Part shown: positions 1 to 64,000 of the stretch, in pieces
Layout of the letters: each line of letters opens with the position of its first letter
Position numbering within the stretch: position 1 is the first letter of the stretch
The notes under the pieces: model-generated
Database searches by the model: none
The model's input: the letters and a program-made list of their open reading frames with translations, nothing else
Told to the model about the DNA's origin: nothing
Source: an uncultured Acetobacter sp.
GTDB taxonomy: Bacteria; Pseudomonadota; Alphaproteobacteria; RF32; CAG-239
Assembly (NCBI GenBank): GCA_964416205.1
Contig: CAYQDC010000001.1
Span: 7,822 to 71,821 of the forward strand
DNA: 64,000 bases
Reading direction: 5' to 3'
Program-made: the position numbers and the translations under genes

Positions 1-821
1 TTCCGGGAGAGCTTGCACCGGAGCAACGCGCCGTTATGGCCATGCGTTACAGTCTGCTGAATAACGGCAAAAGGTTACGGCCGTTTTTGTTGCATGAAAC
101 TGCCCGTCTGTTTGGCGTTAGTTATGAAATAGCTTTGCCAGTAGCTGCATCGTTGGAAATGTTGCATACATATTCATTGATACACGATGATTTGCCAGCA
201 ATGGATAATGACGATTTACGTCGCGGCCGTCCGACTTGTCACAAAGCTTTTGACGAGGCCACGGCGATTCTTGCAGGCGATGGCCTACTAACGTATGCAT
301 TTGAGGTGTTAAATACGGCTCCTGTTAGCGATTCTAAAAAAGTTGAGTTGACTTTACTGTTGTCGCGTGCTGCCGGTGCTTTTAACGGTATGATAGCAGG
401 GCAAATATTGGATTTGTATACGGATATTCATCATAGAAATCCTGAAGAAATAATAAAGCATACCGAAGAGCTCAAAACCGGTTGCTTGTTGCGATATCCG
501 TGTGAAGCCGGAGCAGTTTTGGGCAACGCATCTTCTGAAGAGCGGGAAACTTTAATACGCTTTTCTCGCAACTTAGGCATTGCTTTCCAGATTACAGATG
601 ATATTTTAGATGTGATAGGCGATGAAAAAATTGTCGGTAAAACTCTACAAAAAGATAAAAAACAGCATAAACTGAATTTTGTTGGTATTTATGGAGTTGA
701 AAAGGCCAAAGGTCTGGCTGCTGACCTAATCGCCGAAGCCGAAAGCCTGTTGGCGACATTTAACCCACGGGCGGAGCGGCTAAAAATGTTGTCAAGATAT
801 TTTTTAACCAGAAACCGCTAA
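1..821 (+). CDS. ispA: polyprenyl diphosphate synthase (farnesyl/geranylgeranyl-PP synthase), 5'-truncated at window edge
   Basis: ORF 36..821 carries both polyprenyl synthetase Asp-rich motifs (LIHDDLPAMDNDDLRRGRP; FQITDDILD); reading frame open to nt 1 so true start is upstream of window. Confidence 0.8.
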   Translation, partial: PGELAPEQRAVMAMRYSLLNNGKRLRPFLLHETARLFGVSYEIALPVAASLEMLHTYSLIHDDLPAMDNDDLRRGRPTCHKAFDEATAILAGDGLLTYAFEVLNTAPVSDSKKVELTLLLSRAAGAFNGMIAGQILDLYTDIHHRNPEEIIKHTEELKTGCLLRYPCEAGAVLGNASSEERETLIRFSRNLGIAFQITDDILDVIGDEKIVGKTLQKDKKQHKLNFVGIYGVEKAKGLAADLIAEAESLLATFNPRAERLKMLSRYFLTRNR

Positions 822-920
822 AAGATAACCTTTTTCACATCAAAAAAGCTTGCCAAGCAGATAAAATTCTGTTATACTCAAACTATAAACAAAACAGAAT
901 TATTATAGGAGGAGTTGGCT

Positions 921-1334
921 ATGAGCAAGGAAAACAAAGAAAAGATAAATGGCGAAGAATTTGTTGTCGCTTTGGATAAGTGTCGCTCAACCAAAGATAT
1001 TTTTGAGCTGCTGGATAAAACAATGGATAGAGATACGATAAAAGATCGTTTAAAAAATGTGCGGGATTATGATTTGGTCGTGAACTTAAATGCCCAAGTA
1101 GCGCGGTTTAATGTTAAGGCTAATAAAAGAACATCACATCAGGATTGTGTCAATATGGCAGCGGATAAATATTTACAACTCAATAAAAATCGGCATATTC
1201 CATACTTTAAAGCTCAACTTAACCAATACATAACCTATAAAGAAAAGGGAATAGAAAAAGTAAAAAAACAGGAAAAAACAGCAAAAGAGCTATCGGTAAT
1301 AGCAACTCGCAATAAAATGATGGCACAAAGATAA
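921..1334 (+). CDS. hypothetical protein (lysine-rich, 137 aa)
   Basis: ORF with AGGAGG (907-912) 8 nt upstream of ATG 921; no recognisable motifs. Confidence 0.5.
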   Translation: MSKENKEKINGEEFVVALDKCRSTKDIFELLDKTMDRDTIKDRLKNVRDYDLVVNLNAQVARFNVKANKRTSHQDCVNMAADKYLQLNKNRHIPYFKAQLNQYITYKEKGIEKVKKQEKTAKELSVIATRNKMMAQR

Positions 1335-1368
1335 ACTGAACGTAATAAAATTCATTATACACAAAAAA

Positions 1369-1391
1369 CATCCCCGCTGTACAGTGGGGAT
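1369..1391. terminator. bidirectional rho-independent terminator-like hairpin between convergent genes
   Basis: ATCCCC-gctgtacagt-GGGGAT stem-loop followed by GTTTCG; sits between + ORF ending 1334 and - ORF ending 1453. Confidence 0.45.
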
Positions 1392-1452
1392 GTTTCGATA
1401 ACATAAACAAATTTTTTAAAGAAAAGGCTCTATTAAACAATTTTGTTGAAAT

Positions 1453-1683
1453 TTAATCTCTAAAAATCCTTGCTAAATTATTCGATGTGCCGTCGGTCGA
1501 TGTATCTTCTCCTAATATAAAGCCGATTTTAGTTATTGAACGATAATCGGGAACAATTTTTTGAATATCTTTTTTATCTATGGCAATTTCAGGGATTTTA
1601 CCATTTTTGATACAGTCAGCAATGGCGGATTTTTTAATTCCATAACAGTCAAATTCTCTCAGATATTTTATAAATAATACCAT
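1453..1683 (-). CDS. small hypothetical protein (76 aa) translationally coupled to upstream 345-aa gene
   Basis: ATG at 1683 lies 1 nt after stop (1685-1687) of upstream gene on same strand; longer ORF 1453..1839 overlaps the upstream gene and is probably not the real start. Confidence 0.3.
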   Translation of the reverse strand: MVLFIKYLREFDCYGIKKSAIADCIKNGKIPEIAIDKKDIQKIVPDYRSITKIGFILGEDTSTDGTSNNLARIFRD

Positions 1684-1684
1684 A

Positions 1685-2722
1685 TTATTTATCTCTGCCA
1701 GAAAGTTTTTGCCGAATGATGTTAATATCAACAGATACTCCCGAAGGTGTGGAAACTGTATTTTGAACATTACGTATTTGAGGCGTATCTTGCTGATTAT
1801 CAAGTTGTTTAGCTTGATAATTTTGAGTCTCCTTCTCAATTAATGATGGAATATCGATTATGGTTGTCGGGCGGTCTTTGAAAAACTTATGATCTTTGAC
1901 GTCGTTATTAAAACCGATAAACTGCGGAGTTCCGTTTTCATCATTGCCGTTATACATCATCATATGACCGTTACCTTGGGCGTTTCTTCCTTTTATTATA
2001 ATCAGGCTTCCAGGCTTAAATTTTTTAATATCGTCTAAAAGAGATTGGGAAGAATGTACTTGCTCGGGGGGTTTCTTTTTTAAGTGTTCGGTAAACGTAT
2101 GCGGATGGGCAACTGTTTCGGCATCTTTCGGTAAGAAGGAAAATCCGCCATAATAGTATTTTAACTCGTAAAGAGGGTAAGTTAAAGATTTGGTGCAATA
2201 ACCATGATCCAAATCGGTGTTAAGTGAAGAATCTTTAATCTGTTGTGTCACTTGTGCGGTGTGAAAGCTGTTGGTAATGGCTCGGTTGACAATTGCCGGA
2301 GTAACAGCTTTATCTATAAGCAAATCACGCGTAACTTGTTGGTTTATTTGTTCTTGGTTGTCTTTCAAAAAATCTTGCGCTTTAATTTTATATTCTTTTT
2401 GAATTTCAGGAGCCGCATTTTTATAGCAAGATATTTTTTCGGCTTCGTGGCTACCGGGCAAAATTGCACTTAATGCTACCTGATAGCTTAAGTTATTTAT
2501 GGTTTCGAGTGAGCAAAGCTTATTAACATTGTCTTTATCAATATGAATAAAGGTAAACTCGCGAATATCTTGATCATTATCTTCTATCGTAAAAAAATAA
2601 CCTCCTTTGCCGTCTGATTTCGCACTTTCTTTGGCTTTGGCTATTTTAACAAGTAAACTATTGATATTGGAATTTACCATATCAATATATTTGTTTTGTA
2701 TATCTCGAAAATCTATTTCCAT
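1685..2722 (-). CDS. hypothetical protein (345 aa), possible Cys/His hydrolase-like C-terminal region
   Basis: Long ORF; conserved-looking Cys (DHGYCTKS) and His (GNGHMMMY) separated by ~70 aa reminiscent of papain-like/CHAP arrangement (weak, by eye only). Confidence 0.5.
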   Translation of the reverse strand: MEIDFRDIQNKYIDMVNSNINSLLVKIAKAKESAKSDGKGGYFFTIEDNDQDIREFTFIHIDKDNVNKLCSLETINNLSYQVALSAILPGSHEAEKISCYKNAAPEIQKEYKIKAQDFLKDNQEQINQQVTRDLLIDKAVTPAIVNRAITNSFHTAQVTQQIKDSSLNTDLDHGYCTKSLTYPLYELKYYYGGFSFLPKDAETVAHPHTFTEHLKKKPPEQVHSSQSLLDDIKKFKPGSLIIIKGRNAQGNGHMMMYNGNDENGTPQFIGFNNDVKDHKFFKDRPTTIIDIPSLIEKETQNYQAKQLDNQQDTPQIRNVQNTVSTPSGVSVDINIIRQKLSGRDK

Positions 2723-2856
2723 TTAACAACAATCCTACAAACCAATATACTTAAATATAGCATAAATTAGCGGCCGTGTAAACTATAAATTTGTTTTCAG
2801 AACAAAAGGTAATTTCAACAAAATTGTTTAATAGAGCCAAAGAAAATTAAAAAACA

Positions 2857-3513
2857 CTATTCAATACAGCAGTCAACCGCCTTGCGTACAAACATCTTCA
2901 TTTTTGCAAAAGCTGTTTGCGTTTCGTTGGTCTGTTCTACCTTGGAAGATGCAGAAACATCATTGCCGTCAGAAACTTTGGCAGATTTATCGTCGGTTTT
3001 ATCTTTAGCATCTGTATCCCTAAGCACGAGTCCTGCCGTTGTTACTTTCTCGCTAATTTTTTTTATATCGGCAACATTGTCTTCAATCCACTTGACATCG
3101 TTAACATTAAGCATATTCATATTCAGTCCCCAAAACAGGCAATAAAGATCATAAGCCTTGTTAAACATGTCATAAGCCTGTTCTTTATTGCCGAGGCTCT
3201 GTTGCTTGGTGCCAACTTCCATCAGCCGCATGGAGCTGGCCAGCAAATGCTTGGAAATGCACCACACTTCTCCTTCATAAGAAGGAATAATTTTCATCAT
3301 CAGCTTTTTGCGCGTTTCACGAATGTCTTCAATCAGATCATAAAAAGAGTTTTTGCCGGTTTTAGCACCGGAAAATACTAGATGTTCTTCAATGGAAATA
3401 AGATTCATTATAGCAATCGTTAAATCTTGGTCGGAAGACAAATCCTTCGGATTGACTTTTTTGGTTGCATCAATACGTTCTACAAATTCTTTAACGTTTT
3501 CTGCTTTTTTCAT
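2857..3513 (-). CDS. hypothetical protein (218 aa) with acidic/low-complexity C-terminus
   Basis: Long ORF, no motif recognised. Confidence 0.45.
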   Translation of the reverse strand: MKKAENVKEFVERIDATKKVNPKDLSSDQDLTIAIMNLISIEEHLVFSGAKTGKNSFYDLIEDIRETRKKLMMKIIPSYEGEVWCISKHLLASSMRLMEVGTKQQSLGNKEQAYDMFNKAYDLYCLFWGLNMNMLNVNDVKWIEDNVADIKKISEKVTTAGLVLRDTDAKDKTDDKSAKVSDGNDVSASSKVEQTNETQTAFAKMKMFVRKAVDCCIE

Positions 3514-3531
3514 CTCATTTCTCCTCTATAG

Positions 3532-4062
3532 TTATATATTACTCAAATCAGGTAATACCGGTGTACAAAGTTGCATATAGGAAAATAACCACGACAGCAA
3601 CACCAAGGAGGTCACTGGTACAAATACTTTTTCAAACGGAAAATGTGCATGTCCATCATTCTTTTTTTTCATCCATTGATAAAAATCGGAAGAATATTTC
3701 AACAGCAGCGCACCACAAATGGTTGCAAATAAAAACGGATCAATCCAGAAAATCAAGATAGGTTTCGGCATATAAACAAGATGCGAAATATAAATAAACC
3801 CGATCATAGCCACCGACAGCGTTAGCACCAGAAAATTACGTCCCTTAAATTGCCAGCTTTTCTTTTCCATCCATTTCAGCGTCCAAAAGCCGATCAGCAT
3901 TAAAAAAGCACCAGACCATACCGCGACCACACTGTCATCAACGCCAAGTCGTCGCGCAATTTCAAGTGAGGCCCCCACGGCAACCGTACAAACCGCACAT
4001 GCAGGATTTGCCAAAGCTTTCAAACTGAAAAAACAAAGCAGTAAAACTGATAAAAACAACAT
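3532..4062 (-). CDS. hypothetical integral membrane protein (176 aa)
   Basis: Several hydrophobic helices; signal-like N-terminus. Confidence 0.45.
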   Translation of the reverse strand: MLFLSVLLLCFFSLKALANPACAVCTVAVGASLEIARRLGVDDSVVAVWSGAFLMLIGFWTLKWMEKKSWQFKGRNFLVLTLSVAMIGFIYISHLVYMPKPILIFWIDPFLFATICGALLLKYSSDFYQWMKKKNDGHAHFPFEKVFVPVTSLVLLSWLFSYMQLCTPVLPDLSNI

Positions 4063-4149
4063 CTTTTCCTCAAAAAAACAATTTTAAACTAGTATCGTCG
4101 ATATATAAAGCAATGTCAAATCTTTTTTAAGGCTTATAAGCAACAAGAA

Positions 4150-5664
4150 TTATTCTTTTCTGGCTTCCGGTTGGTGTTTTCGCGACAAGTATTGCCAAAA
4201 GATGTCGCTTCGGTATTTTTTTGCAGTAAATTGATGATTGGCATCCCAGCCGAAAACCGGCATTCGCACAAAAGATTGGTTAAGCGTATGTATTTGGTCG
4301 GCAACAACATTAAGTCGTCCGAGTCGATGGGTAAAATATACGCCACGGTAAAATTCTGTTAGCGGCGTCGTCGCACCGATCAGCAATAAAATAGTCAACA
4401 GCGTCCGTCGAAACACGTTTCGATGTTCTGAAAAGCTGGTTATCAAAAAGCGGATAGCATACACACAAAGCACTATAAGCGACGGAATGGATGCGCGCAT
4501 GCAGAAATTATTTTGTTGATCCAGCCGGAAAAAGGGAATGATGCAAAGTGTCACCACGGCCATTGCAAAAAACAAATGTTTATGGTATGTAGGCGCCAGC
4601 AAAGCTGCAATTAGCAAAAATTCAAGCAACATAAAAATAAGTAGTCGCATTGGCGTTGTATAGTCAAAGATATACCAGAGCTTGTCCATCCCTTCCGAAT
4701 TGGTGATGAAATAAAGCACAAAGACCGGCAACAGCCAAAAAACACCGATAAGATTGGGAATGGAAAAAATCTCCACGACTAAAAAGCTTTTTTTGTCGCC
4801 ACTTCGCAAAAAGGTCTGCCCCGCGTAGGCAATGGTAAAAATTCCGATTCCTGCCGCCGGATAAGGAGCAAAAAACAGCGTCATCGCCACCAGAAAGCCA
4901 AAGTTCCGGATGTTTCGTTCATTATATATCAATAGCGTCACAAGTGCCACAGGAATAAATTGATTGAATACCCAAAACAGGCATGTCGTCAGCGATGAAT
5001 ATTGGATAAAAGTCGCCCACCAGTCCAAATGAAGGACAAAAGGCTGTTCCACGACTTTAAAGAAGAGAATACCGATAATATCCATGCCTGAAAAAAAGAT
5101 AAATACAATAACCGCTGATGCCAGTTTTTTCCAAGAACCAGTGCGTGTCGCCACCACCAGCAGGGCCAAAATCAATATTACTCCGGCAACGGCATAAACA
5201 TAAAGCCAGATATTTGCCAGATAAAAATTCCAATAGGCATTTTGGATAAAAGTCGCGCTGATTTTGCCAAATAATGCTGGTAATAGCCAAAAACCCATAT
5301 AATAAACTAGGGGCGTATCGGCTTTATCATAAAAAACCGGCCATGAATAATTAATAAGATCGCGAAAAACCGCATTACGAAAATGGTAGTCAAAAGATTG
5401 ATAATAAAAATAACCGATTCCAGCCAAAAAGCACCATATTGTTGCCACAACCGTTAAAAAGAATAAAAAACGCCACGGCAGTCGCCAGTTTTTATTTACC
5501 GTTTCGTCTGCAGTCGCGCAAATCTTATACAAACCAACTGTCGTCAACATAATAAGCACAAAGGCTGCGACGTAATTTAACCAGCCTGCAAAAAAAACAA
5601 TCATAGGCAGCGCCAGATAAACATAAGTGGCGCGATAAAGCGTTTTCAAACAGATACCATTCAT
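4150..5664 (-). CDS. large polytopic membrane protein (504 aa), aromatic-rich, unknown function
   Basis: About 12 or more hydrophobic segments; long ORF. Confidence 0.55.
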   Translation of the reverse strand: MNGICLKTLYRATYVYLALPMIVFFAGWLNYVAAFVLIMLTTVGLYKICATADETVNKNWRLPWRFLFFLTVVATIWCFLAGIGYFYYQSFDYHFRNAVFRDLINYSWPVFYDKADTPLVYYMGFWLLPALFGKISATFIQNAYWNFYLANIWLYVYAVAGVILILALLVVATRTGSWKKLASAVIVFIFFSGMDIIGILFFKVVEQPFVLHLDWWATFIQYSSLTTCLFWVFNQFIPVALVTLLIYNERNIRNFGFLVAMTLFFAPYPAAGIGIFTIAYAGQTFLRSGDKKSFLVVEIFSIPNLIGVFWLLPVFVLYFITNSEGMDKLWYIFDYTTPMRLLIFMLLEFLLIAALLAPTYHKHLFFAMAVVTLCIIPFFRLDQQNNFCMRASIPSLIVLCVYAIRFLITSFSEHRNVFRRTLLTILLLIGATTPLTEFYRGVYFTHRLGRLNVVADQIHTLNQSFVRMPVFGWDANHQFTAKKYRSDIFWQYLSRKHQPEARKE

Positions 5665-5806
5665 ATTTCCTCCGACATTTGCCTTTTTACCATTAAAACT
5701 GGAAACCTACGATGTCTGGGCATATATTTTCGTTTCAACAGCATCATTGGACAGGCAGTCCGGTGCATAAGAGCATCACGTTACTTGCTCATACCCATTT
5801 TAGATC

Positions 5807-6802
5807 TCAAGGCTTCTGCCTTGCATTTTTCTTTTCCTTAAAAAGCGATAGAACAATGCCACCGAAAAGCAGGGAGAACGTTACCGTCAGTGAATGCCAT
5901 GTTTCCAGCTCAAGTCCAATTTTTGGCAGAAAAATCTTCAACCCGATAAAAATCAACACAATAGACAACGCATGCTTGAGGTAGACAAAACGATGAACGG
6001 CAGCTTCCAGCAAGAAGTATAGCGCTCTAAGACCGAGAATAGCAAAAATATTGCTAGTGTAAACGATAAACACATCATCGGTCAGAAGGAAAATTGCCGG
6101 AATACTGTCCAGAGCAAAAACCACATCCATCAATTCAATTATAATCAACGCAAACAACAGCGGTGTAATATAATGTTTGCCACCTTTTTTCGTAATAAAA
6201 TGTGCCCCGTCTATTTCATGCGTTACAGGAAAATACTTTTCAACAAAACGGTAGATGGAGCTACTTTTAATATTATCTTCCGTATTTTCTTCTTTGTTGT
6301 CTTTTTTCAGGCTGTGTATGGCTATTTTGGCTCCGGTATAGATAAGGAACGCCGAAAAGATGTATAAAACCCAATGGAAGTTTTTAATCAAAACATCCCC
6401 AACACCGATGAGTAGCGCCCGCATAACAATCGCCCCCAAAATACCCCAGAACAGAACCCGATGTTGGTAAATGCGCGGCACACCAATACTGGTAAATATA
6501 ATGGACATCACGAAAATATTGTCCATGGACAAGCTTTTTTCCACCAGAAACCCAGTAAAATACTCCATTGCCTTGTTGGTACCCTCTTCATACCAGACAA
6601 AAAAACCGAACAGCAGTCCGGCACTGATATATGCTACACAGACCCATAGCGTATGAGCAAAACTTGGAACTTCGTTTTTGCGGTTAAAAACGCATAAGTC
6701 CAAAAAAAGTAAAACCATTACGGCAACACCAAAACAAACCCACATGAACTCTTGCGACAAAACAACATGGTGTATAAACAGATATTGTAATTTTTCTAAC
6801 AT
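5807..6802 (-). CDS. TerC-family integral membrane protein
   Basis: Motifs EKSLSMDNIFV and ELMDVVFALDSIPAIF typical of TerC/Alx family; start chosen at ATG 6802 (GGAAGGA RBS) to avoid overlap with galE. Confidence 0.7.
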   Translation of the reverse strand: MLEKLQYLFIHHVVLSQEFMWVCFGVAVMVLLFLDLCVFNRKNEVPSFAHTLWVCVAYISAGLLFGFFVWYEEGTNKAMEYFTGFLVEKSLSMDNIFVMSIIFTSIGVPRIYQHRVLFWGILGAIVMRALLIGVGDVLIKNFHWVLYIFSAFLIYTGAKIAIHSLKKDNKEENTEDNIKSSSIYRFVEKYFPVTHEIDGAHFITKKGGKHYITPLLFALIIIELMDVVFALDSIPAIFLLTDDVFIVYTSNIFAILGLRALYFLLEAAVHRFVYLKHALSIVLIFIGLKIFLPKIGLELETWHSLTVTFSLLFGGIVLSLFKEKKNARQKP

Positions 6803-6842
6803 TTTTTCCTTCCAAAAAGAAACCCCAATAGGTCTTCCATTT

Positions 6843-7817
6843 TTATATGCCGAACGGTTGCTCCAAATTCCATATGGTTTGAATAATTTCTTCAACATCC
6901 GTATATCTGGCCTGCCATCCGAGAAACTCTTTAGCCTGATTGGCGCTGGCTGTCAATATGGCGGGATCGCCGGCACGCCGCGGTGCATAGTCATAATTGA
7001 GCTTTTGGCCGATAACTTTTTCAGCGGCTTCAACAACCTCCCTTACGCTACTCCCCTTTCCTGTACCGAGGTTGACCGTAAAAGAAGCGTTGTCTGTGAC
7101 AAGTTTTCTGAGCGCAAGCGTATGTGCTTTTGCCAAGTCGGAAACGTGTACATAATCGCGGATACAGGTTCCGTCTGGCGTATCATAATCATTGCCGAAA
7201 ATAGAAAATTTCTCCCTTTTTCCTATAGCAACTTCCATAATAACCGGCATCAGGTTTTGAGGATTTTTTTCTTTGCCACGAATAGAACCGTCCGCTGCAT
7301 AGCCGACAGCGTTAAAATAGCGCAGGGCTGCATAATCAAGCTTTCCCAGTTGCGCATACCAGCGCATATTCTCTTCGATGATTGCTTTTGTATAACCATA
7401 ATAATTAATAGGGCAAATGGGATGCTTCTCATTAACCGGTATATACTGTGGTATACCGTAAACGGCAGCAGAAGAAGAAAAAACGATATGGCGCACACCA
7501 TAGGTCACCATCGCGTTAAGAACGTTGATAGAGCCACAGATATTATTTTCTGCATATATTTCAGGGCAGAGCATAGATTCGCCGACAGCTTTTTTTGCCG
7601 CCAGATGGACAACACCATCAATATTACGCCCCATCGCCACATTCAGTGCATCTTTGTCAAGAATGCAACCGCGGATAAATTCAGTCTTAGGCAATAAATT
7701 AATCTCAGAGCCTGTAGAAAGATCGTCAAAGACAACAACATCAAAGCCTTCTTCTAACAGTTGCTTTTGCACATGACTGCCAATATAACCGGCGCCACCG
7801 ATAACCAAAATCTTCAT
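6843..7817 (-). CDS. galE: UDP-glucose 4-epimerase
   Basis: N-terminal Rossmann MKILVIGGAGYIGSH, YxxxK region and full-length similarity pattern of GalE; start at 7817 rather than ORF-track 7898. Confidence 0.9.
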   Translation of the reverse strand: MKILVIGGAGYIGSHVQKQLLEEGFDVVVFDDLSTGSEINLLPKTEFIRGCILDKDALNVAMGRNIDGVVHLAAKKAVGESMLCPEIYAENNICGSINVLNAMVTYGVRHIVFSSSAAVYGIPQYIPVNEKHPICPINYYGYTKAIIEENMRWYAQLGKLDYAALRYFNAVGYAADGSIRGKEKNPQNLMPVIMEVAIGKREKFSIFGNDYDTPDGTCIRDYVHVSDLAKAHTLALRKLVTDNASFTVNLGTGKGSSVREVVEAAEKVIGQKLNYDYAPRRAGDPAILTASANQAKEFLGWQARYTDVEEIIQTIWNLEQPFGI

Positions 7818-7890
7818 AGATAATATCCTTAAAATACTAAAGACGATTTTGCTTAGCATGACGTCATAAAAAATAAAAGCCATTTCAGAA

Positions 7891-7949
7891 TTATCCACAT
7901 AATACGGAGTCGACGGATATTTACAGGCTTTTTATCCACATTATTCACA
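7891..7949. promoter_or_regulatory. cluster of DnaA boxes upstream of dnaB
   Basis: Two perfect TTATCCACA (7891-7899, 7932-7940) and one TTATTCACA (7941-7949). Confidence 0.5.
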
Positions 7950-8029
7950 GTGGGTTGCCTTTGTTCGTGCATTTTTGCAAAGATTGTTTCATAACCCAAA
8001 GAAAAGATAGGAAAGGATTCTGATAAAAG

Positions 8030-9502
8030 ATGGAAGAACTGGACATAACGCAATTACCACGCAATATAGAAGCCGAACAGGCTTTAATCGGTGCATTGCT
8101 GGCAAACAACAGGGCTTATGAAAAAATATCTGACTTTTTACGGCCAGAGCATTTTTCTGATCCGATTCATGCCCAAGTTTATGAAGTGATGACCAATTTG
8201 ATCGTCCGCGGGCGTGTCGCCGACGTTATTACGCTGAAAAATTATTTCGAACAGAACGGAACCCTTAACGATGTTGGTGGCATTGCCTATTTGGTAAAAT
8301 TGTCAGAAGCCTCGTCGCCGTTGACAAATATTGAATATTACGCCCGTTTTATATACGATAAGTATCTGCGTCGCGAGTTGATTTCTACCGGCTACGATAT
8401 CGCCAGCGAAGCGATGAGTGAAAATCTGGAAGAAAGTACGACTCAGCAGATTGAAAACGCTGAAAAGCGCTTGTTCAATCTAGCCATGCACGGTGACGGG
8501 CAAAAAGGCTTTCAAGATTTCGGAACAACTTTAAGAGCAACGTTGGAACAAATAGAAAAATCATATCAGAAGGAAGGACGCATTTCCGGATTGCCGACCG
8601 GTTTGGATGAATTGGATCTCCGCACCGGCGGTTTAAACAATTCCGACTTGATTATTCTGGCCGGTCGTCCAGCAATGGGTAAGTCCGCCCTGGCAATGAA
8701 CATTGCTTATAATGTAGCGGAATATATGTCCCAAAATACCGGGATAGAGCCGCAAGATAAAGGCGTTGCGATCTTTTCGTTGGAAATGTCGGCTGAGCAG
8801 CTGGCGGCGCGTATTCTTTCCAGTATCACCGAAACCCCGGGCAATAAGCTGCGTAACGGTAATTTGGAAATGGAGGAATTTCAGCGCATTATCGGTGCTG
8901 TAAATGAATATCAAAAGCTACCACTGTATATAGATGATACACCGGGAATCAATATTAATACGATTCGCACCCGTGCTCGCCGTCTGAAAAGAACCAACGG
9001 CCTGGGGCTGATTATCATTGATTACATCCAACTGATAAGCGGTTCTAGCGATAAGAAGAGTGAAGGTAACCGCGTGCAGGAAGTATCTGAAATTTCCCGC
9101 GGGCTTAAGATTTTAGCCAAAGAGCTGGGGGTTCCAGTCATTGCCTTGTCACAGTTAAACCGCGGCCTTGAACAACGTGATGACAAGCGCCCATTGATGT
9201 CTGACTTGCGCGAGTCTGGATCTATTGAACAGGATGCAGATATCGTCATGTTTGTTTTTCGTGAAAATTATTATATTCACAATGCTGAGCCGAAACAAAA
9301 CATGGGAGAAACAGACGAGCACTTTATCAAGCGCACCGAAGAGTGGCAGAAAAAAGATCGAGAAACGGAGCATCTGGGTGAAGTGATTATTGGCAAACAT
9401 CGACACGGTTCCACTGGAACAGTCAAGCTGTTTTGGGATGCTGCATATGCCCGTTTCAGCAATCTAGCACCAGAAGATCACCTGCCAGAACAACGAGGAT
9501 AA
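8030..9502 (+). CDS. dnaB: replicative DNA helicase
   Basis: N-terminal DnaB domain (PRNIEAEQALIGALL), Walker A GRPAMGKSA, Walker B IIIDYIQL, 490 aa. Confidence 0.95.
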   Translation: MEELDITQLPRNIEAEQALIGALLANNRAYEKISDFLRPEHFSDPIHAQVYEVMTNLIVRGRVADVITLKNYFEQNGTLNDVGGIAYLVKLSEASSPLTNIEYYARFIYDKYLRRELISTGYDIASEAMSENLEESTTQQIENAEKRLFNLAMHGDGQKGFQDFGTTLRATLEQIEKSYQKEGRISGLPTGLDELDLRTGGLNNSDLIILAGRPAMGKSALAMNIAYNVAEYMSQNTGIEPQDKGVAIFSLEMSAEQLAARILSSITETPGNKLRNGNLEMEEFQRIIGAVNEYQKLPLYIDDTPGININTIRTRARRLKRTNGLGLIIIDYIQLISGSSDKKSEGNRVQEVSEISRGLKILAKELGVPVIALSQLNRGLEQRDDKRPLMSDLRESGSIEQDADIVMFVFRENYYIHNAEPKQNMGETDEHFIKRTEEWQKKDRETEHLGEVIIGKHRHGSTGTVKLFWDAAYARFSNLAPEDHLPEQRG

Positions 9503-9508
9503 ACAGAA

Positions 9509-9904
9509 GTGTCTGCCACAAAACATCCTAATCTCAACCGCAAATATACGACGGAAGAATGGGAAAGTATCTGTTGCCACTGTGGTAAATGCTGTTTGAT
9601 AAAGTTAGAAGATACCGACAGCGGTGAAGTATATTATACCGACGTAATATGCCGTTATTTCGACGAAGAAAAAATGTGCTGTTCGGTATATGAAAAACGT
9701 TGTGAACTCGTACCAGCATGTCTTAAACTGTCGCCAGATAATGTAGATAAACTAGTCTGGATGCCAAAGACATGTGCTTACCGCAAGTTATTTGAAAACA
9801 AGTTTTCCTCTACCAATACCACTGTAAAGGGGAGGAGCATTAGGGAAACAGACGTATCTGAAGACGAATTGGAAGACCATATTGTTGACTGGGAAGATTT
9901 GTGA
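9509..9904 (+). CDS. YcgN/UPF0260-like cysteine-rich protein
   Basis: CCHCGKCCL ... CR.F ... WxPKTCAY pattern; ends DWEDL. Confidence 0.65.
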   Translation: MSATKHPNLNRKYTTEEWESICCHCGKCCLIKLEDTDSGEVYYTDVICRYFDEEKMCCSVYEKRCELVPACLKLSPDNVDKLVWMPKTCAYRKLFENKFSSTNTTVKGRSIRETDVSEDELEDHIVDWEDL

Positions 9905-10040
9905 TGTGTAAGACCGGCATTTTTTCTGGGGCATGGTAATTTCAAGTCAGCGCTCTTGTTGCTTGACCAGTAAGGATATCAGGTTTCATTTTTTTTAATT
10001 TCCATCTGCAAGTAATTTTTATCGGCAATATTAATTAGAG

Positions 10041-10089
10041 ACTTGTCTGTCCGCAAAACCTTAGTTTTTTGCAACAGCTTTCAGACAAG
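10041..10089. terminator. nested inverted repeat (terminator-like) between the two YcgN-like paralogs
   Basis: CTTGTCTG...CAGACAAG outer stem with inner GCAAAA/TTTTGC stem and T-run. Confidence 0.35.
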
Positions 10090-10215
10090 ATCAAATCCTC
10101 GGCAGTGTGGCTTATGGTACATATTCTGTAATTCATATTATTTCCTTTACAAGAGTACATAACACAGATAATATACCATAAGATTTAAATAAAAACACTG
10201 ATTTAAGAGTTTGCC

Positions 10216-10719
10216 ATGTCAGAAGAATACAGCTTGGAAGAGGAGTGCGATTCGGAAAGTTGCTTTGCAGATTTGTCGGATGTTGAGCCTCTGTTTTGGA
10301 ACAGAAAGCCATTGGAACAGATGAGCAAACGGGAATGGGAGTTGCTTTGCGATGGTTGTGGCAAGTGTTGTCTGAATAAATTGGAAATAAAAGGAAAAAT
10401 ATATTTTACAAATACTTACTGCCGTTTTTTGAATACAAAAAGCTGTTTGTGTAAAATTTACACCCATCGTTTCCAAAAAGTTAACGATTGCCGTGATATA
10501 AATACATCTACGATTCGAGAGAAACCTCGCTGGCTCCCGAAAACTTGTGCATACATACTGTTGGACGAGGGAAGGCCTTTGCCGGCATGGCATCCGCTGA
10601 TAAGCGGGCGTGCTACGTCTGTTCATGAAGCTGGCATGTCTCTCCAAGAAAGAATATTAATAAGTGAATCTGAGGTAACTGACTATGAAAATTATATTGT
10701 TGAGTGGGAAGACCTTTGA
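10216..10719 (+). CDS. YcgN/UPF0260-like cysteine-rich protein, longer paralog
   Basis: CDGCGKCCL ... CRF ... WLPKTCAY; ends EWEDL; tandem paralog of 9509..9904. Confidence 0.65.
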   Translation: MSEEYSLEEECDSESCFADLSDVEPLFWNRKPLEQMSKREWELLCDGCGKCCLNKLEIKGKIYFTNTYCRFLNTKSCLCKIYTHRFQKVNDCRDINTSTIREKPRWLPKTCAYILLDEGRPLPAWHPLISGRATSVHEAGMSLQERILISESEVTDYENYIVEWEDL

Positions 10720-11398
10720 AATCAATGCCGATTTGGGCTTTGATATGAAAGTGATTCATTCCGGGCGTTCACGCCGTTTGACACTCCGCATAGATAAAAA
10801 AGACCGTATGGCTATTCTGACGATTCCGAAATATTGTTCGCGCAAAAAGGCCGTTTCGTTTGTAGAAAGCCATCAGGACTGGGTAAGGGATAATCTGAGC
10901 AAGATACCCGAGCTGAAGTATTTTCAGAATCATGACAAGATAAGTTTGTTTGGCCATGAATACACCATAGAACACAGTCCGATCCGCGGTAACACCAGGT
11001 TAGATAAAAAAAATCGCATTTTGTATGTTTCCGGCGGTATAGAGTTTTTGCACCGCCGTGTAAAAGATTTTATCAAAAAACTCGCACTGGAAGAATTTAC
11101 TGTACGCTCTCAGAAAGTTGCAGACCTGATTGGCAAAACGGTACATAATATCTGTATAAAAGACACAAAATCGCGCTGGGCAAGTTGTTCCACGTTAAAT
11201 AACATCAATTACAGCTGGCGCCTGGCTCTGGCTCCAGATTTTGTGATTCGCTATATCGTGGCACATGAAGTTTCGCACTTGAAACACCAGGATCATTCGC
11301 CGTATTTTTGGGCACTAGTGGAATTTTTGGATGAAGATGCTGCTCGTGGCAGAGAATGGCTGACAGAAAACGGTCACGTGCTGTATATGTATAAATAG
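10685..11398 (+). CDS. YgjP-like metal-dependent hydrolase (DUF45/M48-like)
   Basis: HExxH zinc motif AHEVSHLKH near C-terminus; size ~235 aa; true start may be an internal Met. Confidence 0.7.
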   Translation: MKIILLSGKTFEINADLGFDMKVIHSGRSRRLTLRIDKKDRMAILTIPKYCSRKKAVSFVESHQDWVRDNLSKIPELKYFQNHDKISLFGHEYTIEHSPIRGNTRLDKKNRILYVSGGIEFLHRRVKDFIKKLALEEFTVRSQKVADLIGKTVHNICIKDTKSRWASCSTLNNINYSWRLALAPDFVIRYIVAHEVSHLKHQDHSPYFWALVEFLDEDAARGREWLTENGHVLYMYK

Positions 11399-11955
11399 CA
11401 AAAAAGAGGAAAAAGCGGAAAGAGGTATATGTTTTTCTCATTATTTTTCTTATCCGCTTGCCAGATAATCCAGGAAGAAATGTCGTTCATCAATCCCATA
11501 TTTTACAGCAAAATGGAGTCGTTGAATAATATGTGAGATATAAAAATACCCCCCCCCGACGACATTTGACATAGACAACCGCCACAGCACGACCTGATAC
11601 AAAGATTGCAAAATGAGGGAAAAGTAACAGTAAAAAGAGAGTATTGTAACTGCACGTACCAATTGAACAAAATGCAGAGCTTACAAGATATCTAAGGTAT
11701 AAGAACAGAAAAAACTCCACCTGTGTTATAAAAAATCAATACCCAAAAAAATTTAGCCTAGGATGGTGTAACTTTTTAGTTATATATTCATATCTTTTCA
11801 TTATAAAACTAACAAAAAAGCCACATTTAAGCTAAACGTGACTTATAGACAAAACAAAAAAGCTTCCAAAAACTAAAAGGAAAATTTCCCATTAGTAAGA
11901 AACTATAAACAACCTATGACACAAAGTTAATATATTGTCTCATTGATTATAAAAT

Positions 11956-12417
11956 TTATAATCCATCGTCTTTACGCGTCGGCTGAACTGGCATATAACC
12001 GACCCCACCGAAATATTTCTCCATAAAGGTCTCTTCGCTACCCAAAACTGGCGTGGTATCTTTTGAAATCGTAATGTTCCGACCGTTTTCCTTAGTCAGT
12101 TCTACGACTTTTTGTACCTTGCCGTCATGATCAAACTCTATGGCCAACACGTTGCGTTCCAGCTCCTCCGGCTCAAAAAAAGCCATTCTTTTCATCGTCG
12201 AGTTCATATAAATCCAAGTTCGGTGGTCAAGGCTGGTAATCACACTGGGCGAACCTAAAAGCTGCCGAACGTCACTTTGTGCCATTCCTCGTTTAATCTG
12301 CATAACATCGTCTTTGGTCGGTATATTCCCTTCCGTCTGGATAAAATACTCGTTGGAACACGCCCCGAGCATCATCACGACCGCAGCCGTTGAAAAAAAA
12401 ACTTTGTTTATTGACAT
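11956..12417 (-). CDS. bamE: BamE/SmpA-OmlA-like outer-membrane lipoprotein
   Basis: Lipobox MMLGAC, IKRGMAQSDVRQLLGSP SmpA/OmlA motif; start at ATG 12417. Confidence 0.65.
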   Translation of the reverse strand: MSINKVFFSTAAVVMMLGACSNEYFIQTEGNIPTKDDVMQIKRGMAQSDVRQLLGSPSVITSLDHRTWIYMNSTMKRMAFFEPEELERNVLAIEFDHDGKVQKVVELTKENGRNITISKDTTPVLGSEETFMEKYFGGVGYMPVQPTRKDDGL

Positions 12418-12477
12418 AGCGCTATCCTTACAATTATATAATGAACAATATAAGCCTATATCACAAGGAAAAAAGGA

Positions 12478-12990
12478 ATGCAAAAAGATTTTTCTTATCC
12501 GTTGAAAATTGAGGATATCAATCAGGGCGAACAGGAATACAAACTTTTGGCCAATAAGGCGCAGTTGGAAACACTACGGGAAATTCTGCAAGTTCCTGCT
12601 GTGAATTATTTTGAGGCAGACATTAGATTAAAATTTCAAAAAAAACGTGGCATTCTTAATGTTTCTGGGCAGGTGCGCGCCAGTTTGGGGTTGATAAGTG
12701 TCATTTCTCTGGAGCCGTTTGACCGCGATTATAAAACCGATTTTACATTGACTTATGATACGAATGCCACTTATGAGCAAATCCGAGAAATGGATGATGG
12801 GATAGAAATCGACGTGCCGGATATAGTCATTGGCGGCAAGATAAATTTGGGTGATATCGCGATTGAGCAGCTGGCGCTGGTGATGGAAGACCATCCTCGG
12901 CAGGCAGGTGAAGAATTTTCCCCACAAATAGAAGACTATACGCCACTACGAGAAAATCCGTTTGCCGTCCTGTCAAAATTGAAAAAGTGA
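12478..12990 (+). CDS. yceD: YceD/DUF177-like protein
   Basis: Acidic ~170-aa protein directly upstream of rpmF-plsX-fabH as in many bacteria. Confidence 0.55.
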   Translation: MQKDFSYPLKIEDINQGEQEYKLLANKAQLETLREILQVPAVNYFEADIRLKFQKKRGILNVSGQVRASLGLISVISLEPFDRDYKTDFTLTYDTNATYEQIREMDDGIEIDVPDIVIGGKINLGDIAIEQLALVMEDHPRQAGEEFSPQIEDYTPLRENPFAVLSKLKK

Positions 12991-13026
12991 TTAAAAAACA
13001 AAGGTCGTCTTTTTTTCATACAATAA

Positions 13027-13062
13027 GAATGCCATTCCCTTTTTCATAGGGAGCGGCATTCT
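13027..13062. terminator. bidirectional terminator hairpin between convergent genes
   Basis: GAATGCCATTCCCT-ttttcat-AGGGAGCGGCATTC inverted repeat with flanking T/A runs. Confidence 0.5.
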
Positions 13063-13095
13063 CATGAGAAGATTTTCGCTTAGCGTAAAAAAACT

Positions 13096-13830
13096 TCATA
13101 CATCACAGAGAACTTTTTGCTTTTTCCTCAAAAGTACAATCATTTCTCGGGTACCAGTTCTAAAGATTTCTTCTATCAGCTCGAGGGGAAGCTGATAGTA
13201 TTTAATCAAATCCATCTTTACAAGATCACCACACCAACCAAAATAATTGTTTCTTCCATTGTCTCCGTGGAAAATTTTCAGTACCTGCTCTTTGGGCAGC
13301 CTTTGCAGCCACGACAAACAGCGCATAAGATTACCCTCATTTTCGCGGACGATTTTATCAAAAAGCTCATCCGGAATCCTTTCCTTTTTTGTTGCCAAAA
13401 GGTTGATTTCGTCTTCGGTAAATTTGTAACGGTAACCGTAACAAAAAGTTTTCACTAGTCGTTTGGGCTCCACCAGATGATATTTCGCCAGAAATTCCAG
13501 AAGCTTAAGCCCACCATCATCTACGTAAAGCTCAGCCAGAAGAGTTGACGGAACGCTTCCTCTGTCAGCCAGACAGTTAATAACCTCATCGGTAGATAAA
13601 CTGCCAAAGGCATGAAACACGAGGCTTATTAGCCTTTTGTTGCCGGAGTCAATAATCGTTTTTACTGAGCACGGAGAAAGCTCACAACAAAACCCACTTC
13701 GACTCATCAATAATGCCAATAAAGCATAATCCTCAGTAGCAACAACGTCTTGTTCCAGAGTATCAGTACCTATCTGGTTAATGATACGGTAGGCCAAAAT
13801 CTCTCTTTCATGCATGTTTAAATTTTTCAT
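13096..13830 (-). CDS. hypothetical protein (244 aa) inserted between yceD and rpmF
   Basis: Long ORF on opposite strand to the conserved cluster; no motifs recognised. Confidence 0.45.
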   Translation of the reverse strand: MKNLNMHEREILAYRIINQIGTDTLEQDVVATEDYALLALLMSRSGFCCELSPCSVKTIIDSGNKRLISLVFHAFGSLSTDEVINCLADRGSVPSTLLAELYVDDGGLKLLEFLAKYHLVEPKRLVKTFCYGYRYKFTEDEINLLATKKERIPDELFDKIVRENEGNLMRCLSWLQRLPKEQVLKIFHGDNGRNNYFGWCGDLVKMDLIKYYQLPLELIEEIFRTGTREMIVLLRKKQKVLCDV

Positions 13831-14201
13831 AATTAGGTTTTAATAATAAGACAAATCTATACATTATACAATTTCATTGTATCATATTTTTCAGCAGTGT
13901 TCAAGAAAAAAAGTTTTATGTATTTTTTAATTTAGTAAACAACAACCGTTGGTTATTTAACGTATTATTTTGGTTGGTATAGTGATCTTGTAAAGATAAG
14001 TTTTTTGTCGGCATACGGCAACAAAGAGCAAAAAGTTGTTTTGTCACGGTATTATGCGAAAAACTTAAAAAAGTAAAAAAAACTCTTGCCAAATAGATTT
14101 TTTTTATATAAAAGCAAACTCAGAAACCCTTGTGTAATTCTGTTACGGATTTTACAAGAGTTGTTTGTGTCAAATAAATTTTTAATTAAAGAGTTAAAGA
14201 A

Positions 14202-14390
14202 ATGGCTACACCAAAGAAGAAAACATCGCAATCTCGCCGCAATATGCGCCGTTCGCATGATGCTTTGCAGCCCAATGCTTATCATGAATGCCCGAACTGT
14301 GGTGAATTGAAGAGACCTCATAACGTTTGCCCGAAATGCGGCCAGTATGATGGTAAAGAAGTAATTGCTCAGAGAAAAGAAGAAGTGTAA
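14202..14390 (+). CDS. rpmF: 50S ribosomal protein L32
   Basis: [19 protein letters not shown]... with CPNCG..CPKCG zinc ribbon. Confidence 0.9.
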
Positions 14391-14424
14391 TTATCTGACA
14401 GATTTTTAATTTTAATCTATTTTT

Positions 14425-15489
14425 ATGGAGCAAGTTTTGTCTGAAAATAATCTGGTCATATCAATAGATGCTATGGGGGGGGATAAATCCCCCAAAGTAG
14501 TAATTGAGGGCTTAGTTCTAGCACATAAAAGAAACCCCGATATCCGATTTCTTGTTTATGGCGACAAGCTGAAAGTAAGCGCGGAAATTGACAAATTTCC
14601 TGCTTTAAAAGATGCCTGTCAGATTTTTCATACGGAAGAATTTGTCCATAATGAAGATAAGCCATCACACGTCATTCGCAATCGCGAAACCAGTATGTAT
14701 AAAGCCGTGGAAGCCGTTAAGAAAGGTGAAGCGATGGCTGTTGTTTCTGCCGGAAACACGGGAGCGCTGATGGCTATTTCCAAATTGCTGTTGAAGACAA
14801 TTCACAAAATACACCGCCCCGCGATTGTCAGCATTATGCCACATATTAATGGGCGCTATGTTATGTTGGATTTGGGTGCTAACACTGAATGCGACGGTAT
14901 CAATTTGGCAGAATTTGCCATTATGGGCAATATTTTTGCCAAATATTCGCTGGGAATTGAAAGGCCACGAGTCGCCCTAATGAATATTGGAGCAGAAGAG
15001 ATGAAAGGCAAGGGCGAAATCCACGTAGCCGCCCATATCATCAAAAATACCCATTTAAACTTAAACTTTATCGGATACATCGAGCCACATGAAATTCCAA
15101 ATGACAAGGCGGACGTTGTTATTGCCGATGGTTTTTCTGGTAACATTGCCTTAAAGTCGGTAGAAGGTACCAGCCAGTTGTTAATGCGACTGATAAAAAA
15201 GTCTGTCAAGCAGTCGTTCTTAGCCAAGATTGGTTTGCCGTTTATGTTTGGTGCTATGAAAAAATTAAAAAAGACAATGGATCCACGTTTGTATAACGGG
15301 GCCATGTTTGTAGGCTTAAATGGCTTGTCAGTTAAAAGTCACGGAGGGACGGATGCTTTCGGATTTTCTGTTGCGGTGGAAAATGCTGCACGTCTGGTAC
15401 GCAAAGACTTTGTCGGTTCTATCCGCCGCGAGTTGGAAAATATAGATTTGGATGAATTATCACAGGAAGCTTGCTATGAAGTGTATTAG
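14425..15489 (+). CDS. plsX: phosphate acyltransferase PlsX
   Basis: ISIDAMGGD N-terminus, SAGNTGALM motif, ~354 aa. Confidence 0.9.
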   Translation: MEQVLSENNLVISIDAMGGDKSPKVVIEGLVLAHKRNPDIRFLVYGDKLKVSAEIDKFPALKDACQIFHTEEFVHNEDKPSHVIRNRETSMYKAVEAVKKGEAMAVVSAGNTGALMAISKLLLKTIHKIHRPAIVSIMPHINGRYVMLDLGANTECDGINLAEFAIMGNIFAKYSLGIERPRVALMNIGAEEMKGKGEIHVAAHIIKNTHLNLNFIGYIEPHEIPNDKADVVIADGFSGNIALKSVEGTSQLLMRLIKKSVKQSFLAKIGLPFMFGAMKKLKKTMDPRLYNGAMFVGLNGLSVKSHGGTDAFGFSVAVENAARLVRKDFVGSIRRELENIDLDELSQEACYEVY

Positions 15490-16456
15490 AACGGAAATCA
15501 TCGGTTGCGGACATTATTTGCCGGCCAAGATATTAACAAATGATGATTTATCAAAGATGGTAGAAACCAATGACGAGTGGATAAGTACACGCACGGGGAT
15601 TCGCTCACGCCATATTGTAGCCGAAGGAGAACTAACATCGGATATGGCTATACACGCCGTGGAAATGGCAATGAAAAAAGCTTCCGTGACAGCAAAAGAT
15701 TTAGACCTGGTTATTGTGGCAACATTAACCCCGGATAATACAACGCCTTCGGTAGCCGCTCGTGTTGCCGGAAAGCTTGGGGTTAAGCCAGGAATGCCAG
15801 CGTTTGATATCGGCGCCGCCTGTTCAGGCTTTGTTTATGCTATCACAATGGTGGACAACATGGTGCGTCTGGGACAGATCAAGACCGCAGCGGTCATCGG
15901 CGTGGAAAGCATGTCCAAAGTAACCGATTGGACAGACCGTAATACCTGCGTTTTATTTGGCGATGGTGCAGGAGCAGTTATTGTCCGAGCCAAAGAAGGT
16001 GATGGTACTCCTACAGATACTGGGGTTCTGGCAACCAAACTGTATGCGGACGGAACTGAATATGAGCAACTATATACAACCGGTGGCGTTTCATTAACCC
16101 AAAATGCCGGTTTTGTTCGTATGAACGGTAAAGAAGTCTTCAAATTCGCAGTCGGTGCAATGACCGATGCGTGCTACAACGTTATGGAGCAGGCCGGTAT
16201 CTCAGCAGAAAATATAGACTGGTTGTTGCCGCATCAGGCTAATATCCGGATTATAGCTGGAGTTGGGCAAAAACTGGGTATTCCGACCGAAAAAGTAATC
16301 ATTACCGTGGATCATCACGGTAATACATCGGCAGCTTCCATTCCGTTGGCATTATCCGAGTCAGTAGCCGGCGACAAAATCAAAAAAGGAGACATGGTGC
16401 TGATTCCAGCTATGGGGGCGGGCTTTACGTGGGGTGGACTTTTGGTAAGATTTTGA
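15476..16456 (+). CDS. fabH: 3-oxoacyl-ACP synthase III
   Basis: Active-site region AFDIGAACSGF, HQANIRI and GAGFTWG motifs; 14-nt overlap with plsX stop. Confidence 0.9.
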   Translation: MKCIRTEIIGCGHYLPAKILTNDDLSKMVETNDEWISTRTGIRSRHIVAEGELTSDMAIHAVEMAMKKASVTAKDLDLVIVATLTPDNTTPSVAARVAGKLGVKPGMPAFDIGAACSGFVYAITMVDNMVRLGQIKTAAVIGVESMSKVTDWTDRNTCVLFGDGAGAVIVRAKEGDGTPTDTGVLATKLYADGTEYEQLYTTGGVSLTQNAGFVRMNGKEVFKFAVGAMTDACYNVMEQAGISAENIDWLLPHQANIRIIAGVGQKLGIPTEKVIITVDHHGNTSAASIPLALSESVAGDKIKKGDMVLIPAMGAGFTWGGLLVRF

Positions 16457-16571
16457 ATGTAAACCATAAAAAATTACTATGCATAATTTAACGGAAGTAT
16501 TGAATTGTTTTATACGCAGATTATACTCTAAGACAGGAATGATAATTATTTATTTTGAGGAAAGGTAAAAC

Positions 16572-16880
16572 ATGACAACGATAACTCGTGCCGATATCGC
16601 AGAAAAGATTTGTGAAGAAATAGGATTGTCGCGCAAAGATGCTGGTGACATCTTAGATATGGTTATTGATGAAATCAAAAGCGAGCTGGTAGCCGGTCGC
16701 GATGTAAAAATATCATCTTTTGGGTCGTTTTTGTTGCGACATAAGAATGCCCGCATCGGCCGTAACCCAAAAACCGGCGTGGAAGCGGAAATTACGCCAC
16801 GTACGGTCATTTCTTTCCGACCATCCCAAGGGCTGAAAATCGCTGTCAACAAAATAGCGGATGCTGGTTCGGATAAATAA
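16572..16880 (+). CDS. ihfA: integration host factor alpha subunit (HU/IHF family)
   Basis: HU/IHF fold signature GSFLLRHKNARIGRNPKTG; location after fabH as in Alphaproteobacteria. Confidence 0.75.
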   Translation: MTTITRADIAEKICEEIGLSRKDAGDILDMVIDEIKSELVAGRDVKISSFGSFLLRHKNARIGRNPKTGVEAEITPRTVISFRPSQGLKIAVNKIADAGSDK

Positions 16881-16907
16881 TTCGGAATAGTTAAGATAAA
16901 AGTTAGA

Positions 16908-16948
16908 AGGGCGGTTGGAACAGTGACAGAGTAAACCGTCCTTTTGTT
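16908..16948 (+). terminator. rho-independent terminator after ihfA
   Basis: AGGGCGGTT ... AACCGTCCT stem followed by TTTTGTT. Confidence 0.4.
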
Positions 16949-16968
16949 ATAAAAAAGGAGAAGACGGA

Positions 16969-17382
16969 ATGAGTGTAAATAAATCAAAATCGGCATTTCG
17001 CAGCATTGCAGAAGTTTCGGAAGACCTGGGGGTTGCACCGCATGTGTTACGTTTTTGGGAAACAAAATTTGTTCAGATAAAGCCTATGAAAACCAAAAGT
17101 TCTCGTCGTTATTACCGTCCCGATGACGTTGCTCTTTTGGTATGCATAAAAGAGCTTTTGTATGAACGCCGGTATACTATAGAAGGAGTGCAAAAGCTGT
17201 TTAAAAACCGTTCAGCTAAGGATATTTTGGGAAAAGAAATTCTGAAAGATTTTTTTGAGGATGAAGAGCAATCTGCACCAAGACCCGTTGAGGTTATTTC
17301 CACTGTACCAGATATTACCGCTGCCATAGAGGAATTGCGTCACATAAGGAATGAGCTGGCATCAATGATTTCAGTCAGCTGA
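16969..17382 (+). CDS. MerR-family transcriptional regulator
   Basis: N-terminal MerR HTH ([22 protein letters not shown]) then coiled-coil. Confidence 0.75.
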
Positions 17383-17484
17383 GCGGCATCAAGCAATGAA
17401 GATTTTGTATTACTTGGCAAAAGGTCTTTACAAACCGCGGGCAGAAATTTATGCTGACCATACCAAATATCGTAAGGGTTGCTG

Positions 17485-18918
17485 ATGCAGAAAAAAAAAA
17501 TTACTAACTTCTTATTACCTTTATATCTGCTGACGTGGCTGACCGCAGCATTATATCTGGGAGCCGCACACGAACCTTTTGCCGATGAGGCACAGGCTTA
17601 TCTGATTGCACGTGATGCTTCTCTTTCAGAGTTGTTCGCCAGACTGGCGCGTATAGAAGGAACGCCACCTCTATGGTTTTTATGGTTGAAATTATGGTTA
17701 GCTTTGGGATTGCCGTATACATTGCTTTATACAACATCGATTTTGCCAAATTTTGTGGCAGTAGCATTGTTTGTTTACAAGTCGCCATTTTCGATATCGA
17801 TACGTTTTCTTTTTCCGCTGACATATTACATATTTTACCAGTATAATATTGTTTCACGTAATTATAGCCTGTTGTTTTTGGCTGTTGTCATCGTAGCAAT
17901 GGCATATCGTGGTCGCTGGCGTATGCCGTTAGGATATGCGGCGACATTGATGTTTATGGGAATGGTCTGCATGCATGCATTGGTGCTATCCGGAGCGTTG
18001 GCACTGATGTGGCTGTGTGAAATCTGTGCAGCACGCCATAAGTCGAAAACAAAACACTTGGAAATGAAAAAATTATCGGGATTATCCGGGCAAACCAAAG
18101 CTGCATTTCTGCTGTTAACGTTATATGGTCTTGGTAGTCTGGCTATGTTATGGCCGGCATCGTCCAACGAATATATGGCAGATTTTATCAATCAGCCAGC
18201 GTATATTATTCGCAATGTATTTCATCTGGTTTCCATGGGGCTTGTTGTTTCGGTTTGCAGTGTTCCTGAAAATTTATTGTACATTTACATCGGGATAATA
18301 TATTTTTTAGGCATGGTCATTTTGTTAACCCGTTATTTCAAAAAAGAATTTTTCTTTTTATTTTGTCCGTTACTGGTTTTTATGGTTCTTGTGCCGTTTA
18401 AGCCGTGGCATATAGGTATTTTGATTTTAACGGCACTGCTAATATGCTGGCAGCATGCAGAAAATAAAAAATATCCGCCGTTATGGCGCCTGGCAATGGT
18501 ACTCCTGTTTGCCATACAGATAAGTTGGAGTAAGTATGCCTTTGCCCGTGATAAAAAAGAAGTATATTCGTCGGGCAAAACAGTATATGAGTTTATACAA
18601 CAACAAGGTATTCCAATGGATAAAACTTTGCTAGTAATGTTTAATGCCGTTTCGGTCATTCCGTATAGTGACACAGGTTTCGGTAGCTACTGGGATTGGC
18701 AACAACACGGATATGTTCGCAAAATAAGCAGAAAACAGCTGGAAAATTGCCAGGCTTTTATTGTCAACGGAGAGTATTATGAGATATATAGAAAAGATTT
18801 GGACGCAAAACAAAAAGAATACGGATTTAAAGTAAAAAAATTTCCGAGTAGCCACTTTTTTGCAATAACGGACAAGTCATGGGATGAAACGCTGTATGTA
18901 TATTACAAAGGGAAGTAA
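17485..18918 (+). CDS. GT-C-fold (ArnT/PMT-like) membrane glycosyltransferase candidate, 477 aa
   Basis: Polytopic; first-loop acidic motif HEPFADEAQAYL as in GT39/GT83 enzymes; ATG at 17485 preferred over TTG 17479. Confidence 0.45.
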   Translation: MQKKKITNFLLPLYLLTWLTAALYLGAAHEPFADEAQAYLIARDASLSELFARLARIEGTPPLWFLWLKLWLALGLPYTLLYTTSILPNFVAVALFVYKSPFSISIRFLFPLTYYIFYQYNIVSRNYSLLFLAVVIVAMAYRGRWRMPLGYAATLMFMGMVCMHALVLSGALALMWLCEICAARHKSKTKHLEMKKLSGLSGQTKAAFLLLTLYGLGSLAMLWPASSNEYMADFINQPAYIIRNVFHLVSMGLVVSVCSVPENLLYIYIGIIYFLGMVILLTRYFKKEFFFLFCPLLVFMVLVPFKPWHIGILILTALLICWQHAENKKYPPLWRLAMVLLFAIQISWSKYAFARDKKEVYSSGKTVYEFIQQQGIPMDKTLLVMFNAVSVIPYSDTGFGSYWDWQQHGYVRKISRKQLENCQAFIVNGEYYEIYRKDLDAKQKEYGFKVKKFPSSHFFAITDKSWDETLYVYYKGK

Positions 18919-18974
18919 ATGAAAGTGCAAGCAGCGAGTATGAACAGCGGCAAAAAGAAAAGTGAGGAGAAAAA

Positions 18975-20471
18975 ATGACTCGGAGCTTATTTTTATGGGT
19001 ATATGCCACCTTAAATCTTGTTTTTCTATACTATCAAGGAACCTTTTTTATTGGCAATCATGACTGGGACTGGGTCAAAGGTACCACACAAGTTTTAAAC
19101 TTGGGTACTGGGCTTTTTGAGGGGCGTTACAGCAAATTCATTCTCAATACTGTGCTTTTTGGTGGTCAAATCATGCCTTTACTGAATACTTGGTTGGCAT
19201 TTGCATTGTTGGCCTTTGGGGCAAGCCTGTTACCGCATTACTGGCAGATAAAAGGACGAACAGCACAGACAATGGTGGCATTACTGCCGGCATTGCTACC
19301 ATTTGTTCTTGGCTGGCTTTATTTTCCGATAAACATTTTGGGCAATTTTATGGCAGTACCGGCAGTCATCGGCGGATTGATACTGGTTGAAAGAAAAGAG
19401 AAGGTAGCCATCATCACCGGTATGTTGTGTTTTTTACTGGCTCTGGGTGTATATCCGAGCGTTGTGGAAACGATGATCGTTTGCTGGGCTGTACGCTGTC
19501 TGCTGGCCTCAGCCGATGAGAGGAGAAAACAGGGGCAAGCACTGGTATGCATAATTGTCAGCCTTATTATATTCGCCATATTATTAAAAATTTTAAAAGC
19601 AGCCAGTATTGTTTATGCCGATCATTACAATATGCAGACGGCGTCGTTATGGGAGATGTTTGTCCGCCTGCCAGCTATGTCTGTTTTGATTTTGGAGCAA
19701 TTGGCGGACAGTGTGCCTTTTCAGCCATCATCTTTAAAAATATGCGGTTTGATATTGATAGTGGCGGCATTTATCTGTTCCCTGCAGCATGCGGTGTCTG
19801 TCATCAAAGTATTGTTGTTGTGGAGCATTGCTCTCGGTGCAACAGTATTAAGCGCCTGGGTAGCTGTCGTTTCAGATGAAGTAGCCTATATGCCACGGAT
19901 AAATTTCTACGGGTTGAATTTTATTTATGCCGGTGCTGCGGCCATATTATGGTCTTCCGACAAAAATATATGGAAAAATATAGCATTTGTTGTCGGCAGT
20001 ATTATGCTGTTTCTGGCCGTCAATGCCGATGTGGCGGCTCAAAAAGTGTGGCAAGCCGGAAAAATTGCGGAAGAAAGGCTAGTGGAACGCATTTCATCAC
20101 GGTTGGATGAACAAGGTGCCATCCGTTGGGAAACAGGGTTACGAACGCCGTGGATACCTGTTATTGCTGGCGAATTGCCACTGCGCCCGCGTTATTATGG
20201 TCGTCCGTATGAACATTCAGGATCCTATGTACTGAATGCTTCATTTATCGTTCGCCATATCCCGTCCGGTATGTTTAATTTTTATGCAGCCAGTCCTGTT
20301 TTTGCCGGATTGTCGCAAATAAGGGAAATAACGCCGGCGATGCGTGCCTTTTTGACACAGGACGGTCGTCCATGGCCAGCGGTATCTTCCGTATTTTTGG
20401 ATGAAAACTATGCTATTGTTTTACTAACTGTAGAAGGATTGGCAGCAATCAGAAATCAAATGCCGCAATAA
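18975..20471 (+). CDS. large polytopic membrane protein (498 aa), unknown function
   Basis: More than 10 hydrophobic helices; follows the GT-C-like gene in same orientation. Confidence 0.5.
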   Translation: MTRSLFLWVYATLNLVFLYYQGTFFIGNHDWDWVKGTTQVLNLGTGLFEGRYSKFILNTVLFGGQIMPLLNTWLAFALLAFGASLLPHYWQIKGRTAQTMVALLPALLPFVLGWLYFPINILGNFMAVPAVIGGLILVERKEKVAIITGMLCFLLALGVYPSVVETMIVCWAVRCLLASADERRKQGQALVCIIVSLIIFAILLKILKAASIVYADHYNMQTASLWEMFVRLPAMSVLILEQLADSVPFQPSSLKICGLILIVAAFICSLQHAVSVIKVLLLWSIALGATVLSAWVAVVSDEVAYMPRINFYGLNFIYAGAAAILWSSDKNIWKNIAFVVGSIMLFLAVNADVAAQKVWQAGKIAEERLVERISSRLDEQGAIRWETGLRTPWIPVIAGELPLRPRYYGRPYEHSGSYVLNASFIVRHIPSGMFNFYAASPVFAGLSQIREITPAMRAFLTQDGRPWPAVSSVFLDENYAIVLLTVEGLAAIRNQMPQ

Positions 20472-20666
20472 GGTTAAAAATAATTGAGCGTTTTTCTTTT
20501 ATTTCTTTTTCTTAGATGGTACGTTGGGCACGCTGCTTTTTGTTCTAACAGCCTGTATTTTTTTTCATTTTTGTCTTCGCAACTTTTCTTTGAATTTCGA
20601 TTTAAAAATGCCTGTTTCAGGGCGATTTTGACAGAATTTAGGGCTAACTGTTTTTTTACATCAGCT

Positions 20667-20698
20667 CTTGATTTTTCATCCTGTTTTTCCTACATAAT
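20667..20698 (+). promoter_or_regulatory. possible RpoH (sigma32)-type heat-shock promoter for clpB
   Basis: CTTGAT-18 nt-CCTACATAAT about 20 nt upstream of clpB RBS AAGGAG. Confidence 0.3.
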
Positions 20699-20719
20699 GA
20701 AGTAAAGGAGAAACAGAAT

Positions 20720-23281
20720 ATGAATATTGAAAAATATACAGTTAAAACACAGGAAGTGGTAAAAAGTACGGTTGACTTAGCCATAAAAAAAGGCAATCAA
20801 TTTGTTACACCGTTGCACCTGTTGGCGACCATTTTGGATTTAAAAGACCCGACGATGGAACATCTTATCAGCGAAAGCGGGGGTAATCTACCAGTTTTGC
20901 AGGAAAACATTGCCTCTGAACTTGAGAAGTTGCCGGCAGTTTCGGGAGAAAACGTTCAAAGTTCACTCTCGCAAGAATTAAGCCGTTTGTTGCTCGAGGC
21001 TGAAAGTTTTGCTGAAAAAAATAACGACAAATTCGTTACATTGGAGCGGTTGCTACAGGTTTTGGCACAATCAGCTGGCAACAAAGCTTCCGAACTTTTA
21101 AAATCCAGTGGGGTTAATCCGGTTAAACTGAATCAGGCGATCGCTACCTATCGCAAAGGGCGACTTGCTGATACTGAAACAGCTGAAGATACATTTGAAA
21201 GCCTGAAGAAATTTACTATAGATTTGACTGCACGCGCCAAAGAAGGTAAACTTGATCCGGTTATCGGGCGTGATGCTGAAATTCGTCGCACAATACAGGT
21301 TTTGTCACGGCGTACAAAAAACAATCCAGTGCTTATCGGTGAACCTGGTGTTGGTAAGACGGCGATTGTTGAAGGTCTGGCCATGCGCATTATTAACAAT
21401 GATGTACCCGAAAGCTTACGTCACAAGCGTCTGCTCGCTCTAGATATGGGGGCGCTGATTGCCGGAGCAAAATACCGTGGCGAATTTGAAGAGCGCTTAA
21501 AATCAGTGTTGAAAGAAGTGGAAGAGGCTGAAGGGACTATCATTTTGTTTATTGATGAAATGCACACGATTGTTGGTGCCGGTGCCAACGAAGGTTCCAT
21601 GGATGCCTCTAACCTTCTGAAACCAGCTCTGGCACGCGGTGAATTGCATTGCGTCGGTGCAACAACCCTTAACGAATATAAAAAATATGTTGAGAAAGAT
21701 GCAGCACTTGCCAGGCGTTTCCAACCGGTTTATGTTGACGAGCCAAACGTGGAAGAAACTATTACCATTTTACGTGGTATTAAAGAGAAATTTGAACTGC
21801 ACCACGGCGTTCGCATTTCCGATGCGGCTTTGATTGCAGCTGCAACGCTGGCCAACCGATATATCGCTGACCGTTATATGCCAGATAAAGCAATTGACCT
21901 GATGGATGAGGCGGCTTCTTCCCTGCGGATGACGATTGATTCCAAACCGGAAGAATTGGATACGCTTGATCGTAAAATCTTGCAATTAAAGATTGAAAAA
22001 GAAGCGTTAAAGAAAGAAACCGACGAAAATTCAAAATCCCGCTTTGCCGATGTTGAAAAAGAGCTAGTCAACCTAGAAGAAGAAGCACGTTACCTTGATG
22101 CAAAATGGAAAATGGAAAAACAAGATCTACAGCATATTACCGAAATTAAAGATAAGCTGGACAAAGCTAGGAGCGAAGCACAGATCGCCGAACGTAACGG
22201 ACTTTATGAGCGTGCAGGTGAGCTACAATATGATATTATCCCAAAGCTTTATGCCGAATTAACAGAACTGGAGAAAAACACTCAAAAGAAAGAGCAGCAA
22301 ACCGTGCAGCCGGAAGATATCGCCAAAGTTGTTTCTAAATGGACTGGCATCCCGACTGATAAAATGCTTTCTTCCGAACGGGAAAAATTGCTACATCTGG
22401 AAGATTCTCTCAAAAAGAGAGTGATCGGACAAGATGAGGCAGTTGAAGCTGTTGCCAATGCAGTGCGACGCTCCAGATCCGGCATTTCCAATCCGAACCA
22501 GCCCATCGGCTCTTTCCTGTTTTTAGGACCAACCGGTGTTGGCAAAACCGAATTGAGTAAGAGCCTGGCAGAATTTCTGTTTAATGATGAAAATGCCATG
22601 TTGCGCATTGATATGTCGGAGTATATGGAAAAACATTCCGTGGCGCGACTTATCGGCTCTCCTCCAGGATATGTCGGCTATGAAGAAGGTGGTATCCTAA
22701 CTGAAAGCGTTCGCCGACGTCCTTATCAGGTTATTCTGTTTGATGAAGTGGAGAAAGCGCATCCCGATGTGTTTAATATCCTGCTGCAGGTCCTGGATGA
22801 CGGCAGATTAACAGACAGCAAAGGGCGGACGATGGACTTCAAAAACACCATTATCATCATGACTTCCAACCTCGGTGCTGAATACTTGATTAATCCGGAA
22901 TTGACGTCGGAACAACAAACTGAAAAGGTTCTGGAATCTTTGAAAACAGCTTTTCGTCCCGAATTTATCAATCGTATTGACGATATTGTCATCTTTAAAC
23001 GGCTGACAAAGGAAAATATTAAATCTATTGCCACATTGGCAATGGCCAATATTGAAAAACGCTTGGCTGACCGTGGTATTAAACTGCGGTTGACCCCGAC
23101 AGCCGATGAGTGGATTGTTGAACATGGATACGATGAAGTATATGGTGCACGCCCACTCAAACGGCTGCTTAAAAAAGAGTTGGAAAACAAATTGGCCTAT
23201 GCTCTTTTAGCTGATGAAATTTATAATAATTCGGTAGTTGAGGTTGATACCGATAATAACGAGCTGGTTTTTAACAAATAA
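20720..23281 (+). CDS. clpB: ATP-dependent chaperone ClpB
   Basis: N-domain, two AAA+ modules ([16 protein letters not shown]), coiled-coil middle domain, 853 aa. Confidence 0.95.
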
Positions 23282-23299
23282 TTAAGGTGCGCCTGTTAT

Positions 23300-23332
23300 A
23301 AAATCCCTGCAATCAATTGCAGGGATTTTTTG
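23300..23332 (+). terminator. rho-independent terminator after clpB
   Basis: AATCCCTGCAAT-ca-ATTGCAGGGATT stem followed by TTTTTTG. Confidence 0.7.
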
Positions 23333-23348
23333 TATCGGGAAAAGTTTT

Positions 23349-24767
23349 ATGACTGCCAAATTGAAATACGTTTTGCTTGCCGTTGTTTTTTTGCTGGGAT
23401 ATACCAGTTTATCTTTTGAACTTATCGTTTTGCGGCAGCTGATAAACTTTGTTGGTTCAAATACACTGATTACCTCCGTAGTTATGGCTTTCATTTTACT
23501 ATTTTTATCGGTCGGTTATTATATCGGTTCGGTTATACATTTTTCCCGACGGCCAGTACGTATTATAATGGTTAATTTTGCCAAAATTTTAATCGTTTGG
23601 TACATTATTGCCGGCTCTTATTATCTGCTTGAAGTTTATTTTTATCTGATATTTTTTTCGGGATTGCGTTCAAGTTTGGGGTTTGTCTTTGTCTTTTCAG
23701 CAGTTTTCCTTGCTTTTCCTTCCGTCTGTCTTGGTTTTATCACATCTGTTGCCGGACGGGTTTTACATCGTTACGATACAGATTATACCGGACGCTTTAT
23801 GGCGGTTGATACTATCGGTAGCGTTCTCGGATCTTTGGCGACAACATTGATATTTATGCCGGTTTTTGGCGTAGCGACTACGGTGGTTATTCTAACCATT
23901 GCCGCCACTGCCACTACTCTGTTGCTTTGCCCATGCCGGCAACGCAAAGAAACGCTGGCTTTATCCTTGCTACTGATACTCTTTGCTATTACTGTAAATA
24001 ATGAAAAATTTATGAATCGTAACCATACACTGATTAAAGATGATGCCATCTCACGTATTGAAATAGAACCGGATGATTTTGACCAGAGCGGACGCCCGCA
24101 GTCAAAAATTTTGCACATCAACGGATCTTTTTCTTCCAAAGTATCCGAAAAAGAGGAATTGATGTTCGGCTATGTGCGTTTTATTAACGATACTTTCATT
24201 AAAACGCTCCCAAAAGATAAGCCGCGTGATATTCTTATTCTTGGCGCTGGTGGCTTCACCATCGGGTTAAATGACAGTTTTCATCATTACACCTTTTTGG
24301 ATATAGATAAAGATCTTAAAGATATATCCGAACAGGAGTTTTTACAAAAAAAACTGCCCGAAAACCAAAAGTTTATTGCCCAGGATGCCTATTTGTTTAT
24401 GCTTAATGCAACACATAAATATGATCTAATTGTGGTTGATGTTTATTCGGCTGTGCGCAGTATCCCGATGAATTTTGTTACAACCGATTTTTTCCAAAAA
24501 GTAAAATCACATCTGAAAAATAACGGAATTATGGTGGCCAACATCGTGACTTCACCTTCTTTTGACAATGAATTTTCCAGACGTATTGACAATACACTGC
24601 GACAAGTTTTTCCTCGTTATTTACAACGTCAGATTTTAGGTTATTATAATCCTTACCATAGTGAGAAAGGTTTTATGGCCAATGTTGTTTATGCTTATTA
24701 TAACCGCCCTGTCGATGATGTTTTTTATACACTGAATAAGAATTCGTCTTTATACGGACAATGGTAA
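23349..24767 (+). CDS. membrane-anchored spermidine synthase-like (aminopropyltransferase-fold) protein
   Basis: N-terminal ~200 aa with multiple TM helices fused to SAM-MTase/spermidine synthase-like core (ILILGAGGF...DLIVVD...NGIMVAN). Confidence 0.6.
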   Translation: MTAKLKYVLLAVVFLLGYTSLSFELIVLRQLINFVGSNTLITSVVMAFILLFLSVGYYIGSVIHFSRRPVRIIMVNFAKILIVWYIIAGSYYLLEVYFYLIFFSGLRSSLGFVFVFSAVFLAFPSVCLGFITSVAGRVLHRYDTDYTGRFMAVDTIGSVLGSLATTLIFMPVFGVATTVVILTIAATATTLLLCPCRQRKETLALSLLLILFAITVNNEKFMNRNHTLIKDDAISRIEIEPDDFDQSGRPQSKILHINGSFSSKVSEKEELMFGYVRFINDTFIKTLPKDKPRDILILGAGGFTIGLNDSFHHYTFLDIDKDLKDISEQEFLQKKLPENQKFIAQDAYLFMLNATHKYDLIVVDVYSAVRSIPMNFVTTDFFQKVKSHLKNNGIMVANIVTSPSFDNEFSRRIDNTLRQVFPRYLQRQILGYYNPYHSEKGFMANVVYAYYNRPVDDVFYTLNKNSSLYGQW

Positions 24768-24841
24768 TAAAAAGCTTTACACACCTTTAAAAATATAGTA
24801 TAATATTTTTGATGTTAAAATTTATATTTATGGAGGTTGTT

Positions 24842-25969
24842 ATGTCCGGCGAGCGTTCAGAGCTGAAACAAAGCCTGAAAGAAGATGCCTGCAAAATCTG
24901 GAACAAGATTAAGACGGCGACCGTTCGTTATGGCAAATACGGCCTGGTGATGCTGGGGTTGTCAACGCCTGTCTCTGTTGCCTCAGTTGTGGAACAATCT
25001 TCTGAGCACAAGCAATATATACAAGATATGAATAATCGCGAAAAAAGGTTTGAAAACAGATTGAAAATTTATGAGTTAAACGAACGACAAAACAATACCA
25101 TCTATCAAAACACACAAACTATCGGTGGAGAGCAGACTTTTATAGACTGGAACAAAGTTGCTGGACAGTCTTTGCAAATGCCGTGGTTAAAAAACGATAC
25201 CAAGCAGAAGGCTCTTGACATTTATAATAAAGCTATCGACAACCATATTTCCAGTGAACTTTCTATTCAGGAACTTCTGGAAAAAACAGGTGTTACCCAA
25301 GCGGACATTCAGGCAGTTGTTGATAAAAATCCGGACATGGCCTTTTGTTTTACACCGGGCGAGAAAGGCAAAGCTATTTGTAAGACTGCACGGCAAGTGA
25401 CGGGGCAACCACAAGGCAAATGTCTTTCCGGCATGCAGACCATTGTAGCTAATTCCGGTATCGGCATTGATATCGGTCGCAACAATCCGGACTGGCCGGA
25501 AACTGAAGTCGGTGCAGGACGTAGCAACTCTGCCTGTAATATCTCTGTTCCTTTGGAAAAGACCGGACAGTTTATTACGGTTGCATTAGACAATGAAGCC
25601 TATCAAAAACAGGGATTTTCCCCTGAATATCTTAAAATGCAGGAGATTAACGGTAAAATACCCATTGGCACCATCGTTTCTATTGACAACAAATTACCGG
25701 ATGAAATATCTGGTCGTAAAATTCGGACTTCCAGCGAAAAACACGGACACACATGGACCCCGTGTGGCAACGGCGTATATGCCAGTGACGGAGTGGAAAG
25801 AAATATCCATTTTCACAATTATGGTAAAAAGGTATATATGTCCTATGCCACAGATTGCACCGTACCTAAAGAAATGGCTTTAAAATGTATTGAACAGGCA
25901 CAAATCCGCCAGCAAAAAGAGCAACAACTTACCCAAACTCGCATTTGGGAACAGCAACAGACGCGATAA
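24842..25969 (+). CDS. hypothetical protein (375 aa) with N-terminal hydrophobic anchor and Q-rich C-terminus
   Basis: GGAGG RBS before ATG 24842; hydrophobic YGLVMLGLSTPVSVASVV; no catalytic motif seen. Confidence 0.5.
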   Translation: MSGERSELKQSLKEDACKIWNKIKTATVRYGKYGLVMLGLSTPVSVASVVEQSSEHKQYIQDMNNREKRFENRLKIYELNERQNNTIYQNTQTIGGEQTFIDWNKVAGQSLQMPWLKNDTKQKALDIYNKAIDNHISSELSIQELLEKTGVTQADIQAVVDKNPDMAFCFTPGEKGKAICKTARQVTGQPQGKCLSGMQTIVANSGIGIDIGRNNPDWPETEVGAGRSNSACNISVPLEKTGQFITVALDNEAYQKQGFSPEYLKMQEINGKIPIGTIVSIDNKLPDEISGRKIRTSSEKHGHTWTPCGNGVYASDGVERNIHFHNYGKKVYMSYATDCTVPKEMALKCIEQAQIRQQKEQQLTQTRIWEQQQTR

Positions 25970-26104
25970 AAGAGAAACGATGACCAATACGGAAAATCTA
26001 AAGAGGTGGTGCTGTTACCGACCAAGCGCAGTTATTGCTCAGAAACAGTGAAAATAACAAAGCTATGGATCTGCCAGGTGTGAATTACGGCTCACTGGCA
26101 CGCA

Positions 26105-26446
26105 ATGTCATGGAAAAGGTTTTACCTTTCGCAGAACGATTTGATACATATGTTTGGCAAAATATCAGATATTCCGAAAAATATCGCCGATAAAATCTCT
26201 AAAAACGAACGCCTAAATGGGCCGCAGAGTAGCCAAAGAAATCGCCCCAACGTATGTGTGAAAATGACGAGTAGAAGAAAATGCCGACTATTAGAACAAA
26301 AGCAGCGAGCCCAAGCCCAAAGTATCATCTCAAAAAAAGAAATAAAAGAAAGCTTTAAAGAGAGTATAGTTTCAGCTTCAACACCATTGGTCAAACCTGA
26401 AACGCCAACACAAGAAGAAAGTAGGAAAGAAGTTAAGAAACTTTAG
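26105..26446 (+). CDS. questionable basic/K-rich ORF (113 aa)
   Basis: Low-complexity basic ORF in a region that otherwise looks decayed. Confidence 0.2.
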   Translation: MSWKRFYLSQNDLIHMFGKISDIPKNIADKISKNERLNGPQSSQRNRPNVCVKMTSRRKCRLLEQKQRAQAQSIISKKEIKESFKESIVSASTPLVKPETPTQEESRKEVKKL

Positions 26447-26534
26447 AACAAGAAAATGAAGAAATGGCACGAAAATAGGTAATATCAAGGCATGGTATCA
26501 CCAAACCAACCTATTATCGGTATAAGGAACTATT

Positions 26535-27060
26535 ATGAAAAAAATTATGGAAAAAACTTTTGCACAATCCAACGCCGGTGAAATCATCTTGGATTTGGTA
26601 AAAAAAAGGAGAAAATCCCCGAAAAGTCTTTGACCTGCCAGAAAAATACGCGATTATATATAGGTATTTTCAAAAGGCCAGGAAGCACCACGATGAATTT
26701 CTGATCAATATCTTTGACAGACTAAGCGCAAAAGAGATGGCATTGCTTTTACTGTGTGACGTTATTGAAAACGGCTGAGACGTTATTGGGATTATAGGTG
26801 ATATCCGTGGCTTGCCAAACGCAAAAAAGATAAGCATAATTTTGCTGGAATGTGTTAACTTTTACGATAATAAGCTCAACGATGAACCTGTGTACGAGCT
26901 CATATCTAAAGTCAGTCCCAAGACATACAGGCAATTTCATAACGTGTATGCACAAGGTATGTTTCAAGGGGCGTCGGGTGCACGATGATATATGTGCAAG
27001 AAGAAGGGATATGTATCCGAAGTACTGACAGAAGTCATGACAAAGATTTTAAGCCATATA
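26535..27060 (+). pseudogene. fragmented gene remnant split over three frames
   Basis: Consecutive short ORFs in shifting + frames (MKKIMEKTFAQSNAGEIILDL... / ...LSAKEMALLLLCDVIENG / DVIGIIGDIRGLPNAKK...YDNKLNDEPVYELISK...) with good-looking starts but premature stops. Confidence 0.3.
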
Positions 27061-27335
27061 GGTTAGGAATAGGAAAAACCAAAGCCAGATTGTTTGTCAT
27101 CGCATAAGAAATTCCAATACCAACCTGCCAGGCAATTATTACTTGTAGTGATGCTATTATAACGAAAACTCCCCTTTTTTTGATAGAATAAACGATTCAG
27201 GAAATTTACTAAAAGCAGAATTTTGTGCTGAAATATCGACACGAATCGACACGAAACGACCGAAAACAGCAACAACCGCTTGCAAACAATGCCTGATAAA
27301 ACGCTAAAAAACTATGGAAATACAAGCGGTTGTAT

Positions 27336-27384
27336 TGGTAGGCGCGCAGGGATTCGAACCCTGGACCCACTGATTAAGAGTGAT
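27336..27384 (-). tRNA. partial tRNA-like 3' half (T-arm + acceptor 3' strand + ACCA); putative prophage att core
   Basis: Reverse strand reads ...TCACTCTTAATCAGTGG GTC CAGGGTTCGAATCCCTG CGCGCCT A CCA; no matching D-arm or 5' acceptor strand upstream, so fragment only. Confidence 0.45.
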
Positions 27385-27458
27385 GTATTTACATAAATAA
27401 AATCAAATACTTAAGATGTGATTTTTAACTTTTGTGTTAAATTTGTGCAAATTTACCC

Positions 27459-28082
27459 TTAGACCGCGTCCTTTATCTGCTTTGCTGACGCGTCAGAAAA
27501 ATGTGTTTTGATATATCTGTCCAGCGTCCCCCAGCAACAATTCGTCAGGCGGGCAATTTGTTTTTTGGAAACGCCTTCATCAAGAAGTTTTTTTATTTCA
27601 TCGTGACGTTCTTTTAGTTTGGAATGCGTAAATCCAAATGGTCTGCCAAGGTGTCTGCCCTCATCTTTAAGCCGTTGCAGAGAATTTTTAGTACGTTCCG
27701 AGATAAGCTGGCGTTCAATTTCACTGGCCAGAGAAAAGGCAAAAGCAAGGACTTTAGATTGAATATCCGCTCCCAGGCGGTAATTTTCTTTCAATGTCCA
27801 CACCTGACATTCTCTTTGCAGGCAAGTCTGCAAAATCCCCATAACCTCAAGCATATTCCTGCCAAGACGAGATATTTCCGTTGCAATCAGAGTATCACCT
27901 TTTTTCAGACGTTTTAACACTCTGTTTAGTTTTCTGTCCTGTAGTTTTTTACGAGAAGAAATCACTTCTTCTGCCCATTTATCAATAACAATATTATTCC
28001 GTTTAGCAAAGAGTTCTATTTCGTGACGCTGGTTAGCGCAGGTTTGCTGTTCGGTACTTACCCTAATATATCCATAAATCAT
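27459..28082 (-). CDS. serine recombinase (resolvase/invertase family)
   Basis: MIYGYIRVSTEQQ catalytic Ser region, resolvase core and C-terminal HTH; 207 aa. Confidence 0.85.
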   Translation of the reverse strand: MIYGYIRVSTEQQTCANQRHEIELFAKRNNIVIDKWAEEVISSRKKLQDRKLNRVLKRLKKGDTLIATEISRLGRNMLEVMGILQTCLQRECQVWTLKENYRLGADIQSKVLAFAFSLASEIERQLISERTKNSLQRLKDEGRHLGRPFGFTHSKLKERHDEIKKLLDEGVSKKQIARLTNCCWGTLDRYIKTHFSDASAKQIKDAV

Positions 28083-28085
28083 TTC

Positions 28086-29174
28086 TTATCCTTGTTTAAA
28101 AACATCATCCATAACCGAGATAACCCTGTTATTAAATGGATGGGCGTATTTAAGCGTTGTTTTGATATTTGAGTGCGCCAGCGAGTCTTTGACCAGGCGC
28201 AAATCTCCGGTAGAATTATATATCCATGTAGCGTGCGTATGGCGCAGGGTATGAATGGTATAATGTGGAAGTCCGGCGCGTTTAAGCGCATTGTTCCACG
28301 CTTTATTTATCCTTTTTACCGGCATTCCCTTATAGGTAAATATATAATCAGAGTTATGGGGCAGGGTATCAAGTAATTCCTTTAAGACCGGAAAAATGGG
28401 TTTGCGCTGCATTTTTCCACCCTCAAATTTACAGTCTTTTACTCTGATGATAATTTCATCGCCGACAATATCCGTCCATTTCAGATTTAAGATAGTTGAG
28501 ATTCTTAAGCCGGTATAAATAGCGGTTAAGATTATCGGCTTAATGTGCGGGGCGGAATTATCAACGATTTTGTTTACGGTTTGCCAGTCCGCAAAGTATT
28601 TCACATTTTCCGCCGGTTCTTTACGCATAAATTGCCTGATGTTAATATCCGGCAAATTTATTTTATGTAACCGGCAACGTGAAAAAACAGCCGACAACAA
28701 AGCCAGATAGCGGTTGATAGTGGCGTTTTTTCTGTTTTCAGCGTCTTTTGCCCTTATAAAAGCGGTAATATCCTCAACAGTTAAATTTGATATATATTGT
28801 TGCGAATTAAAGTAAGATATTAAGTTTTTCAGTTTATTAAAAGTATCTTTGGCATTGGCGTGCAATTTACCCACTTCGTCCCAGAATAAACCAAAAGCAT
28901 AATCTACAGTTACCTCTTTTAGTTGAGCTGTTTTGAATCTCGCTTGCTCGATAATGTCCTGAAGTCTTTGGTTTGCATATTGCAAAGCCTGATTGCGGTC
29001 TGTTGTGTGAGAGCTTTCGCGAATGAAAACTCTTTGTCCGCTGACGATGGTTGAAATCGTGATATGGTAGATTTTTCCCCTTTTAACGAGCTTGACAGGG
29101 GCTTTGTTGTATTTTGCAGACATTGTTCTACACTCCATTGGGGAATTAAGTATGTTGTACCGGATTGAATACAC
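28086..29174 (-). CDS. int: tyrosine integrase (phage integrase family)
   Basis: C-terminal catalytic region HTLRHTHATW...LAHSNIKTTLKYAH (R..HxxR..Y); N-terminal SAM-like domain; true start may be internal Met (~29123). Confidence 0.9.
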   Translation of the reverse strand: MYSIRYNILNSPMECRTMSAKYNKAPVKLVKRGKIYHITISTIVSGQRVFIRESSHTTDRNQALQYANQRLQDIIEQARFKTAQLKEVTVDYAFGLFWDEVGKLHANAKDTFNKLKNLISYFNSQQYISNLTVEDITAFIRAKDAENRKNATINRYLALLSAVFSRCRLHKINLPDINIRQFMRKEPAENVKYFADWQTVNKIVDNSAPHIKPIILTAIYTGLRISTILNLKWTDIVGDEIIIRVKDCKFEGGKMQRKPIFPVLKELLDTLPHNSDYIFTYKGMPVKRINKAWNNALKRAGLPHYTIHTLRHTHATWIYNSTGDLRLVKDSLAHSNIKTTLKYAHPFNNRVISVMDDVFKQG

Positions 29175-29266
29175 TTGATATAGCCTTGCCTGATCAAGTG
29201 TTCCAATCTGGTTCTGCCAATTCCCAGTTGTTTCATTACCTGTGCTTTAGTCAGTAACTGACTCAT
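28919..29266 (-). CDS. AlpA/Xis-like HTH DNA-binding protein (candidate excisionase), overlapping int 5' end
   Basis: N-terminal LTKAQVMKQLGIGRTRLEHLIRQGYI resembles AlpA-family HTH; C-terminal extent uncertain because ORF overlaps integrase frame. Confidence 0.45.
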   Translation of the reverse strand: MSQLLTKAQVMKQLGIGRTRLEHLIRQGYIKCIQSGTTYLIPQWSVEQCLQNTTKPLSSSLKGEKSTISRFQPSSADKEFSFAKALTQQTAIRLCNMQTKDFRTLSSKRDSKQLN

Positions 29267-29581
29267 CTTTTAAAACCTCCCCTTGAGTCATCTCTTCGAT
29301 GTCTTCTTCGCCACCGTGATTGATAATTATGTTTATTGCCTCAACCATTTTCTTTTTGTACTCTTCTACTTCTTTTTCTATCTCCTCTTTTTTCATTCTT
29401 TAATTCCTCCATTTTGTTAAAAGCCTCCGGTGTGCGTACAATCGGGAATATGATTCCACAATGTCCGCTTTCACCTCTTATCTTAATAATACCCGGGGCG
29501 CACAATGTAGACATCAGAGTTAATTCCAAATCCCTCCGCGCTCCTTGCTTTATTCGGTATATTCAGCAACACCCCGGCTTG

Positions 29582-29812
29582 TCATCGCTCCATTTCCGTT
29601 ACATTGTAAATCTCAACCGTGTCCGGTCTGACTAAATCAATTTCCCAAACACAAGTCTTAACTGCCAACCGGCGCGCCTCTTCTTCGCTTTCTGCCTCGA
29701 TTATGACAACGTCCGACACATCGGCTATTGCTCCAATATCAACCCTGTATTTTTTCATCTTCGCTCCTTTCTTCATAAATTTCCCAATCATCATCAATAA
29801 TTTCTCTTCCAA
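29582..29812 (-). CDS. small hypothetical phage protein
   Basis: ORF in leftward early operon. Confidence 0.3.
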   Translation of the reverse strand: MEEKLLMMIGKFMKKGAKMKKYRVDIGAIADVSDVVIIEAESEEEARRLAVKTCVWEIDLVRPDTVEIYNVTEMER

Positions 29813-29954
29813 CTAGATAATAAAGTTGCTCTTTTTCGTCGACGACTTGCCTAAATTTCCCGCTTTTGATGAAAATAAATTCACCCTCTGCCCACGATTT
29901 AAGCCGGGCTTTTGCGCCTCTTCTTAGTAACGGCAAAACCTCCTCAAAATACAT
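29739..29954 (-). CDS. small hypothetical phage protein
   Basis: ORF in leftward early operon; overlaps neighbour. Confidence 0.3.
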   Translation of the reverse strand: MYFEEVLPLLRRGAKARLKSWAEGEFIFIKSGKFRQVVDEKEQLYYLVGREIIDDDWEIYEERSEDEKIQG

Positions 29955-30196
29955 TATTTAGCCTCCTCGACTGGTTTACAGTTTTTATATGGATATATAT
30001 GTTCACTGTTAATCCTCATATAATAAGCAATTCTGCCGTTAAATCTGGTTATAGCGTCCAATACGCCCACCTTTTTTTCCTCGTCATCTTCTTCCCAAAA
30101 ATAGCAAGGAATACCCTCGTCAATAACTTTCTGCCAGTCAACACTAGGGTCTAGCCTCTCCGTTATATGAGGCAATCTGAACGCGTTAACCGGCAT
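29954..30196 (-). CDS. small hypothetical phage protein (80 aa)
   Basis: ORF packed head-to-tail in leftward operon. Confidence 0.35.
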   Translation of the reverse strand: MPVNAFRLPHITERLDPSVDWQKVIDEGIPCYFWEEDDEEKKVGVLDAITRFNGRIAYYMRINSEHIYPYKNCKPVEEAK

Positions 30197-30515
30197 TTTC
30201 TTGCTCCGCTTCTTCTATATGGTGATTAGCTCCCCACACCCGACTGCGGTTAATTTCCATTTTGGCCTTAACAATTCTCATAATTTCAGGATAATTTAAG
30301 AGATTGACGGCCGATATAATGACGTCTGCTAATTCTTCTTTGATTTTGTGAAGATTCTTAATGTCTTTGCTAATATCCTTGCTTTCGACATAATCACCTA
30401 TAGCCATTGCATATTCCGTAAACTCTTCGCACAGTTTCTGTTCCTGCTCATTTTGTGTTGCCTCCGGGAATGTATTTTTATGCCAATCTAAAATATCGTT
30501 TATTAAATCAATCAT
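30186..30515 (-). CDS. MazG-like nucleotide pyrophosphohydrolase domain protein
   Basis: EELADVIISAVNLLNY resembles MazG/EEXXE-type helix pair (by eye). Confidence 0.45.
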   Translation of the reverse strand: MIDLINDILDWHKNTFPEATQNEQEQKLCEEFTEYAMAIGDYVESKDISKDIKNLHKIKEELADVIISAVNLLNYPEIMRIVKAKMEINRSRVWGANHHIEEAEQENAG

Positions 30516-30526
30516 TTTATGCCTCC

Positions 30527-30844
30527 TTAAAACGGTATGTCATCGTCTGGCATATCCATTGCCTGTGCCGGATAATCGTGTCGGGCAGGGCGGTTGGCCA
30601 GTGTCGCTTTCAGAACTTCGCTGTAAGTACTGGCGCACAGGCGGGCAAGTTTCAGCAAATCGTCCGGCATCAGGTTAATCTGCTCGCGCGTGTATTCCTC
30701 TTCGCCTTTCTTTTTATAAGAACGTTGCAAGCACACCGAATACAGCGGAATTTCCCGCCCGTCTTCGCGGGTGTATGTTTTCATAAAGCACGAGGCCGAA
30801 AGCGCTCTGTCGCGCAGGGTAAAAATCGGTTTGTTGTCGCTCAT
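30527..30844 (-). CDS. hypothetical phage protein (105 aa)
   Basis: ORF in early operon. Confidence 0.4.
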   Translation of the reverse strand: MSDNKPIFTLRDRALSASCFMKTYTREDGREIPLYSVCLQRSYKKKGEEEYTREQINLMPDDLLKLARLCASTYSEVLKATLANRPARHDYPAQAMDMPDDDIPF

Positions 30845-31254
30845 AGTTCTTCGTATCCTTTCATAGCTAAATATTGAATTGGTGGTTCTGGCATGATAAA
30901 CATACCGTTAGTCTGGTGTTTCCAAAAAATCTCCAGACGAGTACACATTTCACCAAACGCCTCTTTGCTTAAATTAGTGGTTGTCTTTAAGCCCAGAATT
31001 TGTTTGTTAATGCGGTGGATGTCTTCGGGGATGAACGGCAAGTCAAACTTGCCGTTGGTTACGCCCGCGTTATCCAGAAACTTTGCCACGGCCGTACAAA
31101 ACACCCAATACCATCGGTTTTGCGCGCTGTGACGTGTTTCTTTGAAGTCCTTTATTTCAAATTCAACCTTTTTGCCGTCTTTGATAGCCCGGTTTGCCCT
31201 GTCCATTAACAGGTACATAGCGGTGGTAATATCTTCTTTGCTTGCGATAATCAT
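30841..31254 (-). CDS. NinB/Orf-like recombination-associated protein (tentative)
   Basis: ~137 aa, HSAQNRWYWV motif region reminiscent of NinB family; position in nin-like early region. Confidence 0.35.
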   Translation of the reverse strand: MIIASKEDITTAMYLLMDRANRAIKDGKKVEFEIKDFKETRHSAQNRWYWVFCTAVAKFLDNAGVTNGKFDLPFIPEDIHRINKQILGLKTTTNLSKEAFGEMCTRLEIFWKHQTNGMFIMPEPPIQYLAMKGYEEL

Positions 31255-31874
31255 TTCTTTATGTCCCTGTTGGTATAATCAGTTTCAGCCAGTTGTTTTA
31301 CGCCGTTTCTAAGCCCGGTGTACTGACGGTAAATCTCATCAATCGCGTGGTGCGCCGTAACATACCAGTCCTGCCGTGGCCATTGCGCCGGGTCAAGTTG
31401 CAGTTCTTCGCGGACAGCTTCACGAATTATGGTTTTAAACTTTTCGGTATAGATTAAATCTGTAACGGCTTTTTCAAATTCACTGCGAAAAGCCGTTGCC
31501 GCGCAGTTTTTCATCACCCCGCCAAGGGCTTTCATATCAGGCAGGGCGGGTGCGCCATAGCCACCGGTTTTGCGGATAGAGGGCAGGACTTCCGCATACA
31601 CCCAGTCGGCAAACGCCTGCGCCTGCGGTTTGTTACTGCGGAATATCAGCCGGTAGAGATTTGGTTCGTTGATGATAGTGATTTCTTTTGCGCCACTCGA
31701 ATAGCTGTAATAGGTTTTGCCTACTCCAGCTTCAGACAGTTTAACCGAAGTGGCGGCGTTTTTAATGCCGAGTGCGTTGGCGCAGTCGATTAAAGCAAAC
31801 CACGGTTCGCCGTCAATGGTGGTAGTACGGATTTGATTGTGATTAAAATTATAAATTGAGATTTGATTTTTCAT
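31251..31874 (-). CDS. Bro-N domain antirepressor-like protein
   Basis: N-terminal Bro-N pattern (IRTTTIDGEPWFALIDCANALGI...NLYRLIFRS); start at ATG 31874 with AAAGGAA RBS; ORF-track upstream extension to 32471 is probably noncoding. Confidence 0.65.
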   Translation of the reverse strand: MKNQISIYNFNHNQIRTTTIDGEPWFALIDCANALGIKNAATSVKLSEAGVGKTYYSYSSGAKEITIINEPNLYRLIFRSNKPQAQAFADWVYAEVLPSIRKTGGYGAPALPDMKALGGVMKNCAATAFRSEFEKAVTDLIYTEKFKTIIREAVREELQLDPAQWPRQDWYVTAHHAIDEIYRQYTGLRNGVKQLAETDYTNRDIKK

Positions 31875-32230
31875 ATCTTGTATTCCTTTTTCAGAGGATT
31901 TCCTTAAACCGTAAGGTGTCGGGAGCTGAAAACGTGATACAAGACACGCGCGCTTATTCAGTATATTCGCGGCACTCCCGACTAAATCGGCAGATATAAA
32001 AAATCCCGCAAAATCTATCGGGGCGGTGTATCCGCTTGTATCAGAGTTTTCAGCTCTGCCCCTATTAAAAACACGGCCGGAAGTATTTGTCAAGCATTTT
32101 TTTACAAGCGGGGTGCAGGCGGCACGTTTGGCTTGCAAACCCCGCAGGTTTCTTTTATGATGTTTTTGGGAAACAATAAAAGAAAGGCACGAAAAATGTT
32201 CAGTAAAATCTTTAATGTATGCAAAAGGTA

Positions 32231-32465
32231 TATGTTTATGGAAAATCGTATCTGCGAACTTGAAAAACGGGTTAACTCTCTTGAAAAGAAACTTGCCAAA
32301 ACCACCCCGGACAAATACACCTGTAAATCCTGCTTTAAGGGGCAATACAGACAAACAAGCACACCCCGCCGTTTTGGTGGATTTATTGTCGGTAATCAGT
32401 GGAAGTGCGATAAATGCGGGCATATCGCCGATGAATCGACCTCTCAGGCTTTGTCCAGAGTTTAG
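32231..32465 (+). CDS. small zinc-ribbon protein encoded antisense to the early-left operon
   Basis: CxxC-x25-CxxC (YTCKSC...WKCDKCGH); own TTGCAA-17-TATGAT promoter at 32139-32167. Confidence 0.35.
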
Positions 32466-32601
32466 CAACATCTATTTATCCTTGTTTTTGAAATAAAAAT
32501 AAGTTTCCATACATTCCACAACAAACCAGCAGATTTTTTTCAATGCGTCATAAACTGCTAAGGCTATAATTACGTCTAAAATCATTCTTCAACTTCCCTT
32601 T

Positions 32602-33099
32602 TTACTTCACACTGAGGTTATAGTTGGTTACGAGTTCCGCGCCGGGGATGGTTTCACCGTTTTTCAGTGCCTCTTTAAGCGACATTTTATCCAGCTGTTC
32701 GGTGGTTTTGATGATGAAAAACCGCGGGTCGTTAAAATTCGGGTCGGTAATGCGCACCTGTGTTGATCGGCGCGTACCAACTGTCCACGTGCCGGCAATG
32801 GATTTATCTTTGCCGGATTTCTGATGTATCAGCAGAATAAAGTTATCCAGCTGATTTAGCTTTTTCTTTTCTGTGGCGGTCTTTTCTGCTATGCGCTTGT
32901 TTTCGGCATCCAGCCCGCTGATATAGGCAATTTTGTTGGCGCGCAGGTTGCAAAGCTTCTCCAGCCCCTCAGCAATCAGGGCTTCTTTTTTGGCCTGCAG
33001 TTCGGCCTCTCTGGCCTCGTCAACTTCCCCGGTCTGTAAATCAAAGCACTGGTCAAGCAGACGTTCGGTTTCAATGATGTCTTCATAAATATCATTCAT
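32602..33099 (-). CDS. Gp157-like siphovirus-family protein (tentative)
   Basis: ~165 aa with N-terminal coiled coil; usual partner of ERF/RecT-type recombinases. Confidence 0.4.
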   Translation of the reverse strand: MNDIYEDIIETERLLDQCFDLQTGEVDEAREAELQAKKEALIAEGLEKLCNLRANKIAYISGLDAENKRIAEKTATEKKKLNQLDNFILLIHQKSGKDKSIAGTWTVGTRRSTQVRITDPNFNDPRFFIIKTTEQLDKMSLKEALKNGETIPGAELVTNYNLSVK

Positions 33100-33305
33100 C
33101 CTTCAATCTCCTCAATGGCGTCAATATAATCTGTTATCAGCATATCCAACAATGCGCCCTGCGCCTCCAGCAGGCTTTTTTCCATTTTCAGATTATCCAG
33201 TTTCTGACTGTACAGATTGATAACTGAATATCCCAAAATCGCCCCCAGCAGGAGAATTGAGAAATTTACAAACCATATTTTATTCTTCACAGCTAACCTC
33301 CACAA
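33096..33305 (-). CDS. small membrane protein (69 aa)
   Basis: Single TM helix (FVNFSILLLGAILGYSVINLY). Confidence 0.35.
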   Translation of the reverse strand: MWRLAVKNKIWFVNFSILLLGAILGYSVINLYSQKLDNLKMEKSLLEAQGALLDMLITDYIDAIEEIEG

Positions 33306-33555
33306 ATTTAATAAATTTATCCAAAACGCCGTCGGTCAGAACCTCGTAGGCATAGCCCCGGTCGGTTTTGAGTGCGGTGATAAAAGCGTCGCCGTCCTCT
33401 TCAAAATTGTAATAATGTCTGGCAATATTCTTTCTGATTGCGTTCATTAAAGCCTCGCCGGCGTCTTCAATTCTCTTTAAGTGGTCGTGTTTGGCGCTTG
33501 CCCTTAAAGCTTCCATTACCTTTTTAAGATTTTCCCTTGCTTCTTCTGCAGTCAT
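33280..33555 (-). CDS. hypothetical phage protein (91 aa)
   Basis: ATG 33555 lies just after stop of upstream gene (33561-33563). Confidence 0.35.
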   Translation of the reverse strand: MTAEEARENLKKVMEALRASAKHDHLKRIEDAGEALMNAIRKNIARHYYNFEEDGDAFITALKTDRGYAYEVLTDGVLDKFIKFVEVSCEE

Positions 33556-33560
33556 ATTTT

Positions 33561-34136
33561 TTACTCCAGCGACTGTTGCATTAAAAACTGAAAACGGTTG
33601 TTGTGAATGTTGGTCAGCTCTTCGGCACGTTCCGCTCCCGCCAGTTTGCACAGGGAATTAAGCGCATTTCTGTACTTGTCGCTGTTCATATCTTCAAGCG
33701 AAGTGGTATTGATATATTGCTTAAAGCTCTCAATCCTTTCTTCCAACGTTTTTGCCTTTGGCGCTGGGTGCGACGCCGGGCGCGAAGCCGGGGTCTGTTC
33801 TTCATATTCCAGCTTGCTTTTCAGCTCTTCGGCGGTGCAGATTGCCTCGTCAATACCAATGCCGAAGTTGCCAAGCGCACGTCCCCACGCCGAAGTTTCA
33901 GCATTTTCCAGCATCGCAAACCTGTTGACCCCACCTTTTTGCGTCGTCTCGCGGGCAAAGCCGTTAGCACGGACAACGCCTTTATCATCAATAATCTGCG
34001 CTTCAAACACGACGCTGTCGGCTGTACGTTCAACAATTCTGCCAATCAGCGCATAATCCTTAAATTCATTGCGAAAGGCTTTTAAGCGCTCATTTACGGT
34101 TACATAAGGATTGCCCTTAATATCTATTGTTTTCAT
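33561..34136 (-). CDS. ERF-like single-strand annealing protein (tentative)
   Basis: 191 aa, N-terminal KGNPYVTVNERLKAFR region and Gp157 neighbour fit ERF-type SSAP modules; by-eye only. Confidence 0.35.
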   Translation of the reverse strand: MKTIDIKGNPYVTVNERLKAFRNEFKDYALIGRIVERTADSVVFEAQIIDDKGVVRANGFARETTQKGGVNRFAMLENAETSAWGRALGNFGIGIDEAICTAEELKSKLEYEEQTPASRPASHPAPKAKTLEERIESFKQYINTTSLEDMNSDKYRNALNSLCKLAGAERAEELTNIHNNRFQFLMQQSLE

Positions 34137-34151
34137 TTTGTCCTCCTTTTT

Positions 34152-34400
34152 TTAAGCCACGGCAATTAAGCACAATGTCATAACTACCAGCAACGTCCCG
34201 ACCAGATAAAGGCTTGCGCAAAGCGGTTTATACGCCTGTTGCAGGCCGAGGTTGCGATTTTCAAGTTCCCGGATTTGTCCGTTTTTGTATCTGACAAAAT
34301 TCTCCATGGCGTTGATGCAAATCTGGTTCCAGCTGATAAAATCCTTTTTCATTGTTTCATCTCCGTTTATGTTGTGTCTTTTTGTCTTAACTGATAGCAT
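34152..34400 (-). CDS. small membrane-anchored protein, first gene of leftward early operon
   Basis: C-terminal TM helix LYLVGTLLVVMTLCLIAV; likely start MKKDFISW (34352). Confidence 0.4.
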   Translation of the reverse strand: MLSVKTKRHNINGDETMKKDFISWNQICINAMENFVRYKNGQIRELENRNLGLQQAYKPLCASLYLVGTLLVVMTLCLIAVA

Positions 34401-34467
34401 ACTTATAGCATATTTACTTTATATGTCAATAGCAAAATTGCACTATTTTTTATTAAAAATGCTATAT
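34394..34467. promoter_or_regulatory. OL-like operator/promoter region with four ATAGCA(TAT)/ATGCTAT repeats
   Basis: ATAGCAT 34394-34400, TATAGCATAT 34404-34413, ATAGCA 34429-34434, ATGCTATAT 34459-34467. Confidence 0.4.
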
Positions 34468-34521
34468 TTTCACTAACCCACTGAAAATAAATAAAAGAAA
34501 TTTTAATCAGCATAAAAAAAG

Positions 34522-34550
34522 CCCCCACTTTGGGGGTGTTTTCATTGAAA
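34522..34550. terminator. bidirectional terminator downstream of cI
   Basis: AAAAAAAGCCCCCA-ctt-TGGGGGTGTTTT hairpin with A-run and T-run on either side. Confidence 0.5.
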
Positions 34551-34614
34551 AATATTTATATAAAATCAGCTACACACAAAACAATTTGTGTAAATTAAGG
34601 GGTTGCCGAGCCTC

Positions 34615-35280
34615 TTACCCCACTTTGCGCACGTGATAGATAATTTTGCCGATAACGTCTATATCCTGATAATTCTCTTTTTTAAAAGCTTCATATTGCG
34701 GATTATCCGCTTTTATGGTGGCCGAGTTGTCAAACGGGTTAATCTGAATACGTTTAATCATCAGTTCCTTGCCAACCGCCAGCAGATACAGCCCATCCGA
34801 GGTCGGCTCTTTAAAAGATATATCCACCCACACGACATCACCGGGGTATATGGTCGGCATCATGGAATCACCGATTGCCTTGATAATTTTGATATTTTCC
34901 GGGGCGGACGAGGTTAATTCGCGCAACGCCGGCATCGTCATCATATATTTGCCGATAACATTTTCGGTAAAATTTTCCCAACCATTACCACAACACGCCG
35001 AAACATCCAGTACATCTATGGACACGATATTCTGCTGTAATTTCAGTTTTGCAGAAACATCGCCTAAAGGTAAATCAGTAAGTTCCTGTTCATCTACATT
35101 TAAAAGAATGGCCAGACCTTTGCGAAATTGCTCATCTAATCGTTTGGGGGATTTTTCTTTTACAAATTTTTGCAGGTAAGAAGAATTTTTCCCCAGCTGA
35201 AGTGACAGTGAATTAAAAGACAAGTTGCGTTCAGCAACTAATTGTCCAACTCTTTTTTTTACATTTTCAATAGTATCCAT
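34615..35280 (-). CDS. cI: CI-like repressor (HTH_XRE + S24 LexA-like peptidase)
   Basis: N-terminal HTH; C-terminal GDSMMPTIYPGDVVWVD (Ser) and LMIKRIQ (Lys) S24 motifs. Confidence 0.85.
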   Translation of the reverse strand: MDTIENVKKRVGQLVAERNLSFNSLSLQLGKNSSYLQKFVKEKSPKRLDEQFRKGLAILLNVDEQELTDLPLGDVSAKLKLQQNIVSIDVLDVSACCGNGWENFTENVIGKYMMTMPALRELTSSAPENIKIIKAIGDSMMPTIYPGDVVWVDISFKEPTSDGLYLLAVGKELMIKRIQINPFDNSATIKADNPQYEAFKKENYQDIDVIGKIIYHVRKVG

Positions 35281-35299
35281 TTGTTTCTCCTTTTTTATA

Positions 35300-35380
35300 T
35301 AATAGCAAGAATGCTTTATTTGTAAAGTTATTATTTGAGGTAAATTTGCTATTGACTTTTTTGAAATAATGCTATAAGTT
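35300..35380. promoter_or_regulatory. cI/cro divergent promoter-operator region (OR-like)
   Basis: ATAGCA 35302, ATGCT 35311, TGCTAT 35347 and 35370 (23-bp spacing); TTGACT -35-like element. Confidence 0.45.
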
Positions 35381-35402
35381 CGCTACAAAGGGAGTAAAAA
35401 AC

Positions 35403-35639
35403 ATGATTTCAAATTGTAAGTTCCAGGAAAAAATCTCTGCTTTTTTAAGCCAGACCGGTATGTCGGCCACAAAGTTTGGCGCCGGCGCAATGAACGACCC
35501 GAGTTTTGTCTTTCGTCTGCTTAAGGGCAGGGAAGTCCGCGAGAGTGGCAAATTAAGATGTCTGACTTTTATGGCGGATTACAAAAAGACACACCGCAAA
35601 AGAAAAAGCCGGAAAAAGGCCGTCAAAAAAGAGGCTTAA
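35403..35639 (+). CDS. Cro/CII-like small DNA-binding protein with basic tail
   Basis: Divergent from cI; HTH-like MSATKFGAGAMNDPSFVFRLLKG; RBS GGGAG. Confidence 0.45.
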   Translation: MISNCKFQEKISAFLSQTGMSATKFGAGAMNDPSFVFRLLKGREVRESGKLRCLTFMADYKKTHRKRKSRKKAVKKEA

Positions 35640-35993
35640 CCGTTGTGGCGGGCGGGTCGGGTAACCGCTGTGCCACTGGCCGGACGTGTTCTGCTTTCTG
35701 AATGTCAATCACAGACCGCCCGGCCAATCCTTTAATTTATGGGGGAGAAGGATGAAATACATATTATGGCCATTTAAAATACCGCTTTTGGCGTTGCGCG
35801 AATTGCTGGTGTTGATTTTGAAATATGGTTACGGCTGTCGGATAGATATTCCGGCCGGCCTGACCGCAATGGGCAACGAACAGTGGCGGCGAAAATGAAA
35901 ACAATGGGGAGTTTGTCAAACAATGGGAGCGCGGCAAGGCATCTTTCCTCCTTTATAACTTTCTGCGCTCCCACCTTATAAAGGGGAGTAATA

Positions 35994-36770
35994 ATGAGTA
36001 AAACATATTTTTCAATTTATGCCGATAAATTCGCACTTATGAAAAGCCAGCTTTCCGCTGATGAAATTATAGAAATGTTGCAGGCTTTATCTGAATTATG
36101 TATGTGGGAAGAAACGGATTATGTCCCGCAAACAAAAAAACAAAGCTATTTTTGGGAATTGCTGAAATCTAAATTTGATGATGACGAAGAACTATACAAC
36201 CAACGCTCCAGAGCAGGGAAAGAGGGGGCTAAAAAACGGTGGGATAGCAAAGCGGATAGCAAAAGCGATGGCAAAACGGATAGCAAAACGTATGGCAAAA
36301 GTGATGGCAAAACGTATGGCAAAACGGATAGCCAAATAACAAACAACAAACAACAAGATATACTTTCTTCGGATAAATCCTCAGAAAGTATTATTATCTC
36401 CCCCAAAAACGAAAAAAAACCAAAAAATTATCCTGCTGAGTTTGAGCAGTTCTGGCAGGAATATCCGCGCAAGGTGGACAAGGAGGAGGCCTACAAGAAG
36501 TTTCGCACGATTATGCTCCAAAAACGCGCCACCCTTGATGAGCTTATTGCCGGGGCAAAGCGCTATTTTGACGAGGTTTTGCAGAAAAAAACCGACACGC
36601 AGTACATCAAACACGCGTCTACGTGGCTGAACAACCTGTGCTGGCTAAACGAATACCAGGAAGACCCGCCCCGGGCAAAATCATTTTTTGACACGCCGGA
36701 AGGTAAGGAATGGTTACGAAAAGCCGAAGAGGAAGAACGAAATGCGCAAAATGGAAATACCTGCTTTTGA
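35994..36770 (+). CDS. replication initiator (lambda O-like architecture) with internal iterons
   Basis: 258 aa; internal 4-aa repeat stretch DSKA/DSKS/DGKT... encoded by 12-bp tandem repeats followed by AT-rich tract. Confidence 0.5.
   Translation: MSKTYFSIYADKFALMKSQLSADEIIEMLQALSELCMWEETDYVPQTKKQSYFWELLKSKFDDDEELYNQRSRAGKEGAKKRWDSKADSKSDGKTDSKTYGKSDGKTYGKTDSQITNNKQQDILSSDKSSESIIISPKNEKKPKNYPAEFEQFWQEYPRKVDKEEAYKKFRTIMLQKRATLDELIAGAKRYFDEVLQKKTDTQYIKHASTWLNNLCWLNEYQEDPPRAKSFFDTPEGKEWLRKAEEEERNAQNGNTCF
36243..36340. repeat. eight tandem 12-bp repeats (GATRGCAAAASG), candidate ori iterons
   Basis: ggatagcaaagc/ggatagcaaaagc/gatggcaaaacg/gatagcaaaacg/tatggcaaaagt/gatggcaaaacg/tatggcaaaacg/gatagccaaata, then A/T-rich 36335-36440. 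Confidence 0.5.
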
Positions 36771-37278
36771 AGAGTTTACGAAAAATTTTTATCCCGGTTT
36801 CACCCTGAAAAACGACGTCATCATTGACGCGTGGTTGCTGGCGTTAGGTCAGTTCAGCTTAAACCAGTGCGAAAAGGCGGTAACGATTTTTTACTCGCAG
36901 AGCAAAACTCAGCACGAACCCAAACCGGGACACCTGAAAGAAATCATCGAAGCCAACCGGCAGTCAGTAACCACCACCGAAGCCGATTACAAACCGGATT
37001 TTCCGCTGGCAAAGTTTCAGAACGACATTGCCCTGGGCTGTTGCCGGCATAACCTCTACGTCTATCGCGACGCTGAAAAGCTTGTCAACTGCGGTTTGAC
37101 CGATGACTTTGACGAGGCGTTGCGTCTTGCCTGCCAGCAACGTATGGGACGCGATTACGAATTTCCGAGCAAAAACAATCTGGCTGCACACGGTCTGGCA
37201 GAGGTTAAGGCTTCCCCGGAGCAGGTAAAGATGATTTTCAACGCGCCTGTGTGGAGAGGGGAGAGTTCGAATGCGTAG
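36742..37278 (+). CDS. hypothetical replication-module protein
   Basis: Overlaps 3' end of initiator gene; no motif recognised. Confidence 0.4.
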   Translation: MRKMEIPAFEEFTKNFYPGFTLKNDVIIDAWLLALGQFSLNQCEKAVTIFYSQSKTQHEPKPGHLKEIIEANRQSVTTTEADYKPDFPLAKFQNDIALGCCRHNLYVYRDAEKLVNCGLTDDFDEALRLACQQRMGRDYEFPSKNNLAAHGLAEVKASPEQVKMIFNAPVWRGESSNA

Positions 37279-37519
37279 GCCTGTGCAATCGGAAAAACCG
37301 GTGATTGATGTCAAAACACTGGAGGTTTGGAAGTCGCGGGCAGAGTGCGCTAGATGTTTAGGGGTCACCACTGCCAGAATAACGCAGTGTATTGAATACG
37401 GCAATAGAGTCAGAGGGCGCAGACTGGAAGATTTTAACTATTGGCAGGGGCTAGACTGGCGCGACAAGGAAAAAATGTCGCAGAGCAACTTTTATTTTTT
37501 TGACAAGGAGGTAATATGA
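37271..37519 (+). CDS. small HTH DNA-binding protein
   Basis: AECARCLGVTTARITQCIEYGN HTH-like. Confidence 0.4.
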   Translation: MRRPVQSEKPVIDVKTLEVWKSRAECARCLGVTTARITQCIEYGNRVRGRRLEDFNYWQGLDWRDKEKMSQSNFYFFDKEVI

Positions 37520-38061
37520 ACACTAAAGCCTCGTACTATCCATTTTTCAAAGACGTTTGTATAAAATTTAATTGTTCTGTTGAGGATTTGGAAACTCCCA
37601 AACGAGGACACCGCTATGTACAGGCAAAGAGGGTTTGTTGCCGGTTTTTACGGCTTTTAGGGTATTCATTCCCCCGCATCAGCCGGATACTGGATAAAGA
37701 CCATACTTCGGTTATCAACGCCTGTAAACGGTGCGCGTCCGATCCTGATCTGGAAGAATACGCAACGGAGCTGTGTTTGCGCTATATACAGACCAACCCC
37801 GATGATAAATTGATTAAAAAGGAAACATTTAAGCGAAAAATTGAACACGAAAAGATTATTACTCTGTTTAATCAGGGCGCTGGTGTTGACAGGATAGCAG
37901 CAGCGATTGATAACACCGTTGAATACGTCAGAGTGCAGTTGGAATATATCAGAAAAATTTATGAAATAAAAAAAATCCCGGACTATAAGGCCAATAAAAC
38001 CCGGGAGATTATTAACGTAAACAAGCGGGGGAAATATGGGGAAAAAAAGAACACAGCTTGA
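37516..38061 (+). CDS. DnaA C-terminal (domain IV)-like DNA-binding protein
   Basis: KRGHRYVQAKRVCCRFLRLLGYSFPRISRILDKDHTSVINACKR matches the Bac_DnaA_C signature. Confidence 0.6.
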   Translation: MNTKASYYPFFKDVCIKFNCSVEDLETPKRGHRYVQAKRVCCRFLRLLGYSFPRISRILDKDHTSVINACKRCASDPDLEEYATELCLRYIQTNPDDKLIKKETFKRKIEHEKIITLFNQGAGVDRIAAAIDNTVEYVRVQLEYIRKIYEIKKIPDYKANKTREIINVNKRGKYGEKKNTA

Positions 38062-38539
38062 GAAGTATTACGCCAAAGGGTGGCTGGTGTGGGGCGATAC
38101 GCGTATCACTTCCGAAGACAGGCTGGAAGCCGGCAAAAGATTTTACAACCTCTATCTGGCCTGCCGGTTTGATTCGCCAGTGCCAGATGTTACCAAACCC
38201 CGGGTTGACCGCACGCCAACATACACCGTTTCAGAAAATATTCAGACTGCCCGCGAAAAATATACCCGGGCAATTAAGCGGTTAAAATATACCGCCGAGG
38301 GCAGGGAGCGGATAATCCGCCACGTCATAATTGATAACAGAGCTTGCCCGGTGCAGTTTGTAACCCGCCAGCAATACGAACACGATTTGCTTTTATTCAA
38401 ACATTATCTGAGCCGGGGGCTGGACGATTTGTTTTACTTTTTCGGTGGCCGGCTGACCAAAACCAAAAGCCGTAATTATTCCAATATGCCGTATTTCTGG
38501 GCCAACATGGGTCGCTACTTTGACGAATGCGGAAAATGA
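38036..38539 (+). CDS. hypothetical phage protein (167 aa)
   Basis: ORF overlapping previous stop. Confidence 0.4.
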   Translation: MGKKRTQLEKYYAKGWLVWGDTRITSEDRLEAGKRFYNLYLACRFDSPVPDVTKPRVDRTPTYTVSENIQTAREKYTRAIKRLKYTAEGRERIIRHVIIDNRACPVQFVTRQQYEHDLLLFKHYLSRGLDDLFYFFGGRLTKTKSRNYSNMPYFWANMGRYFDECGK

Positions 38540-38676
38540 AAAAACATGCAAATTAAACTTACTTTAAATATTGCTGTATTAACTTCTTTATAAGATGAAG
38601 ATGTTGCTATTGACAACAGTACTTTTTATGTTACTGATATTAACAGAATATTAACTTTTCATTTAAGGTATGGACA

Positions 38677-39432
38677 ATGTTTTTTGATAATATAGATGCC
38701 TCATTGTTACCCGTAAAAATAAAAAGCAGTAATTTGTTAAGTGCGATTATTGAGCTTCGTTTTGACAGGGTATTGCCAGTTGAAGAGGTTGTCTGGCCTT
38801 TATATGTGAAAATGAAAGATACTTTTAATTCTCCGCAGAAATCTCCAGTATATGACATACCAAAAGAAGAGCGAATGCGGGATTTAAATTTGCAAAATGC
38901 AATTCTTTTTGTGTTGGAAAGCAAGGATAAAATGTATCAGATAGGCTGTGGCGAAGGAATTGTAACAATAAGTTTAGGTAATTTTAATTATGGAAAATGG
39001 AAAGATTTTTATACGGAATTTGAAAAAATATTTAATGAAATCAGTGAGAGCATAACACAGATAAATCGAGTAGGGCTTCGTTATATCAATGTATTTGATG
39101 ACGGTAATTTGGATAGTTTTAAAATAGAGTTGCTTTTGAATAAAGAGACATTAAAAAAAGTTCCTTTAAGATTAAATTTTGAGTTTGAACTAGACAACAG
39201 GATTGTTAAGTTAAATTTATTAAATAAAGCACAGTATAAATTTAATTCTGAAAATCGTATGAATGCGGTTGTTTTGGATATTGATGTTATTCATAATCAA
39301 CAGGTGGAAAAAGATAATATACAGAAAATTATTGAAGACAGTCATTCAGTAGTAAAAAAGACATTTTTTGGCATTTGCTGTGATGATTTTATTCAACAGA
39401 TATTATGTCCCTGTAAAGAGGAGGATAATTAA
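38677..39432 (+). CDS. uncharacterised protein A of AT-rich three-gene cassette (251 aa)
   Basis: AT-rich codon usage distinct from flanking phage genes; RBS AAGGTATGG; stop abuts next ATG. Confidence 0.5.
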   Translation: MFFDNIDASLLPVKIKSSNLLSAIIELRFDRVLPVEEVVWPLYVKMKDTFNSPQKSPVYDIPKEERMRDLNLQNAILFVLESKDKMYQIGCGEGIVTISLGNFNYGKWKDFYTEFEKIFNEISESITQINRVGLRYINVFDDGNLDSFKIELLLNKETLKKVPLRLNFEFELDNRIVKLNLLNKAQYKFNSENRMNAVVLDIDVIHNQQVEKDNIQKIIEDSHSVVKKTFFGICCDDFIQQILCPCKEEDN

Positions 39433-39948
39433 ATGTCGGATATATGTTGTGATTTGGGCGTTCCTTATTCTGAAGGTATATTGCCATCTATACAAATACC
39501 GTATATTAACCTGACGTCTTTAAATTTATCTGAACATAAAGCAATCGCAGATAATGAAGTTGATATAAATTCATACGATGCTGATGTGCGTAATTTTATA
39601 CAGCTTTTTAATGAAAAGGGTGGCGTAAACGGGGAATATTTTTCAAGACGCTTAGTGGAAATTTATGCAGATGAACCGGATTTACCTTTTGATGTAATAA
39701 CTTTTAGAGGATTATTAAATTTTGCTGAAAATAGGTTGTTTGAAACAATGTATAACATAGCTTTAGGCATTGATGACAAAGGGCGTCCCATGTTGCAGCA
39801 GAATTTTGCGAATAGCTTTATTTATGTTAAGTTTTTGACCGGCGAACGGGTTAAATATCATTTAGTATATCAAAACAGAGATATTATGAATGAAGGTACT
39901 TTCAATGAATTTTATAAAGATTATACGTCGTGTCCAGTTTTTAGCTAA
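39433..39948 (+). CDS. uncharacterised protein B of cassette (171 aa)
   Basis: ATG immediately after stop of A (TAA 39430-39432). Confidence 0.5.
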   Translation: MSDICCDLGVPYSEGILPSIQIPYINLTSLNLSEHKAIADNEVDINSYDADVRNFIQLFNEKGGVNGEYFSRRLVEIYADEPDLPFDVITFRGLLNFAENRLFETMYNIALGIDDKGRPMLQQNFANSFIYVKFLTGERVKYHLVYQNRDIMNEGTFNEFYKDYTSCPVFS

Positions 39949-40366
39949 CTTTAAGCGATTAAAAGATAAGCATAATGTATTCAGATATTGTAAACCCAGT
40001 GTATGCAGCAAAGAGCGGAAAGTTATCTTTAAAGATGCGTTTGTATTGAGAGAAGAAAGGAACGAAGATTATTTATCTTGTCAATGGGCGGAATTTTATC
40101 CCGGACATCCGGAAAAGGCTAAAGATGAATTAGGGTTGACACCTAAAAAAAATGGTTTTGTGGCAAAAATGAATGTCGGTAAAATTTGCTTTTATGGAGA
40201 AAAATATCATCTTGATAATGTATATGTTACCCGCCTGAGGATGGGAACATCGTATTCTGGAATTTTTAATACATCTAATGATAATGACAGATTTTTGGAA
40301 GCTTTATCAAATGATGCAACGGAAGAATACAGAAATTACTTAAAAGAGCAGGAAAGAGGTTTTTGA
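39905..40366 (+). CDS. uncharacterised protein C of cassette (~153 aa); may be frameshifted continuation of B
   Basis: Overlaps B 3' end in a different frame (B in frame 1, C in frame 2). Confidence 0.4.
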   Translation: MNFIKIIRRVQFLANFKRLKDKHNVFRYCKPSVCSKERKVIFKDAFVLREERNEDYLSCQWAEFYPGHPEKAKDELGLTPKKNGFVAKMNVGKICFYGEKYHLDNVYVTRLRMGTSYSGIFNTSNDNDRFLEALSNDATEEYRNYLKEQERGF

Positions 40367-40395
40367 ACCTGCCTGCTGTCAACAAAAGTTTACAT

Positions 40396-40788
40396 TTATA
40401 AATCAGTGTTTACCGCGTCCGTATCCTTTTTCAAATCAGCTATCAACTCGTCCACCGTGTCAAAATGACCAAAAACGCGCCCTGCTTTTATGTCGGCTTC
40501 TACATTAGCCATTGCCTGCGCAATAAACTCTTCTTCTGTATTTAATACACATTTCCCGTTATGCCATATCTCACTGGAATCAATATCTGTGTCATCTGTC
40601 CAGGTTATACCATAACCACCACAATCAATCCTGCCTTTGGCAAACAGCCCCGGAATATCCTTTAACGGTTTAAATGCTTCGTATTTATCAAACAGCGGTT
40701 TCATATCATACAGTTTTTGCACGCCACTTACAAATTCGGCTTTTATGATAAAATCCGGCAAAAAGTTTATTTTCTTTATTTTAAACAT
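40396..40788 (-). CDS. DUF2442-like protein with C-terminal extension
   Basis: N-terminal pattern KI..V.....L...F.nG......L.PL.........F..V.V.--I.W.-...D...-..W resembling DUF2442; AGGAGG RBS before ATG 40788. Confidence 0.55.
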   Translation of the reverse strand: MFKIKKINFLPDFIIKAEFVSGVQKLYDMKPLFDKYEAFKPLKDIPGLFAKGRIDCGGYGITWTDDTDIDSSEIWHNGKCVLNTEEEFIAQAMANVEADIKAGRVFGHFDTVDELIADLKKDTDAVNTDL

Positions 40789-40799
40789 CGTCGGCCTCC

Positions 40800-41054
40800 T
40801 TATGTAAGCGGTGGCAATACCTTGAATTGTTGCGATTGCCACATTTCCAGCAATTCTTTTTTATGAATCTCCATCCACTCGATAACCATTGCAGCAGCCC
40901 TTGCTGGCAAATCCCCCTCAAGCATTTTCAGGCTTTGAATATCAAACAGGGCGCTGTATTCTCCGTAAATAACATGCACGTGTGGCGGATTATGCTCCGC
41001 CCCCAACAGAAACATTTTTATCACTATTCCATAAAATCGCGCAATCACCGGCAT
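40800..41054 (-). CDS. DUF4160-like protein
   Basis: EHNPPHVHVIYGEYSALFDIQ...LPARAAAMVIEWMEIHKKELLEMW matches DUF4160 signature; AAGGAG RBS; 11 nt upstream of DUF2442 gene. Confidence 0.6.
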   Translation of the reverse strand: MPVIARFYGIVIKMFLLGAEHNPPHVHVIYGEYSALFDIQSLKMLEGDLPARAAAMVIEWMEIHKKELLEMWQSQQFKVLPPLT

Positions 41055-41293
41055 TTTTTGTTCTCCTTTACTATACTTTTATTGTAGCTTATAAGTTACA
41101 ATAAATCAATAGTGGTTTATAATTTTTCTCCACCAATATAAAAGCGCAGAAAAAAAACACATACGGTTTCCAAAAGGTATTGACTTTTCCGAAAACGTGT
41201 GCTAGAAGTTATCACAATGGATAATTGTCGCCTGGTGATTGTCCATTTTTTTTACTCTTAATTATTATCCCTCCTTAAATATTAAATGACACT

Positions 41294-41326
41294 GCCCCCG
41301 CTTTGCACCTGCCGGGGGCTTTTTTA
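41294..41326 (+). terminator. rho-independent terminator that is part of a ~30-nt repeat also present at 60504-60533
   Basis: GCCCCCG...CGGGGGC stem + TTTTTT; repeat gccgggggcttttttaatggaaaaacg(c/a)ca. Confidence 0.5.
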
Positions 41327-41342
41327 ATGGAAAAACGCCACT

Positions 41343-41789
41343 ATGGACACGATAGAACTGTATTTGCGCGGGCTTTCAGACAAACCCCAAAAGCCCTTAA
41401 CAACTATGGAGATGTATTTACAGGGAGTTAAAATCGAACCGCCAAAGCCTCGTACGGTTATTGAATGTTATTTAGCTGGCGTCGCCTGTGACGAGTGGCA
41501 GGAAGAAGACCACCCGCGCGATGATGACGGTAAATTCAGCAAAGTCAGAGGAAAAAACGCAAAATCGGTTGCCAAAAACGCCGGAAAGTGTAAAATAAAA
41601 AGACGACGCCGGATTGTCAGATTATCCGAAAAAGAGTTCGCCGAAGTTCAGAGCGCTTTTATGACTGATGTTACTAAGGAACAACGAAAGCAAAGTGTTT
41701 TGAAAAAATACATCGGCAATTATATTTACACCGGGATTTTGCGTGAAGACGGCACCAGAGATATTGTTAAAAGGATAAAAATAAAATGA
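41343..41789 (+). CDS. 'HPRD' module protein copy 1: N-terminal ELYLRG/KP.KP repeats, DHPRDDDGKF linker, basic C-terminal domain
   Basis: Paralogous to 59725..60240 and to the C-terminus of the portal 43951..45762. Confidence 0.5.
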   Translation: MDTIELYLRGLSDKPQKPLTTMEMYLQGVKIEPPKPRTVIECYLAGVACDEWQEEDHPRDDDGKFSKVRGKNAKSVAKNAGKCKIKRRRRIVRLSEKEFAEVQSAFMTDVTKEQRKQSVLKKYIGNYIYTGILREDGTRDIVKRIKIK

Positions 41790-42040
41790 CGCTGGATTTT
41801 AAGGCAATAATAAACAAAGCAATTTCTGAACCTGTTGGTCTGGAATTATATAATATCTTGCGTGATATATGGAATGATGAAGAATTTTTGGCCTTAAATC
41901 TTTATGAAATGGATACGCCGGAAAAAAAACAGAAACTGATTGGCTATATTCGTCAATATGATATTACAAGCCCCAGCGATGTTAATTTGCTGGCAGATTA
42001 TATTGATGACGGAATAGAACCGGAGCTTGAAGAAGATTGA
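41786..42040 (+). CDS. small acidic protein, family member 1 (84 aa), coupled to the copy-1 module gene
   Basis: ATGA overlap with upstream stop; homologous to 45763.., 46043.., 60240.. (shared ..LY.IL.D.WN..EF.. and ..KKQKLI.YI..Y.......D.NLL..YI.DG.EPE.EED). Confidence 0.5.
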   Translation: MTLDFKAIINKAISEPVGLELYNILRDIWNDEEFLALNLYEMDTPEKKQKLIGYIRQYDITSPSDVNLLADYIDDGIEPELEED

Positions 42041-42088
42041 TACCCACCCGCCGGCGCACATAACAACCGGCTTTTTTTATACCTTTAA

Positions 42089-42325
42089 TTGCAAAGAGAA
42101 AAAACAATGATAACCTACACCGAAAAAATAACGGTTATGCCTTATGATATAAAAGTCGTATATGGCCCTAAAGACATTGACAGACAGCATTTTATAGAAA
42201 TCATATTGACGCATTCCGACGGCAGTAAGACCGGCCATTCACTTTCCATTTCAGAGGCCAACGACTTTATAGAACAAATCAAAAATGCGATTGACGTCAT
42301 TCAAAGCGTCATACCCATTTCATAG
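42089..42325 (+). CDS. hypothetical phage protein (78 aa)
   Basis: ORF after terminator 42045-42085. Confidence 0.35.
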   Translation: MQREKTMITYTEKITVMPYDIKVVYGPKDIDRQHFIEIILTHSDGSKTGHSLSISEANDFIEQIKNAIDVIQSVIPIS

Positions 42326-42408
42326 GATTTTATCTGTATTTCTTATCAATCCGCTTTTTCACCCCGCGAAGAGCCACAAAAAAGCACATTATCTGCTGAG
42401 TAAACATT

Positions 42409-42717
42409 ATGGCAAATAAAGATAATTTAATCAAAAATGAAGATTTAACGCCAACCGAGCGCCGAAAACGCGCCCGCAAAGCCGGTATTGCCAGCGGTAA
42501 GGCCAGGCGGGAACGAAAGGCCTTAAAAGAAGAGCTGATTATGTTACTGGAGAACGGCGACGCCCAGGCGCGTATCTGTACGGCGCTTATGGAAAAAGCC
42601 CTTATCGGCGACACCAAAGCTTTTGAAGTTATCCGGGACACCATCGGCGAAAAGCCGGTTGACCGTCAGGAAGTAATGCAGATTGAACCGCCTGTAATTA
42701 TCGATGATATTAAATAA
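42409..42717 (+). CDS. terminase small subunit (candidate)
   Basis: 102 aa basic/HTH-like protein directly upstream of large terminase. Confidence 0.5.
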   Translation: MANKDNLIKNEDLTPTERRKRARKAGIASGKARRERKALKEELIMLLENGDAQARICTALMEKALIGDTKAFEVIRDTIGEKPVDRQEVMQIEPPVIIDDIK

Positions 42718-42726
42718 GGGGTTGAA

Positions 42727-43947
42727 ATGGCGGGATTATCAAAATTGATAGCACCGCCGTTTTATGCAATTCATTTAGATATTAAGAACGGCGGACATAC
42801 TGAATACTGGCTAAAAGGAGGCCGTGCGTCCACAAAGTCAAGTTTTATCAGTATTGAAATAATCTTAACGCTGATAAAATCACCGGGAACGCACGCCGTT
42901 TGCTACCGTAAAGTCGGCAACCGTCTGGAAACCTCGGTATATAACCAGATTAAATGGGCGGTGAGTGCCTTGGGTTTAATGCCTTATTTCAGGTTTTACA
43001 AAAACCCCCTCAAGGCCGAATATACCTTAACCGGGCAACACATCCTTTTCTTAGGCCTGGACGATCCGGAAAACTCGCGTTCGATTAAACTGCCGTTTGG
43101 TTACATCAAACAACTGTGGTTTGAAGAGCTGACCCAATATGACGGTATGACGGAAATCCGCAACGTTATGCAGTCCGTTATCCGTGGCGGTGATGATTGT
43201 CTGATTTATTATTCCTACAATCCGCCGATAGAGCCGAACAACTGGGTAAATATTGAAGCCAAAACCGACAACCCGGCGCGCCTTGTTCATCACTCTACTT
43301 ACGAGGGCGTCCCGGCCGAGTGGCTGGGCAAGTCCTTTTTTGTTGGTGTTGAACACTTAAAAAAGACCAACGAAAGAGCCTACCGCCACGAATACTTAGG
43401 TGAAGAAGTCGGCACCGGCTTATCGGTATTCACTAACATAGAATCCCGGATATTGCCGGAAGAAGAAACCCGACATTTTGACAATATATGTGAGGGTATC
43501 GACTGGGGCTATTCTGTTGACCCGTTTGTGTGGCTTAAAATGCACTATGACCGCAAACGCCAGACCGTTTACATTTACGAAGAGATTTATCAGGTTGGCC
43601 TGTCCAACCGGGAATCTATAGATCTTGTCAGAGCCGTCCACGATGACGACGCGATAATCATTGCCGATTCTGCCGAGCCAAAGTCTATATGGGAGTTTGC
43701 CGACGCTGGTCTGCCTGTTGAGCGAGCCGAAAAGGGCGCTGGTTCAGTCAGATTCGGCATAAAGAAGTTACAGGGTTTGGAAAAAATCGTCATCGACCCG
43801 CACAGATGCCCAAACGCCCTGCGGGAGTTTACCGGCTATGCTTACGAGGTGGACAAACAGGGCAACCCCAAAGCCAGTTATCCTGATAAGGACAATCACT
43901 GTATCGACTGCGCCCGCTATGCGCTGGAACAACAATTTGAGTATTAG
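42727..43947 (+). CDS. terminase large subunit (PBSX/Terminase_3-like)
   Basis: N-terminal ATPase (GGRASTKS Walker A-like), C-terminal nuclease with acidic residues; 406 aa. Confidence 0.8.
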   Translation: MAGLSKLIAPPFYAIHLDIKNGGHTEYWLKGGRASTKSSFISIEIILTLIKSPGTHAVCYRKVGNRLETSVYNQIKWAVSALGLMPYFRFYKNPLKAEYTLTGQHILFLGLDDPENSRSIKLPFGYIKQLWFEELTQYDGMTEIRNVMQSVIRGGDDCLIYYSYNPPIEPNNWVNIEAKTDNPARLVHHSTYEGVPAEWLGKSFFVGVEHLKKTNERAYRHEYLGEEVGTGLSVFTNIESRILPEEETRHFDNICEGIDWGYSVDPFVWLKMHYDRKRQTVYIYEEIYQVGLSNRESIDLVRAVHDDDAIIIADSAEPKSIWEFADAGLPVERAEKGAGSVRFGIKKLQGLEKIVIDPHRCPNALREFTGYAYEVDKQGNPKASYPDKDNHCIDCARYALEQQFEY

Positions 43948-43950
43948 ACA

Positions 43951-45762
43951 ATGAAGTTTTTTAAGAAAAAAGCCCCCAAAGCCCCGGTTGTTATGCCAAA
44001 ACCGAAAAAAGAAGAGCGCGCTACCCCTTTTCATCCGCAGATGACCAGACCGAGCCTTATGGCGGGCTTTGACGCCAGTATCAGACGCCGGGCTGATGAA
44101 TTTGTTGTCGAGCAGGTGAATATCGGTGGCAACATCCTGAATATCGCCACCGACGGCAAATTGTCCCAATCTGCCCGCAACGCTCTGGCACAGGCGTATG
44201 AACCGAATATTGCCGGGCAGGAGATTATTTATACCTATTTTGCCAGACAGAGCTTTATCGGCTTTCAGAACTGCGCTATCCTGTCGCAGAACTGGCTTAT
44301 CAACAAAGCCTGCATGCAACCGGCAGTTGACGCCGCCGCCATTGCTTATGACATTACCTTAAACGATGACGAAACCACCGACGAGGACAACCGTATTCTT
44401 GACGAGCTAAAGGCCAAAGCCACCTTTACGCAGAATTACGATATTATCGGTATATGCCGGGAATTTGCCGAGAAAAAGCGCCGTTTTGGTCAGGCTCTGT
44501 GTCTGCCGGTTGTTGATGATGTCGATTATTCCCTGCCGTTTAATATAGACGCCGTCGGCCACCACACCTATAAGGGAATGGTAAACATCGAACCGCAGTG
44601 GATAACGCCTGTTTTAGACGGCAGAGCGTCAAACGACCCGACCTGTCGCCGATTCTACAAACCGACATATTTTCGCCTGCCAGACGGACAGATTGTCCAC
44701 CACAGTTGGGTGCAGTTTGCCACGTATGGCAATATTCCCGATATTTTGAAGCCAACCTATTATTTTGGCGGTTATCCGTTGCCACAACTGTTATATGAAC
44801 AGGTTTACGCCGCCGAAAAGACCGCCAAAGAAGCCCCGATGCTGGCACAGTCCAAACGCCTGAACTACATGGAGGGCAACCTAAACGCCTATATTACCAA
44901 CGCTGATAAGATGGACAAAGAAATCCGCCTTATGTCTTGGCTTAGGAATAACTGGGGCTGGATGCTGGTAGGGCGCGATCAGAAACTTGGACAGCTTGAT
45001 ACCAGCTTAACCGATGTCGATTCGGTTACAATGCTAAGCTATCAGATTGTCGCCGCCATTGCCGGTATGCCGTCCGCCCGCTTACTTGAAACTTCGCCCA
45101 AAGGCTGGCAGTCTTCCGGCAGTTACGAGGACGAAAACTACAAAAAGCTGTTGTTATCCATACAGGAGCAGGATTTTGTCCCGATTCTTAATCGTCATTA
45201 CCGCCTGCTGACCAAATCCGAATACGGCAGAAGCTACGAATACAACTGCGTATTTACCCCGATTGACACGCCGTCGGCAAAAGAACTTGCGGAGATTAAC
45301 GAAATCAACAGCCGGACCAACGCCGCTTATATCAGTGCTGGGGTTGTATCTGCCGAAGAAGTCCGCAACGCCCTAAGACAGGACGAAAACAGCGGTTTCA
45401 ATGCCTTATCCGAAGAAATGGAAGCAGAAGAAGACCTTTCCGGCCTGTTTGGTGAGGAAGAAGAACAGCCCGAAGAGCCAAAAGACGAACCAGCCCTTGA
45501 CGCGTGGCAGGAAACAGACCACCCCCGGGATAAAGACGGCAGGTTCTCTTCCTCTGGTAGCAATTCCACAGGGAGCAAAAAAACAGTTGTCAAACTCTCA
45601 AAAAAAGAATATGGTAAAATCACGCACGAATTAAACACCAACCTCACAAAAGAGGAAATAAACAAAGGTTATACTGAACGATATATCGGCAACCGAAAAT
45701 ATTATATTTTTATTAACGGATTTAATGACTATAAAATTCTTGATTGGGAGAAAATAAAATAA
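43951..45762 (+). CDS. portal protein with C-terminal 'HPRD'-module extension
   Basis: 603 aa, follows terminase; C-terminal ~115 aa (from ~45409) = acidic linker + DHPRDKDGRF + basic domain homologous to copies 1 and 2. Confidence 0.7.
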   Translation: MKFFKKKAPKAPVVMPKPKKEERATPFHPQMTRPSLMAGFDASIRRRADEFVVEQVNIGGNILNIATDGKLSQSARNALAQAYEPNIAGQEIIYTYFARQSFIGFQNCAILSQNWLINKACMQPAVDAAAIAYDITLNDDETTDEDNRILDELKAKATFTQNYDIIGICREFAEKKRRFGQALCLPVVDDVDYSLPFNIDAVGHHTYKGMVNIEPQWITPVLDGRASNDPTCRRFYKPTYFRLPDGQIVHHSWVQFATYGNIPDILKPTYYFGGYPLPQLLYEQVYAAEKTAKEAPMLAQSKRLNYMEGNLNAYITNADKMDKEIRLMSWLRNNWGWMLVGRDQKLGQLDTSLTDVDSVTMLSYQIVAAIAGMPSARLLETSPKGWQSSGSYEDENYKKLLLSIQEQDFVPILNRHYRLLTKSEYGRSYEYNCVFTPIDTPSAKELAEINEINSRTNAAYISAGVVSAEEVRNALRQDENSGFNALSEEMEAEEDLSGLFGEEEEQPEEPKDEPALDAWQETDHPRDKDGRFSSSGSNSTGSKKTVVKLSKKEYGKITHELNTNLTKEEINKGYTERYIGNRKYYIFINGFNDYKILDWEKIK

Positions 45763-45995
45763 TGGAAGAAGATACTTATATAGAAACAAAAAACGCGCCA
45801 AAGCTTCGCGAACTTCTGTCTGAATATTCATTGAACAAAAAGGACATAGATATTCTGTTATATTTTCTGCCCACCGAGGAAGCCCGGCAAAAAATGATAG
45901 ATTTCATTGAACAGGAAAAACCGGCAACGACGAAAGAGATTGCACGAAAAGTTCCTGAATTTGGAAATTTAAGACTGGTCGTCCCTGAAGATTAA
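45763..45995 (+). CDS. small acidic protein, family member 2 (77 aa)
   Basis: GGGAG RBS; ATG 1 nt after portal stop. Confidence 0.5.
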
Positions 45996-46042
45996 AAACA
46001 AAGGCTTTAATGAGTATGAGATAATCGGAAAGGTGAAAATAC

Positions 46043-46276
46043 ATGGTGTCGATTAAAAGGGAAGACGTCCCCACGGAAACCGGGAAGAAACTTTATGATT
46101 TGCTGGTTGATTCCTGGAATAACCCTGAATTTATCCGGGGAACTCTGGCAATTCTTAGAGGCGACGCCAAAAAACAGGAGTTAATTGACGCTATAGAGGC
46201 AGGAATGACTGACTCTGACGATATTATTAGTAAATCTTGGGAAATCGCCTTTGGAGAAAAGTTGCCCGGTGATTAG
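46043..46276 (+). CDS. small acidic protein, family member 3 (77 aa)
   Basis: Homologous to member 1 (LYDLLVDSWNNPEF vs LYNILRDIWNDEEF). Confidence 0.5.
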   Translation: MVSIKREDVPTETGKKLYDLLVDSWNNPEFIRGTLAILRGDAKKQELIDAIEAGMTDSDDIISKSWEIAFGEKLPGD

Positions 46277-46461
46277 AAACAATCCGTCTTTAAGGATAAA
46301 AGGAAAAAGCTAGATTGGGAGGACGGCCAACCCCATTTAAGGGAATCCCTCCATCGTAATAGCTTTGTAAGCTACCCGGCAGGCGAGGCCGAATTTTCTG
46401 CAGTTCAATCCAGCTTTTATATATTTATACTACCACAAAAATTGGAAAAAGCAAGCGATAA

Positions 46462-47277
46462 ATGTCTGAAAATGAATTAACATCAACCAGGCTGAACCCG
46501 AACGCCGGTATAATGGCATGGTATGTTCGGGAGTTGCGCAAACTCACTCACGCAATGACGGCGGAATGTCGGGCGCGGTTAAAGGAAATCTATGCCACCG
46601 GCTATCCTGACATTGCCTTTGATGAAAGTATTTCAAGTCAGGCCAGAATTGCCTTAAATGAATTACTGGAAAAATACGGCGATAAGTTCAGCAGGCGGGC
46701 GAAAACCCTTGCCCGGGATTTGGTAAACCGCACCAACCGGTATTCAAACAATCAGGTAAACCGGGCAATAAAAGATATGTTAAGCGATAAGGCAAAAGAT
46801 TTTACCCTGTCGCTGTCGGTTACCTCTGCCGAAAAAAAGGAAATCTTTAAAGCGCTGATTTTTGAAAATGTCAGTCTGATTAAGTCGATTCCCAACGACT
46901 ACTTTAAGCAGATAACCGGCGCCGTTGCCCGATCTATTGAAAACGGCGAGGGTATTCGCTGGCTGGCCAGACAGTTAAGGAAAACCGGTTATTCAACCGA
47001 ACGGCGGGCGCAGTTAATCGCGCAGGATCAGACCCGCAAAGCCTACAGCTGTATCAACCTGCGCAATTTTCAGGAGGCAGGTATTCGCAAATTCAGGTGG
47101 TTACATTCGGGAGGCTCTGCCAACCCGCGAGAATACCACAAAAACGTATTAAGTGGCAATGTTTATGACATTAACGACCCGCCGATAATCGATAAAAACA
47201 CCGGCGAGCGGGGTTTCCCCGGGCAGTTGCCTTATTGCCGGTGTGTGATGTGCGCGGTGTTATCTTTTGAGGAATAG
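46462..47277 (+). CDS. head morphogenesis protein, Mu F / SPP1 gp7 family
   Basis: Phage_Mu_F-like core (...IAQDQTRKAYSCINLRNFQEAGIRKFRWLHSGGS...). Confidence 0.75.
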   Translation: MSENELTSTRLNPNAGIMAWYVRELRKLTHAMTAECRARLKEIYATGYPDIAFDESISSQARIALNELLEKYGDKFSRRAKTLARDLVNRTNRYSNNQVNRAIKDMLSDKAKDFTLSLSVTSAEKKEIFKALIFENVSLIKSIPNDYFKQITGAVARSIENGEGIRWLARQLRKTGYSTERRAQLIAQDQTRKAYSCINLRNFQEAGIRKFRWLHSGGSANPREYHKNVLSGNVYDINDPPIIDKNTGERGFPGQLPYCRCVMCAVLSFEE

Positions 47278-47280
47278 AAA

Positions 47281-48432
47281 ATGCAGGCGGAAGATAAAAA
47301 AACAGTAGATTACAACGATTTCTGGTATATCAAAAACAACCCCCTCTCTAAAGTGGGGGTTTTTCCATACCTCGGACGCCAGATAAGCCCGGAGCTTGAA
47401 CCAGATCGGATTTATCAGGTTTACCGCCCCGAAGAGGAGCTGTCCAAACCTGAAACGCTGGAGACCTTTAAGCTTATCCCGATAACTGACGAACATACGA
47501 TGTTGGGGACAAAAGACGGTATGACCCCGGCCGAAGAAAAGGGCGTCCACGGTGTAACCGGCGACAATCCGGAATTTAAGGACGGATTTATAACCTGCGA
47601 CATCAAGATATATTCAGAAACATTAAAAAAAGAGATTGAGAACGGCAAAAAGGACTTATCAGTCGGTTATTTCTGCCGTTACGAACTTTTGCCCGGAGAA
47701 TACAAAGGGCAACCATACGACGCTGTCCAGAGAGACGTCAGAGTAAACCATATTGCTTTGGTTGACGAGGGGCGTATGGGTAAAGACGTCAGGGTAATGG
47801 ACAGCAAAGATTTAACGCAACTTACAAATGAGGAGTTAAAAATGGAAAAAAACAAAGCGTGCGATGAAGACAGGCGCGATATTATGCGTGCAGCCGACGC
47901 TATTGCTATGAAACCCGCCTCTGAATTTAAAGGAGGCGAAGAGGAAAAATTCCGCACCCTTACGGCTAAGCTGGGAGAACTGGCTAAACCCTCTGTAACC
48001 GGAGCAGCCGACGAAAAACCTGAACCGGAAGAAGAGAAAAAGGAAAAGCCGGTGGAGGATAACGACGACGATGCGGAAAAAACCGAAGACGAAGCCCCGG
48101 AAAAAGAAGAGGCAGAGGACGACGACGATGAGAAAGAAGAGGAAAAGGAAGAGAAAAAATCCTTTTCTATGGACGAGGCTGTCAGATATTTTGGCAGACG
48201 CGACGCTCTCGTTGCCAAAGTCCGCCCGCTTGTCGGTGATAACGTCAATTATGGCAATATGACGATTGCGGAGGTTATCAGATATGCGTGCGATAAGCTC
48301 GACATCAAAAATTCAGAAGACGCTCTTGATGGTTATATCAAAGCGGTAGGCCGTACTGCGCGAAAAGCCTCTGCCTGGGATAGCTATGAACAGAGCGACA
48401 CCATTAAACAGTATTTGAAAGGGAGTAAATAA
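47281..48432 (+). CDS. head scaffold/protease-like protein with poly-acidic region
   Basis: 383 aa; E/D/K-rich stretch typical of scaffolding proteins; position between MuF and capsid. Confidence 0.4.
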   Translation: MQAEDKKTVDYNDFWYIKNNPLSKVGVFPYLGRQISPELEPDRIYQVYRPEEELSKPETLETFKLIPITDEHTMLGTKDGMTPAEEKGVHGVTGDNPEFKDGFITCDIKIYSETLKKEIENGKKDLSVGYFCRYELLPGEYKGQPYDAVQRDVRVNHIALVDEGRMGKDVRVMDSKDLTQLTNEELKMEKNKACDEDRRDIMRAADAIAMKPASEFKGGEEEKFRTLTAKLGELAKPSVTGAADEKPEPEEEKKEKPVEDNDDDAEKTEDEAPEKEEAEDDDDEKEEEKEEKKSFSMDEAVRYFGRRDALVAKVRPLVGDNVNYGNMTIAEVIRYACDKLDIKNSEDALDGYIKAVGRTARKASAWDSYEQSDTIKQYLKGSK

Positions 48433-48434
48433 AA

Positions 48435-48917
48435 ATGGTACAGACTGTTGTAAATCAGTTTCTGGCAAAGGGTGTTGAGGGCGATTACGCTGACGATTCC
48501 CCACGCCGTGAAGCTGGATTCATTCTTACCGGTACTAGTAGCGCGTCCGCTAAAGTTGGTGTAGCTTATACACAAAGCACAGCGGGCGACAATTTTGCTG
48601 TAGTTGGCGGTACTGGTACTTTTCTTGGTATTTGTGTTAATTCCAAAACTTTTGCCAACTATAATGGACTGACCGCCGGGCTTGAGTTGCCAGACGGCAT
48701 TCAGGGCGGTTTGTGTTCTTTTGGCCACATATTCGTAAAATCCGCGACTGCTTTTGCCCCGGGTTACATTGCCGCCTTTAATCAGACCACTGGTGCAATA
48801 TCCGCTTATTCGAGTTCAACTTCTATTGGCACTGGCGAAACCCAGATTGCTAACGCTAAATTTATTAAGTATTCAGGCGAAGCTGGCGAAATCGGCGTGC
48901 TGGAACTTGGAAATTAA
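48435..48917 (+). CDS. head structural/decoration-like protein (160 aa)
   Basis: G/A/T/S-rich small protein immediately before major capsid gene. Confidence 0.35.
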   Translation: MVQTVVNQFLAKGVEGDYADDSPRREAGFILTGTSSASAKVGVAYTQSTAGDNFAVVGGTGTFLGICVNSKTFANYNGLTAGLELPDGIQGGLCSFGHIFVKSATAFAPGYIAAFNQTTGAISAYSSSTSIGTGETQIANAKFIKYSGEAGEIGVLELGN

Positions 48918-48930
48918 GGAGTAAACACAG

Positions 48931-50028
48931 ATGAAGAAAACAGAAATACGTTTGGAACTTGAACCGGGACAGGTAAACAAGTTCAATTTTGGAGAGTTTG
49001 CCAGAGTTTCCGAGAAAGACCTGTACAATTTGGGTGTCAGTATGGATGAGGCTGTAAAAGCTAACGTTATTCACAGCAATATATACGCTATGGACGACAA
49101 CATCGCCCTGCAGACCACTTCCAGCATCACCAACCCTGTACAGTTCTTTCAGTATTGGGAACCGGAAGCGGTGGAGGTTGTAACCTCTGCTTTGAAAATT
49201 GACGACATTGTCGGGCGCAGTATTGCCGGCAGTTTTGAAGATGAAGAAGTCGTTGTTACCGTTATGGAACGTACCGGCTCGGCACATCCGTACAGCGACA
49301 CGGCCAACATTCCGCTTTCAAGCTGGAATCAGAACTTTGTAACCCGCTCAATCTGTCGCTTTGAAGAGGGGCTTGAAGTTGGCTATCTTGAAAGCCTGCG
49401 CGCGTCGCGTATGCGCATTGACAGCCACCGGGAAAAAGCCGCCGCAGTTGCGCAGTCCTTAGCGATTGAACACAACAATATCGGCTTTTATGGTTATGCC
49501 AACGGCACTAACAAGACTTACGGTATCTTAAACGACCCGAATTTGCCGGCCTATCAGACTGTAGCTGAGGGCGCTTCTGACAGTACAAGCTGGAGCGGTA
49601 AAACATTTTTGGAAATCACCTCTGATATTATCACCGGTGTTTCGGCTCTGGTTAATCAGCTTGGTGGTTTGTTTGACCCGATTGCTGACGGCTTCACCAT
49701 TTCGCTTGCGCTTGAAAGCACACAATACCTGAACACGATGAACGATTTGGGTACAAAATCCGTTTCACAATGGATTAAAGACACTTATCCCAACGCCCGC
49801 ATTGTTGCCGCTGTTCAGTTAAACGGTGCTAACGGTGGCGAAAACGTGATGTACATTCACGCCGATCGCGTCAATGGCAAACCGGTTGTCAAACAGTATG
49901 TACAGGACGTTTTGCGCCTTGTAGGTGTTGAAAAACGCGCCAAAGTATCGGTTGAAAGTTATGCGTCAGCAACTGCTGGTGTCATCGTAACCCAGCCGAT
50001 TGGTTTTGTCCGTTATTCGGGCATTTAA
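48931..50028 (+). CDS. major capsid protein (candidate)
   Basis: 365 aa, strongest RBS/codon usage of the module, position after scaffold and before connector genes. Confidence 0.55.
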   Translation: MKKTEIRLELEPGQVNKFNFGEFARVSEKDLYNLGVSMDEAVKANVIHSNIYAMDDNIALQTTSSITNPVQFFQYWEPEAVEVVTSALKIDDIVGRSIAGSFEDEEVVVTVMERTGSAHPYSDTANIPLSSWNQNFVTRSICRFEEGLEVGYLESLRASRMRIDSHREKAAAVAQSLAIEHNNIGFYGYANGTNKTYGILNDPNLPAYQTVAEGASDSTSWSGKTFLEITSDIITGVSALVNQLGGLFDPIADGFTISLALESTQYLNTMNDLGTKSVSQWIKDTYPNARIVAAVQLNGANGGENVMYIHADRVNGKPVVKQYVQDVLRLVGVEKRAKVSVESYASATAGVIVTQPIGFVRYSGI

Positions 50029-50078
50029 TGCAACAGGGGGCGGGGTTTATTCCTGCCCCCGTTTTGAAGAGGTGATAT

Positions 50079-50366
50079 ATGGTAAAGGTTGTATCTGAAC
50101 TGGAGAACACTTTTGTCAAAGGTATTCTGCTTAAAAAAGGTGAGAATTATCTGACGTCGGCAAATTATGCTGTTCTGGCCACAAGCCCGGTATTTAAGAA
50201 TTATATCCGGCGGGAATTTATGAAAGTAACTGCAGAAGAACAAACCGCAGAACAAACCGCAGAACAAACCGCGAAAACGACGGAATCAACAGCAACAGCA
50301 ACGGTGGAAGAAGTCAAAACCACCACCAAAAAGAAAAAATCCAAAAAAAAGGGGAGTGAAGAATAA
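50079..50366 (+). CDS. hypothetical head-completion protein with EQTA x3 repeat and K-rich tail
   Basis: 12-nt repeat gaacaaaccgca x3 (50230-50270). Confidence 0.35.
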   Translation: MVKVVSELENTFVKGILLKKGENYLTSANYAVLATSPVFKNYIRREFMKVTAEEQTAEQTAEQTAKTTESTATATVEEVKTTTKKKKSKKKGSEE

Positions 50367-50725
50367 TGCCTTACGTATTATCCAAATTAGCCAACGCAAC
50401 TTGCTACAATGTTTATGCCAAAAGCCCGAGCGGAGTTAATATCGTAACCAAACGGATATTGATTGCCGGCGGTGCTGACGTAACGGATAAAAACCTGATT
50501 ATGCCCGAGGGCGTAGTAACCAAGATTGATAATGACGAGCTGGCAATATTGCAGGAAAACAAAGTTTTTCAAAATCACCTTGAAAAGGGCTATGTCCGTT
50601 ATTACAAAACCAAACCCGATGTCGACAAAGAAGCCGTTAAGCTAAGCAAAGACAACTCCAAACAGCTTACCGATGACGACTACACCGACGCCGGCAAAAG
50701 CGCCCCGGTAACAGAAGCGGAATAA
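50366..50725 (+). CDS. hypothetical structural protein (119 aa)
   Basis: ATGA-type overlap with previous gene. Confidence 0.4.
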   Translation: MPYVLSKLANATCYNVYAKSPSGVNIVTKRILIAGGADVTDKNLIMPEGVVTKIDNDELAILQENKVFQNHLEKGYVRYYKTKPDVDKEAVKLSKDNSKQLTDDDYTDAGKSAPVTEAE

Positions 50726-50729
50726 TAAT

Positions 50730-51152
50730 ATGACCACAGTAACGGTATCAGTTGAAGAGTTTTTAGAGCAATTCCCTGAATTTAACACCGCGGAATATGC
50801 ACCATACGCCGACCTTGCCCCGATATATCTGGCCAAAGCGCAGGTTTATATCACCGCGACTTATTCCGGTTCACGTTGGACGGAAGAGAAGCGCAAACTT
50901 GCGATATATTTACTTATGGCGCACTTAATTAAACTGCACTATGACGCGTCCACCGGCACGAACGTCGCCGGGCAGGTTGCCAGCGCGTCAGTTGACGGTG
51001 TCAGTATCAGCTATGTACAGTTGCCGACAACCACAGACGCGTGGAGCTACTGGTTAAGCTTAACGCCGTGGGGTTTACAACTGCTGGCGTTGCTGGAAAC
51101 AATGACTGCCATACCTTTTTATATTGGTGGCTCTATGGAACGGGTATTTTAG
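50730..51152 (+). CDS. head-tail connector/adaptor-like protein
   Basis: 140 aa; position. Confidence 0.35.
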   Translation: MTTVTVSVEEFLEQFPEFNTAEYAPYADLAPIYLAKAQVYITATYSGSRWTEEKRKLAIYLLMAHLIKLHYDASTGTNVAGQVASASVDGVSISYVQLPTTTDAWSYWLSLTPWGLQLLALLETMTAIPFYIGGSMERVF

Positions 51153-51161
51153 CGAAAGGGC

Positions 51162-51695
51162 GTGCCAATGCGACAATCAGATAAACGAAAATGGCGCGCC
51201 TTAACACAGAAAATATCAGATTTCAGGATTGAGGCGGGCTGGTTTGCCAATAACCGCTATGACAGCGGTATAAGCGTTGCCAACGTTGCCAGAATACAGA
51301 ATAACGGCGCCGTTATCCATGTAACAGATAAAATGCGGGCGTGGTTTGCCGCACAGGGTACACCATTAAAGAAAAGCACCCGCAACATAGTCATACCGCC
51401 CCGTCCGTTTATGACAAACGCCGTCAGCAGAGTAAACAGCACCGAGGGCGACCGCGCCTTTATTGCTTCGCTGATGTCGGTATTTGACGGCAAAATAACC
51501 ATTGAACAGGCCGCCAACCAGCTGGCTTTATGGTTGCAAAGCGTATTAAGCGAAGAATTTATCAAAATTAACGAACCGGCCTTATCCGGGTTCACCTTGA
51601 TGAAGCGACAGGAGCAGGGCGAAAAGGGTACAAAGCCCCTGCAGGCAAGCGGACAGATGTTGACAAGTATTCAGAGTAAAGCGGAGAAAATATGA
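51162..51695 (+). CDS. hypothetical structural protein (177 aa)
   Basis: position in connector module. Confidence 0.4.
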   Translation: MPMRQSDKRKWRALTQKISDFRIEAGWFANNRYDSGISVANVARIQNNGAVIHVTDKMRAWFAAQGTPLKKSTRNIVIPPRPFMTNAVSRVNSTEGDRAFIASLMSVFDGKITIEQAANQLALWLQSVLSEEFIKINEPALSGFTLMKRQEQGEKGTKPLQASGQMLTSIQSKAEKI

Positions 51696-52084
51696 CATTC
51701 AATGTATTAAACGCAGCATTAAGCGCTATTGCCCCGCTGGGCACCAACAAAACCGTGCAGTTTTATAAATACACCGGCACAATAGTTGATGACATGGGGC
51801 GGGACATACCGCAATATGCCGACCCGGTAGCTTATACCGGCTCTTTGCAACCTGTCAGCAACAGGATGTATCAACAGCTTGGGCTTGATTTAAACAAAAA
51901 TTACCGGATTTTCTACTGTTCAACCCTGATTGAGGGCTTGGCACAGAATGCCCACCCGGACAAAATGGAATACGACGGCAGAACGTACGAAACCGTCGAA
52001 AATCAGGTCTGGCACGATACGAACGGCTGGACAAAGGCCATATTATGCGAAGTGAAAGTTTTGAGAAATGGCGACAGTGCTTGA
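51692..52084 (+). CDS. hypothetical structural protein (130 aa)
   Basis: ATGA overlap. Confidence 0.4.
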   Translation: MTFNVLNAALSAIAPLGTNKTVQFYKYTGTIVDDMGRDIPQYADPVAYTGSLQPVSNRMYQQLGLDLNKNYRIFYCSTLIEGLAQNAHPDKMEYDGRTYETVENQVWHDTNGWTKAILCEVKVLRNGDSA

Positions 52085-52622
52085 TTATAAAACAGAAAAC
52101 CGGCTTTATGCGGATTTTATCAGTTGTGTCAGAAACGCTTTTGAGGTGTTTAATATAACCGGCTGGGAAGTCCGGCAGTTAAAGCAGGCGTTCAAATTCA
52201 CCACCATAAAGCCCACTGTTTTCATTTCTGTTATTTCCATAAACCAGCTGGGACGGCAATACCGGAAACGCCAGAAGACAGCAGGCGGAGTTTTACGAAC
52301 CAACCTTGCCAAAAAGGAAGTTACAATCCGTTTTTCTGCCACCCGCCGTCAGCTGGCCGGGGATACAGTCGCCACCCTTAACGGATTGGATGTACTGGAA
52401 GCAATACGCGCGTATCTGCAGTCAGAGCCGGGAATAGCCAGCCTTGCCTCTTTGGATTATGCGCAATATCGGGCGGATACAGTCCGCCAGCAGGATTTCA
52501 TCAATGACAGCGATGATTTTGAATTTATGCCGTTTTTTGATTGTACCTGCCTTTATACCGACAGTTTCACGGAAGAGGTCGGAAAGATTGAAAAAGTAAA
52601 CGAAACAATCTACAAACTATGA
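52068..52622 (+). CDS. hypothetical tail-completion-like protein (184 aa)
   Basis: position before sheath. Confidence 0.4.
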   Translation: MATVLDYKTENRLYADFISCVRNAFEVFNITGWEVRQLKQAFKFTTIKPTVFISVISINQLGRQYRKRQKTAGGVLRTNLAKKEVTIRFSATRRQLAGDTVATLNGLDVLEAIRAYLQSEPGIASLASLDYAQYRADTVRQQDFINDSDDFEFMPFFDCTCLYTDSFTEEVGKIEKVNETIYKL

Positions 52623-52635
52623 AAGGTAAAAATAG

Positions 52636-54159
52636 ATGTCTATACCTATGAGCAAATACGTGGCTATTACGTCCACGGTGGCGAATACATCGGCAGCATC
52701 TCGTAAAGATTTGATTTGCCGGGTATTTACCACAAATGAACTTTTTGCCGCCAACACGGTTTACGAGTTCACTTCTTCTGCTGATGTCGGTGAATTTGCC
52801 GGCACAACATCGGCAGAATACGCTTTTGCGTCAGAATATTTCAGCTGGACAAGCAAAACCGCAACCAAAGCGAAGAAGCTGTCATTTATGCGCTATTCTT
52901 TTGACGCCCTGGCACCATATATGTACTCAACAAAGGATTTAACTGCCCTTGCTGACTTTACAGCGATAAGCGACGGCGCTATGATTATAAACCTTGGTGG
53001 CGTTTCTTATGAGATTTCCGGGGTTGATTTGTCCGGTGCTTCGTCTTATGCCGATGTTGCCAGTACAATACAGACCGCAATTCAGGGCTATACCGCCGGC
53101 GGTGAACTGTTTACCAACGCCACCGTAACTTACGACGCCACAACTGCGTCCTTTAAGCTTACCGGAGGCGAAGCCGGTGCTAATGCTATCAGTTATGCCG
53201 AAGCCGGAAGCGAGGGTACAGACCTTGCCAGCCTGCTTGGTTGGGATACCGCCGGCGCCCCGGTTATTTCTGAGGGTACAGCAGAACAGACCATCAGTGA
53301 TGTTCTTAACAAAACCATTGATATAAGCACCAATTTCCTGACCTTTGGTTTTCTTAAAGCCTCTGACGCTTATGATAACCTTGCTGCAATCGGTGCTTGG
53401 GTATCAGAACAGAATATGAACTACCGCTGTTCTTTTGACCTTGGTGCGTCAAATTATGCCGACGGTATTGCCATTGCCGCCCAATACGAGGGTATGACTG
53501 CCAACTACAATATCAGTTATGGTGATGACAGTGTTGTCCCGGCGTGGATTATGTCGTGTATTTTACCGGCAACCACCAACTATGACAAGGCCAACGGCGT
53601 CAAGTCATATATGTTCCAGCAGTTTGACAGTCAGGCGGTGGCTGTTGGTGACGGCGACGGTACATTGTATCAGACACTTGATGATTTGTGCATTAACTAC
53701 AATGGCCAGACCCAGAAAAGCGGGCAGAAAATCGCCTTTTATCAGAACGGCTTTAATGCCGACGGTACGGATACGGCAATATTTGATAACGAGGCGTGGC
53801 TTAAAGACGCCAACGCCACCGAGTTTTTGAATATCTTTATCGGGCTTGATTTTGTTTCTGCCGATGATGACGGTATTGCCATTTTAACCGGCGTCTTAAA
53901 CGGCACGTGTCAGGAAGCCTTAAACAATCACGTATTTTCCAAAGGCAAAGAGCTGACAACTACCGAGCGCGCGTATGTAACTCAGGTAATGGATGACGAA
54001 AACGCCTACCTTGACCTGCAGAATAACGGCTACGTGTTTACCGTATCCATTAACACAGAAACGTCCGGCAGTGCCACCGTATATGTTGGCGAGTACACTC
54101 TGCTTTATTTGAAAAACGACACTATCCGCAAAGTCAGCGGGTCACAGATTTTAATTTAA
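52636..54159 (+). CDS. tail sheath protein (candidate)
   Basis: 507 aa followed by ~146-aa tube-sized gene, chaperone with frameshift and tape measure. Confidence 0.55.
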   Translation: MSIPMSKYVAITSTVANTSAASRKDLICRVFTTNELFAANTVYEFTSSADVGEFAGTTSAEYAFASEYFSWTSKTATKAKKLSFMRYSFDALAPYMYSTKDLTALADFTAISDGAMIINLGGVSYEISGVDLSGASSYADVASTIQTAIQGYTAGGELFTNATVTYDATTASFKLTGGEAGANAISYAEAGSEGTDLASLLGWDTAGAPVISEGTAEQTISDVLNKTIDISTNFLTFGFLKASDAYDNLAAIGAWVSEQNMNYRCSFDLGASNYADGIAIAAQYEGMTANYNISYGDDSVVPAWIMSCILPATTNYDKANGVKSYMFQQFDSQAVAVGDGDGTLYQTLDDLCINYNGQTQKSGQKIAFYQNGFNADGTDTAIFDNEAWLKDANATEFLNIFIGLDFVSADDDGIAILTGVLNGTCQEALNNHVFSKGKELTTTERAYVTQVMDDENAYLDLQNNGYVFTVSINTETSGSATVYVGEYTLLYLKNDTIRKVSGSQILI

Positions 54160-54171
54160 GGAGAATAAACA

Positions 54172-54612
54172 ATGCAAGATAGTTCTGCAATAGGCGTTAG
54201 TTGCCGTCTGGTTGCCTCTGTAACTTTTCCGTCCGGTATATCCTTTACGGCTTTCCCGGATGGTGCGGATTTAGGTCCGTCAGGCGATACTGAAATTGTC
54301 GGGAATGCGTCCGGTATAAACGGCGATTTGATTGTATGGTCAACCGTTTCCGGTCTGGAAGTACAGGTTCCGCTTATTCCGAATACCGAAGAAGAAGCGT
54401 TAATGGACAGCCTGTTTCAGGCCAACCGCGCCTCTAAAAACCGTTTTCCCAAAAAAGACGTCATCACGTTGGTGGTAACAAATCCGATTACCGGCGTGGC
54501 CAAAACGTATATTAACGGCGCTGTAAAACGTGGTGCTGTTGGTTATACCTACGGCGGTGATGGTCGTATCAAAACCAAAACTTACGGTTTCGTCTTTGAA
54601 GATGCAATTTAA
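54172..54612 (+). CDS. tail tube protein (candidate)
   Basis: 146 aa, strong RBS GGAG, between sheath and chaperone. Confidence 0.5.
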   Translation: MQDSSAIGVSCRLVASVTFPSGISFTAFPDGADLGPSGDTEIVGNASGINGDLIVWSTVSGLEVQVPLIPNTEEEALMDSLFQANRASKNRFPKKDVITLVVTNPITGVAKTYINGAVKRGAVGYTYGGDGRIKTKTYGFVFEDAI

Positions 54613-54632
54613 TCTAAACACGGGGAAGCGGT

Positions 54633-55109
54633 ATGTTATTACGTAAAGATTTTGAGAAAAACAGGCTTAATGAAGAACAGCCGACAACGCGGGCGCTTCT
54701 TGAACCGAAAGTTATCGGCATTAACGGTTACCGGTTTGTCATATCCAAAATGCCCTGTACGGTGGCGCAGGAAGTCCTTTTCTGCCTGCCGACAGGGCTG
54801 ATGCCCATGGCCAGAAACTACGGCAAATCAGAAGAAATGGCCTTGAAAATGCTGTCATACTGCGAACGTTGCTATGACGGCAAACCCAATGTCCCTCTGA
54901 TTTCCAAAACCCTGGTTGATAACAATGTGCCGGATTTTGACACTTTATTTAAGCTTGAACAGGAGTGCATAGCCTATAATTACGATTTTTTTCAAAACGG
55001 CAAGGTTTGGGATTTCTTGAACAAGGCAGTCTCCCTTGCCGAATCGAAAGCTTCCGCAATATTGACGGGTTTACTGGACAGATTATTGCAAGCGGGCATG
55101 CAACGTTAA
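54633..55109 (+). CDS. tail assembly chaperone (G-like)
   Basis: Immediately upstream of tape measure; carries slippery site near 3' end. Confidence 0.5.
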   Translation: MLLRKDFEKNRLNEEQPTTRALLEPKVIGINGYRFVISKMPCTVAQEVLFCLPTGLMPMARNYGKSEEMALKMLSYCERCYDGKPNVPLISKTLVDNNVPDFDTLFKLEQECIAYNYDFFQNGKVWDFLNKAVSLAESKASAILTGLLDRLLQAGMQR

Positions 55110-55225
55110 ATGAGTTAAAAACCATTTACACCCTTGAAGATGCGATGAACATCTTTGAGGCTGTCTCCATTACAAAATACAACGAATATCTTATCGCTTC
55201 CGCATCTTTGAAAGAGAAAAGGTAA
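55007..55225 (+). CDS. -1 frame extension (GT-like) of tail assembly chaperone
   Basis: Overlapping ORF in -1 frame; GGGTTTA heptamer at 55067-55073 in X XXY YYZ register of the upstream frame. Confidence 0.4.
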   Translation: MGFLEQGSLPCRIESFRNIDGFTGQIIASGHATLNELKTIYTLEDAMNIFEAVSITKYNEYLIASASLKEKR

Positions 55226-57294
55226 TGGCCGGAGTACTAGACATATTTACGATTGCGTTTCAGTCTGACGGATTGAAAGACTTTGAGACGGAATTAAAAC
55301 GCAACGAAGCCGAACTTGCCAGATATGAAAAACAGGTTGCCGAGACTGAAAAAAAGATGAAGTCTTTGGCCGACGCCGGCAAGTCCGACACCGTTGAATA
55401 TAAAAAGCTGGCAACCGAGCTTGAACAGGCTAAACAGCAGGTAAAGTTATTTGGCGACAGTGTAACCAGACTTAAAGGCGATCCGCAGGCATCTGTTTTG
55501 GAATTACGCCAGAAGTTTTCAAGTCTGGTTACTACCGTTGGCAAAATAGCCACTGTCGGCCTTGCCATTAAAAAAGCCCTTAACTTTGCCGAACAGGGGC
55601 AACAGCTTGACTGGCTGGCACAAAAAGCCGGTATAACCGCAGAAAAACTGTCCACAATCGGCAATGCCGCCAGAGCTTTTGGTGGCACCACCGAGGGTAC
55701 TGCCGGCACAATGGAAAATCTGCGCAGTCAATATCAGAGCCTGCTAATGGGCGAGGGTGGTGGAGCTTTAGAGCAAGCCACTTTCAAATACGGGGTGCAA
55801 ATATCGTCAGACCCCGCACAGATGTTGGAAAACATCGCCAAACGTATGGAAACCCTGAAATCAGACGCTGAAAAATGGGATTTGGCCAAAACTCTTGGCC
55901 TTGACGAGGGGACGACCCGGCTGTTAATACAGGGGCTTGATAAATACCGCGCTTCGCTGGAAAGAGCTTCCAAATATAAGATATTTACGCAGGACGACAT
56001 TAACCGTATGCGCGAATATCAGCAGATTTCCGGCGATATCCGTATGGGTATTGACAGCATTTTCAACAGTATTTACCGCGCTATGCTCCCGGCATTGACC
56101 GAAGTGGCAAAAGTCATTCGTAACATTACCGACTGGCTGGCGACCCATTCCGGTATGACCAAAATACTGGCGACACTGGCCGCCGTTGCTGTCGGCATTA
56201 TGTCCGTTACCAGTGGCGTCAAACTGTTAAACGTGGCGTTTAAAGTTCTGGCTGGCAATCCGGCCGTTCTTATGTGGGCAGGAATTGTCGCTGGCATTAC
56301 GGCCGTCATTGCCGTTATTCAGGATATATACACGTGGCTAAACGGCGGTAAAGCCGTTTTTGGTGACTTTTACCAGTCTGTAGCTGATAATTTCAGCGCC
56401 GCCCTTGAGTTTGTACGTAATTTCTGGGACGGCTTGACCGATGTCCCGGCCGACGCTTTTGAATGGCTGTTTACACAGGTTGATGAAATAAAAGCGACAT
56501 TTAACCAGTTAAAAGAATTTTTTACTGATTTATGGAACGGCTTTGGCGACGGCGTTAAAACTGCCTTTCAGGGCATTATTGAGTGGATTAAAAACAAACT
56601 GGCCTCGCTTGTGGACTGGATGCCCGAGCGCCTGAAAAAATGGCTTGGTCTGGAGAATTTTACCACCGATTCGCCCAAAGACCCTGACGACAGCAGTTAC
56701 ATCTCACCATACAGAGAAAACGAAAGAACCCCCGCCGACCGCACCTATTTTTCACCAGATACCGATAGAACCAGCGACGCCAGCCGTTATATCTCACCCT
56801 ACAGCGAAAACGAGTCCACCCCCGCCAACACTTCGTATTTTTCACCAGACAGCGAAAACGAGAGAACTCCCGCCAACCCCTCTTATTTTTCTTCGGACAG
56901 AGAAAACGAGCCGACACCCCAAACCCCCTCGTATTTTTCTCCAGACAGAGAAAAAGAGAGAACGCCCAAAACCCCCTCGTATTTTTCTCCAGACAGAGAA
57001 AAAGAAAGAACGTCTAAAAACAACACCTACATTTCACCATGGGAGGCGGCAGCCCGCGGGCAGACAATGTTGATATACGCCAACCAGTCGCCATTAAACA
57101 GCGCACCGGCGGGGGCGGTATCAAATTACTACTCAACGCAGGCCACCAACCAGACAATGATTGACAATACTAAGACCTACAGTCAGAGCAAAAGTTTTGT
57201 CATTCAGAATATGACCGTTAAGACGGACAATCCAAAATCCTTTATGGAAGAGGGTATGCAAACGGCGGTAACTTTTGACAATGGATTTGAATAA
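55225..57294 (+). CDS. tail tape measure protein
   Basis: 689 aa, coiled-coil N-terminal half, hydrophobic middle segments, C-terminal tandem repeats. Confidence 0.8.
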   Translation: MAGVLDIFTIAFQSDGLKDFETELKRNEAELARYEKQVAETEKKMKSLADAGKSDTVEYKKLATELEQAKQQVKLFGDSVTRLKGDPQASVLELRQKFSSLVTTVGKIATVGLAIKKALNFAEQGQQLDWLAQKAGITAEKLSTIGNAARAFGGTTEGTAGTMENLRSQYQSLLMGEGGGALEQATFKYGVQISSDPAQMLENIAKRMETLKSDAEKWDLAKTLGLDEGTTRLLIQGLDKYRASLERASKYKIFTQDDINRMREYQQISGDIRMGIDSIFNSIYRAMLPALTEVAKVIRNITDWLATHSGMTKILATLAAVAVGIMSVTSGVKLLNVAFKVLAGNPAVLMWAGIVAGITAVIAVIQDIYTWLNGGKAVFGDFYQSVADNFSAALEFVRNFWDGLTDVPADAFEWLFTQVDEIKATFNQLKEFFTDLWNGFGDGVKTAFQGIIEWIKNKLASLVDWMPERLKKWLGLENFTTDSPKDPDDSSYISPYRENERTPADRTYFSPDTDRTSDASRYISPYSENESTPANTSYFSPDSENERTPANPSYFSSDRENEPTPQTPSYFSPDREKERTPKTPSYFSPDREKERTSKNNTYISPWEAAARGQTMLIYANQSPLNSAPAGAVSNYYSTQATNQTMIDNTKTYSQSKSFVIQNMTVKTDNPKSFMEEGMQTAVTFDNGFE
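56695..57040 (+). repeat. ~8 tandem degenerate 39-42-nt repeats encoding SYFSPD(R/S)E(N/K)ERTP... within tape measure
   Basis: Repeated peptide units visible in translation (SYISPYRENERTPADRTYFSPDTDRTSDASRYISPYSENESTPANTSYFSPDSENERTPANPSYFSSDRENEPTPQTPSYFSPDREKERTPKTPSYFSPDREKERTSKNNTYISP). Confidence 0.6.
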
Positions 57295-57848
57295 TGGCTT
57301 TTACAACGGCAAGTATAATTCAGGCAGTTAATATCGTTTTGCTGGTAGGCAACAGCACGCAGGACACATCAAAATTCAATGTCTGGCAGGATGAAACACC
57401 GGTTTTATCAGGGCTTGGCGTTGTCCGGGTAACTGTTGAAGACCGCGCCAAACTGTTTGAACACCCGATTGAAACCGGGGCGGTAGTAACCGACCACGAG
57501 ATATTTGACCCGGCGCAGATTAACATTCAGGCATATATCTCAATCAGCGACACATCAACTTTAACCGAGCTTGAACAGCTGTATCTGGCTGGCACGGTGC
57601 TAAAAGTAAGAGCCGGCAACAAGATTATTGAAAAAGCGGTAATCTCTGCCCGCCCTTTTGAAATCTCGGCTTCGGTATTTGATAAAACGCTATACAACAT
57701 AAGTTTTAAGGAAGTCCAGACCGTAACTTCCACTTACGTTGCTATGAGTTCGGCCTCATCGGCGTCTGATGTATCAACAGTTAATTCCGGCGTTGTATCC
57801 GGCACATCATCAAGCTGGCTTTACTCGGCCTTAAACGGAGATTCCTGA
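57294..57848 (+). CDS. hypothetical tail/baseplate protein (184 aa)
   Basis: ATGG overlap with TMP stop. Confidence 0.4.
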   Translation: MAFTTASIIQAVNIVLLVGNSTQDTSKFNVWQDETPVLSGLGVVRVTVEDRAKLFEHPIETGAVVTDHEIFDPAQINIQAYISISDTSTLTELEQLYLAGTVLKVRAGNKIIEKAVISARPFEISASVFDKTLYNISFKEVQTVTSTYVAMSSASSASDVSTVNSGVVSGTSSSWLYSALNGDS

Positions 57849-57850
57849 AA

Positions 57851-58198
57851 ATGTCATATTCCATATCTCTTAATTCATCTTATGCCAATCAGGAGTTTGA
57901 TGTTCAGATTGACGGCCTGGATAAGGAAATTCACGTCAAACTGCATACCGCGTTTGATGTAACCTATATGTCGGTAACTGTCGATAACGAGCCACTGGGA
58001 GAAACCGGCGACGATACCGTTGGCTTTCCTTTTCTTTGCTTTCCCAATCAGAAAGTGATTCCCTACGCCTATATGCAGGAAAAGCTCGGCGGTAATTTTG
58101 TATTCGTAACCGAAGACGATAATTTCCCGAATTACGAGAATTTTGGCACAACCTGCAACCTGTATTTTGTAACCTTGGATGAAATGAATGAAGAATAA
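57851..58198 (+). CDS. hypothetical baseplate protein (115 aa)
   Basis: position. Confidence 0.4.
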   Translation: MSYSISLNSSYANQEFDVQIDGLDKEIHVKLHTAFDVTYMSVTVDNEPLGETGDDTVGFPFLCFPNQKVIPYAYMQEKLGGNFVFVTEDDNFPNYENFGTTCNLYFVTLDEMNEE

Positions 58199-59030
58199 AC
58201 GGGTTTGTTACATTGAGGTAGAAACCGTCAACAACGGCTCTAAGGTGATGAAAAACCTTAACGGCCTTGCTATCCGTGGCCGAGTCTGTCGCCGTATGGG
58301 TTCAGTTGGTTCAGACGCCCGCGTTGCCGTTGCCAACCTCTCTACAGAGGACTTGGAATACCTGACCACCTATGTTTCGCCATACATAAACCCCGATATT
58401 CGCAAGAAAATCAACATTTACGCCGGTTATGAAGAAACCGGCTACGGACGGATATTTGCCGGCGACATATACAAAGCCCTGCCAGACGGAATGCCCGACA
58501 CCTGGTTGAATATGGAAGCCAGAAGCCTGTATTTCGAACAGCGCACGCCCTTAAGTTATGGCACTGGCGAAGTAACGACACAGACTCTGGCGCAGTCTAT
58601 CGCCACTGAAATGGGTATGACCCTGGTTTGGGACGCCACCGAAGTTAAAACCATCGATGACTTTAACTTTTCCGGCTCAACCGGTGATTTAATCAAAGAA
58701 TACAATCAACTTTCAGATGTCGTCTTATTTGAAGACAACGGCCAGCTGAAAGCAGTTGACCGGAATCCGTCATCAAGCGGGCGGACTATGAAGCTTATCA
58801 CCAAAGACACCGGAATGATAGGCTTGCCCGAACCCGATCAGTTCGGCGTTAAAGTCCGTTGCTTATTAGACCCCTCAATAGCCTGCGGTGACTGGGTGCG
58901 GGTTGAGAGTGTGAAAATCCCGGCATTAAACGGCGAATATCAGATATACACCATAGATTATGACTTTTCCAGCCGTGAGCAGGCTTTTTATTGCGACATA
59001 TACGCAAGAAAGACCGGCGTCGGTATATGA
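58188..59030 (+). CDS. baseplate hub-like protein (280 aa)
   Basis: position before spike. Confidence 0.4.
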   Translation: MKNKRVCYIEVETVNNGSKVMKNLNGLAIRGRVCRRMGSVGSDARVAVANLSTEDLEYLTTYVSPYINPDIRKKINIYAGYEETGYGRIFAGDIYKALPDGMPDTWLNMEARSLYFEQRTPLSYGTGEVTTQTLAQSIATEMGMTLVWDATEVKTIDDFNFSGSTGDLIKEYNQLSDVVLFEDNGQLKAVDRNPSSSGRTMKLITKDTGMIGLPEPDQFGVKVRCLLDPSIACGDWVRVESVKIPALNGEYQIYTIDYDFSSREQAFYCDIYARKTGVGI

Positions 59031-59038
59031 GGTTGACA

Positions 59039-59728
59039 ATGGCAGAAGTTAATTTACCGGCAGTTAATCCGTCAGACGTGCGAACGCAGGCGGGTATTTT
59101 GGAGTTCACGCAAAAGAAGTTCAAAAGCACGATTGAAAAGGTTATTCCGGCGCAGGTTATAAGTTATGATCGCGCCACCAACCGCGCCGAAGTGCAGATT
59201 TTGCCCCTGGACATAACCTCAACAGGTGAAAAGTTGCAACGTCGTCCCCTGCTTAACATTCCGATCCTGACCTTAACCGGTGGCGGTTTTGTGTTCAGTT
59301 TACCGGTAAAAGCGGGCGATGTTGGCTGGATTGTCGCTTCCGATAAGGATATTTCGGTATTTAAACAGACTTTAGCCGAATACACGCCCAACACTTACCG
59401 CCGGCATAAATACGAAGACAGCTTTTTCATACCCGATAACTTAAACGGCTTTACCATTGCCGAAGATGACAACGAAGCCGTGCTGTTATCTTCTGTTGAC
59501 GGCGTAACCAAAATCAGCCTTAAAGACGGCGTCGCCACCATAACCGCCGCGTCGGTTATCGTCAACGGCGAAACCACCATTAACGGCAACACCACTATTA
59601 ACGGCGATTTGAACATATCCGGCACTGCCACGGCCACAACAGAAGTCGTCGGTGGCGGTATAAGCTTAACCGGACACGTCCACGGTGGCGTAACCGGTGG
59701 CAGTGGCACAACAGGAACACCACAATGA
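59039..59728 (+). CDS. baseplate spike (P2 gpV/gp5-like) protein
   Basis: OB-fold-like N-region then beta-helical repeats (TTINGNTTINGDLNISG) and apex LTGHVHGG HxH motif. Confidence 0.55.
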   Translation: MAEVNLPAVNPSDVRTQAGILEFTQKKFKSTIEKVIPAQVISYDRATNRAEVQILPLDITSTGEKLQRRPLLNIPILTLTGGGFVFSLPVKAGDVGWIVASDKDISVFKQTLAEYTPNTYRRHKYEDSFFIPDNLNGFTIAEDDNEAVLLSSVDGVTKISLKDGVATITAASVIVNGETTINGNTTINGDLNISGTATATTEVVGGGISLTGHVHGGVTGGSGTTGTPQ

Positions 59729-60240
59729 ACACAATAGAATTATACTTGCGCGGGCTTTCAGATAAACCTGAAAAGCCCCTCACAACTATGGAACTGTATT
59801 TGCGCGGACTTTCAGACAAACCAAAGAAACCCCTCACGACTATGGAGATGTATTTACAGGGCATTAAGGTTGACCCACCCAAGCCCCGCACCGTTATCGA
59901 GTGCTATTTAGCAGGCGTCGCCTGTGATGAGTGGCAGGAACAAGACCACCCCCGCGACGACGACGGCAAATTTACTTCCTCTGGCCGTAGCTCCACAGGG
60001 CGCAAAAAACCGGTTGCAAAAAGCATCATAAAGTCTAAAATAAATGCAAGACGGCAAAAAGCCGTTTCCCTGTCTCCCCGGGAATATGGTCTTTTACATC
60101 ATGGTCTTAACGAGTATATCGCGGGAAAAGATATTCCCAAAGGTAAAATTATGCAATGGTGGACAGGAGAATATTGTTACGAGGTTTTGATAAATGGATA
60201 TAATGATTATGTCCCATTGATGAAAAGGAAAATACGTTAA
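59725..60240 (+). CDS. 'HPRD' module protein copy 2 (4 N-terminal ELYLRGLSDKP.KPLTTM-type repeats, DHPRDDDGKF, basic C-domain)
   Basis: ATGA overlap with spike stop; >80% nt identity to copy 1 over the N-terminal part. Confidence 0.5.
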   Translation: MNTIELYLRGLSDKPEKPLTTMELYLRGLSDKPKKPLTTMEMYLQGIKVDPPKPRTVIECYLAGVACDEWQEQDHPRDDDGKFTSSGRSSTGRKKPVAKSIIKSKINARRQKAVSLSPREYGLLHHGLNEYIAGKDIPKGKIMQWWTGEYCYEVLINGYNDYVPLMKRKIR

Positions 60241-60473
60241 TGTATGAAAAAGAGCTGGAAGAGGCGTTGCATACAGCGTTTCAAACAGACGCGGAAGCCC
60301 TTGGGTATGAAGATGTTTTTGTTAAGGGCGGGTTGTTGGTATGCGACACGGATGAAAAAAGAAAAAAACTGCTTGACCTTATCAACCGGTACGATTTGAA
60401 CGTCAGCGATATAAATCTGGCTATTGTATATATAAACGATGGCTTAGACCCTGAATTTGAAGAAGATGCCTGA
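60240..60473 (+). CDS. small acidic protein, family member 4 (77 aa)
   Basis: 1-nt overlap (TAATG); C-terminal EKRKKLLDLINRYDLNVSDINLAIVYINDGLDPEFEED aligns with member 1. Confidence 0.5.
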   Translation: MYEKELEEALHTAFQTDAEALGYEDVFVKGGLLVCDTDEKRKKLLDLINRYDLNVSDINLAIVYINDGLDPEFEEDA

Positions 60474-60497
60474 TTTATAAAGCACAACATCAAACCA

Positions 60498-60518
60498 GCC
60501 CCCGCCGGGGGCTTTTTT
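60498..60518 (+). terminator. terminator, second copy of the ~30-nt repeat
   Basis: GCCCC-cgccg-GGGGC + TTTTTT; identical downstream aatggaaaaacg then ATG of next gene. Confidence 0.45.
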
Positions 60519-60533
60519 AATGGAAAAACGACA

Positions 60534-60878
60534 ATGAAAACCATAGCAATTAACGATTCCAACGATATTTACCTCAATACATCGGGCAATTTAATGGTTA
60601 AATCCGATTTAGAGGCAATGGCGGATATTCTGACCAACAAGGCGCAGGGCAATCGGGGCGGTTTGCGCTATGACACAGAAAAGGGCATTGATTTCTTTAA
60701 TACCATATTCGCCAGCCCCTCATACCCTGATTTATTTCAGGCGCAGTTGACAGCAGAGCTTGCTGACACCGACGAGGTGTCCTCTGTTGCGGATTACGAG
60801 GCAGAAACAAACGACGGCGTTTATTCTTACACGGTAAACATTACCACATCTTACGGAGAGGTTACACTTAATGGCTAG
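60534..60878 (+). CDS. baseplate wedge protein (gpW/gp25-like), candidate
   Basis: 114 aa directly before baseplate J. Confidence 0.4.
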   Translation: MKTIAINDSNDIYLNTSGNLMVKSDLEAMADILTNKAQGNRGGLRYDTEKGIDFFNTIFASPSYPDLFQAQLTAELADTDEVSSVADYEAETNDGVYSYTVNITTSYGEVTLNG

Positions 60879-62319
60879 CAATTACAGTTACAACAATTCG
60901 GGGGTTGTTATCCCGGACACGGCAGACGTTCAGGAAGAAGTGCAAAGCGAGTTCACCGAAGCCCTTGGCACGGATTTATCACTGGAGGAGGAAACCCCAC
61001 AGGGGCGGTTGATTGACACAGAAACGCAGGCGCGGGTGGCAACCCTTACTTTTAACGCCGATATGGCCAACGTTTTAATCAACTTCACAACATCATCCGG
61101 CACGGCTTTGGACGCATGGGGGGAGAATTTTAACATCTCCCGGGTTGGTGCTTATGCGTCAACCGTACCGGTATTGGTAACCGGTATTGCCAACACGGTG
61201 ATTCCAGCCGACGCCCAGGCCAGCGCCAACGGCGTTATCTGGCTAAACGAAAGCGAAATCATCATTGGCAGTAACGGCACGGCAACCGGGACTTTCTATT
61301 GTTCAGAAACCGGCGCTATAGAGCTTGGCATTGGTGAGCTGAATACCGTCATCGGCAGTTCCACCCTTGGCGTGTCTGGTTGGGAAACCATTACCAACAC
61401 GGCCGTGGCGACCCCTGGCGCCGACAGGGAAAGCGACACCAGCTATAAAAAACGTATTCTGGCCGGGCTTTTCTCCGGTTCGGCGTTGTTTGGCAATTAT
61501 AAAAGCGCTTGTATTGTCCTGGATAACGTTTCTGACGTATTCACTTACGATAATCCGTACGGCGAAGCCCGCCAGCTTGATAACTGGACGATTCCCGCCC
61601 ATAGCGTATTCGTATGTGTCGAGGGTGGCGACGCCGAAGAAGTTGCGTATGCCTTATATGAAGTCAAATCCGCCGGTTGTGGCTGGAGTGGCAATACCTC
61701 GGTTGTCGTAACCGATAAGACATACAATACCAGCAACCCGGTTGAATTTTACATTCCCGCCAGTGTCAACATTGCGGTTGAACTGGACTTAACCGCAGAA
61801 TCAAGCTCTGACTCTGATTTGGAAAACACGGTAAAAGACGTGATTGTGTCCTATTTTGCCGGAGAATATGCCGATAACAACTATGACGGTTTGGGGATTC
61901 GGGCTTTAATCAGTCCGTCGGTTATATCCGCCGTGGTAACATCACAGGTATCCGGTATCAGTATCACCGGTTGCCGGGTTGGTCTGGTAACGCCTGAACC
62001 TCACGCCATTGCGTCCATTATTAAGGCGTCCATAACCTCGGGTGTAACCTGGGCAAGTGTCGACACCTCAACTTTTGGCAGTGCTGTATCAGCTAATGGT
62101 ACATATAACTTTACATACACCGAGTCGGGCTGGCAGTTATCCGGGGCAGGTGTAGACCTTGCAACTTACGGCGTAACGATTGAGGGAACACCGGTTGAAG
62201 GCGACCTTGTTTCCATTCTTTACGCCGACGGCAATCTGGCGCAGGATCCGATACGGCTGTTCTGCACCGAAACGGCAGCAATTTCAACAGATGACATAAC
62301 GGTAAACATCAATGGCTGA
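60871..62319 (+). CDS. baseplate J-like protein
   Basis: 482 aa, typical size/position; ATGG overlap. Confidence 0.7.
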   Translation: MASNYSYNNSGVVIPDTADVQEEVQSEFTEALGTDLSLEEETPQGRLIDTETQARVATLTFNADMANVLINFTTSSGTALDAWGENFNISRVGAYASTVPVLVTGIANTVIPADAQASANGVIWLNESEIIIGSNGTATGTFYCSETGAIELGIGELNTVIGSSTLGVSGWETITNTAVATPGADRESDTSYKKRILAGLFSGSALFGNYKSACIVLDNVSDVFTYDNPYGEARQLDNWTIPAHSVFVCVEGGDAEEVAYALYEVKSAGCGWSGNTSVVVTDKTYNTSNPVEFYIPASVNIAVELDLTAESSSDSDLENTVKDVIVSYFAGEYADNNYDGLGIRALISPSVISAVVTSQVSGISITGCRVGLVTPEPHAIASIIKASITSGVTWASVDTSTFGSAVSANGTYNFTYTESGWQLSGAGVDLATYGVTIEGTPVEGDLVSILYADGNLAQDPIRLFCTETAAISTDDITVNING

Positions 62320-62926
62320 TATAAAGATACATGATTCCTTTTCCCTGCCGGCGGATTTGCTGACCAATATCACGTGGCAGTATGAAAACGCAGAAAAACT
62401 GAAATCGCTGATAAGTCAGAAAAACGACTGGTATTCCAAAAACCTCAATGATTTCTGGCTGGGTATTGTTGACAATTTCCTCAACATCAGCACGGCAGAC
62501 GACTGGGGGCTTGGTCTGTGGGGCAAAATCCTGAACGTTACGCGAATTTATAACGTCAACGGCGTCCAGACCACATTGTCAACAGATTTATACCGCCGGC
62601 TGATTTTGGGCAAATTGCAGTTACTGTTTTCCAACGGCACCGTCCCGGAGATTAACAGTTACCTCAATTTCATATTCAAAGACCACTCCACGGCAACGAC
62701 AAACGCGTATGTCAAAGACCAGTGCAATATGACAGTTTATTACGTGCTTAATTTCACGCCGACCGACGAAGAACTGGCGTTAATTTATTCGCGTGATTTT
62801 CTGCCCACCCCCGCCGGTGTTGAAGATAAGATTTATCTGTTAGATCAGAGTACAATCTTCGGCTTTAACGAAACCGGCTTTATGCCATGGAGCGTAGCGC
62901 CATTCTGGGACGGACATTATATTTAG
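62312..62926 (+). CDS. tail protein I-like (DUF2612-type) baseplate protein
   Basis: 204 aa following J with overlap, as in P2-like baseplates. Confidence 0.45.
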   Translation: MADIKIHDSFSLPADLLTNITWQYENAEKLKSLISQKNDWYSKNLNDFWLGIVDNFLNISTADDWGLGLWGKILNVTRIYNVNGVQTTLSTDLYRRLILGKLQLLFSNGTVPEINSYLNFIFKDHSTATTNAYVKDQCNMTVYYVLNFTPTDEELALIYSRDFLPTPAGVEDKIYLLDQSTIFGFNETGFMPWSVAPFWDGHYI

Positions 62927-62939
62927 AAAGGCTGGACTT

Positions 62940-63248
62940 ATGGAAAGATTTAAAGATATTATAGGCACATATTCAATCTGGGGCGGTTTTATTGCTATGG
63001 TTACGGTGTTAATCCGCCCTTTTATTTCAATCAGATACACTTTGCGCGATACGGCGATAACATTTCTGGTAAGTATGCTGTCCGGCCTTTTGTGCGAATA
63101 TCTGAACATTTCCGACCCGGTACGCTATGGCCTGTCCGGCGTCTGCGGGTTATTTGCCGTCAGGATTTATATGATAGCCGAAGCAATTTTGAAAAAGCTG
63201 GAAAAAGACCCGGAAAACTTTATCAATCACTGGCGTCAAAAGGAATAG
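62940..63248 (+). CDS. small membrane protein (holin-like topology), 102 aa
   Basis: Three hydrophobic helices, charged C-terminus. Confidence 0.35.
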   Translation: MERFKDIIGTYSIWGGFIAMVTVLIRPFISIRYTLRDTAITFLVSMLSGLLCEYLNISDPVRYGLSGVCGLFAVRIYMIAEAILKKLEKDPENFINHWRQKE

Positions 63249-63393
63249 GGCATAAAAAAGCCCGATGCGACAACACCGGGCTTCCTGTTAAATGAAAGGA
63301 TTATGTAATGATAATAAACTTATTTTATCAACTAAACAAATAGCAAAACAGCAAGCACTTGTCAAGCCCTTTTTTTATCAATTACAAAAATAC

Positions 63394-63422
63394 TTGACAA
63401 TGCTACAATATTGTAGTGTAAT
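63394..63422 (+). promoter_or_regulatory. sigma70 promoter TTGACA-17-TGTAAT with perfect 14-bp palindrome CTACAATATTGTAG in the spacer
   Basis: -35 63394-63399, palindrome 63403-63416, -10 63417-63422; 33 nt upstream of HicB-like ATG. Confidence 0.5.
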
Positions 63423-63455
63423 TTTTTTGCAAAAGAGGATAAAGCGACCATAAAT

Positions 63456-63851
63456 ATGTTAAAATATATCGCATTATTTGAAACAGACGCGGAAGCTGAC
63501 GGGGTAGGTGTTATTTTCCCTGACCTTCCTGGGTGCTTTTCTTCTGGTAAAGATTATGAGGAGGCGGTAAAAAACGCACACGAAGCACTTGCTGATTATC
63601 TTGGCACGCTTAAAGACATTCCCACGCCACGCACATTAGAACAAATCAAAAAAGAATGGCCGGACTGGCAGGAATGGACTGACAATTATTCTTTTACTTT
63701 AGGTTATGTCAGTTATCTTCCAGTTGAAAAGCCACGTAAATATTCTATTTATATGAGTCAGTCCTTAATGGCGCAAATAGACGCCGTTACCGACAATCGT
63801 TCGGCGTTTCTGACAAGAGCTGCTGAACAGGCGTTAGGTTTGACAAATTAG
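63456..63851 (+). CDS. hicB: HicB-family antitoxin-like protein (UPF0150 N-domain + RHH-like C-terminus)
   Basis: YIALFETDAEADGVGVIFPDLPGCFSSGKDYEEAVKNAHEAL typical HicB N-domain; C-terminal SIYMSQSLMAQID...AAEQALG RHH-like. Confidence 0.65.
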   Translation: MLKYIALFETDAEADGVGVIFPDLPGCFSSGKDYEEAVKNAHEALADYLGTLKDIPTPRTLEQIKKEWPDWQEWTDNYSFTLGYVSYLPVEKPRKYSIYMSQSLMAQIDAVTDNRSAFLTRAAEQALGLTN

Positions 63852-64000
63852 AAAAGAGCTTGACAAGGTAACATCACAGCCTTATTTTTTACTTGACTCT
63901 GCAAGAAAAATAAGGTATCTTAACCTCAGAAGAAGTTAAGGTTATGGCTTAGCTCCTTTCAGGTTAGATAAATGCCGGTGTTCGTTCCACCGGCATAAAC

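Follow-up and report, generated by a model that had tools for sequence, protein, structure and literature searches.

Toxin-antitoxin operons include tripartite types such as omega-epsilon-zeta, in which omega sets expression or release. In the RnlA-RnlB and LsoA-LsoB group, TBP-like domains of the anti-phage toxin RnlA bind substrate (PMC8266594; precedent also in PMC3710099). A Sinorhizobium prophage is reported to carry PDC-M32, a PADLOC candidate (PMC12429752), and a hotspot of E. coli P2 elements was shown to carry a system of three genes without predicted domain (Rousset et al. 2022, PMC9122126). Here, we analysed a three-gene cassette (genes A, B and C) in a prophage lying within a 64-kb stretch of DNA (the window). 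We give somewhat better than an even chance to the reading that A-B-C is a self-contained, mobile, tripartite conflict module of the toxin-antitoxin or abortive-infection type, carried as prophage cargo. The features of the locus are as follows.

27337-27381: half-tRNA att remnant, adjoining the integrase
37516-38061: gene with a DnaA_C-type HTH, upstream of the cassette
38610-40355, + strand: transferable unit of ~1.75 kb (promoter element plus A, B and C)
38610-38627, + strand: conserved 18-nt cis element TTGACAACAGTACTTTTT, a -35-like hexamer TTGACA plus flank
38639-38655, + strand: direct repeat ATTAAC, in two copies with a spacing of 11 nt (both GTTAAC in locus L001)
38677-39432, + strand: gene A, 251 aa
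39433-39948, + strand: gene B, 171 aa
39905-40366, + strand: gene C, 153 aa, in the +1 frame relative to B
39905-39948, + strand: B/C overlap, 44 nt, both frames coding
40396-40842: DUF2442 gene (Pfam), convergent with the cassette
40800-41054: DUF4160 gene (Pfam), convergent with the cassette
42727-43947: large terminase gene, downstream of the cassette (packaging)

Much of the original prediction for this region was upheld. Three + strand open reading frames were present as described, abutted or overlapping, with the ATG of B immediately 3' of the TAA of A; both domains of the convergent DUF2442/DUF4160 pair were matched in Pfam; and the cassette lay between the replication and packaging modules, given the DnaA_C-type HTH gene upstream, which fits a replication module, and the large terminase downstream. 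Integration of the element is supported by the half-tRNA remnant beside the integrase. The comparison with a lambdoid nin/Q position survived only as a loose analogy, as the terminase is most like the enzymes of Clostridium-type siphoviruses. The description of the cassette as foreign accessory cargo, lodged where gene content varies, agreed with the finding that in two distantly related phages the homologues of the cassette-flanking genes enclose unrelated genes. Calculation also bore out the striking AT-richness relative to neighbouring genes, with 31.5% GC in the cassette versus 45.6% in the remaining prophage. Across all 1.69-kb windows of the 64-kb stretch (42.8% ± 4.0 GC), the cassette had the fourth lowest value among 1247, the lowest lying at 38551, and in most contexts where the cassette occurs its GC content was below that of its flanks. 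Scans of the cassette for Rfam families, tRNAs and repeats found none.

Gene A, in which no catalytic or DNA-binding motif had been recognised by eye, matched the TIGR04255 HMM of NCBIfam at 92.4 bits (E 3.8e-26; curated cutoff 30 bits), with residues 16-241 aligned to profile positions 3-250 of 252. TIGR04255 is described as a 'sporadically distributed' family, and we found no publication on it in the literature, whether under this name or as CHP04255 or IPR026349. The A protein is acidic (pI 5.1), and its conserved residues are mostly structural rather than catalytic. A PDB sequence search with A returned only noise. Fold models had been suggested as a check. With moderate confidence, A was modelled with a putative TBP-like, duplicated beta-alpha-beta-alpha fold; a TBP-like fold would comprise two tandem beta-alpha-beta(3-4)-alpha repeats, a saddle-like sheet and structural matches to TBP, and the whole-chain TM-scores of the A model against TBP were low (0.25-0.33). 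The AF2 model of C, made from a 3-sequence alignment, reached a pLDDT of 42 and was unusable. From the predicted fold, we propose that A may act as a nucleic-acid-binding sensor or regulator.

Gene C encodes a basic protein (pI 9.2-9.5) whose start codon we placed at ATG 39905, which is kept in all relatives and lies 8 nt after a GAAGG Shine-Dalgarno-like motif; an alternative ATG at 39890 would give 158 aa. Neither B nor C matched any family in Pfam, NCBIfam, PHROGs or PADLOC, toxin and antitoxin families included, and a tblastn search for C in phages and plasmids was negative. An hmmsearch of 1.84 billion representatives nevertheless recovered 67 remote relatives of C at E ≤ 1e-3. These were stand-alone proteins of 120-170 aa that make up an unnamed family of ~140 aa, and none of the 10 that we checked belonged to a Pfam or NCBIfam family. 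In the family alignment R27, S58 and E63 are invariant and an S-[YH]-S-G-I motif is present, within the pattern R...E..LS..W.E...S[YH]SGI. PDB sequence and profile searches with C and the C family gave only noise and identified no catalytic family. We considered C as an RnlA-like HEPN ribonuclease and rejected this assignment, given that neither an Rx4-6H motif nor an R...H pair is conserved across the C family. We propose that C may be an effector or toxin.

Remote C homologues, used as the only queries in a metagenome search with one search pattern, led to at least 215 metagenomic loci. Where upstream DNA sufficed, at 51 loci, the C homologue came third in a trio of genes on one strand, and gene 1 of the trio grouped with TIGR04255 proteins in 46 of them (phmmer); all three of the first-gene proteins checked against TIGR04255 itself matched it. 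The same trio was found among the head genes of a viral contig (L028), where gene 1 again matches TIGR04255. Genes 2 and 3 overlapped in 50 of the 51 trios, by 4-40 nt. The window-type C and the metagenomic gene 3 aligned at 98.5% hhalign probability (E 1.7e-15). Gene 3 of the main metagenomic clade is not basic (median pI 5.4). The window cassette shows the same arrangement, with a TIGR04255 gene 1, a C-family gene 3, and a gene 2/3 overlap on one strand. Rather than the possibly undescribed one-off first supposed, the cassette is, judged by these sequence relationships, one of the members, divergent and AT-rich, of an uncharacterised operon family that is widespread and has the gene order TIGR04255, gene 2, C-family gene.

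B is an acidic protein (pI 4.5), preceded by a GGAGG motif 8 nt 5' of its ATG. A search of 5.8 billion proteins recovered only 2 clusters of it, and it had no significant relatives beyond its own subfamily. Its hhalign alignment with the gene-2 family of the distant trios was colinear and non-significant (E 0.017, probability 2.7%), and hmmsearch hits were weak in both directions (best E 0.0017 in one and 0.028 in the reverse). The gene-2 family has a C-terminal domain with the pattern ...SL.NF..FL...P.ISLTPD.NIYASW...F.V.FL..G..RFVIF, and PDB sequence and profile searches with B and with this family gave only noise. From its gene-2 position in the trio, we propose that B may be an antitoxin or adaptor.

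The original prediction had also raised the possibility that B and C are one gene of ~320 aa, either interrupted by a sequencing error or translated throughout by a programmed frameshift. In favour of this, at 44 nt the B/C overlap is unusually long, and remote C homologues lack an equivalent of the N-terminal residues of C (1 to ~17-20), among them the stretch that the overlap encodes. However, the identical 44-nt overlap, the conserved ATG and the Shine-Dalgarno-like motif were present in all five of five independently assembled variants, and the overlap was the most conserved DNA of B and C, with 82% invariant columns versus 40-55% elsewhere, a level of conservation that reflects dual coding. 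In addition, remote C homologues stand alone, and genes 2 and 3 of the distant trios are in every case separate frames, overlapping in all but one trio, with the two possible frame offsets represented 41 and 10 times. The occurrence of both offsets rules out a frameshifted single gene, a reading to which we attach a negligible probability, and B and C are treated below as two genes.

The cassette was found, with its 18-nt element, in four other element contexts, one of them a different phage and the rest integrase islands that occupy more than a single site. In the unrelated phage (L001 and L002), it adjoins a gene for a 2057-aa polyvalent (ART-PolyVal) protein, which precedes it in L001; integrase/HTH_17/AAA_25 islands carry it at two chromosomal sites (L004-9 and L010-15), and in satellite-like islands it lies beside a large helicase-nuclease gene. 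The edges of the L004 island are 49-52-nt tRNA-derived direct repeats. Nucleotide identity between the window and L001 was 88% over exactly 38610-40355, and ~65% between the window and the L004 and L010 islands over 38563-40355; flanks were unrelated in each comparison. These sequence boundaries indicate that the cassette moves between phages and genomic islands together with its own promoter element. Megablast of the cassette found no match in 50,697 phage records or in 5,426 complete E. coli genomes.

A generic promoter and terminator scan of the cassette was uninformative, and it showed nothing special in the promoter-like region predicted at 38540-38676; what gave substance to that prediction was the conserved, TTGACA-containing element, which precedes every copy of the cassette. 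TTGACAACAGTACTTTTT is separated by ~67 nt from the start codon of A downstream and is invariant or nearly so in the window, L001, L004 and L010, despite A proteins that are only 50% identical. It occurs exactly once per locus in 13 loci, all of the A-B-C subfamily, and is absent from the other loci compared, and the 88% DNA identity with the L001 phage starts precisely at this element. On the strength of its conservation, TTGACAACAGTACTTTTT is probably the promoter/operator of the cassette, and the ATTAAC repeats that follow it are a possible operator.

These contexts bear on whether the module serves the phage itself, in anti-defence, host takeover or regulation of the lytic cycle. Such a role would suit a cassette that lies between replication and packaging genes and shares their orientation, that follows the giant polyvalent protein in L001, and whose distant counterpart lies among head genes in L028. 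We consider it improbable, since the cassette or trio also occurs in non-phage islands and at many chromosomal loci without phage genes, the cassette is missing from the same slot in related phages, and no PHROG of known function matches it.

Further TIGR04255-headed operons with other partner genes fit the favoured conflict module. On the Vibrio plasmid CP063527, TIGR04255 is followed by an acidic 179-aa protein and then by a zeta toxin, so named in the record's own annotation; comparison with PDB sequences gave no confirmation of that name. In the P2-like Pseudomonas phage Dobby, a TIGR04255 trio adjoins the portal gene, a position that we take to be the P2 defence hotspot; in VW-6S the operon is directly 3' of cI, and Sulfurimonas phage SNW-1 also has one. 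On plasmids, TIGR04255 operons lie between VapBC/methylase and cas6 (Thermus) and between an HNH gene and a methyltransferase (Crinalium). The pairing of an acidic with a basic protein seen in B and C recurs in the Vibrio, Crinalium and Sulfurimonas pairs. No homology of B or C was found to the partner genes of the Dobby-, Bdellovibrionota- and Sulfurimonas-type operons.

The same operons would also suit a pure addiction system, in which a toxin-antitoxin pair stabilises the prophage or island by post-segregational killing and has no role against other phages. The architecture, the acid/base pair and the coupling are those of classical toxin-antitoxin operons, many chromosomal copies lie amid housekeeping genes, the zeta-toxin variant is on a plasmid, and VapBC adjoins relatives of these operons. 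In contrast, cargo positions expressed in lysogeny (after cI, and at the portal of Dobby) and satellite-like islands are more typical of exclusion systems, and we regard addiction as the sole function as unlikely. The two roles are compatible with each other.

A different explanation is a cellular function unrelated to conflict, for example in a small regulatory or nucleic-acid-processing complex that is sporadic and sometimes acquired by phages. Genes of metabolism or housekeeping overwhelmingly surround the metagenomic trios; of 107 neighbours, just 4 are defence-like (SLFN helicase, EVE), so that these counts do not establish an enrichment in defence islands. The structural nature of the residues conserved in A, and a C in which no toxin family was recognised, also agree with such a function. 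Yet the neighbours never recur (the 107 proteins span 114 Pfam families), TIGR04255 exchanges its partners for pairs unrelated to them, a zeta toxin included, and the cassette transfers with its own promoter between unrelated mobile elements. We give this explanation little weight.

Of the described systems, omega-epsilon-zeta resembles the favoured tripartite module in having three small, co-directional, coupled genes (accessory/regulator, acidic, basic). The likeness extends to the Vibrio operon with its annotated zeta toxin and to the conserved operator-like element upstream of the cassette. However, A is a 251-aa protein with a TBP-like predicted fold and not a ribbon-helix-helix repressor, and neither B nor C is detectably similar to epsilon or to zeta. 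With RnlA-RnlB and LsoA-LsoB, the cassette would share a TBP-like duplicated module (as modelled), an effector and a small neutralising partner (the last two as proposed here), and it shares a location on mobile DNA, but its putative TBP-like module is a separate gene, the C family has no conserved HEPN motif, and the structural matches listed for the A model do not include RnlA. None of A, B and C matched a family in PADLOC-DB v2.0.0 at E ≤ 1, and the distant TIGR04255 operons also gave no PADLOC match. In two distant trios, the gene-2 C-terminal domain weakly matches PDC-M32A (E 7e-5 and 0.014); in contrast, the window B does not, PDC-M32 is an uncharacterised two-gene candidate whose PDC-M32A model has 375 positions, and PADLOC models gave no match for any TIGR04255 or C-family component. 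The P2-hotspot system of Rousset et al., compared by description only, is likewise a three-gene prophage-hotspot cassette of hypothetical proteins, and the Dobby trio beside the portal gene adds to the likeness; identity with that system is unsupported, as there was neither a PADLOC match nor a megablast match in the E. coli genomes.

In the module that we favour, transcription would be driven by the conserved TTGACA-containing promoter/operator. C, basic and with invariant Arg, Ser and Glu, would be the effector or toxin, and the acidic B, its translation tied to that of C by the 44-nt overlap, would bind and neutralise it. A, with its modelled TBP-like fold, might be a nucleic-acid-binding regulator or infection sensor that sets the expression or release of C, comparable to omega in omega-epsilon-zeta or to the TBP-like domains in RnlA. 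The module would pay off by excluding superinfecting phage, by helping to retain the element, or by both. A broader and more tentative idea, which we hold to be possible and rather doubtful, is that TIGR04255 is a stand-alone TBP-like nucleic-acid sensor/regulator for interchangeable antitoxin-toxin pairs (the C family, the zeta toxin, the Dobby-type pair and the Sulfurimonas-type pair, on prophages, satellites and plasmids), which would form a large, unrecognised superfamily of tripartite systems, anti-phage or abortive-infection in kind, in which C has a new toxin fold or activity.

If the conflict-module reading is true, it would provide a function for TIGR04255, a family without a published role that we could find, and would define a new, widespread family of modular three-gene conflict systems with a TBP-like first component and effector pairs swapped between lineages. 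At 1.75 kb and with a promoter of its own, the copy in the window is compact and could be cloned directly. On this reading, the known range of prophage-borne immunity and toxin-antitoxin systems would also be widened by a new sensor/regulator logic and by one or more new effector families, C among them.

The cassette and its surroundings in the prophage comprise the following features.

27337-27381, - strand: tRNA 3' half of 45 nt (acceptor and T-arm)
27459-28082: resolvase-like (recombinase) gene, beside the tRNA 3' half
28086-29174: tyrosine integrase gene, beside the tRNA 3' half
35994-36770: 258-aa ORF in the region of the replication module, containing the low-complexity repeat SKADSKSDGKTDSKTYGKSDGKTYGKTDS
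38677-39432, + strand: gene A, ORF of 251 aa
39433-39948, + strand: gene B, ORF of 171 aa
39905-40366, + strand: gene C, 153 aa from its likely start, in the +1 frame relative to B
40396-41054, - strand: DUF2442 (148 aa) and DUF4160 (84 aa) genes, mutually overlapping

The three ORFs were found as originally described, and their convergence with the DUF2442/DUF4160 pair was confirmed. A DnaA_C-type HTH protein is encoded upstream of the cassette and the large terminase downstream. The TAA of A immediately precedes the ATG of B, with a GGAGG motif 8 nt before the latter. There are two candidate ATGs for C (39890 and 39905). The likely start is 39905, which all relatives retain and which GAAGG precedes by 8 nt; C would thus have 153 aa and overlap B by 44 nt. 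The predicted AT-richness relative to the flanking phage genes held on calculation, as GC content was 31.5% in the cassette vs 45.6% in the remaining prophage, and the 1.69-kb window starting at 38551 was the GC minimum of the entire 64 kb (mean of all such windows 42.8%, sd 4.0).

The original prediction allowed that the B/C overlap might be a frameshift in one gene of ~320 aa. The 44-nt, +1-frame overlap was present in 5/5 variants and was the most conserved DNA of B and C (82% invariant columns vs 40–55% elsewhere), as dual coding predicts. Moreover, in distant operons of the same order (gene 1, gene 2 and a C-family gene 3, hereafter trios), genes 2 and 3 were separate ORFs overlapping by 4–40 nt in 50 of 51 cases, with both frame offsets seen (41 vs 10), which excludes a frameshifted single gene. 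The overlap is best explained as translational coupling.

Copies of A-B-C were recovered from the following fetched loci.

L001/L002: unrelated phage contig, before tail and lysis genes
L004-L009: integrase/HTH_17/AAA_25 islands adjoining clpB
L010-L015: similar islands at another chromosomal site, with other downstream cargo
L018-23: short contigs

Nucleotide identity between the window and L001 (88%) was confined to 38610-40355, the flanks being unrelated. An 18-nt element, TTGACAAYARTACTTTTT, sits 64–68 nt before the start of A; it occurred exactly once per locus in 13 fetched loci, all of the A-B-C subfamily, and nowhere else, and was kept even between copies whose A proteins share only 50% identity. 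It is followed by two (G/A)TTAAC repeats, 11 nt apart, and together these would form the cassette's own putative promoter/operator. The element and the three genes are a discrete, horizontally exchanged unit.

The tRNA 3' half, in which ARAGORN found no complete tRNA, marks the left boundary of the element integrated in the window. Its sequence also forms the 49–52-nt direct repeats that flank the L004 island (5182-5233 and 20292-20340), so both elements use this tRNA as an integration site. In two distantly related viral contigs, the slot between homologues of window 38036-38539 and 41343-41789 was filled by unrelated genes, none of them A-, B- or C-like; these two relatives support a cargo slot of variable content. 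The DUF2442/DUF4160 pair occupies the same slot, yet is missing from every other cassette copy and is thus a separate piece of cargo.

Several features adjoin the other copies. Directly upstream of the L001 copy lies a 2057-aa ORF (2941-9114) with a weak match to ART-PolyVal, a domain typical of phage and plasmid polyvalent proteins. Both island types share a non-coding stretch of ~350 nt 3' of C (L004 10472-10828, L010 11702-12037), missing from the window and L001, with GC-rich hairpins (CCCCGA...TCGGGG, and GACCGCCTT...AAGGTGG with a T-run behind it); this stretch may represent a structured RNA or a terminator region. Further downstream, both carry large helicase-type genes that may be additional defence-like cargo, encoding one 1853-aa protein in L004 (13886-19447; DUF4011/AAA_11-12/MTES_1575/GreA_GreB) and split into 958-aa and 329-aa genes in L010 (12038-15924).

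Gene A encodes a member of the TIGR04255 family (92.4 bits vs a cutoff of 30) and matches phrog_5464, a PHROG without known function. Its AF2 model (pLDDT 69, pTM 0.70) contained two beta-alpha-beta(3-4)-alpha repeats. Foldseek ranked TATA-binding proteins first in the PDB (E 1.7e-4), and in the viral library the best matches were TBP-like proteins; whole-chain TM-scores were low. The positions conserved across TIGR04255 are mostly aromatic or hydrophobic, and the strand-alternating charged residues seen in the A subfamily lack conservation between subgroups; a role in binding or as a scaffold is therefore favoured over catalysis.

B had no family match in the Pfam, NCBIfam, PHROGs or PADLOC libraries and formed just two clusters among 5.8 billion proteins. 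A word-indexed search made C look equally rare, but a full HMMER scan gave 67 representatives (E ≤ 1e-3), all stand-alone proteins of ~120–170 aa. The remote relatives align only from C residue ~17–22 onwards and share the motif H-[VI]-x-R-Y ... A-F-x-L-R ... E-x-Y-L-S-x-x-W-x-E ... S-[YH]-S-G-I, with R27, S58 and E63 invariant. Those examined belonged to no Pfam or NCBIfam family, no sequence relative of the C family was found in the PDB, and the AF2 model of C was of unusable quality. No PADLOC v2 model matched A, B or C, which agrees with the original suggestion that the system may be undescribed; A, however, is a recognisable TIGR04255 protein and C belongs to a family.

Metagenome contigs were searched with an alignment of the remote C homologues only, yielding at least 215 confirmed loci; 80 of them were fetched. 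The 51 loci that extended far enough upstream had the C homologue as the last of three same-strand genes (about 270, 220–280 and 145 aa). Gene 1 fell into one group in 46 of these, and all three members run matched TIGR04255 (E 1e-21 to 1e-23). A high-GC viral contig likewise carries such a trio (L028 3602-5459, IMGVR_UViG_3300006893_000278; gene 1 matching TIGR04255 at E 1e-35) between head-morphogenesis genes, at 55% GC vs 65% in its flanks. Gene 3 is a member of a conserved small family and gene 1 is TIGR04255; the trio keeps its architecture, and genes 2 and 3 their coupling, over great sequence distance. Four metagenome loci (L098, L037, L041 and L055) carried a variant gene 1, an unrelated 219–243-aa protein without a TIGR04255 match, next to homologues of genes 2 and 3 of the main type, so the first component can itself be exchanged. 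The gene-2 family shares a conserved C-terminal domain, with which B of the window aligns colinearly, though not significantly, and which gave a weak match (E 7e-5) to PDC-M32A, a candidate in PADLOC; PDC-M32 is an uncharacterised candidate found in a Sinorhizobium prophage (PMC12429752). The genes beside the trios were of many kinds, mostly housekeeping, with 114 Pfam families represented in 107 neighbour proteins, so the trio behaves as a self-contained insert; these 107 proteins did not show defence-island enrichment.

TIGR04255 was also the common first gene of polymorphic small operons with other partners.

Phage Dobby (P2-like): proteins of ~110 and ~200 aa; convergent with the portal gene
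Phage VW-6S: ~200-aa partner; immediately following the cI repressor
Bdellovibrionota genome: proteins of ~110 and ~200 aa; on the chromosome
Sulfurimonas phage SNW-1: genes of 111 and 129 aa; following a thermonuclease gene
Vibrio parahaemolyticus plasmid CP063527.1 (L112 158-2105): acidic 179-aa ORF and annotated zeta toxin; 4-nt overlap
Crinalium plasmid: genes of 182 and 171 aa; flanked by an HNH gene and a DNA methyltransferase
Thermus plasmid: a single gene of 147 aa; flanked by VapBC/methylase and cas6

Several of these operons occupy prophage cargo positions, including the Dobby site, which we take to be the P2 defence hotspot, or are plasmid-borne and close to genes for defence or toxin-antitoxin systems. 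Dobby, VW-6S and the Bdellovibrionota genome have mutually homologous ~200-aa partners; the partner sets had no match in PADLOC or Pfam and no detectable relatedness to B or C. The annotated zeta-toxin gene of the Vibrio plasmid has a Walker A motif (GCNGAGKST), and its gene order resembles omega-epsilon-zeta with TIGR04255 in first position. An acidic gene 2 product and a basic gene 3 product recurred in the window (pI 4.5/9.2), Vibrio (4.8/9.6), Crinalium (5.2/8.8) and Sulfurimonas (4.6/8.3).

We consider it somewhat better than an even chance that the cassette is a tripartite toxin-antitoxin or abortive-infection-like conflict module. C would be the effector or toxin, B its neutraliser, and A a TBP-like nucleic-acid-binding regulator or sensor, comparable to omega of omega-epsilon-zeta operons or to the TBP-like domains of RnlA, which bind substrate (PMC8266594, PMC3710099); each of these individual assignments is tentative and rather more likely wrong than right. 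No mention of TIGR04255 was found among the papers of the library searched; the system may have been named after 2023, or may be identical to the untyped system of three genes that Rousset et al. described from the P2 hotspot. The predicted logic is already of a known kind, the components are new, and the interest of the cassette is solid but unproven; its biological role would be superinfection exclusion and/or maintenance of the element.

Follow-up and report, generated by a model that had tools for sequence, protein, structure and literature searches.

Three modules encoded in a 64,000-nucleotide stretch of DNA from an uncultured Acetobacter sp. (the whole stretch analysed, hereafter the window) are best explained as phage cargo cassettes, each made up of a carrier, a delimiter motif and a basic linker leading into a cargo domain of about 57 aa (the C-domain), together with a cognate gene for an acidic partner protein. 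We put the probability of this reading at about 60%. In terms of known biology, we read the cargo and its partner as a new family inside the known phage polymorphic-effector systems, with a function that is predicted only. The carrier, which is the portal C-terminus or a leader of 18-aa repeats in the window and also MuF in relatives, would place the protein in the virion. Translation of the partner is probably coupled through its overlapping start, and the partner would bind the basic domain physically and neutralise it, so that it stays inert or fit for packaging while in the producing cell. The C-domain would be built into the particle via its carrier, would probably be cut free at the delimiter and would pass together with the DNA into the next host cell, there to act on a nucleic-acid-related target with the toxicity that we infer for it. 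Cassettes would be swapped by recombination, both between phages and between sites in one phage.

Modules and partner genes in a temperate prophage

The host element is a temperate E217/Pam3-like myovirus prophage with an integrase (28086-29174, minus strand), an S24 repressor (34615-35280, minus strand) and a resolvase, and it adjoins a chromosomal ClpB-like gene. The modules lie within its late structural operons, with one copy among the baseplate genes and another upstream of those for the terminase. A scan for promoters and terminators around the loci gave counts close to those of shuffled sequence. The preliminary description had recognised three modules with a shared motif and C-terminal domain, and this was borne out, all of the ORFs being present. 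Each module consists of the motif W-x-E-x-x-HPRD-x-DG-K/R-F, then a basic linker and then a C-domain of 57-58 aa. In an alignment of the three, W-Q-E-x-D-H-P-R-D-x-D-G-x-F was invariant and the C-terminal domain was common to all, in agreement with a tblastn search of the window, queried with the 41343 protein, which returned 59779-60231 (E 4e-46) and 45493-45711 (E 8e-12). Given these E-values and the family sizes, chance similarity among the modules was ruled out.

The modules, the partner genes and the portal gene are all encoded on the plus strand. Module 1 opens with a leader of three tandem 18-aa repeats (41343..41495), which is presumed to be the carrier or targeting part, followed by the delimiter motif WQEEDHPRDDDGKF (41496..41537), a K/R-rich linker (41538-41615) and a 57-aa C-domain of the 'FMTDVT...GILREDGTRDI' subtype (41616-41786), after which the stop codon ends the ORF at 41789. 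The second module is fused C-terminally to the 603-aa portal protein (43951..45762; Phage_portal_3 over residues 106-454, E 7e-57), with its motif at 45505-45546, preceded by an acidic linker, and its C-domain at 45589-45759. Module 3 has a leader of four 18-aa repeats (59725..59931; tandem repeat 59746-59855, period 54), whose start and the stop of the baseplate spike gene before it (58991-59728) overlap in the sequence ATGA; the delimiter motif WQEQDHPRDDDGKF follows at 59932..59973, and the basic linker, C-domain and stop codon occupy 59974..60240, with the 58-aa C-domain itself at 60064-60237. The same 75,740-bp NCBI contig encodes one more full module, the fourth (P0003, 140 aa), outside the window.

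An acidic stretch had been thought to precede the motif in every module. This holds for the portal only, since the two standalone proteins have three to four tandem 18-aa repeats there, of the form T-I/M-E-x-Y-L-x-G...P-x-K-P-x-T. The module 1 leader shares 40-41 of 45 residues with the leaders of the 59725 protein and P0003. Among the paralogs the leader and motif together are about 90% identical, against 30-49% identity in the cargo after the motif.

Partner 1 (84 aa, 41786..42040) overlaps the stop of module 1 with its start codon (ATGA), while partner 2 (77 aa, 45762..45995), a member of a divergent subfamily, and partner 3 (77 aa, 60240..60473) overlap the stops of the portal and module 3, respectively, each in the sequence TAATG. 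The arrangement proposed earlier, in which an acidic gene of 77-84 aa directly follows each module, was therefore found in all three cases as a true overlap with the upstream stop, with the correction that the second gene starts at 45762 and not at 45763. A further partner gene of 77 aa lies alone at 46043..46276. The four acidic proteins had been called clearly homologous; the 45762 protein had no pairwise BLAST match to the others, but proved homologous by profile, scoring 29.5 bits (E 2e-11) with a profile from which its own subfamily had been left out, and intermediates such as P0097 link it to the other partners. A conserved E-K-K/R-Q-K-L-I motif characterises the partner family.

Cassette displacement and exchange of cargo in one slot

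The history of the portal module could be followed by comparison with a relative, L046. By blastn, window positions 44096-45424, 45992-46238 and 46485-47300 match L046 at 72-77% identity, and the two are otherwise collinear. The intervening 567 bp (45425..45991, plus strand), which encode the acidic linker, motif, C-domain and partner 2, have no DNA match in L046, where 282 bp stand in their place. Directly behind this segment, at 45991..46056 on the plus strand, are the last 21 codons and stop of an ancestral portal C-domain, 'IKNKGFNEYEIIGKVKIHGVD*', in which 14 of 21 residues are identical to the intact end of the L046 portal, and which overlaps the start codon of the 46043 gene by 14 nt. 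The fourth acidic gene had been described as having no module upstream, a view that the presence of this remnant overturns. Because the L046 portal, 80% identical to that of the window, retains an intact C-domain followed by a gene orthologous to that at 46043 (51 of 77 residues identical), comparison of the two loci shows, at the sequence level, that the window portal cassette displaced an older one and left behind the 21-codon remnant and the orphan partner gene.

This history resembles that of CdiA-CT and Rhs-CT cassettes, in which a junction motif (VENN or PxxxxDPxGL) stands before the variable C-terminal domain and the immunity gene lies directly downstream, and incoming cassettes displace old ones, leaving 3' toxin fragments and orphan immunity genes. 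CdiA-CT/CdiI and Rhs-CT/RhsI cassettes with orphan modules were reportedly described by Poole et al. in 2011. The window has in common with them the conserved junction, the downstream partner and the displaced remnant with its orphan (45991-46276). In contrast, however, it is a phage particle rather than a secretion system that would deliver the cargo, the two kinds of junction motif are unrelated, and comparison with L046 places the recombination breakpoint some 80 nt upstream of the motif and not at it.

The same position holds other cargo in related phages. After the same or an equivalent junction, related portals carry PBECR1 (L001, L008), LPD13 (L004), a PBECR3-like domain (L047) or an ADP-ribosyltransferase (ART) domain (Pseudomonas phage Orimi01). 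The L004 and L008 portals are near-identical until the junction and then continue as LPD13 and PBECR1, respectively, and the portals of the window, L046 and L047 end in one of two C-domain subtypes or in the PBECR3-like domain. Different cargo was also found behind one leader within a single phage: PBECR3 in L001, against a C-domain behind the near-identical leader of P0006, and PBECR1 or a C-domain in L008 and L009.

These observations bear on a structural or DNA-handling explanation, according to which the basic domain binds the packaged DNA end or aids ejection, as a pilot or end-protecting element, and the acidic protein is an assembly chaperone that guards against premature nucleic-acid binding, with no toxin involved. 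A basic domain on portal and MuF would sit at the site of DNA entry and exit, 'minor head protein and DNA pilot' is among the PHROG families of MuF-like proteins, the carriers identified are all virion proteins, and the C-domain has no convincing catalytic signature. However, one prophage has three to four divergent copies, including those in the baseplate cluster and upstream of the terminase, and both the fast turnover of cassettes with an orphan partner and the interchange with RNase-like and ART domains would be unusual for a core structural function; moreover, the close relative L047 has a portal without a C-domain. We therefore regard a purely structural role as improbable, and return to cargo cassettes as the preferred reading.

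The C-domain and its partner as protein families

Pfam, PHROGs, NCBIfam and PADLOC were scanned with all the module and partner proteins as well as 110 family members, and no meaningful family was returned. The sole PHROG match was a weak one, to the C-terminal portion of portal family phrog_15528, and sequence searches of the PDB with three profiles gave no match. On their sequences the C-domain and the acidic partner are two real and new protein families, without a match in the domain libraries tested. The C-domain forms the C-terminal end of 118 out of 120 representatives, and its carriers are Phage_portal_3, Phage_Mu_F, MuF with a zincin-like peptidase, or short leaders. Among the best 150 matches the identified carriers were all phage virion proteins or short leaders, with no Rhs, LXG or CdiA among the Pfam matches, and the C-domain is therefore not a general-purpose toxin domain. 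Prophages of gut and rumen Clostridia commonly carry both families, which are present in other phyla too. Cultured phage genomes yielded no relatives by blastn of the region or tblastn of the C-domain, and scanning IMG/VR with either the leader or the partner profile led to no confirmed loci.

Pairing of the two genes is obligate. An ORF of the partner family starts between -86 and +21 nt from the stop of 43 out of 44 C-domain ORFs, a count in which 33 of the loci (34 ORFs) had been retrieved by the C-domain alone; the exception, L025, has a small, overlapping, partner-like ORF. In 41 non-redundant pairs the median pI was 9.3 for the C-domain and 4.5 for the partner, and some C-domains are not basic, with a net charge as low as -5. 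Pairwise identities of C-domains and partners co-vary (Mantel r 0.47), none of 2000 permutations reaching so high a value.

No partner gene accompanies the examples of PBECR3 and ART cargo that were examined in the same portal slot. Delivered effectors thus do not as a rule require immunity, and the partner might act as a chaperone or itself be cargo. A chaperone role, which the preliminary description had raised as its alternative, is possible. The second option would reverse the roles, making the C-domain a docking domain on the virion and the acidic helical partner the delivered effector, for instance a DNA-mimic anti-restriction protein. The strong acidity of the partner, its confident structural model (see below), its conserved motif and the obligate pairing would all fit such a protein, as would the enzymatic cargo that does without a partner in the same slots. 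Nevertheless, the C-domain occupies the exact position of known effector domains, the protease-type junction ahead of it in many relatives fits released cargo better than a fixed dock, and the orphan partner at 46043 was retained although its dock was lost. We consider it unlikely that the roles are reversed, and the C-domain is treated below as the cargo.

AF2 predicted the module 1 C-domain as helix-helix-strand-strand-strand (alpha-alpha-beta3; pLDDT 80-88), with the three strands in an antiparallel sheet, and acidic partner 1 as a five-helix bundle (pLDDT 93). The weak structural matches of the C-domain were led by ParE, RelE, HigB and YoeB with scores that are not significant, so that a RelE/ParE-like fold is the best structural guess but only a weak and suggestive one; the C-domain is about 30 residues shorter than these toxins, resembles them neither in sequence nor by profile, and lacks a conserved catalytic set. 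The partner model gave generic structural matches only. This fold resemblance, along with the presence of two small overlapping genes, is what might be expected of an ordinary type II toxin-antitoxin (addiction) module residing in the prophage and unrelated to the virion. Such a module is very hard to reconcile with a C-domain fused in frame to the C-terminus of portal and MuF proteins, with genes inside late structural operons, with a toxin-first gene order in which the partner lies downstream, or with an all-helical partner that has no recognisable DNA-binding fold of the kind found in RelE/ParE antitoxins, and we attach almost no weight to it.

The BECR (Barnase-EndoU-ColicinE5/D-RelE) domains are a family of metal-independent RNases. 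At the BECR helix-histidine position the C-domain has S in 59, H in 51 and R in 4 of 119 sequences, and its only near-invariant polar residues are one Glu (118/119) and one Tyr (119/119). Comparison of the C-domain with four PBECR1 domains by hhalign gave a probability of 0.6%, indicating no relation, and a Pfam PBECR match was found in none of the 110 family members. In the colicin nuclease/Im and barnase/barstar pairs, a basic domain that targets nucleic acid is matched by a small acidic, helical inhibitor of about 80-90 aa, the gene for which comes directly after it. The resemblance of the window pairs to these is one of analogy only, no homology having appeared in any search, and barnase/barstar homology was rejected.

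The earlier proposal of a polymorphic toxin/immunity architecture was upheld as a statement about architecture, because a junction-tethered cassette, an effector slot, a partner gene and cassette displacement are hallmarks of polymorphic toxin/immunity and polyvalent-effector loci. The C-terminal cassette, the conserved junction, the virion or leader carriers and the orphan left after displacement were all found in the window family; the C-domain showed no profile similarity to PBECR1, and the histidine position is divided between S and H.

The delimiter and its place among virion-borne effectors

In its general form the delimiter reads W-x-E-x-x-HPR-D/G-x-x-G-K/R-F/W. It is repeated 4-19 times in giant polyvalent proteins of 1,000-7,334 aa, and in the three such proteins that were scanned, which contain MuF, ART, Zeta-toxin, 2'-5' RNA ligase, C39 peptidase and InPase domains, it sits at domain boundaries and not in domain cores. 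The HPR motif gave 794 hits. It occurs in phages of Firmicutes, actinobacteria and proteobacteria, and a search with the motif alone recovered cultured examples, among them the Orimi01 portal-ART fusion. We know of no protease for the HPRD motif; the DUF2213 protein of the phage (47281-48432) is a candidate prohead protease. String searches of the literature for the motif retrieved no relevant paper, and the HPR-type delimiter is absent from the text of the polyvalent-protein (PMC5512222) and MuF papers. As a tentative extension, which we hold to be possible rather than probable, the motif would be a general processing or packaging signal marking every phage-delivered cargo unit, the 57-aa domain would be a new miniature virion-delivered toxin, and the partner would, provided that the prophage expresses it, also shield lysogens from cargo injected by related phages. 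A signal of this kind may be new to the literature that was searched.

A different candidate release site is found in many MuF fusions of the C-domain family, in which (D/N)(I/L)Q(L/F)F-A(K/S)K stands 2-7 residues ahead of the C-domain; it was present in at least 12 of 120 representatives, and also in L011, L012, L014 and L015. This L27/80alpha-like motif matches the one recognised by the host protease Prp, which cleaves at MLxx(D/N)LQ(F/L)F'A(S/H)KK and also cuts the capsid and scaffold proteins of phage 80alpha (PMC9405229, PMC5744158). In contrast to the known sites, which lie in the first ~15 residues of the protein (PMC9405229, PMC5744158), the motifs of this family are internal, and Prp cutting within the MuF fusions would be an extrapolation by analogy. 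No Prp-like motif was found within the window, where the modules use the HPRD motif instead.

The closest known systems are the MuF polymorphic toxins (PMC5576092, PMC3482391), which have been reported exclusively from temperate phages and prophages (PMC5576092). Like the window family, they combine a virion carrier with a variable C-terminal domain and a small downstream ORF presumed to confer immunity, and relatives of the window C-domain form the ends of bona fide MuF proteins with a partner gene downstream. In the window, by contrast, the MuF protein (46462-47277) has no extension and the carriers are the portal and short repeat leaders; the cargo is only about 57 aa without a match to a known toxin family; the portal extension, with motif and linker, is about 85 aa and thus under the 100-aa cut-off for C-terminal extensions (PMC5576092); and one phage has three to four copies, one of them in its baseplate gene cluster. 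Polyvalent proteins, in which effector domains fused to portal or MuF, or standing solo, are predicted to be packaged and injected (PMC5512222), offer a second comparison. PBECR1, PBECR3 and LPD13 occupy the same slots in relatives of the window modules, and the window delimiter is the recurrent junction of the giant polyvalent proteins. However, the window proteins have one cargo domain each and not 2-15 (PMC5512222), and their cargo has an obligate partner gene, unlike the PBECR3 and ART portal cargo mentioned above.

Besides MuF, the portal and short leaders also serve for the attachment of cargo, and one genome has three or four such sites, the baseplate cluster among them. The recurrent delimiter provides a handle on how polyvalent and other virion-borne effectors are processed or loaded. 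Should the C-domain prove to be a toxin, it would rank among the smallest delivered toxin domains; should the motif turn out to serve in loading or processing, phage particles could be loaded with proteins of choice by means of it.

Modules of the window and their prophage

The window was found to span chromosomal genes, with a ClpB-like gene at 20720, followed by an integrated prophage, which is an E217/Pam3-like temperate myovirus. At the prophage boundary a serine resolvase (27459-28082, minus strand) directly adjoins a tyrosine integrase (28086-29174, minus strand). Beyond an S24 repressor (34615-35280, minus strand) lie TerL (42727-43947), the portal (43951-45762), MuF (46462-47277), DUF2213 (47281-48432), a cement protein (48435-48917), the major capsid protein (48931-50028), Dit-like (57294-57848), Pam3 gp18-like (57851-58198) and hub gp41-like (58188-59030) proteins, a spike with a GpV apex (58991-59728) and baseplate J (60871-62319). 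The 689-aa protein encoded at 55225-57294 is, by position, probably the tape measure; tandem DNA repeats at 56686-57019 (period 48, about four copies; also period 90) fall inside it. Encoded on the opposite strand, a DUF4160/DUF2442 gene pair immediately precedes module 1 (40396-41054, minus strand); the same pair is found beside the repressor region of the related phage L001 (L001:2503-3014). A HicB-like antitoxin (63456-63851; E 3e-17) comes after a LydA-like holin (62940-63248), and the 53-aa ORF at 63292-63453, in the expected place of the HicA toxin gene, is a candidate for it by position.

The ORFs and three modules proposed in the preliminary description were confirmed by alignment, which shows an invariant WQExDHPRDxDGxF motif and a common C-terminal domain (C-domain). 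When the 41343 protein was searched against the window by tblastn, the 59725 gene was recovered at E 4e-46 and the portal C-terminus at E 8e-12. Motif and folded domain occupy 41496-41537 and 41616-41786 in module 1 (standalone), 45505-45546 and 45589-45759 in module 2, and 59932-59973 and 60064-60237 in module 3 (standalone). The acidic partner genes start at 41786 (ATGA overlap), 45762 (TAATG; not 45763, as first read) and 60240 (TAATG). Pair 1 is found about 370 nt before the small ORF preceding TerL, pair 2 at the portal C-terminus, and pair 3 directly behind the baseplate spike gene, with which it shares an ATGA overlap. An acidic stretch before the motif had been ascribed to every module; this does not apply to the two standalone proteins, which start with three to four tandem 18-aa repeats (T-I/M-E-x-Y-L-x-G...P-x-K-P-x-T). 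Among the standalone paralogs of this genome, leader and motif are identical at 40-41 of 45 residues, falling to only 30-49% after the motif. P0003, a fourth full module, is encoded on the same NCBI contig outside the window.

The four acidic proteins had been described as clearly homologous, which held in pairwise comparison for three of them, the 41786 protein matching those encoded at 60240 (E 1e-9) and 46043 (E 1e-4). The 45762 protein, however, has no pairwise match to the other acidic proteins of the window and belongs with them by profile only (29.5 bits, E 2e-11, against a family profile from which its own subfamily had been left out), intermediates such as the family protein P0097 bridging the gap.

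Two new families and their pairing

Profile searches performed separately with the C-domain and the acidic protein yielded two real families without a database match, and both are new. A search of 1.84 billion representatives with a profile combining motif and C-domain gave 794 matches at E <= 0.001. The best 150 of these and earlier word-index matches include 120 proteins with the C-domain, and in 118 of them no more than 15 residues separate it from the C-terminus. Positions L6, E10, G37 and Y41 are near-invariant, K34 and K56 are conserved, and the position that would correspond to the histidine of a BECR (Barnase-EndoU-ColicinE5/D-RelE) helix is occupied by S in 59 sequences and by H in 51. 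The C-domain had no match in Pfam, NCBIfam, PADLOC or PDB sequences, nor, by tblastn, in 50,697 deposited phage genomes. For the partner, a profile search gave 94 clusters (50-102 aa), all of them lacking both a Pfam match and a functional name; its AF2 model is a confident five-helix bundle (pLDDT 93) with generic helical PDB neighbours only. A genome scan found 34 loci, most in Oscillospiraceae, Ruminococcus, Acutalibacteraceae and Lachnospiraceae, the remainder in Erysipelotrichales, Schwartzia, Gastranaerophilales, Bacteroidales and Olsenella.

C-domain and partner genes form an obligate pair. For 43 of the 44 C-domain ORFs in all fetched loci, of which 33 (34 ORFs) were retrieved by the C-domain alone, the start of a partner-family ORF falls at -86 to +21 nt relative to the stop codon, an ATGA overlap being the commonest arrangement. 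At the single exception, L025, a small overlapping ORF shows the sequence pattern of the partner but scores below the search threshold, and at L021 the C-domain is frame-disrupted and the partner gene present. In 41 non-redundant pairs the domain has a median pI of 9.3 and the partner one of 4.5, and pairwise identities correlate between the families (Mantel r 0.47, reached in 0 of 2000 permutations), as expected of cognate or co-inherited partners. Such pairing could be read as an ordinary type II toxin-antitoxin module, which we consider very improbable. Carriage of several copies by one phage is thus recurrent: another prophage, on a Schwartzia MAG contig (JBQNAL010000001.1; L029 and L043), has three C-domain/partner pairs in a span of about 12 kb, of which two are standalone and the third is at the portal C-terminus, each with 'HPRQPDG[KR]F'. 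A conserved 131-147-aa protein with only a weak DUF2513 match ('MTDYDFIRQLLKTIAEEK...' / 'MKVDYVFLKSLLNEM...') follows the acidic partner at L004:10259-10702 and L008:1844-2239 and a portal-PBECR1 fusion at L001:14425-14835, and may be another cargo-associated factor.

Carriers, cargo exchange and the delimiter motif

The carriers of the C-domain are Phage_portal_3, Phage_Mu_F, MuF with a zincin-like peptidase (P0223, L025) and short leaders. In related phages the same slots hold known effector domains, PBECR1 being fused to the portal in L001 and L008 and LPD13 in L004; PBECR1 and PBECR3 also occur as solo proteins upstream of the terminase genes, and L009 has a PBECR1 protein within its baseplate cluster. 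The portals of L004 and L008 are near-identical as far as 'GSGNFNHAGRPGKVGGSAEEGGKSQK', beyond which the first continues with LPD13 and the second with PBECR1. The leader 'MSLLLKITRxGKTYSVDLTPFIYGTKSENAWEESKHPRDKDGKF' carries PBECR3 in L001 and the C-domain in P0006, while the L008 leader and the L009 'LRRYLGL' leader each carry either PBECR1 or the C-domain. Judged from these sequences, the C-domain appears to be swappable cargo on virion carriers. The MuF gene of L008 (L008:8565-9589) contains an intein (PF14890 Intein_splicing, precomputed annotation).

One such exchange was caught at the portal of the window. The acidic gene at 46043 had been thought to lack an upstream module, but the last 21 codons of a C-domain were found at 45991-46056, overlapping its start by 14 nt. 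In L046, a human-gut contig whose portal is 80% identical to that of the window over a 384-residue query, the portal ends '...DEWKEEDHPRKENGQF...VDNISKEEYGKVMHELNNNLTKEQRKKKVIKKAIGDYEYIVQNNGFNEYKIIRKVKIDGID*', a partner gene overlaps this end by 14 nt, and MuF comes next; this partner is the ortholog of the 46043 protein (51 of 77 residues identical), and the C-domain remnant in the window is identical to L046 at 14 of 21 residues. Window DNA at 44096-45424 matches L046 2467-3795 (74% identity), 45992-46238 matches 4078-4324 (76.7%) and 46485-47300 matches 4511-5326 (71.5%), whereas the intervening 45425-45991 (567 bp) and 3796-4077 (282 bp) do not match. Thus most of an older C-domain gave way to a new linker-motif-domain-partner cassette, and only the last 21 codons of the older domain and, as an orphan, its partner gene were left. 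The orphan (46043-46276) encodes 77 aa versus 102 aa in the ortholog (L046:4129-4437), diverges past residue ~70, and may be decaying or simply a shorter variant. In the more distant L047, with a portal 51% identical, 'LDAWNEEDHPRNEQGEF' leads into a PBECR3-like domain that shares 51% identity with the L001 PBECR3 protein (E 5e-49), and no partner gene accompanies it.

The HPR-type motif extends beyond these modules. Among the matches to representatives were also proteins of 1,000-7,334 aa in which the motif part of the profile occurs 4-19 times, including P0106 (7,334 aa), P0108 (5,313 aa), P0117, P0125 and P0128, and in the giant polyvalent proteins the first copy stands only 14-44 residues from the N-terminus. 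The regular expression '[WF][DSE]Ex[x][HQ]PR[DG]xxG[KRQ][FW]' matched every few hundred residues in seven giant proteins. Three of the seven, scanned with Pfam, are true polyvalent proteins (MuF, ADP-ribosyltransferase, Zeta toxin, 2'-5' RNA ligase, ART-PolyVal, C39 peptidase, InPase), with the motif at domain boundaries, not domain cores. The portal of the cultured Pseudomonas phage Orimi01 (L045:1944-4055, PP179326.1, annotated 'hypothetical protein'; HPR motif 'FDENKHPRSDDGKF') consists of Phage_portal_3 (100-453), 'FDENKHPRSDDGKFGS' and ADPrib_exo_Tox (545-681; E 5e-19), with no small partner gene between this fusion and the next head gene. By its distribution the HPR-type motif would be a general delimiter, of which no description was found in the searchable literature.

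Possible fold, release and delivery of the cargo

With pLDDT 80-88 across the domain, the AF2 model of the 41343 cargo has helices at 53-65 and 69-73 and strands at 76-81, 84-90 and 96-103. Structural matches with plausible rmsd are topped mostly by toxins, with PfiT, RelE, YoeB, YxiD-CT and EndoU next, and also include Longin and roadblock folds; the best Foldseek matches, ParE (E 0.23, probability 0.80) and ParE1 (probability 0.82), are not significant, and hhalign found no relation to PBECR1. A RelE/ParE-like fold is therefore a lead rather than a result, and membership of the BECR fold is not established.

An HPRD-type motif lies upstream of the domain in about 66 of the 120 representatives. 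In at least 12, plus several looser variants, (D/N)(I/L)Q(L/F)F-A(K/S)K occurs 2-7 residues before the C-domain, as at 'KINIQLFARKPSDFPTIK' in the MuF fusion of L014. The Firmicute protease Prp cleaves MLxx(D/N)LQ(F/L)F'A(S/H)KK, between F and A, in ribosomal protein L27 and in the capsid and scaffold proteins of phage 80alpha (PMC9405229, PMC5744158). The sequences before the C-domain match this cleavage motif, but known Prp sites are N-terminal and these are internal. The resemblance suggests that host Prp releases the cargo. Beside the representatives, the MuF-C-domain fusions L014:1981-3393 and L015:3710-4249 and the short ORFs L011 and L012 have the Prp-like sequence internally, 2-7 residues ahead of the C-domain. 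Since the HPRD and Prp-like junctions share a position, the HPRD motif may likewise mark a site of processing; alternatively, it could be a docking or loading peptide.

We favour, at roughly 60%, carrier-delimiter-cargo cassettes in which the acidic partner would bind its cognate cargo in the producing cell, holding it inactive or packaging-competent, and the cargo would then be packaged and delivered into the next host. Three points speak against a simple toxin/immunity pair: PBECR3 and ART cargo occupy the same portal slot without a partner gene, every identified carrier is a phage virion protein, and the C-domain has no clear catalytic signature. It is unlikely that the roles are reversed, the partner being the real delivered effector and the C-domain its dock, and just as doubtful that the C-domain is a DNA-handling or pilot domain served by an assembly chaperone.

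For the cassettes as proposed delivered cargo, the polymorphic toxin/immunity architecture first proposed was upheld, in that features of the phage polymorphic-effector class were found wherever they were tested, the toxin function being putative. The cassettes share their architecture with MuF polymorphic toxins (PMC5576092) and with what the polyvalent-protein work (PMC5512222) describes as effectors that are solo or fused to portal or MuF, and their evolution resembles that of CDI and Rhs loci with orphan modules. New are the repeat leader of the standalone modules, the placement of the two families at three or four sites of a single prophage, baseplate cluster included, and the finding that the HPR-type delimiter recurs as a junction in proteins that range from minimal cargo proteins to polyvalent ones of 7,334 aa.

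Follow-up and report, generated by a model that had tools for sequence, protein, structure and literature searches.

Phage polyvalent proteins, which have been proposed to be packaged in the capsid, are known both as fusions to MuF or portal domains and as solo versions encoded near structural genes (Iyer et al. 2017, PMC5512222). Temperate phages encode the MuF polymorphic toxin family, defined by Jamet et al. 2017 (PMC5576092), which, like the Bxa-type toxin (PMC11699363), combines a conserved carrier with a variable C-terminal domain; both systems lie among the late or packaging genes of prophages, and protective genes, two immunity proteins in all, have been shown alongside Bxa. In the CdiA-CT/CdiI and Rhs systems, which depend on type V or type VI secretion, the constant part gives way to the variable part at a short motif (VENN or PxxxxDPxGL), the variable end travels together with its cognate partner, the variable part has an atypical GC content, and orphan ends and spare partner genes are found downstream. 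Effectors associated with the spike of T6SS and contractile injection systems are encoded next to the spike gene. Phage morons are extra genes inserted between conserved late genes.

Here we delimit two protein families, absent from Pfam, NCBIfam, PHROGs and PADLOC, whose genes occur as adjacent pairs in the late or packaging region of a prophage, as do those of the MuF and Bxa systems. They were analysed over a stretch of 64,000 nucleotides (the window); all features are given by their coordinates in it, and those of the cassettes lie on the + strand. The pair on which the analysis centres (copy 2) is located between the gene for the tail spike, in which Pfam recognises a gpV N-terminal domain and an Apex motif, and that for a gpW-like sheath initiator (60534-60878), which lies downstream together with a gpJ-like gene. 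The cassette consists of a protein leader with four ELYL repeats, identified by a repeat scan (59725-59925), a junction motif, DEWQEQDHPRDDDGKF (59926-59973), followed by a basic linker, a variable C-terminal domain of about 62 amino acids (60046-60237), a coupled acidic gene (60240-60473) and, at its 3' end (60497-60533), a terminator and a short nucleotide leader. The first gene (59725-60240, 171 aa) was delimited as an open reading frame whose ATG overlaps the TGA of the spike gene, the ATGA being read as CAATGAAC, and the second (partner 2, 77 aa) starts in a TAATG overlap. Units of the form [IM]ExYLxG number four in copy 2 (at 59734, 59788, 59842 and 59896) and three in a related gene, copy 1 (at 41352, 41406 and 41460), with none elsewhere in the window, and Tandem Repeats Finder reports a 54-nt period of 2.0 copies at 59746-59855. 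The overlap with the spike stop, the repeat numbers of the two copies, and the acidic partner followed by a hairpin and T-run (60497-60519) had all been given correctly in a preliminary description of the locus. In AlphaFold2 models the end-domain consists of one helix and three strands (pLDDT 94-98), partner 2 forms a four-helix bundle (pLDDT 94), and the protein leader is resolved into four short helices (pLDDT about 65), predicted to be separated by proline-rich linkers. As it is one of at least four swappable cassettes, and the same end-domain is also fused to a portal protein, the copy-2 gene probably encodes an effector that the phage carries together with a neutraliser, and not a structural protein.

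Gene order in related phages supports the copy-2 pair as an accessory insertion between V and W. In three distinct relatives (L042/43, L044-46 and L050/51), with V 55-69% identical, V overlaps W directly, so that a gene at this position is not a common possession of these phages. The insert has a GC content of 39%, and its flanks one of about 48-52%. Being an extra unit of lower GC content, with its own terminator, between genes that are adjacent in relatives, the pair resembles the phage morons, but it differs from them in its translational coupling to V and in belonging to a multi-copy polymorphic family. No promoter-like site was found upstream of copy 2 and its start overlaps the spike stop, from which late expression, coupled to that of the structural genes, is to be expected; coupling to the upstream gene is also seen in L047, L048 and L037-40. 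In L047, a gene with the same protein leader and HPRD motif follows V, again with an ATGA overlap, but its end-domain is LPD13, which suggests that the V-W junction is a recurrent home for the leader. Elsewhere, a gene with the same protein leader (P0006, in L048) lies between neck genes, and leaderless versions stand between the genes for the tail chaperone and the tape measure. Accessory cargo has hot spots at the V-W, hub-V, neck and chaperone-tape-measure junctions of E217-like prophages. Morons of toxin-antitoxin type are present at neighbouring junctions as well (RelB/YafQ and DUF4258 in L047, HicB-like and DUF4160/DUF2442 in the window).

The position of copy 2 could also mean that its product is cargo carried on or behind the tail spike (gpV), in the manner of the T6SS and contractile injection effectors, with the ELYL leader as the loading signal. 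The gene comes directly behind V, to which its translation is coupled, and ahead of W; in L047, an independent relative, both leader and motif recur at the same place with LPD13 as end-domain, and the predicted four-helix leader would be plausible as a flexible docking or loading segment. We nevertheless consider spike loading very unlikely, because the same leader is found on copy 1, whose gene lies upstream of that for the terminase, and on a gene flanked by neck genes in L048, leaderless versions precede the tape measure gene, and the proteins to which the end-domain is fused are head proteins. Moreover, searches of the family libraries detected no PAAR, adaptor or spike-binding domain on copy 2, and the three relatives in which V overlaps W build their baseplate without the pair.

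The 3' end of the copy-2 cassette comprises a G+C-rich hairpin (60497-60513), a T-run and the nucleotide leader AATGGAAAAACGACA, which extends to the start codon of W; the hairpin, T-run included (60497-60519), has 7 bp, six of them G-C pairs. Positions 60498-60533 are copy B of a 36-nt repeat, copy A of which (41305-41340), composed of a longer-loop hairpin, a T-run and a leader, is located directly upstream of copy 1 within the leader of the late operon. The preliminary description had noted a 30-nt element at 60504-60533 that recurs with one mismatch at 41311-41340. This is borne out: the two sequences have a single difference, the element occurs exactly twice in 64 kb with up to 3 mismatches allowed (0 expected), which excludes a phage-wide regulatory element, and the similarity in fact reaches 36 nt at 92%. 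A second terminator-like cassette end, a hairpin with a T-run, is present after the partner of copy 1 (42050-42078), and an equivalent terminator-plus-leader closes the cassette of L048, where the insertion site is different. The terminator-plus-leader behaves as a cassette boundary. Further terminators are placed at 41216-41255 and 41293-41325, and an element of about 110 nt spans 46306-46418. No Rfam family was matched in the whole window or in the conserved intergenic element. An attC-like intergenic element of integron type was considered and dropped: L047 shows GTTRRRY-like ends, but the copy in the window has not conserved them.

The copy-1 gene (41343-41789, +, 148 aa) has the three ELYL repeats, the HPRD motif and an end-domain of subtype A that contains GILREDGTRDIV, and is followed by an acidic partner of 84 aa that starts in an ATGA overlap (partner 1, 41786-42040, +); an orthologous pair is found upstream of the terminase gene in L037-L041. 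Between the start codon and the HPRD motif (HPRDDDGKF), copies 1 and 2 are 84% identical over 188 nt (41349-41536 and 59785-59972). Along the two genes, DNA identity stays at 80-91% between the ATG and the motif and drops to 30-40% beyond it, so that their likeness, which the preliminary description had extended to the modules as such, holds for the leader and motif and ends there. The end-domains of the two copies share 25% identity and their partners 36%. GC content drops just after the motif from about 50% to 39% in copy 2, 34-37% in copy 1 and 32-41% in the extension of the portal protein described below. Since the end-domains and partners of copies 1 and 2 belong to different subtypes, each with closer relatives in other genomes, the earlier suggestion of a cassette duplicated or transposed between the two sites finds no support as a recent event; only the leader and motif are held in common.

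The HPRD modules are also more numerous than the two initially recognised. Three are present in the window, and a fourth, P0002, is encoded outside it on the same 75.7-kb contig; together the four modules of this genome comprise three end-domain subtypes. The third is fused to the C-terminus of the portal protein (gene 43951-45762), where the extension (45493-45762, +) contains an HPRD motif (HPRDKDGRF, from 45520) and then an end-domain of subtype C. The Phage_portal_3 domain of Pfam is confined to residues 106-454 of this protein, and the extension was flagged by a weak PHROG 'portal protein' match to positions 647-747. The portal gene is followed by two partner genes, just as Bxa has two immunity proteins, and by an orphan end-domain fragment. 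The first partner, of type 'b' (P0166, 77 aa, 45762-45995, +), starts at the ATG at 45762, which overlaps the stop codon of the portal gene as TAATG. The orphan fragment (45985-46056, +), recognised by tblastn and frame translation, corresponds to the last 23 or so codons of a subtype-C end-domain, LKIKNKGFNEYEIIGKVKIHGVD up to the stop; it is without a start codon, runs into the beginning of the partner gene that follows and is 70% identical to P0002 over 20 aa (tblastn). The second partner, of type 'a' (77 aa, 46043-46276, +), is of the kind located directly behind a subtype-C end-domain gene in L002.

The junction motif has the form W-x-E-x-x-H-P-R-D-x-x-G-K-F. A profile of the end-domain and motif, compared with 1.84 billion proteins, gave 766 matches (E ≤ 0.001, cluster representatives), many of which concern the motif only; the homologues of copy 2 include P0003, P0002 and P0004. 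Giant proteins of 1000-7334 aa match the motif alone, 3 to 18 times each, and in a regular-expression scan of eight of them most intervals between motifs measure 140-500 aa. In P0022, motifs bracket Fic, Pyr_redox and Zeta-toxin domains. Judged from these sequences, the HPRD motif is a punctuation of domain boundaries in giant phage polyvalent proteins. A term search of the description of polyvalent proteins by Iyer et al. 2017 (PMC5512222) found no mention of it. The end-domain itself terminates Phage_portal_3 proteins (P0011, P0021 and the window portal) as well as Phage_Mu_F proteins (P0101 and P0103), and in related portals LPD13 or PBECR3 stands behind a junction motif in its place. The C-termini are thus interchangeable: leader and motif carry three subtypes here and LPD13 in L047. 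In the motif between domains, and in the LPD13 or PBECR3 that sister genes and portals hold in the equivalent position, the cassettes resemble the polyvalent proteins, but copy 2 differs in being a solo form of one domain that has a partner gene of its own.

Neither family resembles a described domain. Searches of copies 1 and 2 and their partners against Pfam, NCBIfam, PADLOC and PHROGs gave nothing usable, and no Pfam or PHROG domain, including MuF and portal domains, was found on copies 1 and 2. When 61 family members were compared with Pfam at E ≤ 10, the matches were at chance level only (e.g. DUF2459 and SKIP_SNW), no Pfam LPD or PBECR model matches the end-domain or the partner, and searches of PDB sequences with the profiles of both families gave no match. 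Foldseek comparison of the end-domain with the PDB reached a best E-value of 0.19, and hhalign against the YafQ toxin a probability of 0.1. No match was obtained with the ELYL leader in JGI metagenomes and IMG/VR or by blastn of 58900-61000 against 50,697 phage records, and the gpJ-like protein has no relative in IMG/VR. Within the end-domain family a glutamate and a tyrosine are the sole invariant residues, and the case for an enzyme is accordingly weak.

A small basic domain behind a lysine/arginine-rich linker, with few invariant polar residues, might alternatively be a non-toxic accessory that binds nucleic acid or completes the head, placed in the portal crown or escorting the DNA end, and its acidic partner a chaperone of assembly or a DNA mimic, by which contact with nucleic acid is prevented until the particle is assembled. 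Twelve copies would then sit on the portal C-terminus beside the packaged DNA, and a generic, very acidic helical bundle would suit such a chaperone. This seems to us quite improbable in the light of the divergent paralogues within one genome, the variation in presence and position among relatives, the low GC content of the modules, the orphan fragment, and the interchange of the end-domain with LPD13 and with PBECR3, a predicted RNase domain, at the same places in the proteins, all of which point to an accessory, conflict-type module and not to a structural requirement.

The partner family comprises 38 clusters, and in every end-domain locus examined (three times in the window, and in L001, L002, L033-36, L037-39, L040-41 and L048-49) a partner gene lies directly 3' of the end-domain. 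The LPD13 gene of L047 has no recognisable partner. The subtypes of end-domain and partner co-vary (r = 0.66, Mantel p about 2e-4), for which co-inheritance of adjacent genes could suffice. Partner 2 has a charge of -13.4; in most pairs, end-domains of +5 to +11 are combined with partners of -11 to -15, the complementarity being missing in two (L033 and L002).

Such a tightly coupled pair of a small basic and a small acidic protein, of atypically low GC content and with its own terminator, would also be compatible with an intracellular toxin-antitoxin or an abortive-infection/superinfection-exclusion moron that is never packaged, its HPRD leader being a relic of an origin from polyvalent proteins. 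SocA_Panacea is a domain found in toxin-antitoxin systems. In L001 and L033-36 a SocA_Panacea gene, together with a 136-aa gene, adjoins the pair, an arrangement that would also suit a toxin-antitoxin or defence function inside the cell; in L001, a PBECR1 gene and ordinary genes of the chromosome are likewise close by, and other morons of this type occupy neighbouring junctions in L047 and the window. We regard this reading as unlikely. The overlap with the spike stop, the missing promoter-like site and the like coupling in relatives set the pair apart, as does the same end-domain covalently joined to portal and MuF proteins of the virion. Type II systems such as RelE/ParE differ in having their own promoter and a DNA-binding antitoxin, whereas partner 2 matched no DNA-binding family and the order here, with the putative toxin first, is atypical for them; a RelE/ParE fold is backed by neither sequence nor Foldseek.

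The best explanation, to which we give about even credence, is that copy 2 and its partner make up one cassette of a polymorphic system of phage-borne cargo effectors with cognate partners, akin to the polyvalent proteins and to the MuF and portal toxins. As in the MuF toxins (PMC5576092) and the Bxa-type toxin (PMC11699363), a conserved carrier precedes a variable C-terminal domain, the same end-domain occurs here on MuF and portal proteins, and a partner gene stands behind the end-domain, protective genes having been shown alongside Bxa. The differences lie in the carrier of copy 2, a repeat leader of about 65 aa with no MuF or portal domain (a portal domain is present in the third copy only), in its location in the baseplate module and not beside the portal gene, and in an end-domain of about 62 aa, much smaller than the characterised toxin domains and without a recognisable toxin fold. 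With the CdiA-CT/CdiI and Rhs systems the cassettes share a short motif at the constant-to-variable switch, a variable end that moves with its partner, orphan ends and spare partner genes downstream, and atypical GC content in the variable part; they differ in the motif, in their much smaller end-domains, and in the phage particle that would replace secretion.

An effector cassette of this kind would be expressed late and coupled to a structural gene, the short leader at its end restarting the interrupted structural operon. The partner would bind the basic end-domain in the producing cell and neutralise or chaperone it, and the leader or the HPRD junction may target or process the protein. The end-domain would be carried in the virion and act in the next host. 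The portal- and MuF-fused versions must be carried in this way; packaging of the stand-alone copies, which have no portal or MuF domain, is for that reason conjectural. New pairs of end-domain and partner would be swapped in by recombination at the conserved DNA that encodes the motif, a process that may leave behind orphan fragments and spare partner genes. If this is true, temperate phages carry polymorphic effectors also as tiny stand-alone genes, beyond the large MuF fusions, and such genes can sit between almost any two late genes. A protein of 171 aa with a partner of 77 aa would offer a small, tractable system for the role of the HPRD motif in polyvalent proteins, for which a cleavage site, a packaging handle and a recombination hot spot are candidates.

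More speculatively, and as a possibility that we entertain with little confidence, the ELYL leader and HPRD junction might constitute an undescribed trafficking and processing signal by which myoviruses of this kind load small, interchangeable effector domains into the particle, some via the portal and others possibly at the spike or baseplate, the motif being a cleavage or recombination punctuation of polyvalent proteins and the prophage a four-warhead arsenal with matching neutralisers. The T[IM]E that opens each ELYL unit resembles what we take to be a prohead-protease site of the T4 type.

The cassette that separates the spike gene from the sheath initiator gene (copy 2) is real, accessory and polymorphic, and is related to MuF/portal polymorphic toxins and to polyvalent proteins. 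It lies in an E217-like myovirus prophage, which extends from an integrase gene (28086-29174, minus strand) to past base 64,000; window bases 1 to ~27,000 are host chromosome, with genes for polyprenyl synthase, DnaB, PlsX and ClpB. The late genes encode the large terminase (42727-43947), portal (Phage_portal_3; 43951-45762), a MuF-like protein (46462-47277), a DUF2213 protein, capsid, DUF3383 sheath, E217 gp32-like tube, Dit-like protein, Pam3 gp18-like plug, E217 gp41-like hub, a gpV-like spike with an Apex motif (V; 3' end at 59728), and a gpW-like sheath initiator (W; 60534-60878) followed by gpJ-like and wedge proteins. Directly upstream of the late operon, a DUF4160 (40800-41054) and DUF2442 (40396-40842) pair occupies the minus strand (40396-41054). 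The presumed tape measure ORF (55225-57294, +), which has no Pfam match, carries some six 48-nt (16-aa) units in tandem at 56686-57039, which read …YFSPDxENExTP… with 63-80% identity, and a 12-nt tandem repeat (50228-50279, +) coding (T)AEQ units lies within a small acidic/basic ORF (50079-50366) 3' of the capsid gene.

The anatomy of copy 2 proposed in the preliminary description was borne out. The start codon of the gene (59725-60240, 171 aa) overlaps the spike stop codon as ATGA, that of its acidic partner (60240-60473, 77 aa) lies in a TAATG overlap, and a hairpin of 7 bp, six of them G-C pairs, with a T-run follows at 60497-60519. The four N-terminal repeats, versus three in copy 1 (41343-41789), are recovered as [IM]ExYLxG units, no further examples of which occur in any frame of the window, and Tandem Repeats Finder detects a 54-nt duplication in copy 2. 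The proposed likeness of the two copies holds for the repeat-bearing leader and the HPRD motif (W-x-E-x-x-HPRD-x-x-GKF), with 80-91% identity from the ATG to ...HPRDDDGKF, but not beyond it, where identity drops to 30-40%; for the encoded proteins, identity is 25% over the last 66 residues and 36% between the partners. The last 90 residues of the portal (...DAWQETDHPRDKDGRFSSSGSNSTGSKK...INGFNDYKILDWEKIK) form a third HPRD module, downstream of which lie two partner-family genes (45762-45995 and 46043-46276). Between these, a start-less tail, LKIKNKGFNEYEIIGKVKIHGVD* (45985-46056, +), represents the last ~23 codons of another end-domain and runs into the 5' end of the second partner gene; displacement of a cassette leaves behind orphan fragments of this kind. 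A fourth full copy (protein P0002), on the same 75,740-bp contig outside the window, combines the leader of copy 2 with a portal-type end-domain. In all three window modules, GC content falls by ~10-15 points just past the HPRD motif.

The 30-nt element said to recur, with one difference, at 41311-41340 does so, and these are its only two matches in the window with three mismatches allowed, versus 0 expected. Extended to 36 nt, the repeat is 92% identical and consists of a terminator-like hairpin, a T-run and a leader, AATGGAAAAACG(A/C)CA, abutting the next start codon. It lies 3' of the partner at copy 2, where it restores a start context for W, and 5' of the gene at copy 1, inside the late-operon leader (41095-41325, +). 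Ahead of the first late gene, the latter contains a promoter-like site (41095-41123), a strong hairpin (41216-41247) with T8 (to 41255) and a second terminator-like hairpin (41293-41319) with T6, a sequence arrangement that points to late-operon control of an antitermination type. A further hairpin with a T-run (42050-42078) lies 3' of the copy 1 partner, and since such terminators stand within the late operon, late transcription presumably resists termination. In another phage, and at another insertion site, the L048 cassette ends CAGCCCCGTG...ACGGGGTTTTTTTTATGGAAAG..., which shares this architecture and part of the sequence. The mobile unit would therefore appear to run from the start codon to the terminator and leader, and could be lifted from a head-to-tail cassette array. 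A conserved non-coding element of ~100-115 nt, without an Rfam family match, was also observed right after HPRD-cargo genes: 3' of the portal cassette in the window (46306-46418, +), after the V-adjacent LPD13 gene in L047 (6343-6445), and in L004 (10527-10625), where a single base separates it from the preceding portal-HPRD gene. Its nhmmer E-values are 8e-39, 9e-33 and 4.5e-13, its invariant blocks are GGGAGG, CCCTCCATCGTA, CGGCAGGCGAGGCCG and TTTCTGCAGTTC, and RNAalifold predicts 37 pairs, 4 with compensatory changes.

Among loci fetched from related genomes and phages, the cassette site varies, yet is always inside late structural operons: upstream of the terminase (window copy 1, L037-41), fused to the portal (window), between neck genes (L048, leader-bearing homologue P0006), between the tail chaperone and tape measure genes beside a SocA_Panacea gene (L033-36, L002), beside rlmH, Panacea and PBECR1 genes (L001), or between V and W (window copy 2). 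Only in L033-36 and L002 does an intergenic gap separate the cassette gene from the gene upstream; elsewhere the two are coupled. In L001 (8478-10141) and L033/L034 (8348-9272), the HPRD pair lacks the leader and is directly followed by genes for a SocA_Panacea-domain protein and a 136-aa protein, with a PBECR1-domain gene after these in L001; by these neighbours, the cassette travels with other conflict modules.

Copy 2 is an insertion at the V-W junction. V overlaps W in three distinct phages whose V proteins are 55-69% identical (L042/43, L044-46, L050/51), and in more distant relatives W likewise comes right after V. In L047 (V 61% identical), a 192-aa gene occupies the identical ATGA-overlapped position and reads MNTIELYLQGLTDKPKSPRSFIECYLQGVAFDEWEEEKHPRDRDGKF..., followed by Pfam LPD13 (E = 5.6e-18), and the leader recurs at this junction. 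The same LPD13 domain ends the L037 portal, and the L040 portal carries a PBECR3 end after NEWDESKHSRGKDGKF. This is the pattern of a polymorphic system, in which a junction motif links a constant carrier to an end that can be exchanged. The L037 portal (10077-12071) has a different junction sequence, …GSGNFNHAGRPGKVGGS…, ahead of LPD13, which suggests a second motif family with the same role as HPRD.

A profile search with the HPRD motif and end-domain against 1.84 billion cluster representatives (E ≤ 0.001) gave 766 hits in two classes: proteins of 80-250 aa with the motif and end-domain at the extreme C-terminus, and giant proteins of 1,000-7,334 aa that match to the motif alone, 3-18 times each. 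A regular-expression scan of eight giants placed most intervals at 140-500 aa, roughly one domain; in P0022, motifs at residues 45, 255, 484 and 947 bracket Fic, Pyr_redox and Zeta-toxin domains. IMG/VR and genome scans found the motif after portal domains, within 1,500-2,700-aa proteins, and, in 180-220-aa proteins whose tails are unrelated, close to the N-terminus. Together, these classes, spacings and settings identify the motif as a junction that, in phage polyvalent proteins, stands ahead of effector-type domains; the paper defining these proteins (PMC5512222) contained no mention of it by term search. The motif may in addition serve in cleavage, packaging or recombination.

The end-domain (~62 aa; consensus LSKxEYAxVxHELNTNLTKEERKKK...IGNYxYxxxNNGFNxYxII) is also the C-terminus of Phage_portal_3 (P0011, P0021) and Phage_Mu_F (P0101, P0103) proteins. 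AlphaFold2 models it as one helix and a three-stranded sheet (pLDDT 94-98), the leader as four short helices (pLDDT ~65), and the partner as a four-helix bundle (pLDDT 94) with a disordered acidic tail. At every end-domain locus fetched (the window three times, L001, L002, L033-36, L037-39, L040-41, L048-49), a partner ORF lies directly 3', overlapping or abutting. Copy-1-type end-domains occur with copy-1-type partners (L037, L040) and copy-2-type with copy-2-type (L001, L033); pairwise identities of the two proteins correlate (r = 0.66, Mantel p ~2e-4), a correlation that linkage alone could yield, and most pairs have opposite charges. The partner may neutralise the end-domain, whatever activity the latter might possess. 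A RelE-like toxin identity was not adopted because fold assignment failed: the best Foldseek E-value was 0.19, Pfam gave no ParE/RelE signal in 61 family members, and hhalign against YafQ toxin was negative. The products may be carried in the virion, with loading of the copy 2 product on the spike a minority possibility.

The hub-V junction of related phages is another insertion hot spot, with RelB, a YafQ/ParE-type toxin and a DUF4258 pair in L047 (3398-4883), and a 331-aa gene and a Bro-N gene in L042 (2747-4581). Downstream of the wedge gene in the window, a LydA-type holin-like ORF (62940-63248, +), a 53-aa ORF without a family match (63292-63453) and a HicB-like antitoxin gene (63456-63851, +) may constitute a further accessory insertion among the tail genes (62940-63851).
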